DNA of 64,000 nucleotides from the NCBI GenBank assembly GCA_965637545.1, contig OZ281498.1:26474001-26538000 (forward strand), given 5' to 3'. The position numbers were made by a program, and so were the translations under genes. Under the pieces are notes generated by a model, which saw nothing but the letters and a program-made list of their open reading frames with translations, did no database searches and was not told the origin of the DNA. Source of the stretch: Phallusia mammillata (Eukaryota). Below are positions 1 through 64,000 of this stretch, piece by piece (the stretch's first letter is position 1; each line of letters starts with the position of its first letter).

Positions 1-1
1 T

Positions 2-166
2 GCCGTTGTGACGCAGCAGTTTAATCCTAGTCTCATGCAAGGAAACGCAGCCTCTAGTGTGGCGATGGACCTCTCTGATTCGCTCAATCTGTCTGTCAAT
101 CAAAATCACCAGGGCGGGGTTACAAGCGTGATGACCGGTTACCATGCAGGCATTGGACTTTCCTAA
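2..166 (+). CDS. Possible 3' end of a protein-coding exon running in from the left edge (AVVTQQFNPSLMQGNAASS...GYHAGIGLS*)
   Basis: Stop-free frame from base 2 to TAA at 164-166 with higher GC, followed by AT-rich UTR-like sequence containing AATAAA. No recognisable domain. Confidence 0.4.
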   Translation, partial: AVVTQQFNPSLMQGNAASSVAMDLSDSLNLSVNQNHQGGVTSVMTGYHAGIGLS

Positions 167-2531
167 CTTTCCTAGTTTTTATTTTTCCCCTAGATTAAAT
201 CGTTTTTCTCCCGTGAAAGATTTTTGCGCTTGTTATAGTTTGGTGGTTAGAGTTTTATCGTTGTTGGATCGAGTTTCTTTTCACGTTATAGCGACTTGCC
301 TCCCGCTTTTTGTGGCGAATTCTTTTATCCAAGGCATCTTGCCCCAAACTTTGCGTATTTTATCGCAAAGCGCTTGTTTATGCAAAAGCCCGCAGCTTTT
401 AGCTTTTATGCAGCATGCTTTTGACCGCGAGTAACCTCGACGGCGGTGAACTCTTCTGTACGGGGTCAACGACCTTCTGTAACCTTTTATCAGCTCGTTT
501 TTAGCATCGAATAAACAGCAGCCTGTTTTTTTGCGCAACATCCTTCTATGAAGTCATAGTGTTCGATTGAAAGCCATAATCTGTACATTGTTGTGTCAAA
601 CACAATGCTCTGTGTGACGTTACAACGGCATCCTGCCTACCATGCTCATTTTTTGTTTATTTATTTAATTACTTCGTACTTTTGTAGTGTGCAGCATGTA
701 ACTGTGTTCGTCACGTACTTCTGTTTTTTTTTACTGGGGACCTGTTTTTGGCGGGAACCTCTGTGATTGGTCAAATTTTTAACCAATCGAGATCACGATA
801 CAGTCGCTCAGGTGCGCAGCATAGTGTCCATACTGTGAACAATAAAACCGTTCGAACACCTGCTAATGACCTTTATGACGTCAGCAAACGAATAAACGCC
901 GATTGTGAACACGAAGTGAAATTTCCTTGTATTTATTATGATCACTATTTTCTTGCATGTATTTTTTGTTTGTGATTCTTTTCAACCAAAAACTTTTGAG
1001 TTCTTGTCGATATATGACGTCATCGATCAGGTACGTGTTTATGACGTCATGTGTGTGACGTCATGGACCGTGTTCCATCTTCAAAGATATAAATCCTTTT
1101 TTATCCGACTCGAGTGCTTCATCAACCCCTGCGTGCTACGTAATACATTAATGACGTACTCGCATTATGACGTCTGGCTGTGACGTAACAAACTGTGTAG
1201 TGTGACGTTTTATCGCGTGTGTGCCCATAGTAATAATATATCAATATTTAGCGGCTGTACTTTTTGGATTGTTGTCGTTGTTTTCACTTTGGTTGGTGCC
1301 TCTTAGTAGAGGGAGTTGACTCGATCGTTGTGTGTCTAGCGAACAAATTCTGGATTCGTGCATTTTCTCTATGCATATGTACATAAACAACATATTGGTC
1401 GGCAATAAAATGCATGCGTGATTGGGAATTGGTTTGAGTAAAGTGATTTATAGATTGGGTGATACAGCTAATATCAAGAACTGTTTGTCAAATATGGCAA
1501 CTAAGAAACCGCACTGGTGTTTTCCGTGTACGCTGTTTTATTTGGTGAACAGAACTTCGGGTTCAACCACCGTTGTAGGTAACCGCCTGTCTTATAAAAC
1601 ATACCTAATACATTGTAAGCATCATTCAAATAACCGAAAACTTGACTCGATAATTGTGGTTGTCGTCAATCGCATAAATTGCTAGTTGCACTGAAAAAGT
1701 GCAGCGATACAAGCCTACATTTAAAATATCAGATCAACGTTATATTTTTACGATTTTGATTGAACGTGATTTAAAGGTGAGGTAGGAGGCAAAACCTGTG
1801 AAAATTGAACATTTCAGCAACAAGCCACTCCAAATCGGGCAACTAAAAACATTGTTAGGCTTCAAACAGGAAAAAGCGTAAGCCTATCTTTAGTTCAAAC
1901 ATAGGTTTTTCAAAACGGTATGTAGAAATCTAAATCAAACAGAAACTAGAAAATGGACAATACAGATTGAATTTTATCAAATATATCAATACCTAAAGAC
2001 AAAACAAAGAAGTTTTTAAAACCAAAACTCGACAGTAATGATTTTTAAACATATAACATTTCTATGAGCACAGAATTATGACGACATTGGATTCTTAAAA
2101 TACTCTCAAAATAGGGAAAACACCGTTCGGTGCTATTAACTATTAATCAACGGCAGAGTATGAGGCAATGAGCTGGAATAAGTCCAATTAAGTTGGAGCG
2201 AAAACCGTGTCTTGTTGTTACGTCGCTCTCTTATCTTTGATAGCAGCCACGCCCGTTTGGCTAGCGTTCAGTCAGTGGCAGGTTTTCTTGCAGGTTCCGC
2301 TAGGGAAAGCGATTTTTAGATGTTTAGTTTAGTTTCTCTTTTTTCCTGGAAGCCGCCATCGTCAAATGTCAGCCATTTTCAGTGCAGTATTCGCTATGCA
2401 AGACTGCTTAGATCTGATTTGCTGCATTTAGAATCTGTTGCGAAAATACTTGACCAAGTCAGCCAATAAAGATCTATGACGTTGTTAATACGTACCACAT
2501 TTTGAAACTAACGCTTTGTTTCGTTTTTGCA

Positions 2532-5500
2532 GATTTATCAAAAAAAGGAGCGGATGAGAGAAAGTCGAGAAAAATGTGATCACTTTCTAACTTGCTTTTG
2601 TTTTTGCAGGTTTTATGATATTTGTGCTTTACTGGCTGTTCGTTCAGGAAATATTACCAGGTACCATCTTGTGCTCTGTAGTTATTTTTGTGATCTCTAA
2701 TTGCATGATTTTTGTATTCTACAGATTTCACAAGCCAGTAAAGCATAAAAAAGGGACATATAGTACTTACAATTCAAAAGTCATTTAAGATTATTGTTAT
2801 TGGTTTTCAGTATTGTATGATGTACAAAAGTGGATTTTGAACGTTTAATAATTTTATGTGAGTATTTATATATTTTCTATCATTATAATTCATATAACTT
2901 CTTTTTTTTGAATGGAATTTATTTGACATAAAACAAAAAGCCAAAGCTTGTCTGAAATAATAACAACATGTTTGTTTATGGTAAACACTGCATGCAAGTG
3001 CTTTTGTTTTCCTTTAAATATTTTGTTTAAATGCAGATCACACATTTTTTTGGAAGTAAAATGGTTTTGTCCGCAGTCTTTTATAACCATATTAGAGTAT
3101 GTTTTGACCAAAATGAAAATTAAAACCTGTTCCAAAACATAGCAGCACAGTTTTAAGGTAAGCACTTCACACAAATGATTTGGTCGTCCACATTTTGATT
3201 TTGTTACATGTTGTTTTGCAGTGATTGCGATGTACACGAAAATAATAGGACAGCTGATGCAACAAATTCCTTTTAGCTGGATGAAATTAGCAAAGCAGGA
3301 ACAAACAAATTTCATACGAAACAACATGTGATATAAGAAAGTATTTGGTAAGAGTTTGATACCAAATGTACACGACATTAGCTTTGAAAGCAGCTTTTGG
3401 TAAGTTTCTTTTCAAAATGACCTCATCGTATGTTTAAACGCTTACTACTTGTTCTGATTTCACAGACAAAACGGACTTGCAGTTTCCAAAAGTCTAGCTT
3501 TCTCTTCTACTACCAAATACAAATTCAAAGCTTTTTCACATGTTCTCCTTCAATTTTAGTCGATGGAGGTCACGGACTTTCACATTTAATTTAGCAGCAC
3601 AAAGCAAAGTTTGGAGGTAAATTTACAGTGTGTGAAAAACGCTTTTCCACTTTAGATCTTGTGGTTCGTTTTTACAAAGTTGTAAATCAGCCCTTTTAGT
3701 AACTATTGATTGTCTCCATTGATGCTGTGACTGATCTTCTGATTATATTCCTAAAGTGAGTGTGACGTCATAATGCTTTGATGCAGTTTTCAGTTCAAAG
3801 CTGTTTGTTTTCTGTCTTTATTTAGACCCAAAGACTGTTGACTATCAACCTTACAAGACTGTCTGTGGACAAAGATTTTTGTTGTTATTACAGAAGTTAA
3901 TGAAGGACAAAGAGTTAAATAGCCGAATAATGACAAATACATGCAAAAATGTGTTTACTTAAAATTATACAATATTTTCAAATCACTTTTCAGGAACGTG
4001 CATGCAAAGTACAGCTGTTGGTACACAACCATAATCACAATCCCATGGTTCAGATCGGACAAGCCTTCTACGTCTTACACATCAGCTTACTGCACTACAA
4101 CTGCACAATTACTGGTTAGTGCACATTTGTAAACTTCTCCTGGATGTGTTTATATCGCAGATTAGGAACATCCAATAGATTTCATTCCACGACAACTTTC
4201 ACGGTTTTCGGGAAGAAAATAAGCGTAAACGACATTTAAGTGAACTAGTATGCTTTTCCTGGCAGACTTATACAAAACCTCCCTCCGGGCCACATCGTAA
4301 CGATACTCCGCAATCAAAATCATGTCATCCTTCTACCCATCATAACAAGGGAAAAACAAGTTTGGCTTTATTGTTATTCTTTGCGTAAAAACACTGACAT
4401 ATAATTTGTGATTTATATCAATACTTCTCCAATTGAACAAGACACCCGCAATAATTGTTTTTCAAAACTACCATTTATATTGAACTTTGCTGTTTAAAGC
4501 AAGTTCTCAAATTAACCCAACTACGCATGCGGCCAATCTCATATTATCTCCAGATCCCAAATCTTTACAAAAACAACTCAGATTCACCAAAACTCTTGCA
4601 TTTTTTTTGATTTTCAGCGCTGCCGCTGCGTGCTTTAAGTCGGTGCGCCGCAATTTTGTTTTATATGCCTTTAATTTTTTTAAAGGCAAGAGTTTTGGTA
4701 AAACTCTGGACTGTGATGATTTTAAAAGCCTTATATGGGAGTCGATAATTTTGAAAGGCTACTATAAAAACTTTAATAATCTACAAATTATTGCAAAATT
4801 TTTGATGGTAGATTTATGATAAAGCCCGAACTTGTGATACGTTTGCATCGAGTATCGCTTGACATATCGCCGCCCGACAATAGTTATTTAACGGAGCGGT
4901 ATATTAGGAACAATACTTAAATAAATACTGATAAACTGATAAGTTAAATGACGAATATAACGGGCAAAAACCGAGGTTCAGCATATAGCCACGCTTATTT
5001 CTTCGTCAATCATAACTTTGCATTTAAAACTCTTTACGTTTTTCTGTATCTTCGCACAAACGGTTTGCAGTAGTGCGAAAAAAATGGCCAAAAATATCTA
5101 TTTGAATTTTGTACTAAAGATGACAGACGATTTATCTTCAGAAATTGGTAAATGACATCTGACTTTATTAAGTTCACTGGCTACTCAATGCTTAATGTAG
5201 GGATTATTTAAACACTGTTAAACGCGTTCACGTTTTGGTGGCGCTGAAAGGTGGCAAATTTAAATTCGAAAATTGCCTACTTAATTGAGCCATCTCACAC
5301 GCAACAATGCTCGTTGAACGACGAAAACAATCGTGCCGCTGCCTAGCAACCGATTGTATCATAATCCTGGAATGCAAAACACAGACAACACAAAACGCTG
5401 GTGCACTAAGAAATATCTGATAACAGTGTTTGCAATAACATTGCATCATAGTGACAATGGAAAAACATCGTAAAATTTGTGTTTTTTTACGGGAACTGAA

Positions 5501-6924
5501 ATTTACCTTTGCCCTCATCCAGGAAAAAACAATAAAGCGGACATAGTTGATAATAAGTATTGTAGCGTGCACAGAATTAACAGAATCACAGAATTTCTAG
5601 TCTATTAAGTTTGCTGATTGTACAAATGTATCAATTCAACATTTTTTGCTTTTTCCAGTTGAAGGGGCGTGTCGCAAGAGTAGTGAAAAAAGACATGAAG
5701 AAACTGATTGTCAAGAAAGGCCGTGGCCGCTATAAGAAATACAGCAAAGGCCGAATTCTGGCTTTCAACCTTTTCCGATTATCGCAGTATTACGAGCAAC
5801 TCATACACAACATAACCGGGGTAAATTTATAAATTGATGTTTTGATTGGCAGATATGTTTTGTTGCCGTTTGTAGTTTGAATCCTAATGTTAGTTAAATG
5901 TACTGGTTGGTTTGTTTTTGTATGTGAAAAAATATGGAAATTGGACGCTTTCGAATAGGTATATTTTTAGGCTATCTTAATAACTTTACTGTAGAAATAC
6001 ATTTTTTTGCTAAAGCACTTTTTTTAATCAGTAGTTATTATAACTAATGCTTTCAAAAAGTTTTTTAGAAGTTTTTGCTCAGATATTTTACCTTTTCTTG
6101 GTCTAGTTTTATTTTACTGTAATTTTTTTTCCTGGCTAACTTGGAACAAATTTGTTTGCAGAACAAGCAGATAGACTGCACCGTACGAAAGCCCAAGCTG
6201 GTCTTGGACACAACGAAGGAAGGAGCGGTAAGAAAACTTGTCTTTTGTTAATTACAATTTATTAAAGCAAGCTAACGGTTTACAAAACAAATAATTGGAA
6301 AAAAATTCTTCCTAATTACCACAGAAACATGTTTTGAAGATTTTGTTAACCGCAAAATTGTTTTGTTGCAGAACGCTAGGTCATGGGATTCCCCAAACCC
6401 AGTTTTCATTTACTTGCACCATTCCCTTACCACGTTAGCAACCTAATGAACAGTAGATGCGCAACATATTTTTATTAACCGCAAAATTCTAATTTGAGGT
6501 CAAGTCAGATAGCCGTTAAGGAGCGTATACGTCGTATATACATTTCATTGCTATCGCTTCTGCAACCGCCAAATAAAATCTACCCAACAAAACGGAATGA
6601 AAAGCACCAAATACGGGAATGCTATGAAACTTGTACTTTAAACTTAAAAATGGAATCTCCGCGCTCGTTGTTTGGTGGATGAAGGCTATAATAAACCTTG
6701 TACTTATTGATTTAAGTTTAGCATGCTAGGGGAACTTGTGTATATTAAATAGATTTATTTAATACAATGAAATTTGTTGTCACTTGCAGACGTGTAAATA
6801 GACAGTAGTTACCGATGACTGCTTGCAAAACCTCAAAATGTACGCTGACGATTTGTTTAATACTTTACTCAACGTGGGACAAAAAAAGAAAGAAGTACAG
6901 AAACAAATAAGGAAAGATGAAAAG
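2532..6924 (+). other. Putative spliced transcript or decayed gene with no coherent ORF
   Basis: Several small segments bounded by pyrimidine-tract-CAG acceptors and GT donors, e.g. 2611-2660, 3993-4114, 5659-5820, 6162-6228 and about 6791-6924. The phase joins I tried hit stop codons. Confidence 0.3.
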
Positions 6925-8004
6925 GTGAGTCAAAGTTGAACTTGCAAAGTAAAATTAAGTTTATTTTCACACTGGATCGTCAAATTCAACTTTTAAGCAA
7001 GCAAAACGAATATGTAAGCTAAATTATAATTTTACTGCTGTAATATTTAAATCAAAACAGACCTAAAAGGAGTAACTGGGGAAGTAACTAAATGTAAGCA
7101 ATTTTAAAATATCTTGCTTGAACAGCAGTGGCTCGAAAAAAAACAACAGTTTACTCTGTGGCTTCGAATCTGTATGCACTGTCTACAGCTTCTATTTACA
7201 AAATCCTAATTGCAACACTACTTTACTCTGGGATATATTTTTTTATTCTAAAGAATATTAAACTCCATTCATTATTTTATTTCGTAGTTTTGCTGACAGT
7301 TTCAAAAAAAATGTTTTGCAGAATCTGAATAAATTCAAAGAGCAATACGCAAAACGGCTTCAAGGTGTCAGTAGCTCTACCAACTTACATGTGATAAATT
7401 GCCGATGCGTTAAGTGCCGGATACCATGCGAATTGCAACGACGAGGAATGTGACGTCACGCACATCGCGCAAAAAATCCAATAAATTAGGCCTGAAGTAA
7501 ACCTGCTTAACGTATGATAAAAACCACGTGGCGTGTCAGAGTTAAACAGCAAGTCGGTTTAAATCTTATCAGCTTAAATGTCAGCTAATGAATTTGAAGT
7601 GATATCAAAATGAAAAACGTCAGCAACAGAAAAACTAAAAAACAAAGTCACAGGTTGGAGTTTGAAGCAATTAAAATTGTTGAAGGGAAATAAAAAAAGC
7701 ATATAACAGAGTAACGGCAACGTACAGTTCCAACTTTCACAGCAGGTTTGATTTTTAAAATATTTATGTTCTACCAAGAAACAGAAAGCGGAAACTGATT
7801 TGCTGTAAACTATCAAAAATATATTATCAGCTTTTGTCATTTTTTCTTCTATATTCCAGCATGGCGCGTTTTATTACAGATAGAATGCGCACAAATTACG
7901 TCACAACACGACACGTGCCTATTTCAACGAACGTTGCTCCAGGAAAATCAATTGAAGTTTTTCTCTGCATTTTTGACGAGACTTGCTGATTACTTGTATC
8001 AGCT

Positions 8005-8065
8005 CTGTGATTGGTCGGTTTTCGGGCGCGGGAGTGACGTTTGAGAAGGAAACGCTATGATTGGT
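8005..8065 (+). promoter_or_regulatory. CCAAT-box (ATTGG) / CRE-like promoter of spliced unit A
   Basis: TGATTGGTCGG twice, a GC-rich spacer and TGACGT, immediately upstream of exon 1. The paralogous unit B has a similar ATTGG/CCAAT cluster at about 15240-15415. Confidence 0.45.
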
Positions 8066-10093
8066 CGAAAAAAAAGAAAAAAATGAGACAACTTGTTCGA
8101 TCTGTCATTCCTTTTGATCATCTCGTGGTGAAGGTAGCTGTGTCGATGAGACGACTCACCAATTGAGAATAAACAGGTAATTTGCGAGTTGTAAATTAAC
8201 TAGCCTGGTATTTGTGCAGAATAAACTCGGGTGCACACTTGTTGACTTCTGTGCATATACCAGAATAACATTTACCAGAATATGTTTGACTTATCTATCA
8301 AATACACGATATTGCTGCTGGAGCCTATGTTTCAGGTCGTCGGATGGTTTCAATCGCTTCAGAGAAACATCTACCACAGCGAAGAAGAATTACTTTATGA
8401 AACTTCCTAAAATAGGCGAGTAAATAAATTGAGTTGAGTTGAGTTGAGTTTATTTCGCTTGGTGAAAAAAAAACATAGCGACACAATTGCACTAAAGACA
8501 ATCACCAAGCCGGAAATAGCTGCGCAACGTTAAGACGTTATGGGGCGCAAAAAAGTGGAGGGCACAATTGGTGGATCATGATTAAACGCGCTGCAGCTAC
8601 ACCGTATTATAAAGCGTTATGTGGCAGGAGCTCACCAGAAAGTGAGTTAGGCGCACTGTGAGTATAACACGACTGGGGGGGGAACGTTGGTGGGACCAGT
8701 CGAGGGGGCCCTAGAAATGATTGAAGTTTATTTACTTATCTATATTTTTGGCGTTAAATGGTAATAGTTTGTATGTCCAAGTGTTGGCAGTATAAAGTGC
8801 ACTTATTCTGTCTTCGCATGTTGGCATAGTTAAATATTTCATAAACTATAGTTTACATGTTGCCTTGAATTCCAAATACTGCTTCTGCTTTGTTTTGCAG
8901 GGATTGGATTTCCGGCGGAAGCGTAACAAAGATGGGGGAACTTTCGGCTTCAAGTTAAGTTGTTTTAACACTTATATAATGCTAGGTTACCTAAAATTTT
9001 ATTTGCTGCATACACTGACGACTCATAATAGTTTGCAGAAAGTTAGTAAGAGTTTTAGGCAGAAGTGTTTAGAATGAGCGTCAAATATGCTATACATCAA
9101 AATTTAAAACAATTTACAGTTTCAATGCTGGTACATCCATGTTTATATTTACTCAAATGGTTTTGGTTTCAGATCATGACGTGACTAAGGTTTAAAGACT
9201 TCTAAATCTGAACATGACAGAAATCGCACTGAAGCTTTAATGTAAGTAAACTATAAATAGAAAACACGAGCGTTGTGAAGTTAAACATAGATTAGAATTT
9301 AAACTATCATTTATACCGTTGCTTCAACGAACAGCAAACCCGGGGTGTTGCATGATGTTTGTGCATGTTACATTGTTTTGCATGTCACGTGTGTTTGTGA
9401 GCTGCTATTCAGTTGTCAGCATCGGTAGAATTGATTAAAATTGCGCCATTCCTTTTTGGACATGTTTAACAGAATGCGATTGAGATATTAGCTTTCTATT
9501 ATATTAGTTTTAGGTTTTTTTTTATCAAACCAGAATGCTGTTGTTAGTTTTGTTGCAGACGTTCGAAGCAGCGGTCGAGCATCGGAAACAACTGCGGTGA
9601 CAAAGGTTGTGGAGAAACCCTGATCGGATCAACGTAATTGAAGCACAACATTCCAAATGTAAGTGTTTATCTTACCTAGTTATGTTACTTTTGAAGGTCG
9701 CTGGTCGCGTCAATTAAATCTAATAACTATATGATTCTATTTAAATAAGACGGAAATGCTCATGCCCTTCAATAGGCGAATGAATAAAACTTGCTACAAA
9801 AGTTATGTTATATTTTGTTTATATGCCACTGGCCGCGCACTTACCATTTATATACTTGTTTTTTTAGTCACTTCGATAACATCAGGAGAAACAACTGGGA
9901 AACATTGGTGGGACTTCGCGTGGATAGGATCCTTCAACTGGATAGGAATGACGCAATCAGCGATCGATGACGTCATCGTGCACTTTCGGTTTAACCTTCG
10001 CATGGTCATGATCCTATCGCATGTAGATGACCGTGATGACGAAACCTGCGATCGATGACGTCATCGTGTACTTTGTATTTGTCCACTAATAAA
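8040..10093 (+). ncRNA. Multi-exon putative lncRNA, unit A (paralog of unit B)
   Basis: Exons about 8040-8176, 8336-8415 (GC donor AG|GCGAGT), 8901-about 8958, 9173-9241, 9559-9658 and 9868-end. AATAAA at 10088-10093. Every ATG checked closes within about 30 codons. Confidence 0.5.
8430..8530 (-). mobile_element. LINE/SINE-like 3' tail (L2/CR1 style) in intron 2 of unit A
   Basis: On the minus strand, a CTTGGTGA...TCACCAAG stem is followed by AATAAA and an (ACTCA)n tail. Confidence 0.4.
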
Positions 10094-10722
10094 CAATCTT
10101 TCATACACGTTATATTTGGTACACTTCAAATACACATCAGCATTGTTTATCAGTTTGCGTGTGTAATATTTTGTACCAACGGTTTTATTCTGCTTTAACG
10201 CCTCTGAGCATCGTCCAAACTTTATTCTCTTATATGAATTGTTGTATATTTATATGAGCACAATCCATTTTTAGTCCTGCTTGTGTTGCTGCGAAACAAA
10301 TTTTCCTGATAACATATGTTATAGCTACATCTAATACACAGAATGATTTTTTTAACAAATAATTTCCCATAATTTTCACGATATTTCGTTCTACGTCGCT
10401 TTCGTATTTCCCTTGCTCACAACATTTTATTATTGTTAGAAAGTTCCACCCTTTTGGTCTTTGAAAATTTGCAATTTTGTCCCACGAATCTTAAAATAAA
10501 TAACATATCTCCGTTCCCCAGTAAACTTCTAAATCGTCCATTTAACGTCTGTCCTTTAGTTTGTCGTAGTAGTACCTTTTTTGCCTAACCATGTGTGTGA
10601 AACTTGTTCTTTGTTTACTTCAATAATACTAAATAATACGTTTTATTTCGATTCGGTGTGTTGTTTTTTTAGGTAAACCACCAATCAGAGCAACATCGCA
10701 AAACAGAAGAGAATTAGTTTAC

Positions 10723-10830
10723 AAAAAAATTAACCTTGGGTTGTGAGGATTCGAAGGCTTCGCGAGATTCGATCCCATGACTCACTGCTTTCTACCATTT
10801 GCTGCAAACCACTACACTAGCAACCTGCTT
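10723..10830 (-). ncRNA. tRNA-like Pol III (type 2) module 1
   Basis: A-box TAGTGTAGTGG (10819-10809), B-box-like GGATCGAATC (10775-10766), T7 terminator at 10729-10723 and TATAAAAA about 30 nt upstream. No cloverleaf. Confidence 0.5.
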
Positions 10831-10927
10831 GTTGTATATTGAATGATTCTTTTTATAACTCTAGAAGCGCAGTAAAAAACGCTCTGGTACTACAACATAT
10901 AAGGACCACTGAAAGGTGGTGTGGTCG

Positions 10928-11131
10928 TCACCAGCCGTGGTGTAGAGGTTGGTTCCTTGCTTCTCAATCCTCTCACCACTGTTCGAACCCCGGTAAAGAC
11001 AAACTCTGCCACGGTAACCGATAACACACTTTGGGTTCGAACGTTGCCCCTCTGATAGAACTCTGTGGTGATCCTTCTTGGTTGAAGTCTCTCTCCGTTG
11101 TAACAATCTCATCTCCCGCTTCCCAGTTTTT
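10928..11131 (+). ncRNA. tRNA-like Pol III module 2 (two B-boxes)
   Basis: A-box TGGTGTAGAGG 10938-10948, B-box GTTCGAACCC 10981-10990, second B-box GGGTTCGAACG 11033-11043, T5 at 11127-11131 and upstream ATATAA at about 10897. Confidence 0.55.
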
Positions 11132-11409
11132 CCCCTTCTCAATGTGTGTCACTCCACTCTCAAACCTTAAGACCGTACACCTATTTAAATGAGATCACAA
11201 TTAAAAGGTAATTTTGTACTTTTTTGGAAAACCGCCCAATTTAATACAACAAAAAAGTGGGGAATGTTGTACAGTAGTATTTTTAGACACTTTTGGGGGG
11301 CTTGAGAGGTGGAGGGCCCTTCGGGCCCTGCTTGCGCCGAAGGCGCAAGCCCTTTGTACGGAGGAGGTTGAGGGTTCTTCACATCACTTGGGGGGGGGGG
11401 GGGATCGAT

Positions 11410-11478
11410 GGCTTCGATTCGAACCATTGGCGTCGAACCGGCGCTTTTTCTATTTACCCACTACACCGCGCAAGCGCC
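11410..11478 (-). ncRNA. tRNA-like Pol III module 3
   Basis: A-box CGGTGTAGTGG (11468-11458), B-boxes GGTTCGACGC (11439-11430) and GGTTCGAATC (11425-11416). Confidence 0.5.
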
Positions 11479-11544
11479 CTTCGGTCAAAGGGCTAAACTG
11501 ACTTATGACTTGTTCTTTTCGTCGATTCTTATATCATCAAACAA

Positions 11545-11850
11545 AATATTTCTGCGTTTGAACGATCAGCGTGAGGTTCGTTAGCTTGTGGGGGGCATGG
11601 AAGCCAGTCAGGGGGATTGGGGGCACTCATGGAAATGGGTTAGGGCCATGGGGTGGCTTAGAGAGTGTTGAGATCAGAGCGGGGAGAGACCTCAATCAAG
11701 GAGGGTCACCAGTGAGTTTTATCAGAGGGGCAACGTTCGAACCCGAAGTGTGTTATCGGTTACCGGGGCAGAGTTTATCTTTACCGGGGTTCGAACAGTG
11801 GTGAGAGGATTGAGAAGCAAGGAACTAACCTCTACACCACGGCTGGTGAC
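11545..11850 (-). ncRNA. tRNA-like Pol III module 4 (inverted copy of module 2)
   Basis: A-box TGGTGTAGAGG (11839-11829), B-boxes at 11796-11787 and 11744-11734. Confidence 0.55.
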
Positions 11851-11905
11851 GAGAAACCCAGCTTTAAGTGGTCCTTATATGTTTTTTTGGTTCTAGGGTT
11901 CAGCC

Positions 11906-12000
11906 AAAAACTAAGCAGTGATGTAGCTTTTGGAATTCGAACCCAAACCTCCAGCATATGAGGACAGGATCTTCACCGCTACACCACGAGAGGTGACGGC
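11906..12000 (-). ncRNA. tRNA-like Pol III module 5
   Basis: A-box TGGTGTAGCGG (11986-11976), T-arm-like TTGGG-TTCGAAT-TCCAA and T5 at 11910-11906. The 5' flank CGTCACC...CG is shared with modules 2 and 4. No acceptor or anticodon stem. Confidence 0.55.
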
Positions 12001-12249
12001 AAACCCACCCAAAAATGATACATTTGTGAGTTAGACGATTCCTTCCCGAAAAAAATAACAAATTTTGGGAGAGGGTTAGAACTACAAACCATAAGTTCTA
12101 TCGACCAAGCAGCTTACCATTAGACCACAATGGACACGAAATCGCAGGGCGGGTTTCCTTAATGTTATCGATTTTCTTTTCTTACCTATTATTGTCTTAA
12201 TTTTTGGACACACAGACCATACATGCAGACGATTTTTTGGTGGTTGGGC

Positions 12250-12350
12250 AAGCAGCTCGTTAGTACAGTGGTTATGCAGGCAGGTAGTTAGGTTGAGAGT
12301 AAGGCAGACAGGCAGGCAGTAAATCTCCAATTCACTGGTTCGAACCTCTG
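12250..12350 (+). ncRNA. tRNA-like Pol III module 6 (long A-B spacing)
   Basis: A-box TAGTACAGTGG 12261-12271 and B-box GGTTCGAACC 12337-12346. The upstream ATTTTTTGGTGGTTGG resembles the upstream flank of module 5. Confidence 0.45.
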
Positions 12351-13355
12351 AAAGGTCGAAAGGCTGGATAGAAGTTCACAGAAAGTCTTACAGAAGGGCT
12401 GCCTGTCCGCTTGCAGAGGAACTGACTCAAGTGACGTAGGAAGGCTGCAAACCGACGTTTTTAGCCAACGGCTTCAACTGTAAAGTTGTTGTTTTTTGAC
12501 GCAACCACAACAAGTGTGCAACCACAACACTGTGGACATATGTGACCATAGCAACGTTACTTAATGTTGTAGTTGGATCGGAGTACGACAATTCTGGTTC
12601 TAATCCCACCGGAAGTCTCAAAATCTGCTGATAGGAAGTTGTGTAAGGTCCAAATCTTTTTGCTCTTACGTTCTAATTTTACAGATTTTTGTTTGTTTGT
12701 TGACCTCCCGTTACGACTGACTTGGGATCTACACTGAAGCCTATCCAACAATACGGAAATATGGGGTCTAACAAGAATAAATATGGTATAACGGCATCAA
12801 GCCAATGGAGGATAAAAATGACATAAAAAACGGCAACCTAAAATAGCGTATATTATAGCATAGAATGTAGAAGCATAACTTGAAAACATACTACAATGAA
12901 AGATGTTAAGTACAAACAAAGACCAAAACCAATAAAATTACAAAAAGACACAATTATGAGTCTTTAAATATGTAACCTAACATAGAATATAGTATAGAAT
13001 AACGAAACACACCTAGAATAAACACAGTGCTATATGTGTACACAAATTAACGGCAAAACAACGTTTTAAGTAAACAAATAAAATAACAATCAAGAAACAA
13101 GTATGAGTAAAACGCACACAAAAATCAGCAACAGTTAAATAAACGTTCAACAGTGTCTGTACGCATGCCAAAAGTTTGGTTATAATTCAGAACTATTAAC
13201 AAAATAATATAAGTAAGCATTGCCAAAATTGACGATGAACAAGAACTAAATTACATAAATATTTTAGAACGTTAGAATTTACAAGAAACGACAAAACGCA
13301 AAAATATAATTACGATACAAATGTAGCTTTAACTTATTCAACACACAAAGTTGGT

Positions 13356-15260
13356 TTTATTTAAGCGAACACAGAAATGTGAAAACAAAACACAAGTTCG
13401 ATGTTCTTCGGAAAGTAAGTTCTTCATCGGGAACAGAGCGTCCGCTGATTGTATGGTTATTGTTCCAAGTCTGAATATGATAGGAGTGCTTCAACTTGTG
13501 GCCAACATCGTCCATAGAATGAACTCCAATCTTCACTCGACATCGGAGCTCCTGAAACAGAAACATACAAGAGACAAAACAATGCAATTCCATACTTTCA
13601 TATAGATCGCTTAACATATTCGCAAAATACAATATACTGAAAGCTAGACAGTGTGCACCATGTTGGCTATCAGCAACCTAATTGAAAAAAGTAAATTGTT
13701 CGGCTATAATTTGCTGCATACAAACGCCTTAAGTTCATTAAGTGTTAAAATAATTTTAATAATGCGCTTACTTATTAATATGAATGATTTAACCGATGCT
13801 GACAACTGAATAGCCGCTCCAACACACAAGCGACATGCAAAACAATAAATGTAACATGCACAAGCATCATGCAAAACAACAACAGGCTTGCTATTCGTTG
13901 CAGCAACGGCTAAAGAGTCACAACTATTATTAATCCCATCTAATTCATTGGTTCATTTGTAAACATTTTATTATAGAAACTCCCGAACCGGCACTTATGC
14001 AGCAAAACGTCTATCTAAAAGAATATAATTCATGTAGATTTGCCTCAACACGTACCTGTATATAGTTCCAATTCATCCAATGGTCAGTTCAAGCGCAAAT
14101 CCGACTCCATTACGCAATGCCTTCACGACATACAGGAGATCTGCAGCAAAACACAAATATTAATATCTGACGAATTTTAGTGCATACAAAATAAAGTAAT
14201 AAAATTAATCACTTCTAACTCTACTCCTGCCTCACAGCTCTTTAGCTTACTCTGTGTTACGTTGTATCTGTAGATTTAACATTACCCTGGTTACTTAACT
14301 TATTAAGTATTTCCGATGTATGTAGTTCCCATTCATCTAGTGATCAGTCCAATGCCGATATTATTCCCCAGTGTCTTAACCGCAAACGGGAGATCTGCAA
14401 TAACCAATGTAAATATTAAAGTTCGATTGCTGTTGGTTTTAGAAATGAAAATAAAATAATATCAGTGCATATTTGACGCTCCGTTTGTTAACGCTTCTAA
14501 TCTTTACTCCTGCCTCACAACTAGTAAGCTAAACTCAAAACAAACGACTGTTACAAACCAGGGAACGCCAAATAAGCAACATAACATTTAACTTTCTGGT
14601 TACTTAACTTAATTAGGCCTTTCCGATCTTTCCATCTTCTTCGATCACTCCGCCTCCAGTAATTGTCTGCAAAACAAAATATAAGCAGTACCAGGAATTT
14701 GACATAACGTAATATTAATTACGAAAAGCTTAACTATATACCAACATGTGAAGACAGGATAAGTGCACTTTTATACTATTTCCCCATGTTGGCACCTACA
14801 TCTAATATTAAGTGATACAAGTTAATAGATATCATATAAAAATACATTTACTCGCCTGTTTTCGGAAGTGTGTGTTGTGTGCCAACTAAGCCCTCTTCCG
14901 TAAGAACGATGTTTCAGCGTCCAGCCAATCAATTCCCGAAGCCATCCGACGACCTGAAACAATGTGATCCAGCAGCAGTATATAGTGTATTTGAAAAGTG
15001 AATTAAACATAAACGCATAACTTATTATTACAGGTATCAGTGCGAAGTAAACAAGTGTGCACCCGAGTTTACTTCTACAAAGACACCAAACAAGTTGATT
15101 TACAACTCGCAAATTACCTGTTTATTCTCAATTAGTGAGTCGTCCCATTGACACAGCTACCTTCACCAAGTTGTTCACAAGGAATGACAGATCGAAGGCG
15201 CAAGGACAAAGTCGCCTCACTTTTTTTCTTTTTCTTTCAACCAATTAGAACGTTTCTTCT
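13356..15260 (-). ncRNA. Multi-exon putative lncRNA, unit B (inverted paralog of unit A)
   Basis: Exons about 15260-15118, 14953-14856 (GC donor AG|GCGAGT), 14666-14604, 14394-14295, 14140-14056 and 13551-about 13356 (AATAAA). Exon 1, intron 1 and intronic blocks align with unit A. No long ORF. Confidence 0.5.
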
Positions 15261-16799
15261 CAAACGTCATATGGGCGCTCTTCAACCGTCCAATGACAGG
15301 CTTTATTGCATCAATCAGTGAATTCCACTTCGGGCTGGTTGATTGATTACGAGAGGCAAAAATCTTGGAATGATTGGAGGCTGAACTGTTGTGACGTGGC
15401 TTGACTTGATTGGTTCTTGTGACACAATTGCTTGCTGGTAGAGTCCGAAGTTCGTTAGGATTTGTAACCAAACAGCACAAATAGGTTTAGCCATCCGTTT
15501 AATTGTCCCGTTATCGTAAAAATGTAATGCAATTTCATTAAAGGAAAAGTTTTATTTTACTTGGTGTGTTGTTGCGTAGACGAAATAAGTATTAAAAACG
15601 TTGTTATGCTTCGTTTTCCTTTTCCAACGACATTAAATTTTGTGCCACTGGGCGACTAAACATACAACCAGCTTCAAACATTCTGGCAATTAACATATTT
15701 AGAAGCAGTCTGTACATGTATATAGCTGCCTACTTCATATAAATCCAAAGCAAATGTTTAGCCCAGTGGCTCCCAAACTTTTTCGGCAAATTTCTCCCTT
15801 AGCAGTTTAAACATTTTCATTTCTCCCTAATATACTACGTAATAGATGCTAAACAATACAAAGATCATTAAACATTGTTTTTTTTATCAACTTTACAGGT
15901 TATATTTCCAGAGCTGAAGCGTCTATTTACAAAGCACATGTAAAAATTAAAGTAAATTTTCCCCTCAAGTTTTAAAATCCATCTCTTGGGAGGAATTCCT
16001 TCTTAAAAACAAGATGACAAGAGACGTCTGTGCTTAAATATAGCTGCTAATTTCTTTTCATTTGCCCTCATGACATAGAACTCAAAGATACAGAAGCAAA
16101 ATGTTTAATATTAAAAATGCAAGTAAGAAAATGAAACTATTTTACCACACTTTACAGACAGTAACATGAAAAACAAACTTAAATGAGATGAAAACAAGAA
16201 CATAATCACACATATGCATGGTTTGTCACAATTTGGTGTAAGAGTTATACCCACTTGTTCAACGTACTGTACTGGCATTTTCCTAAATTTTATTGTCTTT
16301 TTGACATGCTTTTAGTGCTACATTTTTATTAGTGACTTTTTTGTTGATGGACATGGTCTAAAAGAAATTCTATGTGTTGTTTATCTCTCATCTTTCAGAA
16401 GGGTAAGACACAGTTTTGTCACACAATATATCAGAATTCATTTGTAAACCAAAAAACTTGCTATATTAAAAATATTTAAAAGTAGACGGTTTTCAATGGA
16501 AACAGGTTCGGAAGCCCTTTGTGAGAAAAGTCTTGACAATTAGGGATGATTTATTATTTTTTGGTAATGCTAATATTATTAGAAGCCAACAAAAGACTTT
16601 TTACAAACCATTTCCTCATATGTAAGCAGGTTTCTGTCGCACGCAGCCACCACTATTATTTATCCTGTCACTACCTTTACATGTATACAGGAAAAAACAT
16701 AACAAAGGGAACAATGGAAGCAACAGTACGATATCACTGCATAAAAATATATATCGACGCACAGTGTAAGCCAATAACCCTGTGCAACCTAAGCAAAAA

Positions 16800-18911
16800 T
16801 ATTAAGGCAAGCAAACTATTTGTGAGGAGATTTCTTCTTGTTCTTCGCCGCTGCTGCTTTTTCCGCTTCAGCTTTTGCTCTCACTAAAATAAATACAATT
16901 TTTGCTTATTTAGATGTAAATAATGGTAGAACTAGCGCTAGCCTACTATGAAGCTGACATGTGCAGCATACACGGCAGGCAATGGTGCTTGTGATTCGAC
17001 TTTTGACAAGTTCACCACTGAGCCTGTACAGCTAAGTTGGTAAAGCGCCAGCATCTGTTTATTGAGGGAAGTCTTTGTGAGTTGTCGCCACATGTATCTC
17101 TCTTTAAAACCAATCAAGTGGGCTTTCCACGACTCCTCGCCGGGTACGATATTGTGATGACACAATGGACAGTGTTCCTGCTGACCTTCATTCGTTGCTA
17201 TGGAGATGATCAAATTATTTTAGGCTTTATTCTGAGAGCAAAAGTAAGCAAACAAATTTCTGCTTGGCTAAGTTAGCAACACCCAAGTATGCTACATTAT
17301 ATAGATAAAGTCATTTGATAACATTTTCATTTTTAAGCCAGTTAGGTGGGATACTGTTGGCATTTTTTTAAGCTCATCCGCCCTTCATTAGGTCTTATTT
17401 TGGGTACTAAACGAGTTGCTAGGCACTCTCCACACTGCAGAGGTGTGTGGTGAGCTGGTTTAGTCGCCAACAACCCGACTATGAAACAGGTAGTACAGTA
17501 CTGGATTACATATTTCCAGTAGCACGCAGAGCATGTCCTGACAGAGTAATGTATTTCCTTTCCATAAATAGGATAGTTAATTAATTTTGTGGCAATTTTT
17601 TTCAATTTCTGGTGAAACCCCTTTGATGGTATAAGTTGGTGCTGAAATCGCTACATTACAGGATGCAGAAGTTAACAATGAGCCTGTATAATATGTATTG
17701 GCTGCTTTATGTTTCTAAAACTGTGTTTGTAATTTAAAACAGTTTCTATTTTTGCTCTATACTAGAATATCAAAAGCATGTGCTTTCAGGAGTGGTATGA
17801 ACTTTTAGTTGATCTGTTTACAAGTCTGTACAATTTTTGCTATTCAATGATGCGTTTAAGGACCCCCAACCACCCCCCTGGAAGGACTCCTGTTCGACTT
17901 GTACATGTGAATATCAGGAGCTTGTGAGTATGTCAGCAACATTAATTTACCTGTTTACAGTGTTCACATCTCCTTAACATTGGACATTGTTTCCAGTAAT
18001 GTAAATCTAAACCTTCATCTGTAAATCCCTCATCTCTTTCACCACAGAAAATACACATGCTGCAAAACAAACAAGGTAGTTGTAGTAAAAGTAGGTAAAG
18101 ATGACATTTTTTGCTTGTTGGTATATTTTTCTCAGACAGAATAACAAAACAATTGATTTTCCGGAAAAAAAAACATCAAACTAATGTTGATTTTTTATAA
18201 CTTTGCATTAGAAGTAAGCAGCATTACACAAGCATGCTAAAAGCAGGTTTTGTGCCAAGTTTCAATACAATTTTTGCATAAGCAAGTACACAAATCAATA
18301 AGCATACAAACACTTTTAAATATTGATCAATCCATACTGTGACCAACATTGACAATTGAACAACTATTTTGTTTGTAACAGCTTACTAAGATGCATGACT
18401 GCAGGTTAATTTCAACTAGAGAACAGAAAATACACCTGCTACAATAAACAAACAGGTTAATTGTACTACAGTTGTAATTTCGGTTTGTTTTTCTCTGGGC
18501 AAGGTAATAAAAAATGATTTTCAAAAAACATCATCAACTGATTTCAATTTTACTATTATTTGTATGAAGAAGTAAATAGATTGATACAGCCTGATATAAG
18601 CTTCAGCTTTTATAATGGGATTTAAGCACATAAACCAATCATTATTAAGCAAAACCATATCTGATTTTTAAATAACATTCTAGATATGCATAGTACCAAA
18701 GCTACCAATTGATAAGCAATCACCTATTTTGTTTTAAACAATCTTACTTAAATGCACAATTGCACTGGGAAGAGTTCCTAACAAGTTTTTATTTTACCAG
18801 AGCACATGCATATTATAGCATAAACGCTTAAATATATACATATAATATTGCATAAAACAAATAAATTTGGAAACTTACTTGTCCAGAAACGAATCATCAT
18901 CGGCACTGGTC
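16800..18911 (-). pseudogene. CEP104: CEP104 C-terminal zinc-finger region, unprocessed gene fragment
   Basis: Exon 18911-18879 (…SADDDSFLD) splices in phase to exon 18059-17951 (MCIFCGERDEGFTDEGLDLHYWKQCPMLRRCEHCKQ). About 17190-17110 encodes EHCPLCHHNIVPGEESWKAHLIG, followed by an apparent frameshift. These match recalled human CEP104 ZF motifs (LCIFCGE…GLDLHYWKHC…RCDHCKQ; CPLCHENFSPGEEAWKAHL). No N-terminal exons found. Confidence 0.8.
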
Positions 18912-18913
18912 CT

Positions 18914-19562
18914 AAATAATAATATATTGCTTTAAATATATCCTATTTAACGTTCTTTTTCAAAGAAAAGAAGGAGTAAATAGTGGCATAATGGGGTAAA
19001 ACAAAAAATAGACACCTATGAATAGCAAATTCTACAAGCTGTCCAATTTTCATTCAATTCGAACATTGATAAAGGGTCACCCATTTTAGGGATTATTTGG
19101 TTGAATTGTGGTGTTACAAGGCAAAACATAACATTTGAAGACTTAGTATGTTCAATAAACTTTGCAAATTTCATATAATTAGAACGTTTTTTAAAAGTTC
19201 ATTTATTTTAGGGGGCTAGTTGAGTAAATGTTGAGGCTACAAGGTAAAACACATCAATCGAAACCTGGTAATAGCATAGTCCACATGCTACCCAAAATTT
19301 AGCCTATTCCGACACTGTTTAATAAACTCACCCATTTTAGGGGGCTAGTGGGGTAACTAATAGGGTTATTTGGACAAACAAAGTGGGATGCACATCTACA
19401 TAACTATATCTACCATCTGTGTACATTTCAGACAAATCCATCAAACATTTGATGGAAAAACGAGTCGGACAAACTTTGGGGAGAAGAAAACAAAAGAAAA
19501 AACAAACAAAAACAATTTGAGTAAAATCAATATGTGTCCCCTTCAGGGAAGGGGACCCATAA
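18914..19562 (+). mobile_element. Non-autonomous Helentron/HINE-like element
   Basis: Internal repeats (CACCCATTTTAGGG…), an A-rich run and a 3' hairpin GTCCCCTTC-AGG-GAAGGGGAC (19536-19556). The 3' terminus is identical to the element ending at about 62835. Confidence 0.6.
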
Positions 19563-20367
19563 CTATTTCCTCAACGACAACAAAACTGTAACTGGATCTC
19601 TGAACCAATTCCATACAAACCTCACTTCACTAAACTGGAATCGAATTCCTATTGTCTGCATTCTCTCCTGCCAACCAATTTGTTGGAAGTACATCGTTCG
19701 TGACAACAAACTTGATTCAGCGACATTCAAACATGCATTTTATACCTTTGCAGAAAAGTAGCTAAAAATATTATCGCATAATAGTGGTGAGTTATACAAA
19801 GATGCACAAAACACAATTTACAATCCTAGAAACAACATGCAAAAACTTTGTCTTTAACCAGAATCAAATATAGCAGATAACATATGGCTTTTTGTTTTGC
19901 AGTAGATCATACCATTATCAGCAATATTACAAAGTCTACATGCATTTATCCTTTATGTAGTAGGTGTAAAAGTAAAGATAGGAAATGCATTACATCACCA
20001 CATTGTGATTATTGCATTTTAAGCAGTTTCTGTTTCACAGTTCAAGGATTGACACAACTTGATCAGATCAGATTAGGCAAGTGTTGGTAAAAAAATGTGT
20101 TCGCTTTATATATTTGCTACATATAAGCTCATTAGTAATTTGTTTTGGATCATTTTTGGCCTACTTTGAAATGTCCAGCTATGTTTACAAACTTGTTTTA
20201 ACTCACCTTTGTAAGTAAAAATATAAAGTTCAGTTGCAAGCAGCTGTTTGATGTTTGTGAGTTTGAAACATTTTATACGTTCTTTTTTCTTTTTAACGAT
20301 TTACTATACACAACATTTGATCTCCTAACATAACTGTTTTTGCAAAATCGATAAGGTCTCCACACAC

Positions 20368-21054
20368 ATGTTTATGAGAATTGCTTACGATATAAAAATG
20401 GTGCAAGTATTTTTAGATTCTGAAGGACAAATTAGTAGAAAGCATCAAGCCACATTATTAACCTGCAAGTTTTTTTCATCCACAATTCTCCAAGATTCAC
20501 TTGGTGGAACGGGTAGGGCTGTATTTCGTGGAATCCAATCTTGGATCCTGAAAAACAAGTCACACATACTGGGTGTGAATATACTGAAGGGCCATTACGA
20601 ACAGAAGCATATGTCTACGCTCGTTAAAAAACCAAACATCGCACAATGTTTTTCGGTCATTTTTGCAGAACAACCTGTGCTACAAAATTTAGATATGGCC
20701 GAAGCAAAGTGGTTGGGATTGATTAACGCCAAAATAAACATCCAGTGCATGATACTACCGCGTGTTCGCTAAATTCGTTTTCCACGCATTCCCCTCAACC
20801 CAATTACTGTCTTATCTTTTTCTGTACCTCCGCTTTTTTTCTGTTTTGCAACACACCTGTAGCATACTTGACAGCCCGATAGTAAACAGTGCGGCGTTCA
20901 CTCTGGAAAGTTTCTTCACCAGTTGCATGTTATTCTGGTAGCTTGTTTTAGTATTTTATTGTTTTTACTGTTTTACTATGCTTTTATAACAGTATTGTAT
21001 TCGCTTACAGAACCGACGATGCCAAAACTTTTTGGTGAAATATATATTCTGTGA
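20368..21054 (+). mobile_element. Penelope-like retroelement 3' remnant (degenerate GIY-YIG endonuclease C-terminus plus terminal ribozyme)
   Basis: ORF 20368-20772 (…GTGRAVFR…HILG…CFSVIFAEQPVLQNLDMAEAKWLGLINAKINIQ…) resembles PLE endonuclease C-termini. A hammerhead motif lies about 230 nt downstream. Confidence 0.5.
21005..21054 (+). ncRNA. Minimal type I hammerhead ribozyme (variant core)
   Basis: Stem I TTACAGAA/TTCTGTGA, core CCGACGA plus an extra T, stem II GCCAAAA/TTTTGGT, GAAA, palindromic TATA stem III and a UA cleavage site at about 21046. Confidence 0.65.
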
Positions 21055-21325
21055 AATACTGTGTACAAGTACGGTTGATTCTGTTTGGCCTAGGATTTAT
21101 ACACTGGGTTTTGAATTATATTGATGTAAGAACAGTAATCACCGGAAAACTGCTACTGTAGGTGGATTTCAGTTCAAACTAGATTTTATTTTTTTATACT
21201 GAAGGGCATAGCAGATAAAATATGTTGTTTTGCAGTAGCTCATACCATCATCCGTTATATTACAAAGTCTACATGCAGGTATTTATCCCTCATGTAGTGA
21301 GTGTAAATGTAAAGTTAGAAATTAC

Positions 21326-21717
21326 TAGGGATGTGCCAAAACAGCAAATGTTCTGTTTGGTCGAGCACCGAGCATCTCACGTTAATGCTCGGTGCTCGGC
21401 CGAGCACGCTCGGTGCATTATGACATCACAAAAAAATCCCCTTTCTACGTTTTAGCTCTACAAGGCCTCTTACGTCACCAGCGGTGTATTAAGCTGTTAC
21501 AGGCCTCAGAAGTACACGTTTTTCCACAATCTAATACATTTGAAAAATCATTTGTAGACACCCTTTCGAACACTAGTTACTTATGTTAGCAAGGCATGGA
21601 TATGCAAATTTAATGCTCGGGTCAGTTTGTGCAACTACTCGGCCGAGCACCGAGCATCAAAAACAGCGATGCTCGGTACCGAGTACTCGGGTTCTGGCTC
21701 GGCTCGGCGCATCCCTA
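21326..21717. mobile_element. hAT-type MITE
   Basis: TIRs TAGGGATGTGCC / GGCGCATCCCTA and a perfect 8-bp TSD GAAATTAC (21318-21325 and 21718-21725). Confidence 0.9.
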
Positions 21718-22883
21718 GAAATTACATTACAGTACCACACAATATTAAACATATGAAATACATAATGGATATTATCACAAAAGAAGATTACAATAAATAT
21801 AATTAAATTCTGTCGCAGTTATGTTTTGATTAAACACAGTTGAAAGAATAACACAACTTGATCAGATCCGTATTATCTTACTATGTATGGAGTTGGGTAG
21901 GATTTATATTTTCTACATCTTGTGGTAAAGTTTTTTTCTTCGCTGACGACATCGATGTGTTGCAAATATCCTTATATTCCTTGTGTTGGGGTTTGAGTTT
22001 CGGTTGTGGGCTGGAGAAAATGGTGCAAACAAATAATATATTTGAAATGTGGCTGAAAATCAGCTGCTTAACTTGTTATTTGGTTTTATGTGTTACATAC
22101 AGTTCAAAACTGAAAAAAATAACACAAACTTTAGCTTGATAAAAAACAAAACTGCAACAGAGCTTGTGTGAAGAGAATACATTGTGTTGCAGATGTTTCA
22201 AAATAGCTGTTGTGAAAATTAAAGCAAGCTGTGGCATAACAGGGTGAAGAACAGATAAGATAAGTGTTGGCAACAAAAAATGTTTTCGCTTTATGTGTTT
22301 GCTACATATAAGCTCATTAGTAATTTGTTTTGCATCATTTTTTTCTTGGCTTTTTTAAAAAGTCCAGCTATGTTTACAAACATGTTTTAACTCACGTTGG
22401 TAAGTGAAAGTATAAAGTTCAGTTGCAAGCAGCTGTTTGATGTTTGTGAGTTTGAAACATGAAAATGTGCCATGAATTCGATGAAGCTTTTGTGGATTTG
22501 CTTTTCTAAACATAAAGATTATTAATTTAAAACAGCAATAATCTTGTGCTCACAGAAAATGGCAAACAATACAAACAGTACAAAGCTTTGTATGTTAAAA
22601 CTAAAACACTCCCTAATACAATTGGTCTTGCTGTTGTTGTTTTTATTTCAAGCCCCAAATATTCTTAAATCCCTCTACCAGTAAATAAGTGTGTAAATAA
22701 CATGTGACATCAGCACATAAAAAGGGAACTAAACCATTGGAGGTACTAAATAGTGCATGATATTACATGGTAATTAGTTTTAATTGAAAAAACCAAAAGC
22801 GTTGACAGTTAAAGCTATTCGGATTGAGGTGAGTATTTGTAATTGAAACAAGACACAAAAAGGACAAGAAAACTGTTTTTTAC

Positions 22884-24910
22884 CTGCTTCTTTAGCTCAA
22901 TTATGTCGACAGGAACTTCTTGAATGTGGAATATTTCAAAATCGGAAATTGTAGCCTGAAGAAAGAAAACAATTTTGTGTTGATGACTCTTAATCTGTTA
23001 CTTATGTGCAAATTAATGGAAACAGTATGAAACCAAAGTTCAAACATATCGCAAAAATGAACAACCCACAAAAAATCTAGCTGGTTGTAATTTAAATCCA
23101 ACCCCTTATATCTGCTTCCTAATAGCAAAAGTTTTAAAGGAGCATGTTTGTTTTTTTGTTTTAGTTATGACCAGTCAGCTAAACCAGCTTCAACATGGAA
23201 GCTATCAAAAAGTATAAAGACAATGTAAAGTATGGTTGAGGGTTAAATTGTCAATGCTTGGATGCATGGAATTGGGGTCATTTGGTTGTCAAAATATCAA
23301 TGAAGCGTTGAATTGACCGAAACAAGAACCCTTTAAATTGACCAAAACAAGAACTCAAATACCTACTTTGCTTTGTTGTATCGGTCCACTTTGACACAAA
23401 GAAACTTGCCCTGTTTGTGCCAGTTCAGTCGGATGTCAGAAACATTGAACAAGTTTTTAACTCAAACTTCTTTCTTGGATGGAATTGTAAGAATTGTGAG
23501 CGAGCTGGTATCTTGTTTTGCTCGGGTACCCAGAAAGCTAACATGTTGGCCAAGGGTGACCACACAAACTCGCTAAAATTCAAGAAAAGCTTAATACTGA
23601 TTTGCTATGTTTGTTCGAGGTTACCAAAAGCTTTGATACACACCTCACTCCATCAACTGGTATGCTCTTTTTGTCCAAAAATCCCATGCTCTGTAAACAG
23701 TATGTATGAACATTAAAGACCAATAATACAAATCTTTCGATAAAGGTAGAAAATATATGAAATTTTGCATGTAAATTATTGTAATGAATTGTTTAAAATT
23801 GTTGAGTGCAGAATGGGGGTAACTACTTTGTTTTATATATTGTGGTTTTTAATGTCAGTTATTAGTTTTTTGCTTTAGCTACTTACAGGAGTTTCATAGA
23901 CACTATAGAACAGTTATTATTATGTTTTTTTCTTTCTTTTATGTTATAACAATTTTTATTAGCTAATGAAATCTGATATGGGAAAGATCGCTCAAACTTT
24001 CTACATTACTCTGCAGGTTACAAAACATCATGTCCAGTTTGAACATGTAAAACACAACATTAAGGTATGTAAAAGATTTCATTACATACTTAAATATCGG
24101 CCACTGCCTGTCATCAGCTCCAGACATGTCGGCATGGAAACCCCTCTTCTTGGTGCCAGTGAAATCTTCCAATATAATAATGGACTGGACATCTTCACTT
24201 GTTCCTGCATTGGCTGAAAGTTACCAAGTATCTGCAAAAAAACAAGGATATTTTTTGTCTCTGTTTTGATTTAGTTTGGCTCACAATCCTAAAATCCAAC
24301 TAATTTTAATAAACAATCAAAGCACTTGCATAAAAAACAATGAATGGTATCTTTATTTTACAGGTAATTGCAGCTATGCAGGCTTGTTAAAAAGTTAGAA
24401 AAGTGTACAAAATCAAGGATATCCTAAATACAATACTGTTAGTTCAAATATATGCATGCTGCTCGGGTATGTTTTAAACTTCGAAGCTATAACTGTACAT
24501 AAAAACTCAAAAAGTGCACTACAACATATATATTATAGATATATGGCACAAGTATTATTTTTTATGTAAACTTTGCACACATTAGGTAAGATTAAAAGCT
24601 TATTTATAACTTTTGTCTAAACATAACATGCATTCACACCAATAGTTGTGCCAGATGTCCATTAAATACGGGTTGGTAGATTGTAAAAAGTTGTATACAC
24701 CAGACATTAATCATTTTATTGAACAAAACCACATAACCAGAAAACAAGGCCAGGCATAAATCCATCCGTAATGCAAATAGTTTACTGCACCCTGATCTAT
24801 ACTAAAGACCACTTCTCACCTTTCAGATGGTGAAAAGTTAATAAGTTGGACACCTAGGTGGGCAAATCTCTGAATCTGCTTGAAGTGTTCCCCTCCCCAT
24901 AAAGCTGCTC
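22884..24910 (-). pseudogene. EIF3B: eIF3 subunit B, unprocessed (intron-retaining) internal fragment
   Basis: Exons 24910-24820 ([31 protein letters not shown]), 24231-24090 (YLVTFS/frameshift/…QSIII…TGTKKRGFH…WPIFK), a remnant ending at 23887 (SVYETP), 23690-23644 (SMGFLDKKSIPVDGV), 23572-23367 (EFVWSP…AFWVPEQNKIPAR/frameshift/LTILTIPSKKEV*VKNLFNV…LCVKVDRY) and 22955-22884 (ATISDFEIFHIQEVPVDIIELK). Colinear with eIF3b, with two frameshifts and a TGA stop. Confidence 0.92.
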
Positions 24911-27900
24911 CTTAATTTTAAGTTAGTTAGTAAGAAAATACATTTAAATACTACAAAAGGCACAATGCACCAACCAATGCATAAAATTCCTAGGTCATGT
25001 ACCTTAGTAGTTCATGACTTTTTGACGTTCAAAAGCACAAAAGAAAAAAAATGTAATGTTTCCATGTTATTCAACCTAGTCGATAATAAGTTACTGTGCA
25101 AACTAGAGATGAGGGAGTGGAACCACTTTTCATTGGTTCAGGTTCGGGTTTGCTAATATATTGTTTTCAAGGGTTCAAGGTTCATTTCAGGTTAATATAT
25201 ATATACACATTTTCACATTTAAGTTTTGTTATAGTTGGAGAAAGTTACCCGGCCTGAAACGGTTTGCCTTTTTTCAATCAGTTTAAATCTCATTTTGTTC
25301 AACTTTATTTCTACCCACACCTTCTAATTCTTTATTTTTGGCACACACTATAGCTATTATTCCACCTAGACTATGGTATGTTGTTTTGAAATAAACAATT
25401 TTGTGGCGGCAATTACATAATAAAAGTTATCTGTTTCAGTTCTCATTTAATTTCTTAATTGTTGATCATCTTTTCTTGAAGTTTTGATTTAATTGTGTGT
25501 CACATTATTCTACACAATAAGGAATAGTACTGTAAACTGCAAAAACAAACACTTTTAAAAACAATTGTAAAAAGTTTGAAAACACCCAAAGTATAAATGT
25601 GTTTAATGATTTGGTGTAAAAACTTTTAAGCAATTTCGCTCATTGTTATGCAATCTTTATAGGATTTTGTAAACTTAATATGAAGTACAACAATGCTAAG
25701 CATCCACCCTAAAAAATGCAGTTTGTTTTAAAATACTTTGTGTCTGTTTGATTGCTAGGATCTTTTAACATAATATTGCTTGCCAAAGTTACAATGGTTT
25801 ACAGAATATACGCACTAGAAATAAGAACACAACAAATGTAAAATCTCACACACCCAAAAAACATGATGCTTTGGGACTTTGCCCTTTGCTTGTATACTTT
25901 TCTATTGTTGCATATGCACAGTCTTGTTACAGTAACCAATCAGTCATATCTGTAACTAAAACAACAAGTTATTTTTTTTTGGAATGTCACACAAAATGTA
26001 TGGCAAATTGTATGGCAAATGCAAATCAAATGTTTCGTATATATAAGGTGCTTTTTAACATTAGATATGATTTTGCAATCATGTACTTTATAGTGCTACC
26101 ATTTTGCTAGAACATTCATGGTATTTGCATTACAACTGTTAGTTATACAATTAAACTGTTTTTGCATTTTTTTGCAAAAAAAAGTTTTGCCATTAGAAAT
26201 ATAGTTGACATAACTTTATTGGTTCCTAGTATTGACCTGACTAATTCAGGATAAATTCAGTAAAGCCATCAGCAAAAAAATGTGGTAATGTTGTGTGGCT
26301 TTGAACTTTCACAGCCAGAGAAAACCAGCCAATATGTCATAATACTCTAGAGTATTACATCTATACTTTGTGTTTACAAGAGCGTATTAATAACATGTGT
26401 ATTAATAATTAAATATATTTTTATCTGTGCTTCAATGCTCGAAAAGCGTAGAATATTGTGTTAACATTTTAAAATTACTGGTGCGTTTCTGTCACAAGAA
26501 AATTAAAAAAACACTTACCGAAAACTTGTTACTTCGCACAAACCGCGTGTTTCAAGCTACATTATTAACTAATATGCTTTCCTTCATAAACTAGTTAAAA
26601 CAGCTGTTAAACAAAGCACATTAACATTTTACAAATTAGTTTTATGCAAGAGACCGAAACGCTCGTTTGCAAACTCGAGTTTTATTGTTTACGTTTTAAG
26701 ATTTCTATGAACATAAAAAATCTCTTTAAAAAGCAAAGAAATCAAAAATTCAGCGCAGCTTTTAAGCTCCGAAACGAACACTATGCTTAACGGCGCCTAA
26801 CCTAACCTTACCTTACCTTGCGACTCCTTCCGTTTACACTGCGATTATCGGTGCGTACCTAAGCTTACTAAATAATATACTAGACGTATTTTTCAGCTCA
26901 CAGCAAATGTCGATGACCATAAATTACCACATAAATTTATTGTTACCTATTTTAGATCGAAAAAGCTTTGTATCAATCTAAATTAAATCAGATTTTGTTA
27001 GTAAACATGATTTTGCATCTTGGTATGATACAGGATTGTTCAGGGTGTTGTTGAATAGATTGGTGGCATGTTTATCTCATTTTCATGTTTCTATGACATG
27101 TAGTCCGCTGTGCTAGGGTAAATGTACATTTTAAATGCAATTAATTACAATATTTAAACACAATAAAACATAACATGCAATCATAACCATGTAATAAATA
27201 CTTAAATTGAAGGCAAATAGCGTGTCATCATTCATTTTTGGCAATTGAACCAGCTTTTTCAAAACAGAAACCCGTACACGGCGATAACACAAACCGTTTG
27301 CGCAGGTTCAAGCAGCTTGATACGCAGAAAAACGCTCGGCAGGCGATCGCTCACTCATTTCTACGAGACTTGAGCGCCCGAAATCAGTCAAGCGCGAAAC
27401 CAGACAGAAAAAATGAAACAAACAAACTTACGCAGGTCTGAGCGAGCGCGATACGCATAGTGTAAATGGGCCTTTACACACTATACACTCGTACATGTGT
27501 ATTATATCACTCTGATAAATCCACTTTTCAGTGTTACATTGTTTATCCCTGTAAACTAAACCAAAGGTCTGATGGCTTTTGTCGGTTTTGTACTTTAAAT
27601 GCCGCTGCAGCATCATGCAATCCATACTACGCGCATGACTCTGTTTTTCAGAATCGGAAACAATTAAAGGAGCCTTGAGTTTAAAGTTATTGTATCGAAA
27701 ATTAGTTGAATGAAACGTGAACTTTCAGCGGCTCGCAAATAGTTTCAACAACTTCCTGTCCTGCACTTTGTATGCAACTGCTCGTTGTTGGCACTTTGCA
27801 ATGTTTGTCACAGTTGTGAGTTGCTTGCAGAAGGGACAGTGCTTGAGAACGCTAGGAGGTACCTGAGATTGATTAAGTTAGAATAAAACATAACTGTGGC

Positions 27901-28054
27901 AGCGGATTTAGCAATCGCAGTTATATTTGTTGCTTTAAGATGTCAAATGAGTTTTTTTGTATTTTAAATTTTAATTGCGGTCCTGGCATTTAATGCATAA
28001 TCCTAATTAATGTTAATACTGGTGTGTATTTTATAGGAAAACTATAGGATTGGT

Positions 28055-31000
28055 ATGAAAACCTTGTGTATAATCGTTTTGTCACTATTCTGTCGTTCAG
28101 TCTCAATTGTACGACCTGGTAAGTAAGAAAGTATCAGTTACTCCTTATTTGCAATCAAACTTGTACCGCAGCGGTTACTTGTACTGTATTGATGTGGTGT
28201 CGTGTTTACCTAAATGATAAATTTTGACCCATCGTTTCCAACTTATTTTAAGATGATGTACAGTATTTACTTTTATTGTTGTCTTTTAAATGGATTATAA
28301 CAGGCAAACACAAATTTAATGCTTTTAGGATTGTTATTACAAGTTGCATATTTTTTGCAGGTTCTTCACAAATAATTTGCCCCAGCAGAGATCTAAATCT
28401 CATCGAGTCTGGCAGAAAATGTCGGAAACCGTGTTCAAGTGATTCAGATTGTAGAGGGCGCCTCAAGCGGTGCCGATGTGACGATGTTTGTGGCATGTCG
28501 TGTTTCCGCCCAAGTAAGTTGATGGTAATCGAATTAAAAAATGAATTGTCAGGTAATATCTGTAAACACGAGCAGAAGAATTTGAGATTTTCCTTTTGTG
28601 ACGGTTTTAAGACACCTTCGTTTCACGAAATTAAGTTACGCAGGTGGAACCCTGGCAGAACGAAAATAAAGCAAATGATTGTGTAATATGTTAGAGTAAA
28701 ATGCATGTGAAAGGTTTCGATCTTAATTTTATCGTAGGGTGGGTAATATAATTGCAAAAAGTTGAACTTATCGGAGAAAATTAAATTGCTGATGTGAATG
28801 GTTTCTCTTTGATGTATTGCGCTTTTATCGTTATTTTTTCTTAATATTTTTTTTTCTTAATATAATATTTTTCCCTTGAAATCATTCAGTCGTGAATAGA
28901 TTGGTCAACACTTACTGTCCATTTCCAATATCTCCATTCAACGAGTGTAACCGAAGTAACATAAAAGTATTAGTTTGCACAGTTAAAATCGTAAAAGTAT
29001 TTGATCACTGATATCAATTTAATGACCTTCAGAAACCTTGTTTATGAATGTGATCAAAGAGTTTGTTTAATGCTGAGCTTATTGTCGCCATTTGCGTTAA
29101 CAGATGCGGTGTGTGTCAGTTTAAAGGTTGAGTTTGGAAGAGTCATTTATCGTTCCCGAAAGTACGGATCTCAGGCGGGCACAGCGGCACGGTGTTTAAG
29201 TAAGTTGTTTCAGTCGTGAACAGATTGGTCAACACTTACTGTCCATTTCCAATATCTCGATTCAACGAGTGTAACCGAAATAACATAAAAGTATTAGTCT
29301 GCACAGTTAAAATCGTAAAAGTATTTGATCACTGATATCAATTTGATCACTGATATGTGTTTAAGTAAGTTGTTTGGTCGCTTCAGGTTCTTTAGTCAGT
29401 TCATACCAAGAAGATATTCGAACTATCGTTTTGTCTTGGTAAATTCTTATGTTTCAATTCTGTTCCGTTCAAAGCCACTTGGTTTGTAGCGACAAACTTC
29501 AGTATGTATATTTGTGACAGTTTTACGATGCAATGAACCAGTGGCACCTAATCATGGTTCTGTTGCAACCGAAGGAGTTGATTTCAATTACGGATCTCGG
29601 GTTGATTTTGCCTGTGACCCAGGTTATGAGAACATTGGAAGTGCTTGGGCAATTTGCAATGAAAACGCTACTTGGAAAGGAATGGCAAACTGCACGGGTA
29701 AGCAAATTTTAGTTTAAAGCAAGAAGTATGCTATTGTTATACACCTAATCTTTGAACCATACAAAGCCGGTTTACTGTGAGCAAGCCTTTATATTCCATT
29801 AAAAATCCCAACATCAAACGGCAAATAAAATCTTCAAAAAACACATTTTCTGATAAGAATAAGTTTAACGAAGTTTTGAAAATAACCGAATGAAAAAGTT
29901 GTTCAAATATTTCAATTTAATTTGCGAATGTTGCAGATTACCTAATCAAAGCATGCGCATTATTTACGTTTTAGTGAAACCGCATCAGGCAAATTTGTTT
30001 TAACAGTCTAATATTTTCATGTAGGTATAAAACTGAAGTGTGGGCAAACTGTAAACCACACAAGCACTTCAACTTCCCGATCCGTTGGTCGAGTTGTCGG
30101 AGGAATTAATGCAGAAAGGTCTTGGCCATGGCAAGCTTTAATTATGGTCAAGCACGGAACAGTTTATAACGTAAGCAACGGTACAGTTTTATTGAGCCCA
30201 AAACTGTTCATGTTGAACAAACAGCTTGACCGATTTTACTTTTATTCCTCGGTCTTGATGGCTAACCTGGTCGATTTTGTGTAATTGTTTAGAGCTTCGC
30301 GAGTAGTTTTGCCGGTGGAACTCTGATCAATCAACATTGGGTTCTAACAGCAGCACATATATTTGATCGTTACTCCAACATTGAGAATTGGACAAAACGC
30401 TTCGTAGTGGCCGTAGGTAATAAAAGATAAAAAAATACTTGCAAGTTGCGTTGTATGTTACATGACAACAGAGTTATATTCTTATTTTTGAAAGGGATTT
30501 TTAGAAGACCTGACAGAAGAAGTAACATCGACTCTTATGTAATTGTGTTTCAACCGAGAAATATTGTTGTACATGACCGGTTCGACCGATCTGATCGACA
30601 TGAAAGAAGCAATTATGATTACGATGTTGCACTGGTAAGATTAAAAGTTTGTTAAATATTAAACGACCTCAAATCATATCAAATCGAGCAGGGTACAGTT
30701 GGACCTAGGCCAACGCAACTGAGCACATCAAAATCAGTGTTAGTTTTGAGTCGATGAAGTGACCTTCAAAAACATTTACAGGAGGACTCCAGCCGTGTGA
30801 GTTAACAAGGGATCCTCCTTTGCGGACACAAAAGGAAAAGAGACGTATCATTTGACCATAGTTTTGTAAATGTTTTTTTTTTCAGATTCGCGTGGGCATA
30901 GGACTTAGTACCATCAAAGAAAATAGACTGTGGAATTGGACCGACAACGCACCTAAGTTTAACGGGACAATTCCACTCTCAACCCATGTGAACCCTATAT

Positions 31001-32148
31001 GTCTTCCCTGCAGTAACTCATGTATTCCGATAGAAAACAATATGTTCCGAAATGGAAGCAGATTAATAAACGAGAATGACTCTGAAGGTGTCAAATGTCT
31101 CAAGAAAGGTAACTTCCTGCCGGGCGTCATATTGGCCAAGCTTTATTGTGTAATTAACTGCAATACTGTCGTATTAATGATGGGCTACATGTAGAGATTT
31201 AATGTGAATTTGAACGAAATATGCGAAATATGATTACGCTAATATTTTGTGCAGCTAAGAAGAAAAAAACGATGCAAGACAATTAGGATAAAAGAACCCA
31301 ACAACGCGCCCAACAAGATTTTTTCCTTTTAGGAAAGTGGCTTGCGAATCATTTCACTGAAGATCGAGCACCGGTGTTCGTTACAGGTTTTGGTTTTACG
31401 AATTTGACACGCAGAACCATGCCATTCCAACTTCAACAAGCAACTCAACGAATTCAACCTGACTCAATGTAAGGCAAAATGCTACTTTATATGTCTCCAA
31501 ATCTTGTTATACTTTTATCTTCAGATGTAAAATTGCTGCCAACAAAATAGTACATGAAACTTTACTGGATGTAAGGTATACAGACCGTAGGATTTGTGCT
31601 CGATCTGAAACGAGTACAGTATCGGATGCTTGTCAGGGTGACAGCGGTGGACCTTTGATGCGAAAGGTATGTTAGCCATAAGAAATGCTTCACGTATCAG
31701 AAAACACCCGCTGAAATCTATAAAAATCGCCAGATTAGTTGACTAATCAGCTAATTTACACTTGACGCTATTAGTTTAACAGTGGTACCACGATACTTGT
31801 TAAAATACGTATTAATGCCAGTTCCAGCACAAGCGCGATAACCTGCGTTACCTGGAGTAAAGTTTGAATTTAGAATATTTGGGCTATTTGCCTAAATCGT
31901 AGTTATCAAAACAATGTAGTCTTTCTGAGTGGACTAATATGGTAAAAAATTTCTACTGGCAGTACAAAATCCCAAACACCTCAGAATCGTGTTGGATTCA
32001 AGTTGGAATCGTTAGTTTTGGATACAAATGCGGTCAAGTCGACAGAAATACTGGTTTCCGCTTTCCAGGATTTTATACTGATGTTTCCAAAGTTCAGAGC
32101 TGGATTGATTCAACCATTGGTAAATACGACTATTGCAATTACCCATAA
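28055..32148 (+). CDS. Secreted modular trypsin-like serine protease: signal peptide-WAP-CCP(deleted)-CCP-S1 protease, 528 aa, complement/LEV-9-like
   Basis: Exons 28055-28118, 28361-28513 (WAP-like C..C..D.DC…C.CD..CG.SC), 29104-29199, 29521-29697 (CCP), 30025-30170 (R|VVGG), 30293-30416 (TAAH), 30495-30634 (DYDVAL), 30886-31108 (PICLPC), 31333-31468, 31525-31666 (DACQGDSGGP) and 31963-32148. All GT-AG with consistent phases; 1587 nt in total. Confidence 0.92.
28886..29375 (+). repeat. 135-bp direct repeat and duplicated donor site flanking a shortened CCP exon
   Basis: 28886-29020 is approximately equal to 29210-29344. GTGTTTAAGTAAGTTGTTT occurs at 29192-29210 and 29357-29375. Confidence 0.9.
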
Positions 32149-32590
32149 TTCTGAACTATGAAATCAGTTTTTGTAATAACTAGTTTGAAAAAGAAACCAA
32201 AATTGTAACTTATGCATCATAATTCCAAAGCGAATTTAAGTTACAATATCGTCCAACCATTAGAAACTTTCAACGTGAAAAGTTGCAGTATAAAATATTT
32301 CACTCAAGTTTGGGCCTGAAACAAATAACTCTTAAACGCATTTCAAATTTAGCTCTTAGTTGCACTTGCTGGCAAACTCGGATGTCCAATTTTGTTGGAT
32401 TTAAGTCGATTCTGTAAAGTAAAACTTCTTGAACAGTTGTCCGAAAAGTGTTATAGTATTTTTCTACTCGGAACACTAAAAGTATTATTTGATTTTCTGC
32501 ATTACATATTTAACTGATATGATGCACTGAATTATTTTTGAAACATCGAAAATATTTATTTGTGTTTTTGCACCGACGCTTTTCATGGAG

Positions 32591-35500
32591 ATGGAATAAA
32601 GTGTCCGAGTTTCGAAGTTGAAAACGGTCGCCTAGTTCCACAACAAAGTGTATACGCCCATGGCTCAACTGTTACCATCGAATGCAATACTGGTTATCAA
32701 CTAAATGGGACAAATTCTCAAACCTGCTCAGAGGATGGTCTGTGGGTTAACGATCAACCAAGGTGTATAGGTATGTTGAAATTTATCAACAGATTAATGG
32801 ACATCAATGGGGGCTGGGTTTTTAAGAAGAAACTTAATCCGATTATGTTCTTGTTTTCCTACAACTCATATATTTTAAGTTTTTCACAAACAAAATACTT
32901 AAACCGTCTTTGCAGACCCGAAGTGTCCAGATTTTCCGCGCTGGATTGACAATGGCGAGATTAGGATCACGTATTCTCGTGAAAGTCAAGGAAATCACCT
33001 CCCTGGGACTAGAGTCAGTTACACATGCCAAGATGGTTACAAGATTAACAGCACAAGTTATCAAACTTCGGTCACATTTACCTGTCTTACGACCAAACGA
33101 TGGAATGCCAACCCAAGTACCGTATCATGTGTTAGTAAGTCAGTTAATGAACAGAATATGTTGTCCGCAAAAGACAAAAATTAATTGCCTGTCAGGTCAT
33201 TTGATGTGCTACACGTTTTTGCAGAAAAAACTTGTCCACCGATGAGAAGAATCATCAACGGACAAATGAATCCTGTATTTCAAGAGAGGTTGCGCCACCC
33301 AGTGGGCACATCTGTTTCGTTTACATGTTCATCTGGCTACAGGTTGACGAAAACAAGACCACTTCGTTGTCGGGATTCCGAAAGTTGGTCTAGAACCCAA
33401 CCAAAGTGTCGAGGTAATATGTTGTAATGATGTTAAGTCTCGAATTATCCTGTGTGATCTGTGATCAGTTCAGATGGACACAAAATTATTGTTGCCCTAT
33501 GATTTTTCTAGTTGCATATAGCCTACTTACTTGGCATGTCGAAAAGTAATCGATTTATTGCCTCTGACGTAATAATGGAGCGTTCCGGTTTTTCTTCAAA
33601 TCAAATTCACAATGACAGCGTTAAACGGTATTCGTTTTCGATTACAAATACCCTTGCAGATATTCACCACACAAATTCAGTTTATTCGTATTCAAATATA
33701 AAAAGTACATAATTAATAAACATAAGCATAAACATATACAGCAAACAAGTCAATTGAAAGTTACACTGAACATCAGCCAAACAAATCAACTACTGAACAC
33801 TAACACTAGGTCAAGGTCTAAGCTGCAACAGCTTGGCAAACTGCCACATAACAAAACACTGATGCATAAATAATTTAACTCCTGCATCAAATAAAATTCA
33901 CTAATGCATATAAGGTACAACATGTCAAGGGCGGACAAAATATACTTTTGCTGACCACATTTTACTAAGTGGCGATTTCAAACACAATACGTTTTTTAGT
34001 TTACTTTCAATAAACTCTTTGACAAAACTGTGCTGTGGCGATGTATTTGCAGAATTGCAGAAACGTTAGGATTATTCCGTGTTTTATTTAAAAACAAACG
34101 CTTTTGCAGTGATACGGTGCAGGAGTTTCAGAGTGGCCGAAGGTCGTCTGATTCCACAACAAAATTCCTACGCTACTGGTTCAACGGTTTCTATCGAGTG
34201 CAATGAGGGCTTCACAGTAAATGGGATGAATTCCCGAAGCTGCTCTCAGAGTGGTGATTGGGTTGGAAAAATACCGATATGTACAGGTACGTTAGAATTT
34301 GTTAACAGAATAATGAACATCAATGTGGGCTGGGTTTTTAAGAAGAAACTTAATCCGATTATGTTCTTATTTTAAGGAAACAAACGACATTTAATTTTAA
34401 GTGTTGAAATGTGTGTAACTGACCCTTGTAAAGTGGTTAAACAAAACACACTTAATTCTCTTCATATGACTCGAATAGACACACACTTTCACAAACAAAT
34501 TACTTAAACCGTCTTTGCAGACCCGAAGTGTTCAGATTTTCCGCGCTGGATTGACAATGGCGAGGTTAGGATTACGTATTCTCGTGAAAGTCAAGGACAT
34601 CGCCTCCCTGGGACTAGAGTCAGTTACACATGCCGAGATGGTTACAAGATTAACAGCACAAGTTATCAAACTTCGGTCACATATACCTGTCTTACAACCA
34701 AATGATGGAATGCCAACCCAAGTACCGTCTCATGTGTTAGTAAGTCAGTTAATAAACAGAATATGTTGTCCGCAAAACACAAAAATTAATTGCCTGTCAG
34801 GTCATTTGATGTCTTCCGCGTTTTTGCAGAAAAAACTTGCCCACCATTGAGAAGAATCATCAACGGACAAATGAATCCTGTATTTCAAGAGGGGTTGCGC
34901 CACCCAGTGGGCACATCTGTTACGTTCACATGTTCATCTGGCTACAGGTTGACGAAAACAAGACCACTTCGTTGTCGGGATTCCGAAAGTTGGTCTAGAA
35001 CCCAACCAAAGTGTCGAGGTAATATGTTGTAATGATGTTAAGTCTCGAATTATCCTGTGTGATCTGTGATCAGTTCAGATGGACACAAAATTATTGTTGC
35101 CCTGAGATTTTTCTAGTTGCATATAGCCTACTTACTTGGCATGTCGAAAAGTAATCGATTTATTGTCTGTGACGTAATAATGGAGCGTTCCGGTTTTTCT
35201 TCAAATCAAATTCACAATGACAGCGTTAAACGGTATTCGTTTTCGATTACAAATACCCTTGCAGATATTCACCACACAAATTCAGTCTATTCGTATTCAA
35301 ATATAAAAAGTACATAATTAATAAACATAAGCATAAACATATACAGCAAACAAGTCAATTGAAAGTTACACTGAACATCAGCCAAACAAATCAACTACTG
35401 AACACTAACACTAGGTCAAGGTCTAAGCTGCAACAGCTTGGCAAACTGCCACATAACAAAACACTGATGCATAAATAATTTAACTCCTGCATCAAATAAA

Positions 35501-38500
35501 ATTTACTAATGCATATAAGGTACAACATGTCAAGGGCGGACAAAATATACTTTTGCTGACCACATTTTACTAAGTGGCGATTTCAAACACAATACGTTTT
35601 TTTAGTTTACTTTCAATAAACTCTTTGACAAAACTGTGCTGTGGCGATGTATTTGCAGAATTGCAGAAACGTTAGGATTATTCCGTGTTTTATTTAAAAA
35701 CAAACGCTTTTGCAGTGATACGGTGCAGGAGTTTCAGAGTGGCCGAAGGTCGTCTGATTCCACAACAAAATTCCTACGCTACTGGTTCAACGGTTTCTAT
35801 CGAGTGCAATGAGGGCTTCAGACTAAATGGGACGAATTCCCGAAGCTGCTCTCAGAGTGGTGATTGGGTTGGAAAAATACCGATATGTACAGGTATGTTA
35901 GAATTTGTTAACAGAATAATGAACATCAATGTGGGCTGGGTTTTTAAGAAGAAACTTAATCCGATTATGTTCTTATTTTAAGGAAACAAACGACATTTAA
36001 TTTTGAGTGTTGAAATGTGTGTAACTGACCCTTGTAAAGTGGTTAAACAAAACACACTTAATTCTCTTCATATGACTCGAATAGACACACACATTCACAA
36101 ACAAATTACTTGAACCGTCTTTGCAGACCCGAAGTGTCCAGATTTTCCGCGCTGGATTGACAATGGCGAGGTTAGGATCACGTTTCCTCTTGAAAGTCAA
36201 GGACATCACCTCCCTGGGGCTAGAGTCAGTTACACATGCCGAGATGGTTACAAGATTAACAGCACAAGTTATCAAACTTCGGTCATATATACCTGTCTTA
36301 CAACCAAACGATGGGATACCAACCCAAGTACCGTCTCATGTGTTAGTAAGTCAGTTAATAAACAGAATATGTTGTCCTCAAACGACGGAATTTAATTGCC
36401 TGTCAGGTTATTTGATGTCTTCCGCGTTTTTGCAGAAAAACTTGTCCACCATTGAGAAGAATCATCAACGGACAAATGAATCCTGTATTTCAAAAGGGGT
36501 TGCGCCACCCAGTGGGCACAGTTGTTTCGTTTACATGTTCATCTGGCTACAGGTTGACGAAAACAAGACCACTGCGTTGTCGGGATTCCGAAAGTTGGTC
36601 TAGAACCCAACCAAAGTGTCGAGGTAATATGTTGATCATGTTCAGTCTCGAATTATCTTGTGTGATCTGTGATCAGTTCAGATGGGCACAAAATTGTTGT
36701 TGCCCTGAGATTTTTTTAGTTGTATATACTTACTTGGCATGTCGAAAAGTAATCGATTTATTATCTGTAACATAATAATAGAGTGTTCCGGTTTTCTTCA
36801 AAAAATTTTTACAATGACAGCGTTAAACGGTATTGGTTTTGGATTACAGAAACTCTTACAGATATTCACAACTCCTGCATCAAATAAAAATTACTAATGC
36901 ATAAAAGGTACAACAAGTCAAGGAGGACAAAATTTATTTCTGCGAACACATTTTACTAAGTGGCGATTTCAAACACAATATGTTTTTTAGTTAACTTTCA
37001 ATAAACTCTTTGACAAAACTCCGCTGTGGTGATATATTTGCCGAATTACAAAAACATTAAGATTATTCCGTGTTTAATTTTTGAAAAACAAAACGCTTTT
37101 GCAGTGATGCGGTGCAGGAGTTTCAAAGTGGCCGAAGGTCGTCTGATTCCACAACAAAATGCCTACGTCAGTGGTTCAACTGTTTCTATCGAGTGCAATG
37201 AGGGCTTCACACTAAATGGGGTGAATTCCCGACGCTGCTCTCAGAGTGGTGATTGGGTTGGAGAAACACCGAAGTGTACAGGTATGTTAAAATTTGTTAA
37301 CAGATTAATGAACATCAACGTGGGCTGGGTTTTTAAAAAGAAACTTAATCCGTTTATGTTCTTGTTTTCCTACGACTCATATATTTTAAGCAAACAAACG
37401 AAATATCGAGTGTTGAAATGTCCGGAACTGAAAAGATAAGGGCAGTGAAGCCTTTCTTCTGTTTCTGTGTAATTTTATTTCCAAGCTTAGTTCCGAAGTG
37501 TGCTGGAGTCACTTCTCCTCCCCTTTTCCTAATATATGTTTTTTTATTTATTTTCGAGACAGTTTTACGATGCAATGAACCAGTTGCTCCTGATCATGGT
37601 TCCGTCAACTCTCAGGGAATGGATTTCATCTACAGATCTCGTGTTGAGTTCAACTGCAATCATGGTTATGAGAACATTGGAAGCAATTCAACAGTTTGCA
37701 ACGAAAACGCTACTTGGGAAGGAGCTGCGAATTGCATCGGTGAGCAAAAATACTTAAATTTATAAAAGCTTTGAGATGGCTGCTACGAGATTATAATAAA
37801 ACTTGCGAGGTACATTTCACTACCGTATGCTAATGTCGTCCTGCCTATTGAAATGGTTGATATGGTGTATCGCCATACACTAAAATTTGCCTCTCGTTTT
37901 CGCACTTGCTCTTGCAAGCAATCCACATTCACACACGACGAAATGTAGCAGTTGTTCATTTCGAATCAAAAACGAATTGCTTTACCACATGTGGTGTAAG
38001 CAACTTTTGCAAAGATAAACAAATTACCTTTGTCAAATGTTTTCAACAAACCGTATTTTTAAAGTCAATCTGGAATGCGATTTTGAAACCTACCGAACAC
38101 CAACATGTGGATTTACAAACCTACATAATGGTTGGACACGAACCCAAGTTCAACACAACAGACTTGGTCGACAAGGTACTTAGTTTGTGATTTTTGTACA
38201 TTACAGTTACATTCAAAGTGGAGTGTGAAAAACGCCCATCAAGCTATTTTTAACTAGTATTATTATTTCAACTTTTATCTATAAATTATCTATTCAGAAA
38301 AAGACATTTTATAGTTTTTAAATGCGACCCTTGTAAAGTGGCTACGAATGCTTTTCGCCACTTGACAGAGTTCAAAAGCTAAACTTTTATCGCAGGATAC
38401 ATTGCAGTGGCCCGAGCGTACCGAGATTTTCATCCCACTCTCACATCACCACCAGTGCCTAGAAACAATGACAAATGTTTCAAGTTCTTTTACAAGCTCG

Positions 38501-41500
38501 AAATTGCTGGTGCAGCGATGAACGTGAAGATTGGGGACCAGATAAAGTAACCTTTTGCAGTTTTGTCAACATTTTACAAGTGATATTTACTTTGATGACT
38601 GCAATGATTGGGACTATAAATGGGCCAAATGCCATGTTCAAGTGCTTGTCCTGCAACTCAATTCCACAATTTATTTGTGTGTTGCAGAAGGGAGTATCGA
38701 ACTCGACGTGCTGGATGGCAAGCTGAAGAACTAAACGTGTCACAAAGTGATACGGAAGCTACCGTGGCGTTTGTGGCAGCTTCTGGCACTGTGCATTTGG
38801 ATGACATAACTGTGCTAAATGAATCGTGTAGTAAGTAAATTAAGCTCTAGGCTCTTGGAAGCCCATTTACTAACCTCAGATAACTACAACAAATCAGTAG
38901 CGTCTGAATGGGGAGAGCTCTATAACAACCAGTGATGGATTAAGCACTAAGTAAACAAATCATTTACTTATGGTCAAACCACCAATGTCCACAGATTTGT
39001 ACACTTTATATTCAAGTGCTATTGTAGGTTACTAACTGCTCCACTGATTTTGCACGTTCCTACTATTTTGTTACACTGTCTACGAATCTGTTCAAAGTTT
39101 AACGATGAATATAATGGTCCAAATAGATGTAAAAAGCGACATGCTAAATTATTCAATTGTTTTGGCATTGTCTTATTCTTGCGTATTGTATTTTTTACGA
39201 GATTAGTTATGTCACATCAATTTAGTCTTTGTTACACGAATCACATGATTTATACATAAAACTCCTTGCAGATGTATGTTGGTAAAAACCATTTGGTCGA
39301 TGTTAAGAGATGGTATTTGACTTATAAATACCACGCTTTTCTGTTAATTTTTTATTTATTTTTTCTTATACATTTTACAGTCATTTGTACATTTCATGCA
39401 ACGCGTGTGTTTTAGGTGACGAGTGTCAAGTGAGGCCGTGTTTAAACGGTGGGATCTGTCGTGATGAAGTTGACAGCTATACGTGTTTTTGCCGCCATGA
39501 TTTTACTGGACGCACTTGTTCTACAGGTACAGAAAATCATTGATTATAAAAGTAAATGTTTACCAAATGTATGTTATTGCACGTTTACGTGAATTTAGCT
39601 ATGTTGCAGTGCTATTTTCTAGATGTTGGTTAAAAAAACGATTATATTTCTTCGCTACGTGTAAACAAAATAGACGCTATGTGTTTTCCGACGCCAACCG
39701 GTTGTAAGGAAAAAAATCACCTTGCATCGCAAAATTTTATGTTTCTCAACTCACGGCGACAAAAAAACTTTTGAGTTTTTTGATGAATCTCTAATCTAAT
39801 GTATAAATCTGCAATGCATTCTAAAATGGTTTGTTGACAAGAACAACAGGTGCTGAAACAAGTTGAGAATCATTTCATTTAAACAAAACACATTTAAGTA
39901 TCTGTATATGACTCCTTCGAATAGACACACACTTTCACAAACAAATTACTTAAACCGTCTTTGCAGACCTGAAGTGTCCAGATTTTCCGCGCTGGATTGA
40001 CAATGGCGAGGTTAGGATCACGTATCCTCTTGAAAGTCATGGACATCACCTCCCTGGGGCTAGAGTCAGTTACGCATGCCAAGATGGTTACAAGATTAAC
40101 AACACAAGTTATCAAACTTCGGTCATATATACCTGTCTTACAACCAAACGATGGGATGCCAACCCAAGTACCGTCTCATGTGTTAGTAAGTCAGTAAATA
40201 AACAGAATATGTTGTCCGCAAAAGACAAAAATTAATTGCCTGTCAGGTCATTGGATGTGCTACACGTTTTTGCAGAAAAAACTTGTCCACCATTGAGAAG
40301 AATCATCAACGGACAAATGAATCCTGTATTTCAAGAGGGGTTGCGCCACCCAGTGGGCACAGTTGTTTCCTTCACATGTTCATCTGGCTACAGGTTGACG
40401 AAAACAAGACCACTTCGTTGTCGGGATTCCGAAAGTTGGTCTGGAACCCAACCAAAGTGTCGAGGTAATATGTTGTAATCATGTTAATTTTCGAATTATC
40501 ATGTGTGATCTGTGATCAGTTCAGATGGGCACAAAATTATTGTTGCCCTGAGATTTTTTTAGTTGTATATACTTAAGTAATAGATTTATTGTCGGTAACG
40601 TAATAATAGAGCGTTCCTGTTTTTCTTCAAATTAAATTCACAATGACAACGTTAAACGGTATTCGTTTTGGATTACAGAAACTCTTACAGATATTCACAA
40701 CACAAATTCAGTTTATTCGTATTTTCAATATAAAAAATACATAATTAATAAACATAAACATAAACAGCAAACAAGTCAATTGAAAGTTAAACTGAACATC
40801 AGCCGAACAAATCAACTACTGAACACTAACACTAGGTCAAGGTCTAAGCTGCAACACCTTGGCAAACAGTCACATAACAAAACACTGATGCATAAATAAT
40901 TTAACTCCTGCATCAAATAAAAATTACTAATGCATATAAGGCACAACAAGTCAAAGGGCGGACAAAATTTATTTCTGCAGACCACATTTCACTAAGTGGC
41001 GATTTCAAACACAATACGTTTTTTAGTTTACTTTCAATAAACTCTTTGACAAAACTGCGCTGTGGTGATATATTTGCCGAATTACAAAAACGTTAGGATT
41101 ATTCCGTGTTTTATTTAAAAACAAACGCTTTTGCAGTGATACGGTGCAGGAGTTTCAGAGTGGCCGAAGGTCGTCTGGTTCCACAACAAAATTCCTATGC
41201 TACTGGTTCAACGGTTTCTATCGAGTGCAATGAGGGCTTCACATTAAATGGGACGAATTCCCGAAGCTGCTCTCAGAGTGGTGATTGGGTTGGAGAAATA
41301 CCGAGGTGTACAGGTATGTTAGAATTTGTTAACAGATTAATGAACATCAATGTGGGCTGGGTTTTTAGTAAGAAACTTAATCTAAATATGTTCTTGTTTT
41401 CCTACGACTCATATATTTTAAGCAAACAAACGAAATATCGAGTGTTGAAATGTCCGGAACTGAAAAGATAAGGGCAGTGAAGCCTTTCTTGTGTTTCTGT

Positions 41501-44500
41501 GTAATTTTATTTCCAAGCTTAGTTCCGAAGTTTGCTGAAATCACTTCTCCTCCCCTTTTCCTAATATATGTTTTTTTATTTATTTTCGAGACAGTTTTAC
41601 GATGCAATGAACCAGTTGCTCCTGATCATGGCTCCGTCAACCCTCAGGGAATGAATTTCATCTACAGATCTCGTGTTGAGTTCAACTGCAATCATGGTTA
41701 TGAGAACATCGGAAGCAATTCAGCAATTTGCAACGAAAACGCTACTTGGGAAGGAGCTGCGAATTGCATCGGTGAGCAAAATTTCCTAAATAATTTTAAA
41801 AAGCTTGTGGCTACGAGATTATAATAAAACTTGTGAGGTACAGTTTACTTGCGTTTGCTAATGTAGTCCTGCCTGCCTATTAGAATGGTTTATATGGTGT
41901 ACATCAGTCAACTAAAATTTGCTCCCGGTTTCGCACTGCATACGCACAATAGTTGTTACGCCCAAACGTTTAGACCAGGGGCGGCCCACGGCTGCATTTC
42001 TCGTATGGCCCACAGCTGTTGTTTCAAATTGTGTTGCGTAAGGCCAGCCATAGTTTAGAATTAGTTTTCTGGTTGTGGCGACTTGTCTCAACGCAAAAGA
42101 TTTTTGTAAAACTTTATTTAGCTGTAAAAAGAAAGCAAACATGCTGCCGATACAATAAAATCCTTTAATTTCCGAAAAAATCAATATATTAGTGTTCTAA
42201 TTCTACGGTTAAAAACTTCGCAAAAACAACGTTGGCCAGCGGGCGTCTTTACCTGGCAAAAATTGCACCCCGTTTAAAGAAGTTTGGGCACCCATGGGTT
42301 AGGCCTTTTAGCCACACCTGAACATTCTGTATAATCAACAAATATTATTGAATTTCGAGTGTAGACAAAAATACATCTCATGTTTGTTTACCAACAAGCT
42401 TATCACCGTGGTAAAAAAGCTTCTCACAAATCAGTTTAATTGCGAGATCAATTTTGTTGGCCTGAACTGTACAAAACGAAATAACCACAAACTGACATAC
42501 TCTTGCAAGCAATCCATATTCACACACCACGAAATGTAGCAGTTGTTCATTTCAAATGAAAAACGAATTGCTTTAACACATGTGATGTAAGCAACTTTTG
42601 CAAAGATAAACAAATTACCTTTGTCAAATGTTTTCAACAAACCGTATTTTTAAAGTTAACCTGGAATGCGATTTTGAAACCTACCGAACACCAACATGTG
42701 GATTTACAAACCTACGCAATGGTTGGACACGAACCCAAGTTCAACACAACAGACTTGGTCGACAAGGTACTGATTTTGTGATTTTTGTACATTACAGTTA
42801 CATTCAAAGTGGTGTGTAAAAAACAGCCACCAAGCTATTTTTAACTAGTATTATTATTTCAATTGTTATCTATAAATTATCTATTCAGAAAAATACATTT
42901 TATAGTTTTCAAATGCGACCCTTGTAAAGTGGTTATGAATGCTTTTTCGCCACTTGACAGAGTTCAAAAGCTAAACTTTTATCGCAGGATACATTGCAGT
43001 GGCCCGAGCGTACCAAGATTTTCACCCCACTCTCACATCACCACCAGTGCCTAGAAACAATAACAAATGTTTCAAGTTCTTTTACAAGCTTGAAATTGCT
43101 GGTGCAGCGATGAACGTGAAGATTGGTGACCAGATAAAGTAGCCTTTTGCAGTTTTGTCAACATTTTACAAGTGATATTTACTTTGATGACTGCAATGAT
43201 TGGGACTGTAAACGGGCCAAGAGCCATGTTCAAGTGCTTGTCCTGCAACTCAATTCCACTATTTATTTGTGTGTTGCAGAAGGGAGTATCGAACTCGACG
43301 TGCTGGATGGCAAGCTGAAGAATTAAACGTGTCACAAAGTGATACGGAAGCTACCGTGGCGTTTGTGGCAGCTTCTGGCACTGTGCATTTGGATGATATA
43401 ACTGTGCTATATGAATCGTGTAGTAAGTAAATTAAGCTCTAGGCTCTTGGAAGCCCATTTACTGACCTCAGATAAGTACAACAAATCAGTAGCAACAGAA
43501 TAGGGAGAGCTCTATAACAACCAGTGATGGATTAAGCACTAAGTAAACAAATCATTTACTTATGGTCAAACCACCAATGTCGACAGATTTGTACACTTTA
43601 TATTCAAGTGCTATTGTAGGTTACTAACTGCTCCACTGATTTTGCACGTTCCTACTATTTTGTTACACTGTCTACGAATCTGTTCAAAGTTTAACGATGA
43701 ATATAATGGTCCAAATAGACGTAAAAAGCGACATGCTTAATTATTTAATTGTTTTGGCATTGTCTTATTCTTGCGTATTGTATTTTTTACGAGATTAGTT
43801 ATGTCACATCAATTTAGTCTTTGTTACACGAATCCCATGATGATTTATACATAAAACTCCTTGCAGATTTATGCTGGTAAAAACCATTTGGTCGATGTTA
43901 AGAGATGGTATTTGACTTATAAATACCACGCTTTTCTGTTAATTTTTTATTTATTTTTTCTTATACATTTTACAGTCATTTGTACATTTCATGCAACGCG
44001 TGTGTTATAGGTGACGAGTGTCAAGTGAGGCCGTGTTTAAACGATGGGATCTGTCGTGATGAAGTTGAAAGCTATACGTGTTTTTGCCGCCATGATTTTA
44101 CTGGACGCACTTGTTCTACAGGTACAGAAAATCATTGATTATAAAAGTAAATGTTTACCAAATGTATGTTATTGCATGTTTACGTGAATTTAGCTATGTT
44201 GCAGTGCTATTTTCTAGATGTTGGTTAAAAAAACGATTATATTTCTTCGCTACGTGTAAACAAAATAGACGCTATGTGTTTTCCGACGCCAACCGGTTGT
44301 AAGGAAAAAAATCACCTTGCATCGCAAAATTTTATGTTTCTCAACTCACGGCGACAAAAAAACTTTTGAGTTTTTTGATGAATCTCTAATCTAATGTATA
44401 AATCTGCAATGCATTCTAAAATGGTTTGTTGACAAGAACAACAGGTGCTGAAACAAGTTGAGAATCATTTCATTTAAACAAAACACATTTAAGTATCTGT

Positions 44501-47500
44501 ATATGACTCCTTCGAATAGACACACACTTTCACAAACAAATTACTTAAACCGTCTTTGCAGACCTGAAGTGTCCAGATTTTCCGCGCTGGATTGACAATG
44601 GCGAGGTTAGGATCACGTATCCTCTTGAAAGTCATGGACATCACCTCCCTGGGGCTAGAGTCAGTTACGCATGCCAAGATGGTTACAAGATTAACAACAC
44701 AAGTTATCAAACTTCGGTCATATATACCTGTCTTACAACCAAACGATGGGATGCCAACCCAAGTACCGTCTCATGTGTTAGTAAGTCAGTAAATAAACAG
44801 AATATGTTGTCCGCAAAAGACAAAAATTAATTGCCTGTCAGGTCATTGGATGTGCTACACGTTTTTGCAGAAAAAACTTGTCCACCATTGAGAAGAATCA
44901 TCAACGGACAAATGAATCCTGTATTTCAAGAGGGGTTGCGCCACCCAGTGGGCACAGTTGTTTCCTTCACATGTTCATCTGGCTACAGGTTGACGAAAAC
45001 AAGACCACTTCGTTGTCGGGATTCCGAAAGTTGGTCTGGAACCCAACCAAAGTGTCGAGGTAATATGTTGTAATCATGTTAATTTTCGAATTATCATGTG
45101 TGATCTGTGATCAGTTCAGATGGGCACAAAATTATTGTTGCCCTGAGATTTTTTTAGTTGTATATACTTAAGTAATAGATTTATTGTCGGTAACGTAATA
45201 ATAGAGCGTTCCTGTTTTTCTTCAAATTAAATTCACAATGACAACGTTAAACGGTATTCGTTTTGGATTACAGAAACTCTTACAGATATTCACAACACAA
45301 ATTCAGTTTATTCGTATTTTCAATATAAAAAATACATAATTAATAAACATAAACATAAACAGCAAACAAGTCAATTGAAAGTTAAACTGAACATCAGCCG
45401 AACAAATCAACTACTGAACACTAACACTAGGTCAAGGTCTAAGCTGCAACACCTTGGCAAACAGTCACATAACAAAACACTGATGCATAAATAATTTAAC
45501 TCCTGCATCAAATAAAAATTACTAATGCATATAAGGCACAACAAGTCAAAGGGCGGACAAAATGTATTTCTGCAGACCACATTTCACTAAGTGGCGATTT
45601 CAAACACAATACGTTTTTTAGTTTACTTTCAATAAACTCTTTGACAAAACTGCGCTGTGGTGATATATTTGCCGAATTACAAAAACGTTAGGATTATTCC
45701 GTGTTTTATTTAAAAACAAACGCTTTTGCAGTGATACGGTGCAGGAGTTTCAGAGTGGCCGAAGGTCGTCTGGTTCCACAACAAAATTCCTATGCTACTG
45801 GTTCAACGGTTTCTATCGAGTGCAATGAGGGCTTCACATTAAATGGGACGAATTCCCGAAGCTGCTCTCAGAGTGGTGATTGGGTTGGAGAAATACCGAG
45901 GTGTACAGGTATGTTAGAATTTGTTAACAGATTAATGAACATCAATGTGGGCTGGGTTTTTAGTAAGAAACTTAATCTAAATATGTTCTTGTTTTCCTAC
46001 GACTCATATATTTTAAGCAAACAAACGAAATATCGAGTGTTGAAATGTCCGGAACTGAAAAGATAAGGGCAGTGAAGCCTTTCTTGTGTTTCTGTGTAAT
46101 TTTATTTCCAAGCTTAGTTCCGAAGTTTGCTGAAATCACTTCTCCTCCCCTTTTCCTAATATATGTTTTTTTATTTATTTTCGAGACAGTTTTACGATGC
46201 AATGAACCAGTTGCTCCTGATCATGGCTCCGTCAACCCTCAGGGAATGAATTTCATCTACAGATCTCGTGTTGAGTTCAACTGCAATCATGGTTATGAGA
46301 ACATCGGAAGCAATTCAGCAATTTGCAACGAAAACGCTACTTGGGAAGGAGCTGCGAATTGCATCGGTGAGCAAAATTTCCTAAATAATTTTAAAAAGCT
46401 TGTGGCTACGAGATTATAATAAAACTTGTGAGGTACAGTTTACTTGCGTTTGCTAATGTAGTCCTGCCTGCCTATTAGAATGGTTTATATGGTGTACATC
46501 AGTCAACTAAAATTTGCTCCCGGTTTCGCACTGCATACGCACAATAGTTGTTACGCCCAAACGTTTAGACCAGGGGCGGCCCACGGCTGCATTTCTCGTA
46601 TGGCCCACAGCTGTTGTTTCAAATTGTGTTGCGTAAGGCCAGCCATAGTTTAGAATTAGTTTTCTGGTTGTGGCGACTTGTCTCAACGCAAAAGATTTTT
46701 GTAAAACTTTATTTAGCTGTAAAAAGAAAGCAAACATGCTGCCGATACAATAAAATCCTTTAATTTCCGAAAAAATCAATATATTAGTGTTCTAATTCTA
46801 CGGTTAAAAACTTCGCAAAAACAACGTTGGCCAGCGGGCGTCTTTACCTGGCAAAAATTGCACCCCGTTTAAAGAAGTTTGGGCACCCATGGGTTAGGCC
46901 TTTTAGCCACACCTGAACATTCTGTATAATCAACAAATATTATTGAATTTCGAGTGTAGACAAAAATACATCTCATGTTTGTTTACCAACAAGCTTATCA
47001 CCGTGGTAAAAAAGCTTCTCACAAATCAGTTTAATTGCGAGATCAATTTTGTTGGCCTGAACTGTACAAAACGAAATAACCACAAACTGACGTACTCTTG
47101 CAAGCAATCCATATTCACACACCACGAAATGTAGCAGTTGTTCATTTCAAATGAAAAACGAATTGCTTTAACACATGTGATGTAAGCAACTTTTGCAAAG
47201 ATAAACAAATTACCTTTGTCAAATGTTTTCAACAAACCGTATTTTTAAAGTCAACCTGGAATGCGATTTTGAAACCTACCGAACACCAACATGTGGATTT
47301 ACAAACCTACGCAATGGTTGGACACGAACCCAAGTTCAACACAACAGACTTGGTCGACAAGGTACTGATTTTGTGATTTTTGTACATTACAGTTACATTC
47401 AAAGTGGTGTGTAAAAAACAGCCACCAAGCTATTTTTAACTAGTATTATTATTTCAATTGTTATCTATAAATTATCTATTCAGAAAAATACATTTTATAG

Positions 47501-50500
47501 TTTTCAAATGCGACCCTTGTAAAGTGGTTATGAATGCTTTTTCGCCACTTGACAGAGTTCAAAAGCTAAACTTTTATCGCAGGATACATTGCAGTGGCCC
47601 GAGCGTACCAAGATTTTCACCCCACTCTCACATCACCACCAGTGCCTAGAAACAATAACAAATGTTTCAAGTTCTTTTACAAGCTTGAAATTGCTGGTGC
47701 AGCGATGAACGTGAAGATTGGTGACCAGATAAAGTAGCCTTTTGCAGTTTTGTCAACATTTTACAAGTGATATTTACTTTGATGACTGCAATGATTGGGA
47801 CTGTAAACGGGCCAAGAGCCATGTTCAAGTGCTTGTCCTGCAACTCAATTCCACTATTTATTTGTGTGTTGCAGAAGGGAGTATCGAACTCGACGTGCTG
47901 GATGGCAAGCTGAAGAATTAAACGTGTCACAAAGTGATACGGAAGCTACCGTGGCGTTTGTGGCAGCTTCTGGCACTGTGCATTTGGATGATATAACTGT
48001 GCTATATGAATCGTGTAGTAAGTAAATTAAGCTCTAGGCTCTTGGAAGCCCATTTACTGACCTCAGATAAGTACAACAAATCAGTAGCAACAGAATAGGG
48101 AGAGCTCTATAACAACCAGTGATGGATTAAGCACTAAGTAAACAAATCATTTACTTATGGTCAAACCACCAATGTCGACAGATTTGTACACTTTATATTC
48201 AAGTGCTATTGTAGGTTACTAACTGCTCCACTGATTTTGCACGTTCCTACTATTTTGTTACACTGTCTACGAATCTGTTCAAAGTTTAACGATGAATATA
48301 ATGGTCCAAATAGACGTAAAAAGCGACATGCTTAATTATTTAATTGTTTTGGCATTGTCTTATTCTTGCGTATTGTATTTTTTACGAGATTAGTTATGTC
48401 ACATCAATTTAGTCTTTGTTACACGAATCACATGATGATTTATACATAAAACTCCTTGCAGATTTATGCTGGTAAAAACCATTTGGTCGATGTTAAGAGA
48501 TGGTATTTGACTTATAAATACCACGCTTTTCTGTTAATTTTTTATTTATTTTTTCTTATACATTTTACAGTCATTTGTACATTTCATGCAACGCGTGTGT
48601 TATAGGTGACGAGTGTCAAGTGAGGCCGTGTTTAAACGATGGGATCTGTCGTGATGAAGTTGAAAGCTATACGTGTTTTTGCCGCCATGATTTTACTGGA
48701 CGCACTTGTTCTACAGGTACAGAAAATCATTGATTATAAAAGTAAATGTTTACCAAATGTATGTTATTGCATGTTTACGTGAATTTAGCTATGTTGCAGT
48801 GCTATTTTCTAGATGTTGGTTAAAAAAACGATTATATTTCTTCGCTACGTGTAAACAAAATAGACGCTATGTGTTTTCCGACGCCAACCGGTTGTAAGGA
48901 AAAAAATCACCTTGCATCGCAAAATTTTATGTTTCTCAACTCACGGCGACAAAAAAACTTTTGAGTTTTTTGATGAATCTCTAATCTAATGTATAAATCT
49001 GCAATGCATTCTAAAATGGTTTGTTGACAAGAACAACAGGTGCTGAAACAAGTTGAGAATCATTTCATTTAAACAAAACACATTTAAGTATCTGTATATG
49101 ACTCCTTCGAATAGACACACACTTTCACAAACAAATTACTTAAACCGTCTTTGCAGACCTGAAGTGTCCAGATTTTCCGCGCTGGATTGACAATGGCGAG
49201 GTTAGGATCACGTATCCTCTTGAAAGTCATGGACATCACCTCCCTGGGGCTAGAGTCAGTTACGCATGCCAAGATGGTTACAAGATTAACAACACAAGTT
49301 ATCAAACTTCGGTCATATATACCTGTCTTACAACCAAACGATGGGATGCCAACCCAAGTACCGTCTCATGTGTTAGTAAGTCAGTAAATAAACAGAATAC
49401 GTTGTCCGCAAAACACAAAAATTAATTGCCTGTCAGGTCATTTGATGTCTTCCGCGTTTTTGCAGAAAAAACTTGTCCACCATTGAGAAGAATCATCAAC
49501 GGACAAATGAATCCTGTATTTCAAGAGGGGTTGCGCCACCCAGTGGGCACATCTGTTTCGTTTACATGTTCATCTGGCTACAGGTTGACGAAAACAAGAC
49601 CACTTCGTTGTCGGGATTCCGAAAGTTGGTCTAGAACCCAACCAAAGTGTCGAGGTAATATGTTGTAATCATGTTAATTTTCGAATTATCTTGTGTGATC
49701 TGTGATCAGTTCAGATGGGCACAAAATTATTGTTGCCCTGAGATTTTTTTAGTTGTATATACTTAAGTAATAGATTTATTGTCGGTAACGTAATAATAGA
49801 GCGTTCCTGTTTTTCTTCAAATTAAATTCACAATGACAACGTTAAACGGTATTCGTTTTGGATTACAGAAACTCTTACAGATATTCACAACACAAATTCA
49901 GTTTATTCGTATTTTCAATATAAAAAATACATAATTAATAAACATAAACATAAACAGCAAACAAGTCAATTGAAAGTTAAACTGAACATCAGCCGAACAA
50001 ATCAACTACTGAACACTAACACTAGGTCAAGGTCTAAGCTGCAACACCTTGGCAAACAGTCACATAACAAAACACTGATGCATAAATAATTTAACTCCTG
50101 CATCAAATAAAAATTACTAATGCATATAAGGCACAACAAGTCAAAGGGCGGACAAAATTTATTTCTGCAGACCACATTTCACTAAGTGGCGATTTCAAAC
50201 ACAATACGTTTTTTAGTTTACTTTCAATAAACTCTTTGACAAAACTGCGCTGTGGTGATATATTTGCCGAATTACAAAAACGTTAGGATTATTCCGTGTT
50301 TTATTTAAAAACAAACGCTTTTGCAGTGATACGGTGCAGGAGTTTCAGAGTGGCCGAAGGTCGTCTGGTTCCACAACAAAATTCCTATGCTACTGGTTCA
50401 ACGGTTTCTATCGAGTGCAATGAGGGCTTCACATTAAATGGGACGAATTCCCGAAGCTGCTCTCAGAGTGGTGATTGGGTTGGAGAAATACCGAGGTGTA

Positions 50501-53500
50501 CAGGTATGTTAGAATTTGTTAACAGATTAATGAACATCAATGTGGGCTGGGTGTTTAGTAAGAAACTTAATCTAAATATGTTCTTGTTTTCCTACGACTC
50601 ATATATTTTAAGCAAACAAACGAAATATCGAGTGTTGAAATGTCCGGAACTGAAAAGATAAGGGCAGTGAAGCCTTTCTTGTGTTTCTGTGTAATTTTAT
50701 TTCCAAGCTTAGTTCCGAAGTTTGCTGAAATCACTTCTCCTCCCCTTTTCCTAATATATGTTTTTTTATTTATTTTCGAGACAGTTTTACGATGCAATGA
50801 ACCAGTTGCTCCTGATCATGGCTCCGTCAACCCTCAGGGAATGAATTTCATCTACAGATCTCGTGTTGAGTTCAACTGCAATCATGGTTATGAGAACATC
50901 GGAAGCAATTCAGCAATTTGCAACGAAAACGCTACTTGGGAAGGAGCTGCGAATTGCATCGGTGAGCAAAATTTCCTAAATAATTTTAAAAAGCTTTTAG
51001 CTACGAGATTATAATAAAACTTGTGAGGTACAGTTTACTTGCGTTTGCTAATGTAGTCCTGCCTGCCTATTAGAATGGTTTATATGGTGTACATCAGTCA
51101 ACTAAAATTTGCTCCCGGTTTCGCACTGCATACGCACAATAGTTGTTACGCCCAAACGTTTAGACCAGGGGCGGCCCACGGCTGCATTTCTCGTATGGCC
51201 CACAGCTGTTGTTTCAAATTGTGTTGCGTAAGGCCAGCCATAGTTTAGAATTAGTTTTCTGGTTGTGGCGACTTGCGTCTCAACGCAAAAGATTTTTGTA
51301 AAACTTTATTTAGCTGTAAAAAGAAAGCAAACATGCTGCCGATACAATAAAATCCTTTAATTTCCGAAAAAATCAATATATTAGTGTTCTAATTCTACGG
51401 TTAAAAACTTCGCAAAAACAACGTTGGCCAGCGGGCGTCTTTACCTGGCAAAAATTGCACCCCGTTTAAAGAAGTTTGGGCACCCATGGGTTAGGCCTTT
51501 TGGCCACACCTGAACATTCTGTATAATCAACAAATATTATTGAATTTCGAGTGTAGACAAAAATACATCTCATGTTTGTTTACCAACAAGCTTATCACCG
51601 TGGTAAAAAAGCTTCTCACAAATCAGTTTAATTGCGAGATCAATTTTGTTGGCCTGAACTGTACAAAACGAAATAACCACAAACTGACGTACTCTTGCAA
51701 GCAATCCATATTCACACACCACGAAATGTAGCAGTTGTTCATTTCAAATGAAAAACGAATTGCTTTAACACATGTGATGTAAGCAACTTTTGCAAAGATA
51801 AACAAATTACCTTTGTCAAATGTTTTCAACAAACCGTATTTTTAAAGTCAACCTGGAATGCGATTTTGAAACCTACCGAACACCAACATGTGGATTTACA
51901 AACCTACGCAATGGTTGGACACGAACCCAAGTTCAACACAACAGACTTGGTCGACAAGGTACTGATTTTGTGATTTTTGTACATTACAGTTACATTCAAA
52001 GTGGTGTGTAAAAAACAGCCACCAAGCTATTTTTAACTAGTATTATTATTTCAATTGTTATCTATAAATTATCTATTCAGAAAAATACATTTTATAGTTT
52101 TCAAATGCGACCCTTGTAAAGTGGTTATGAATGCTTTTTCGCCACTTGACAGAGTTCAAAAGCTAAACTTTTATCGCAGGATACATTGCAGTGGCCCGAG
52201 CGTACCAAGATTTTCACCCCACTCTCACATCACCACCAGTGCCTAGAAACAATAACAAATGTTTCAAGTTCTTTTACAAGCTTGAAACTGCTGGTGCAGC
52301 GATGAACGTGAAGATTGGGGACCAGATAAAGTAGCCTTTTGCAGTTTTGTCAACATTTTACAAGTGATATTTACTTTGATGACTGCAATGATTGGGACTA
52401 TAAACGGGCCAAATGCCATGTTCAAGTGCTTGTCCTGCAACTCAATTCAACTATTTATTTATGTGTTGCAGAAGGGAGTATCGAACTCGACGTGCTGGAT
52501 GGCAAGCTGAAGAACTAAACGTGCCACAAAGTGAAACTGAAGCTACCATGTCATTTGTGGCAGCTTCTGGCACTGTGCATTTGGATGATATAACTGTGCT
52601 AAATGAATCGTGTAGTAAGTAAATTAAGCTCTAGGCTCCTGGAAGCTCATTTACTAACCTCAGATAACTACAACAAATCAGTAGCGTCTGAATAGGGAGG
52701 GCTCTATAACAACCAGTGATGGATTAAGCACTATGTAAACAATTCATTTACTTATGGTCAAACCACCAATGTCGACAGATTTGTACACTTTATATTCAAG
52801 TGCTATTGTAGGTTACTAACTACTCCACTGATTTTGCACGTTCCTACTATTTTGTTACACTGTCTACGAATCTGTTCAAAGTTTAACGATGAATATAATG
52901 GTCCAAATAGATGTAAAAAGCGACATGCTAAATTATTCAATTATATTGGCATTGTCTTATTCTTCCGTATTGTATTTTTTACGAGATTAGTTATGTCACA
53001 TCAATTTAGTCTTTGTTACACGAATCCCATGATGATTTATACATAAAACTCCTTACAGATTTATGCTGATAAAAACCATTTGGTCGATGTTAAGTGATGG
53101 TATTTGACTTATAAATACCACGCTTTTCTGTTAATTTTTTATTTATTTTTTCTTATACATTTTACAGTCATTTGTACATTTCATGCAACGCGTGTGTTTT
53201 AGGTGACGAGTGTCAAGTGAGGCCGTGTTTAAACGGTGGTACCTGTCGTGATGAAGTTGACAGCTACACATGTTTTTGCCGCCATGATTTTACTGGACGC
53301 ACTTGTTCTACAGGTACAGAAAATCATTAATTAATGTGAAAGTAAATGTTTACAAAATGTATGTTATTGCACGTTTACGTGAATTTAGTTTTGTTGCATG
53401 ATATTTTCTAGATGTTGGTTAAAAAAACGATTATATTTCTTCGCTACGTGTAAACAAAATAGACGCTATGTATTTTCCGACGCCAACCGGTTGTAAGGAA

Positions 53501-56500
53501 AAAAATCACCTTGCATCGCAAAATTTTATGTTTCTCAACTCACGGCGACAAAAAAACTTTTGAGTTTTTTAAAGAATCTCTAATCTAATGTATAAATCTG
53601 CAATGCATTCTAAAATGGTTTGTTGACAAGAACAACAGGTGCTGAAACAAGTTGAGAATCATTTCATTCAAACAAAACACATTTGAGTCTCTTTATATGA
53701 CTCCTTCGAATAGACACACACATTTACAAACAAATTACTTAAACCGTCTTTGCAGACCTGAAGTGTCCAGATTTTCCGCGCTGGATTGACAATGGCGAGG
53801 TTAGGATCACGTATCCTCGTGAAAGTCGTGGACATCACCTCCCTGGGGCTAGAGTCAGTTACGCATGCCAAGATGGTTACAAGATTAACAACACAAGATA
53901 TCAAACTTCGGTCACATATACCTGTCTTACAACCAAACAATGGAATGGAAACCCAAGTACCGTCTCATGTGTTAGTAAGTCAGTTAATAAACAGAATATG
54001 TTGTCCGCAAAAGACAAAAATTAATTCCCTGTCAGGTTATTTGATGTGTTCCACGTTTTTGCAGAAAAAACTTGCCCACCATTGAGAAGTATCATCAACG
54101 GACAAATGAATCCTGTATTTCAAGAGGGGTTGCGCCACCCAGTGGGCACAGTTGTTTCGTTCACATGTTCATCTGGCTACAGGTTGACCAACACATCACC
54201 GCTTCGTTGTCAGGATTCCGAAAGTTGGTCTAGAACCCAACCCAGTTGTCAAGGTAATATGTTGTAATCATGTTAATTTTCGACTTATCCTGTGTGATCG
54301 GTGGTTAGTTGAGATGGACACAAAATTATTGTTGCTCTGAGATTTTTTTAGTTTTATATATTTACTTGGCATGTCGAAATGTAATCGATGTATTTTCTGT
54401 ATCGTAATAATAGAGCGTCCTGTTTTTTCTTCAATTCAAATCCACAATGACAGCGTTAAACGGTATTCGTTTTGGATTACAAAAACTCTTACAGAAATTC
54501 ACAACACAAATTCAGTCTATTCGTATTCAAATATAAAAAATACATAATTAATAAACATAAACATAAACAGCAAACAAGTCAATTGAAAGTTAAACTGAAC
54601 ATCAGCCAAACAAATCAACTACTGAACACTAACACTACGTCAAGGTCTAAGCAGCAACAGCTTGGAAAACTGCCACATAACAAAACACTGATGCATAAAT
54701 AGTTTAACTCCTGCATCAAATAAAAATGACTAATGCATATAAGGCACAACAATTTAAAGGCAGACAAAATTTATTTGTGAAGACCACATTTTTCTAAGTG
54801 GCGATTTTAAACACAATACGTTTTTTAGTTTACTTTCAATAAACTCTTTGACAAAACTGCGCTGTGGCGATGTATTTGCAGAATTACAAAAATGTTAAGA
54901 TTATTCCGTGTTTTGTTTAAAACGCTTTTGCAGTGATAGGGTGCAGGAGTTTCAGAGTGGTTGATGGTCGTCTGATTCCACAACAAAATTCCTATGCTAC
55001 TGGTTCAACGGTTTCTATCGAGTGCAATGAGGGCTTCAGACTAAATGGGGTGAATTCCCGAAGCTGCTCTCAGAGTGGTGATTGGGTTGGAGAAATACCG
55101 GGGTGTACAGGTATGTTAGAATTTTAAGCACGAGTTTTTTACGCAAATGTGAGAACCCAAACAACAGGGTACACTGTTCTAGTGTTGGTTAAGTATTTTA
55201 AAACAAGCAACACATATGTTTTCAAACGTTTAACCGTAAATGTTTCACATAAATTACCTTACCCGAATCGATTGTTAAGGTTTTAGTGGTGCTTAGCAAC
55301 CAAATGAGCAATTTCGAAACTTTACATATATTACGTGCTTCAAAAATATGCAGTTTGAAGATATACAAAATGCTACTAAATAAAAAAATTTTGGTTTAAA
55401 ACGAAATCTGGGAGCATATTGGTGAAGAACTTGTTTACGGAAGTTACTCGATTGATATCTGTTTTACAGACATTGATAATTATCAATTGGTCCCTGACCC
55501 CTGCTCTACGTCATCAGTGAACGGTTACCAGCGATTACGTAACAACAAGAAAGCGGTCTGCGACAACCGTTGGACGGTAAATCACCAATATATGGAGAAT
55601 AACAATGGACAATTACAACACTGGTATATTTCCTGCATGACAGGTTTTTCAACGACGATTTGACGGAAGTGTGGATTTTAACCGAACCTGGCAGGAATAT
55701 AAAGATGGATTCGGAAAGATGGAAGGAGAATTCTGGCTCGGTGAACAAATAATTTTGTTTGAACGCGTAAACTGAATTTGACCAAACTTTAAACACCCAG
55801 GTTTGGATAAAATAAAAAGGATGGCAAGTGGACAGAATTGCAAACTGAAAATAAAGATGACAGGTTTTAATGCCACAACGGCTTACGCACAGTACAGGTA
55901 TGATTTCTACTACAAAAATAATATACCCATAAGGTGACGCTACAACTTGGTCATGTAATAGGTTATTTGTGGCAACCGGAGATTAAATTGGGCAGGAACT
56001 CGGCCGAATAGTCTGGCGCGCCTGACCACGTACAGACATAATAAAACACTGATCGGGTTCGAACCGCGTAAAAAAAACGATCATCAAATTGACCTATATT
56101 GAAGTAAAAATGTTATGTTGAAACATCTTATTTTAAAAATTAAAAAGTATTTAAAAGCAGTGAAAATATGTGGCTGGATCAGCGGTTCTCAAACTGGGGT
56201 CCGCCACGCAAATTCTGGGGGACCGCGAGGAGAAGTATTTCTACAAACTTATGTAATATAAGGTCTTGCGCGTCTATAAGCAAAAATTAGATAGACAAAC
56301 GAGCTTTTAAGGCAAAATGTGCTTCTGTTCTTTATTTTCAAGTAACAAACAGAGGCGATTGTTCGCGCACTATATTTATATTGTTTTAGTCTTGTTTTTG
56401 ACGTAATAAATTTGCTTTGAAACATTCCGACGCAAAGTGATCTTACGAAGTTAAACTAAATACATTCTGTGTGTTGTTATGGGAATGCTTTCGAAACGAA

Positions 56501-59500
56501 TAAATTAGTGTTTAGTATGGTAACTGGACAGTTTTATTTTTACAAAGTAATTTTATGAATAAGTTATATTTAGCTTGGACCGCAAGTGCTCGAAAAAAGC
56601 GAAGGGACCGTTATGACAAAAAATTAAAAAAGTGAGAGAACCACTGGTCTCGATTATCCGGTTTCGCCGCTCCTCTTAAGCGTGTAAAAATGGCACACCT
56701 TTACTTGGTGAAAAAGAGCATCTCGCCTAATTAACCTTTGTTGAAAAAGTGCTGAAATGCATCGGCAAAAAGTTTAATACGACCCAGTATAAAGTTACTG
56801 GGTCGGTTTACCGCACAGCTTTTCGCGCTGGTAAATAGGAAAATGACAATCATGTATTATCGCTAATAACAACAAATTGTTTTCACAGGACGAACATTCC
56901 AACGCTGAAAGTTCACTTTTTTATTCAACTTGGCAATAAGTTTTAACTAATTAATTCGCTTTTCTGTAATCAGCAATCAAACGCGACGGTCTTATTTCAT
57001 GGCGGTGTATTTATTCTCGCAAACAAGTTAAACTTCGGATAAACCACTGCAACTTGTCATAGCTGCTGGCTAAATGATATTCAACACCGTTCCAAGCAAA
57101 ACTAATCAAATTTCTTTGTCAAAACTTTTGCCTGTAGCAACACAAAACCTCTTGTCAATTCGATCGTTAATTAATTTATTTTTGCAACAAGACAAAATTG
57201 TGCAATAATCCCATAATCTACATGCTTTCGTGAGAAATGTTTTAAGACTTGGATGGACTTTTGTTAATTTGTTAGCGACAAAGTATTTCCTTTTCACATT
57301 CGAAATCATTGCTATTTCGCAGAACAAGTCTTTGTATAATACATGTTAAGTAATACTGTCTTATAACGGTGTGAAAGATTAAAAGAAGTGAAAACTAAGT
57401 AGGGAAATTTTAGTCACAAATTTAAAACCTTTCCTTTGCAGAACGAATCTTTGAAATTAGCCTATGTTTTAATTTATTAATGATTATCCCGTTATTTGGC
57501 TGTCCCAATAATTACACGACCTTGGATTGTTTGTTTTCTAAAAACGACTTTATTTTATTAAGAATATTAATTGACAAGGAAAATTACATTAGAGCTTTTC
57601 CACTCTCAGGAGAAACTGAGAAACGGCAAAAACATATTAACTGTTATTTTGCAAGTAAAAAAGCAATGAGGCTTTTTAAAAGTCATCACTGAACCTACTG
57701 GCCTGAAATCAGCCCTACGAGATGCGGGTGCAGCCGGTGCTGCGCGCCAAGGGCCATGACAGTATAGTCGGGTCATAAATATAAAACTAAAATAAACAGT
57801 AACGTGTAAACTTCTACTCTTTCCATAAAGACGCAAAGTGTTGGTGTAGTTCTCCAGTATAGCATTTTCATTCTCTCTTTTAATAGAAATACGGGCCAAT
57901 CTAGTTCTGACTAGTGTGCGAGTAGGGCCCATGAAATGTGTTGTTCCAGGACATGTTACTGCTCTCCAGGGCCTTGCCTGAAATTTTGAAACAAACAATG
58001 AGCATCGTATCTACATTGTTAATTTTTTTAACGCATTACAAGTTTTACAATGCACAACTTAAGATACATTTTTGTAACATGTGAAAATTTAAATTGGTTT
58101 AAACCAGGGAGTCGAACCCCTTGTTATACGGGTTCAGGTTCGGTTCGGGTTCTATGTTTTTTGGAGTTCGGTTTGCGGTTTGTAAACCAGTTTAAAATCC
58201 GTTGTCATTAATTTAATTCCACCCATAATTCCCCTTTTTTGAAACGCCCTGTAGCTCCTATGTCGCGTATTCTTCAGTACATTGTTTGAAATCAATAAAC
58301 TTTGTGATGGCGATTACAAAAAGTAATTATACAGGCTAATTATAAATTATACAGCATTAAAATTATAATTATACAGGCCGTCAATTCCGGTTCGAATTCC
58401 TGGTTTAAACTAGAGATGTACCGAATATTCGTTTGCCGAATTTATTCGCCCATTTCGGCATAGATTCGGTTTCGGCTGATTAATTTATTGCGATTTGGCC
58501 GAAACCAAATCTTTACGAACACACATTAAAGCGTTAAACATATCTTTTTCTGCTTTATAGCAACGAAAATCTTGTCAATAGTTTATTTTTTTACTAATCA
58601 GCAATTCATTGTCGGGTTGGAAATCATGATTTAGGCAATGTTAAACCCCGCAAAACTGAAATAAGGACGAAACAAAACCACACTGCACAAATTGCCTGGT
58701 TAAAACTTGTTTTATATCATGCTTTCATGTCAAACGGTAGCGTACGACTTCTCGTGACGTCAAAAATAATTTGGTTCATTCGGCCGAATTTGTTAATTGC
58801 CGAATATTCGGTTTCGGCCGAACTGAAATTGGGCCGATTCGGTACATCACCAGTTAAAACCTCGTTTTTTCACAAATCGGTAAAAAAACACCGCGTCAGG
58901 AAGAAAAAAATGAAGGAAAGCGATATTTGTTTCATTCAGATAAAGAATATGAACCCGAACCCCAAACAAAAATATGGTTCAACTCCGGTTCGGGTTTTGA
59001 GCACATTGCTTTTTCACGGATCAAGTTTAAATAATTGAACCGTTTTAATTAAGTATAACACCGTCATATAAAGGTGTAAAAAATGTTAAAAAATCTTTAG
59101 TAGGCTAGTGGGGAGTATTCAGTTACTGTTCTGATTTTAATTTATTGACGACATTTCAGTCATTTGTCTGCGCTAATAATTGAGAGTGGATTGTTCGTTT
59201 GCCAAAACAACGGACTGTATTTTATTTGGAACATTATTTTACAAGGAAAATTCCATCAGAGTTTTTCCACTCCCAGGATAAACTCCGAAACCGTAAAGAC
59301 ACAGCGCACCTCGAACAAACATGTTTCAAATATTCTTTTGTTTTCACAACTCGAAATCGTTTTCTATTTCGCAAGTAAAAAATCAATGAGGCTTTGTAAA
59401 AGTCATCACTAAACCGACTGGCCTGAAAATCAGGCCCTACGAGATGCGGATGCTCGGCGCCAGGGCACATAGTTCTCCAGTATAGCATTTTGATTCTCTC

Positions 59501-62500
59501 TTTTAATACAAATACGCAGTGCCGGATTAAGGGTTTTATAAGTGGAAAATCAGGGTTGCCAACTAAAAAATTGGAATTATCGGTGTTGCCAAATCATTGT
59601 CGCAAAGATGAAGTGGTCTGGATTTTTGACTGGCCTGTAGGCACGTGCCTACTTTGCCTAATGGTTAATCCGGCACTGCAAATACGGGCCAATCTAGTTC
59701 TGACTAGTGTGCGAGTAGGGCCCACAAAATGCCTAAAACTTTAAAACAAACAATGAGCATCATATCTACTTCGTTAAAAAAAATCCAGCGCATTACAAAA
59801 TTAATAATTTACAACTTCAGATACATACAGTGGCGTATCTAGGATCGGTTTTAGAGGGGGGGGGCAACAATATAAAATATATTGCCACCTTGCGATGCAG
59901 TGCGCCACCTTGCGGTAGACCTCTCTGTTAGCACCTGTTGTGCCTACTAAACTCGCAATATCAACTAAATGCTGGTTAGCCTAAGGCCCTGTGAAGCCCT
60001 TACTCTTGCTGTAAGTAAAGAACGTTATAGTCACGATTCGATCGTGTTCATGTAACACTTTTCAACACTCGACACAGTTGTTTCTAACAGTGGTTGCCTC
60101 TTAATCACCTTGCCCCCCAAATTGCCTGGTTAAAACTTGTTTTATATCATGCTTTCATGTCAAACGGTAGCGTACGTGTCAAACGGTAGCGTATGTTTTA
60201 TATCATGCTTTCATGTCAAACGGTTCTCGTGACGTCAAAAATAATTTGGTTCATTCGGCCGAATTTGTTAATTGCCGAATATTCGGTTTCGGCCGAACTG
60301 AAATTGGGCCGATTCGGTACACCCCGGTACCGGGGCAACATCGGACACTTGAGAGCCTTAGGAATTTGAGCTTTTACATGCATTTCTAGTTTGCTTTGGC
60401 AAGCGAAACTCCTACCCTTTTTCGGCAAAGGATCACCCTTTACAACAAACTAACATTTAAATTCATGTGACGCATATAAAAAAAATATTAGCAATTTTCA
60501 AAAAAACGTCTGAACCATCCCCGGTCTCCCCTACACAAAAATTTGTTTTTGTATTTTTCTAGTGTTTCTTAGCGTCTTTTCAAAGGTACGTGATGGCTGG
60601 GACCTGGTGTAACTATAAAGATTATGTTGCCTGCGCAGGTAGGACTTAAACTGTGTATTTGTCTTTTTTTGGTTATCTTGGGATTTTTAGTGAGGGAACC
60701 TTGGGATATCTTAAAATTCTCAGTGGCAGCCCTGGTATAATGTGTAAAATTTTAAATTTGTTTAAGCGAGGGATTCGAACCGCTTGTTATATGGGTTCAG
60801 GTTTGCTGCGGGTTAACTGTCTTTGGGGATTCGAGTTCGGTTTGTAAACCGGTTTAAATTCCGTTTCCATTAACTTAATTTTACCATAATCATTTTTTGA
60901 AACGCCCTGTAGCTCTATGTCGCGTATTCTTCAGTACATTGTTTGAAGTCAATAAACTTTGTGATGGCGATTACAGAAAATATAATACAGGCTGTATTTT
61001 TACCATTTCGTTTAAGGTTCAACGCCAAACAAAATATAGGGTCCAACTCCGGTTCGGGTTTTGAGCAAAACGTTTATTACGAATCAGGTTTAATGAATTT
61101 AACCGCGCAAGCCAGTTCGCGGGTTCGGGTTCAGTTCCGGTTCGACTCCCTGGTTTAAACCTCGTTTTTCACAAAACATGAAAATACAAAATCTCAAGGA
61201 AAGCGAAATGTGTGTCCTTAGAGAAGGCGACCCATAATAAACACAACTAGAAGGGTGGCTTTCTGATATACTTCCATTTTATATATTCTATACGATATTT
61301 ACCAATTTACTATACACATCATTTGATCTACACATATGATTGTTTTTGTAAACAAAAACTAATGGGTCCCCACACGCGTGTTTGTGCGGATTTACGGTAA
61401 ACAAATGTTGCGGTGACTTTTAGATTTTTAAGGACAAATTTTTAGAAAGCATTAACCCAACAATAAACATGTTTTGTTCGTATTCTTTTTGCACTATTAT
61501 TGTCATTTAATTACAAAAACATTAAAAAAGAACGAAACAAATACTTCAATTTAATCTCTTGCTTTGACCCAGATATTGTCGTCCAAGGTCGGGTTTTAAA
61601 CACATTTTTTTCAAGAAAACTGTAACAGTTGTGTTACAGACACTTTAAATTAAAAAGCAATTTGCTACAAGTGTACACATAATAATTCGTTTTTCATTTA
61701 ACTTTGTTTCGCAAAACCATTGACCTGTAGTAACCTCTCAGGGTGCAACGACTGTTTGACCTATTGACACCGTTTTCAATAGCACGCCGTTCTTACTGTT
61801 CAACAACACCGTTTAACCTAATTTATACATGCCTTGAGTGTTGATTCCTAAATTTATTGCCAAAAAAAACGCTACGTTATGACGAAAGAAAGTTCTGAAC
61901 TGTGTTAGTAATACCTACTAGTTGACCTTAAGTAACCCGTGGTCATGCGGCGGCTGACCTGACAACGAGCATTTAAAAAAAACATTTATCTTGCAAAAAT
62001 GTCAAGTTTATTTTTTCAACTTTATTTTGATTAACAAGTTTTGCTTGACATATACGAAACCGAAGCACGCTTATTAGGTTTAAATCACGTCATAGGTGTG
62101 AAACCTTTGCCAAAACTAAAAATGTGAGTGATAACTTAATAAAACGAAATAGCATTGCTGTGCAAAACAGCTGATTTCTGATCACCAAAACGACGTCTCG
62201 TAAAACGTCTGTCCGACGTCAAGCTGAGCCCTCCTGCTATCGTAAACCAGTGAGTTACTCTCTTGGGACTTCTGCCTACAGTGTCTTTCTTGACCAAACG
62301 AGCGTTAGACACATTTCCATTTCGGGGGCCTGTGGGTGAACCGCTGGGTAATTTGGGGTCAAACTTCTGGAGGATCAAGTTTGGATTAATAACTAACATA
62401 TGTCCAAATTTGAATAAATCTGAAGCACTCTTTCTTTACCAAACCAGCGTTAAAAATTTTACGTTTCGGGGGCCTGTGGGTGAACCCCTGGGTCATTCAG

Positions 62501-63649
62501 GGTCAAACTTCAGGAGGATCAAATTTTGGTTAATAACTAACATCTGACAAAATTTAAACAAATTTGAAGCACTCTTTCTTGACCAAACACATATAACAAA
62601 CCATGTTTTAAAAATTTTGCATTTTGGGGGCCTGTGGGTGAACCGCTGGGTCAATCGGGGTCAAACTTCAGGAGGATCAAATTTTGATTAATAACTAACA
62701 TCTGTGCAAATTTGAATAAATTTGAAGCACTCTTTCTTAACCAAACGCGTCTAACAAGCCAGCGTTAGACAGAAAAAAGAAAAAAAAAATACGGACAAAA
62801 ACAATATGTGTCCCCTTCAGGGAAGGGGACCCATAAAAAACACCAACAATGTGTTTTGTTTTCGCAGTTCGTTTGCAATCGACGACGAATCAGACAATTA
62901 TCGTTTACATGTTTCTGACTTTAGTGGAACGGCTGGTGACAGTTTGAGATATCACAACGGAATGCAATTCAGCACCAAAGATCGGGATAATGATCTGTAA
63001 ATACAGTTTATGTACATTAGTATAAAAATATTTCCGCATTGTCAAATGAAAAGATTATTTTTGTTCCATTGTGAATTTGTTTTATGACGTCATATTGCAA
63101 GACAAAACAATTGTGCAAAATCAATTGCACAGAAATCATATAAACTACAGGAAAAACACAATGAAAAAAATTGCAAAATAAATTTTTGGCTAAATTAAAA
63201 AACAACTGAGTAAATACAAAAATCTTCACTACACTCGTAGGTTTAATATTCGTGTTTTAAACCGTTAATTGCAAAATAAAAAATACCAAAAAGTCATTTG
63301 TTAGTTACCGTGTGACGTCATAAAATCAACAAACCAGCTTGTGTGACGTCACAACTGATAAAGTAATGGCGCTATTGGTTGAAACACACGATTAAATATT
63401 TCACCATGTGTTTGTGTAGTTTGTATCGAGGTTAAGTTTTATTGGAATATTACATTGTGACACAGGAAGAGTTGGGGCAACTGTGCACTTGGTTATCGCG
63501 CTGACGGTGGATGGTGGTATCGTAGTTGTTACCAATCTAAACTCAACGCTGAATGGGGAAGACGAGGTCACGAGCACAACATGCTCTGGGGATACTGGAA
63601 ACGGAATGAAGGAATTAAAGAATCAACGATGATGTTTAAATGCGAATAA
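32591..63649 (+). CDS. Giant modular extracellular protein with no own start found: 26 CCP/Sushi, 4 MAM, 4 EGF and a C-terminal fibrinogen (FBG) domain
   Basis: CCP-A exons start at 32591, 34110, 35716, 37105, 41137, 45732, 50327, 54934. CCP-B at 32916, 34521, 36127, 39967, 44562, 49157, 53756. CCP-C at 33225, 34830, 36436 (frameshifted), 40276, 44871, 49466, 54065. CCP-D at 37563, 41595, 46190, 50785. Three-exon MAMs start at 38065, 42656, 47251, 51848. EGFs at 39416, 44011, 48606, 53203. FBG exons follow. Module junctions are all phase 1. Confidence 0.85.
32780..37300 (+). repeat. Tandem array 1: three units of about 1.6 kb (CCP-B, CCP-C, CCP-A)
   Basis: CCP-B exon starts 32916, 34521 and 36127 give periods of 1605 and 1606. 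The introns also align. Confidence 0.95.
38065..38830 (+). CDS. MAM domain (three exons; first of four copies)
   Basis: Exons 38065-38175, 38396-38546 and 38688-38830 encode LECDFE…CGF…GWTR…GYIAV…LTSP…CFKFFY…W…[10 protein letters not shown]…C. Confidence 0.85.
39416..39526 (+). CDS. EGF-like domain exon (first of four)
   Basis: [35 protein letters not shown] has six-cysteine EGF spacing; phase 1-1. Confidence 0.92.
41976..42296. mobile_element. hAT (Charlie-like) MITE; copies also at 46571-46891 and 51166-51488
   Basis: Degenerate TIRs CAGGGGCGGCCC / TTTGGGCACCCATG and TSD GTTTAGAC / GGTTAGGC. Absent from the equivalent intron of the first unit (37740-38064). Confidence 0.7.
55470..63649 (+). 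CDS. Fibrinogen C-terminal (FBG/FReD) domain, ficolin/tachylectin-like
   Basis: Exons 55470-55576, 55644-55740 ([24 protein letters not shown]…EFWLG), 55801-55897, 62868-62996 ([25 protein letters not shown]) and 63466-63649 (C…[14 protein letters not shown]…MMFKCE*). Phases are consistent. Confidence 0.95.
56180..56646. mobile_element. hAT (Charlie-like) MITE
   Basis: TIRs CAGCGGTTCTC / GAGAACCACTG and TSD GGCTGGAT / GTCTCGAT (6 of 8 match). Confidence 0.7.
58105..58402. mobile_element. hAT MITE (CAGGGAGTCGAACC TIR); related copy at 60768-61152
   Basis: TIRs CAGGGAGTCGAACC / GGTTCGAATTCCTG and TSD GTTTAAAC on both sides (58097-58104, 58403-58410). Confidence 0.8.
58411..58852. mobile_element. 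hAT MITE (TAGAGATGTACCGAAT TIR); partial copy at about 60120-60320
   Basis: TIRs TAGAGATGTACCGAAT / ATTCGGTACATCACCA and TSD GTTTAAAC / GTTAAAAC. Confidence 0.8.
59517..59678. mobile_element. 162-bp hAT MITE
   Basis: Perfect 14-bp TIR CAGTGCCGGATTAA and perfect TSD CAAATACG. The empty site is visible in the paralogous block near 57890. Confidence 0.95.
62137..62835 (+). mobile_element. Helentron/HINE-like element with three internal core repeats of about 150 bp
   Basis: Cores GGGGGCCTGTGGGTGAACC at about 62321, 62465 and 62624. The 3' hairpin 62810-62830 is identical to the one at 19536-19556. The 5' boundary is approximate. Confidence 0.65.
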
Positions 63650-63650
63650 A
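63645..63650 (+). terminator. Polyadenylation signal AATAAA overlapping the FBG stop codon (another at about 63794)
   Basis: GAATAAA spans the final codon and the TAA. Confidence 0.45.
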
Positions 63651-64000
63651 ATCAACATTTCTCTTCCAAAGATGAAAATATGGACTTTTATTAATTTTTC
63701 CGTATCAGTGTAAATTATGTAAATACAATTACTCTGTTGAATTGTTTAAATCTTGCTAAATTAAAAATTCGCCAAATTCTATCTTTTAACCGTTAATAAA
63801 TAGGAATTATTAAAACAAAGTAACTAAGTTTTTTCTCCAAAGTGTGATTCAATTGATTTTATGCGAATTAATTTGAATGTAAATATACATGCAGATAAAC
63901 CGTGGTATTATTACTAAGAATTCAAATACGTGTAAAATTGTTTGCATCAAAAACATAGATTTGATTTTGTGAATACAATACACGGCTCAATCAGCACTTG

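What the first reader, a model, noticed from the sequence alone, without database searches (positions are those of the whole stretch)
10723..12350. Cluster of six non-tRNA Pol III (A-box/B-box) modules in about 1.6 kb
Seen: six A-boxes (TRGTGTAGNGG-like) each paired with a GTTCGAA-type B-box. In five, the spacing is tRNA-like (about 31-33 nt). Modules 1, 2 and 5 have nearby oligo-T terminators; modules 1, 2 and 4 have TATA-like elements about 30 nt upstream. Two or three modules carry a second B-box. The internal sequences differ and do not fold into cloverleaves, though modules 1 and 3 show short end-to-end pairing. Known: A-box plus double B-box with a terminal panhandle is typical of vault RNAs and adenoviral VA RNAs; clustered B-boxes can act as TFIIIC boundary elements; tRNA-derived SINE heads look similar. 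Inference: a lineage-specific family of small Pol III RNAs, or an insulator.
Basis: partly seen in the sequence, partly recalled or inferred. Interest (0 to 1): 0.7.

Follow-up and report, generated by a model that had tools for sequence, protein, structure and literature searches.

The report
Decayed tRNA-derived gene cluster, segmentally amplified
The six "Pol III modules" are real, but they are worn-down copies of transfer-RNA genes (three of them derived from tRNA-Glu) at the centre of a DNA palindrome that was copied about 25 times along with a large duplicated gene block. Whether they are still transcribed could not be tested.

Summary
The A-box/B-box pairs are in the sequence and are far more frequent than chance. 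They are not six independent inventions. Modules 2 and 4 are the two arms of a 204-nt inverted repeat. Module 5 is their diverged tandem neighbour. A seventh and an eighth unit lie beside them. None scores as a tRNA or matches any Rfam family.

None is a dispersed SINE. Every module occurs only at about 22 paralogous loci in a 2.4-Mb segmental-duplication zone near the end of contig C5, which is a decaying Sushi/WAP gene array. They also occur at three large palindromes near the end of C3. A profile search added one remote relative: a 12-unit, roughly 165-bp tandem array on C3 with the same unit order.

Modules 2, 4 and 5 align to this genome's own tRNA-Glu(CTC). Genuine copies of that tRNA sit in tandem arrays with about 162-bp spacing.

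The best reading is a decayed tRNA-gene cluster that became palindromic and was then amplified passively. The boxes are somewhat better kept than the rest between old paralogs, and one hairpin shows two compensatory changes. The scan had already noted tRNA-like Pol III units elsewhere in this genome.

The parts
10723..10830 (-). M1: tRNA-like unit. A-box 10809-10819, B-like boxes 10765-10775 and 10746-10756, T7 10723-10729.
   Evidence: ARAGORN calls it a pseudo-tRNA only at 80% of its thresholds. The fold is not stable (z +1.35). The 3' part is missing in 6 of 21 C5 paralogs and the unit is absent from the C3 copies.
10894..11097 (+). M2: left arm of the inverted repeat. TATAAG 10898-10903, CGTCACC 10926-10932, A-box 10938-10948, B-box 10981-10991, and its palindromic partner 11034-11043.
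   Evidence: It aligns to the genome's tRNA-Glu(CTC) (z 6.0).
11098..11679 (.). Unique 582-nt centre of the palindrome. It holds M3 (- strand, A-like 11458-11468, B-boxes 11429-11439 and 11415-11425), a G run of about 14-15 bases from 11390, and GC-rich mini-palindromes at 11314-11328 and 11330-11350.
   Evidence: (M3 fold z -2.9, driven by the GC mini-hairpins). The B-box and G-run part varies among the C5 copies.
11680..11883 (-). M4: right arm of the inverted repeat, the same unit as M2. A-box 11829-11839, B-box 11786-11796, partner 11734-11743.
   Evidence: It aligns to tRNA-Glu(CTC) positions 7-37 (z 7.8).
11906..12000 (-). M5: diverged tandem neighbour of M4, 147 nt start to start. CGTCACC 11992-11998, A-box 11976-11986, B-box 11932-11943 with an intact T-arm, T5 11906-11910.
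   Evidence: (D1, I2). It aligns to tRNA-Glu(CTC) positions 7-61 (z 3.9). It is a pseudo-tRNA at 80% ARAGORN thresholds.
12049..12140 (-). M7: a further tRNA-like unit, not GTTCGAA-type. A-box 12117-12127, B-like 12073-12083, T7 12049-12055.
   Evidence: It is homologous to unit U1 of the remote C3 locus L058, which scores 18.5 bits with the Rfam tRNA model.
12250..12365 (+). M6: A-box 12261-12271 and B-box 12337-12348, 77 nt apart.
   Evidence: It is 98-100% identical among the C5 copies and 96-97% identical to two C3 copies, but the neighbouring sequence is kept equally well. The fold is not stable (z +0.17).
12555..12625 (+). M8: a weak tRNA-like remnant outside the finding. A-like 12568-12576, B-like 12596-12606.
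   Evidence: It has no significant similarity to the other units.
8035..15269 (.). Remains of a large old palindrome centred on the finding. The outer inverted patches are 8035-8351 against 14938-15269 and 9316-9426 against 13792-13909.
   Evidence: In the C3 copies L026 and L027 both arms survive over at least 3.7 kb (86-96%) around a spacer of about 650 nt.

Best explanation
The locus is a decayed cluster of tRNA-derived genes (a 'tDNA' cluster). It began as a short tandem run of tRNA genes of the kind this genome still has, namely alternating tRNA-Lys/tRNA-Glu arrays with about 162-bp spacing. The copies lost their acceptor stems and cloverleaf but kept the D-loop and T-loop blocks, which are the Pol III A and B boxes. 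On the - strand the order is M7, M5, M4. The cluster then became the centre of a palindrome, which created M2 as the mirror image of M4. The whole block was afterwards copied passively about 22 times on C5, as part of an 80-130-kb segmental repeat that carries Sushi/WAP exons. Older copies lie on C3. What is shown: the motifs, the inverted repeat, the confinement of all copies to duplication blocks, the tRNA-Glu relationship, and the collinear remote paralog. What is inferred: the order of events, and that the units are now relics. Because the boxes are largely intact, TFIIIC may still bind and some units may still be transcribed, but nothing here shows it.
For: No tRNA and no Rfam family is found, whereas ARAGORN finds genuine tRNA-Lys(TTT)/Glu(CTC) arrays in the same genome. 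M4, M2 and M5 align to that tRNA-Glu (z 7.8, 6.0, 3.9) and not to tRNA-Lys. The head profile R2 hits tRNA-Glu in L028 (12.8 bits, E 0.006). M2 and M4 form a 204-nt inverted repeat. M4 and M5 are direct neighbours 147 nt apart. Every module is found only at about 21-26 places, on C5 24.9-27.3 Mb and C3 29.9-30.9 Mb. Homology between the loci runs through the full 10 kb fetched, at 94-97%. WAP-exon ORFs, many with stop codons, lie 17-29 kb downstream in at least 8 units, and Sushi exons are in the window. C3-to-C5 identity is no higher in the modules than in the 13.8-15 kb flank. Boxes are no better kept than spacers among the close paralogs. M1 and M3 are partly deleted or variable in some copies. 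The remote locus L058 has the same unit order, U1-U2-array, with the last unit amplified to 12 copies of 161-172 bp. tDNA clusters with pseudogenes and rapid turnover are common in eukaryotes (PMC2888827).
Against: Between the two old paralogous loci the A and B boxes are 86% identical (57/66), against 61% (113/185) for the rest of the units (Fisher p 1e-4). Hairpin 1 of M2/M4 keeps 9 of 11 pairs in the remote array, with two double (compensatory) changes. Both results hint at past or present constraint. Both are weakened by ascertainment: the boxes were chosen in the window copy and the alignment was fitted to the model. After allowing for that, the excess is marginal. Only two tRNA isotypes were available for comparison, so 'Glu' is the better of two, not the best of all. 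Expression was not examined.
Confidence: 0.6

Rival explanations
1. The units are active, lineage-specific Pol III genes. They are tRNA-Glu-derived and give small RNAs of about 90-310 nt. They are kept as clusters and are present in high dosage because of the amplification.
For: M1, M2, M4, M5 and M7 have A and B boxes at tRNA-like spacing. T5-T7 runs lie 18-25 nt after the B box in M1, M5 and M7, and TATAAG lies about 25 nt upstream of the conserved CGTCACC in M2 and M4. The units of the remote 12-copy array each keep TTTAAA, both boxes and a T4 run. Boxes are kept better than the rest between old paralogs. Helix 1 shows two compensatory pairs. The M2 core fold has z -2.6.
Against: No Rfam family matches. 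There is no module-specific conservation among the 25 close paralogs. M1 and M3 are truncated or variable in several copies. M2 and M4 have no T4 run for 137 and about 245 nt after the B box. M1 and M6 do not fold better than shuffles. The conservation tests carry ascertainment bias. There are no expression data.
Confidence: 0.2
2. The B-box cluster acts as a TFIIIC-bound boundary, like ETC sites or tDNA insulators, between neighbouring copies of the amplified Sushi/WAP gene unit. It may or may not be transcribed.
For: About 11 B-box-like sites lie in 1.9 kb, several without a good A box. There is one locus per duplication unit, upstream of the + strand WAP and Sushi exons. tDNA repeats have been proposed as boundary elements elsewhere (PMC4041453).
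Against: This rests only on position and motifs. Many of the adjacent gene copies are pseudogenised, so there is little to insulate. The same units also occur in a plain tandem array (L058) with no such context shown. Binding cannot be tested here.
Confidence: 0.1
3. The modules are debris of tRNA-derived SINEs, or of the abundant Penelope-style retroposon with a tRNA-like gene that earlier agents reported in this genome. On this reading the inverted arm is an insertion scar.
For: The genome has tens of thousands of rough tRNA-like candidates (35,004 and about 62,000-65,000 first-look candidates). Earlier scan notes describe such retroposons with inverted arms. The units lack acceptor stems, as SINE heads do.
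Against: There are no dispersed copies. BLAST reaches down to 79% identity. The 20-base head motif with up to 2 mismatches gives 73 hits, all in the C5 and C3 blocks, against 0-1 for the reversed control. Profiles R1 and R2 find only clustered relatives, followed by a sharp drop in score. The inverted repeat continues for at least 3.7 kb in the C3 copies, so it is a palindrome and not an insertion scar. No A-rich tail or LINE-like tail was seen.
Confidence: 0.06

Closest known systems
tDNA clusters: tandem tRNA genes with interspersed tRNA pseudogenes, as surveyed in 'Genomic organization of eukaryotic tRNAs' (PMC2888827). In this genome, the tRNA-Lys(TTT)/tRNA-Glu(CTC) array on C1.
   Same: Several tRNA-related units lie within 1 kb of each other, on the same and on opposite strands, with spacing of about 130-165 bp. 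They show similarity to tRNA-Glu and fast structural turnover, and they are associated with rearranged DNA.
   Different: No unit here passes a tRNA model. Acceptor stems are gone. M2 and M4 have gained a hairpin in which the A-box region pairs with the bases just 5' of the B box. The cluster is multiplied by a palindrome and by segmental repeats of about 100 kb, not by unit-level tandem duplication. The exception is the remote array L058.
tRNA-derived SINE heads
   Same: Both have an internal A box and B box, have lost the cloverleaf, and carry unrelated downstream sequence.
   Different: There is no dispersal, no LINE-derived or A-rich tail, and no target-site duplications. The copy number is explained by segmental duplication.
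TFIIIC boundary elements: yeast ETC sites, fission-yeast COC sites, and human tDNA insulators or the tRNA VNTR (PMC4041453)
   Same: B boxes are clustered in an intergenic position between repeated gene units.
   Different: Only the motif and the position are known. There are no binding or chromatin data.
Vault RNA and adenoviral VA RNA
   Same: They share an A box, a B box or boxes, and a possible terminal stem. In M4, GTCACCAG can pair with CTGGTGAC about 145 nt downstream.
   Different: Rfam's library (4227 families; it includes a Vault model, RF00006, by my own knowledge) gives no match, even at E up to 10. The 'double B box' of M2 and M4 is a self-complementary pair. The units derive from tRNA-Glu.

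Membership tests
tRNA gene | A cloverleaf recognised by a tRNA model (ARAGORN, or Rfam RF00005 at 29 bits or more) | tested here: not met
   ARAGORN finds 0 genes in the window. Rfam gives no hit, even at E up to 10 over 10000-13000. Only at 80% of ARAGORN's thresholds do M1 and M5 appear, together with obvious noise. Positive control: 10 tRNAs are found in L028.
tRNA pseudogene or tRNA-derived sequence | Significant sequence similarity to a genuine tRNA of the same genome | tested here: met
   M4, M2 and M5 against tRNA-Glu(CTC) give z 7.8, 6.0 and 3.9. Against tRNA-Lys they give z 0.2, 2.2 and 0.4. Profile R2 hits tRNA-Glu in L028. The result is not significant for M1, M3, M6 and M8, and only two isotypes were available.
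Pol III type-2 (tRNA-type) promoter | An A box (TRGYNNANNNGG) and a B box (GWTCRANNC) about 30-60 nt apart on one strand | tested here: met
   M1, M2, M4 and M5 pass a strict paired-motif scan. Shuffles give 1.6 per 64 kb. M7 has a 44-nt start-to-start spacing. M3 has C in place of the first T of its A box. M6 has a 77-nt spacing.
Pol III type-2 (tRNA-type) promoter | Transcription by Pol III, ending at an oligo-T run | not testable with these tools
   T5-T7 runs follow M1, M5 and M7 within 25 nt, but such runs are common in this A+T-rich DNA.
SINE | Many dispersed copies produced by retroposition | tested here: not met
   Each module has 21-26 places, all in the C5 and C3 duplication blocks. 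The 204-nt arm gives 40 scored matches of 51 candidates, all on C5 in the same blocks, in pairs. All 73 motif hits lie in those blocks. The profile searches add only clustered relatives.
SINE | A LINE-related or A-rich 3' tail and target-site duplications | tested here: not met
   None is visible on reading the units and their flanks. No formal TSD search was made.
Vault RNA | A match to the family's covariance model (Rfam) | tested here: not met
   No family reaches its gathering score in the window. Only three unrelated snoRNA chance matches appear in 10000-13000 at E up to 10.
TFIIIC boundary element (ETC or tDNA insulator) | TFIIIC occupancy and barrier or enhancer-blocking activity | not testable with these tools
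   Only the density of B-box motifs and the position between repeated gene units are known.

The most novel reading that the evidence does not exclude
The tRNA-Glu-derived units (CGTCACC head, A box, hairpin, B box) may be a living, lineage-specific class of clustered Pol III genes or TFIIIC sites. On this reading one cluster is retained at the centre of a palindrome in every unit of an amplified Sushi/WAP gene array, and another as a 12-gene tandem array. Box conservation and the two compensatory pairs in hairpin 1 would then reflect real constraint.
Probability: 0.2. Interest if true: 0.5.

Novelty: new member of a known kind. Interest (0 to 1): 0.27.

Why it matters
The work shows how a striking cluster of Pol III promoters can arise without any new RNA family. 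A few tRNA genes decay, a palindrome mirrors them, and segmental duplication multiplies them. It also shows that in this genome tRNA-like units are not all retroposons; some are local relics of tandem tRNA arrays. If the units proved to be bound by TFIIIC or transcribed, they would be a tractable case of tRNA-gene relics reused as small-RNA genes or boundaries inside a rapidly duplicating receptor-type gene cluster. tDNA clusters have also been linked to replication-fork stalling and rearrangement (PMC2888827), which may bear on why this block became a palindrome and a duplication hotspot.

Tried and rejected

Relaxed ARAGORN: thresholds of 70-85% and the intron mode gave mostly noise.

Coding potential: Pfam scans of 20 ORFs found nothing in or around the locus. 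They found only Sushi and WAP exons farther downstream.

Conservation island: C3-to-C5 identity in the finding (0.84-0.95) is matched by the 13.8-15 kb flank (0.92-0.95). No island exists.

Box-specific conservation among close paralogs: none is visible.

Covariation among close paralogs: there are too few differences. Single changes split between wobble-compatible and pair-breaking.

Bacterial promoter and terminator scan: uninformative.

Earlier-findings look-ups by place, by sequence and by words on large repeats returned nothing for this locus.

The species was not verified here. Earlier notes call it a sea squirt.

Full report
**Observation**

Reading 10400-12700 and locating the motifs by script confirms six A-box/B-box modules.
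- M1 (- strand): A 10809-10819, B 10765-10775 and 10746-10756, T7 10723-10729.
- M2 (+ strand): A 10938-10948, B 10981-10991 and 11034-11043.
- M3 (- strand): A-like 11458-11468, B 11429-11439 and 11415-11425.
- M4 (- strand): A 11829-11839, B 11786-11796 and 11734-11743.
- M5 (- strand): A 11976-11986, B 11932-11943, T5 11906-11910.
- M6 (+ strand): A 12261-12271, B 12337-12348, 77 nt apart.

A seventh unit lies inside the finding's coordinates: M7 (- strand, A 12117-12127, B-like 12073-12083, T7 12049-12055). A weak eighth, M8, lies just outside at 12568-12606.

The clustering is well above chance.
- A strict paired-motif scan finds four modules here.
- The scan finds 12 in the whole window, and seven of the other eight are one coding motif repeated in a tandem repeat.
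- Shuffled windows give 1.6 +/- 1.3.
- Seven of the window's 13 TTCGAAC sites fall in this 1.6 kb.
- ARAGORN finds no tRNA in the window, and Rfam finds no family, even at E up to 10 over 10000-13000.

**The modules are not independent**

M2 and M4 are the two arms of a 204-nt inverted repeat (10894-11097 and 11680-11883, 91% complementary, 582 nt apart). M5 is a diverged direct neighbour of M4, 147 nt start to start. It shares the head CGTCACC...CGTGGTGTAG.GGT. M1 and M6 share modest similarity (z 5.9).

In the predicted fold of M2 and M4, the A-box region pairs with the bases just 5' of the B box. The two 'B boxes' pair with each other, because GTTCGAAC is its own reverse complement. The 'double B box' is therefore a self-complementary pair and not a vault-like promoter feature.

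**Copy number and context**

The window is G000:C5:26474001-26538000 in a 240-Mb genome. Each module was searched against the whole genome.
- Each of M1, M3, M5 and M6 is found at only 21-26 places. The 204-nt arm of M2/M4 gives 40 scored matches, in pairs at those loci.
- These places are about 22 loci on C5 between 24.91 and 27.32 Mb, mostly 81-130 kb apart, near the contig end. Three further loci lie on C3 at 29.9-30.9 Mb.
- The 20-base head motif, with up to two mismatches, gives 73 hits, all in those blocks. The reversed control gives 0-1.
- Homology among the C5 loci runs through the whole 10 kb fetched, at 94-97% with indels.

The locus is therefore part of a large segmental repeat.

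That repeat carries Sushi-repeat and WAP-domain exons on the + strand of the window. A WAP-exon ORF lies 17-29 kb downstream of the locus in at least eight units, often with stop codons. The array is thus heterogeneous and partly decayed.

In two C3 copies the inverted repeat extends to arms of at least 3.7 kb around a spacer of about 650 nt. The window keeps only the inner 204 nt and a few outer patches: 8035-8351 against 14938-15269, and 9316-9426 against 13792-13909. The finding therefore sits at the centre of an old palindrome.

**Conservation**

Among the close paralogs the modules are no better kept than the sequence between them. C3-to-C5 identity in the finding (0.84-0.95 per 200 nt) is matched by the right flank at 13.8-15 kb (0.92-0.95). 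M1 lacks its 3' part in six C5 copies and is absent from C3. The B-box part of M3 is variable.

**Remote relatives**

A covariance model of the M2/M4 core (A1, R1) was searched over the genome.
- It found the 47 paralogous copies plus one new relative: a 12-unit tandem array at C3:24961720-24963557, with a period of 161-172 bp, at 34-45 bits.
- A sequence profile of the heads of M2/M4, M5 and the array (A3, R2) found 86 strong hits, all in these places. The score then dropped sharply to weak hits (19-21 bits) clustered at C7:16.99-17.07 Mb. I could not fetch those hits.
- On the - strand the window order M7-M5-M4 is collinear with U1-U2-array in the remote locus L058. The two are old paralogous clusters.

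Between them the boxes are 57/66 identical, against 113/185 for the rest of the units (Fisher p 1e-4). Hairpin 1 keeps 9 of 11 pairs, with two double changes. These results hint at constraint, but two biases weaken them.
- The boxes were picked in the window copy. That alone predicts roughly 78% identity in the boxes.
- The alignment was fitted to the model.

I treat both results as suggestive only.

**Origin**

The genome has genuine tRNA genes in long tandem arrays. tRNA-Lys(TTT) and tRNA-Glu(CTC) alternate with about 162-bp spacing on C1 at 30.95-31.02 Mb. This has the same architecture as the L058 array, and the M5-M4 spacing is similar.
- M4, M2 and M5 align to that tRNA-Glu with z 7.8, 6.0 and 3.9. 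M5 aligns over positions 7-61, including a CTC at the anticodon position and an intact T arm.
- They do not align to tRNA-Lys.
- Profile R2 recognises tRNA-Glu in L028 (12.8 bits, E 0.006).
- Only these two isotypes were at hand.

**Interpretation**

The simplest account of all this is a small tandem tRNA-gene cluster that decayed. It was duplicated once long ago (L058), became the centre of a palindrome, and was then carried along by the segmental amplification of a Sushi/WAP gene block. tDNA clusters with pseudogenes, fast turnover and links to rearrangement are well documented (PMC2888827).

The SINE reading fails its defining test of dispersal. So does the Penelope-style retroposon reading suggested by earlier notes on this genome. 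The vault/VA reading has no model support.

Active Pol III genes or a TFIIIC boundary are not excluded. The boxes are largely intact, some units have TATA-like words and T runs, and tDNA repeats have been proposed as boundary elements elsewhere (PMC4041453).

**Verdict**

This is an ordinary kind of element (a tDNA relic cluster) in an unusual arrangement. Interest is low to moderate.

Noticed in passing
window 32600-55124 (+ strand): Tandem repeats carry Sushi (SCR) exon ORFs. A unit of about 4.6 kb is repeated about 3.7 times (37909-55124, 97-98% identical). Sub-repeats of about 1.6 kb lie at 32882-37906. A WAP-domain ORF lies at 28276-28686. Together these look like one large gene with internally duplicated Sushi exons.
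   Followed up: partly
G000:C5 24.9-27.3 Mb: A zone of about 2.4 Mb near the contig end is made of roughly 22 heterogeneous repeat units, mostly 81-130 kb long and 94-97% identical where compared. Many WAP exon copies carry stop codons. Related exons also lie at C5 23.1-24.2 Mb, on C8 at about 15 Mb, and on the small contig C70.
   Followed up: partly
L026 and L027 (G000:C3:30845235-30855234 and 30126415-30136414): Large palindromes have arms of at least 3.7 kb (86-96% complementary) around a spacer of about 650 nt. They are homologous to window 10894-15300.
   Followed up: partly
L058 (G000:C3:24961400-24963900, - strand): A 12-unit tandem array (161-172 bp, with a 333-bp higher-order period) consists of tRNA-Glu-derived units. 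Each unit has TTTAAA, an A box, a B box and a T4 run. Two other tRNA-like units precede the array; one scores 18.5 bits with the Rfam tRNA model.
   Followed up: partly
L028-L057 (G000:C1:30.95-31.02 Mb): A long tandem array of genuine tRNA-Lys(TTT) and tRNA-Glu(CTC) genes alternates with a 324-bp period and holds dozens of copies.
   Followed up: partly
G000:C7:16987075-17072073 and G000:C3:28945960-28946027: Weak full-length matches (19-21 bits) to the head profile R2 are clustered over 85 kb on C7. They may be a more remote cluster of the same unit family. They could not be fetched.
   Followed up: no
window 11314-11404: GC-rich mini-palindromes (GGGCCC-TTCG-GGCCC and GCTTGCGCC-GAAG-GCGCAAGC) and a G run of about 14-15 bases lie in the unique centre of the palindrome. 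The length of the loop and of the G run varies among the paralogs.
   Followed up: partly
window 62284-62746: A 158-bp tandem repeat has 3.1 copies with 83% matches.
   Followed up: no
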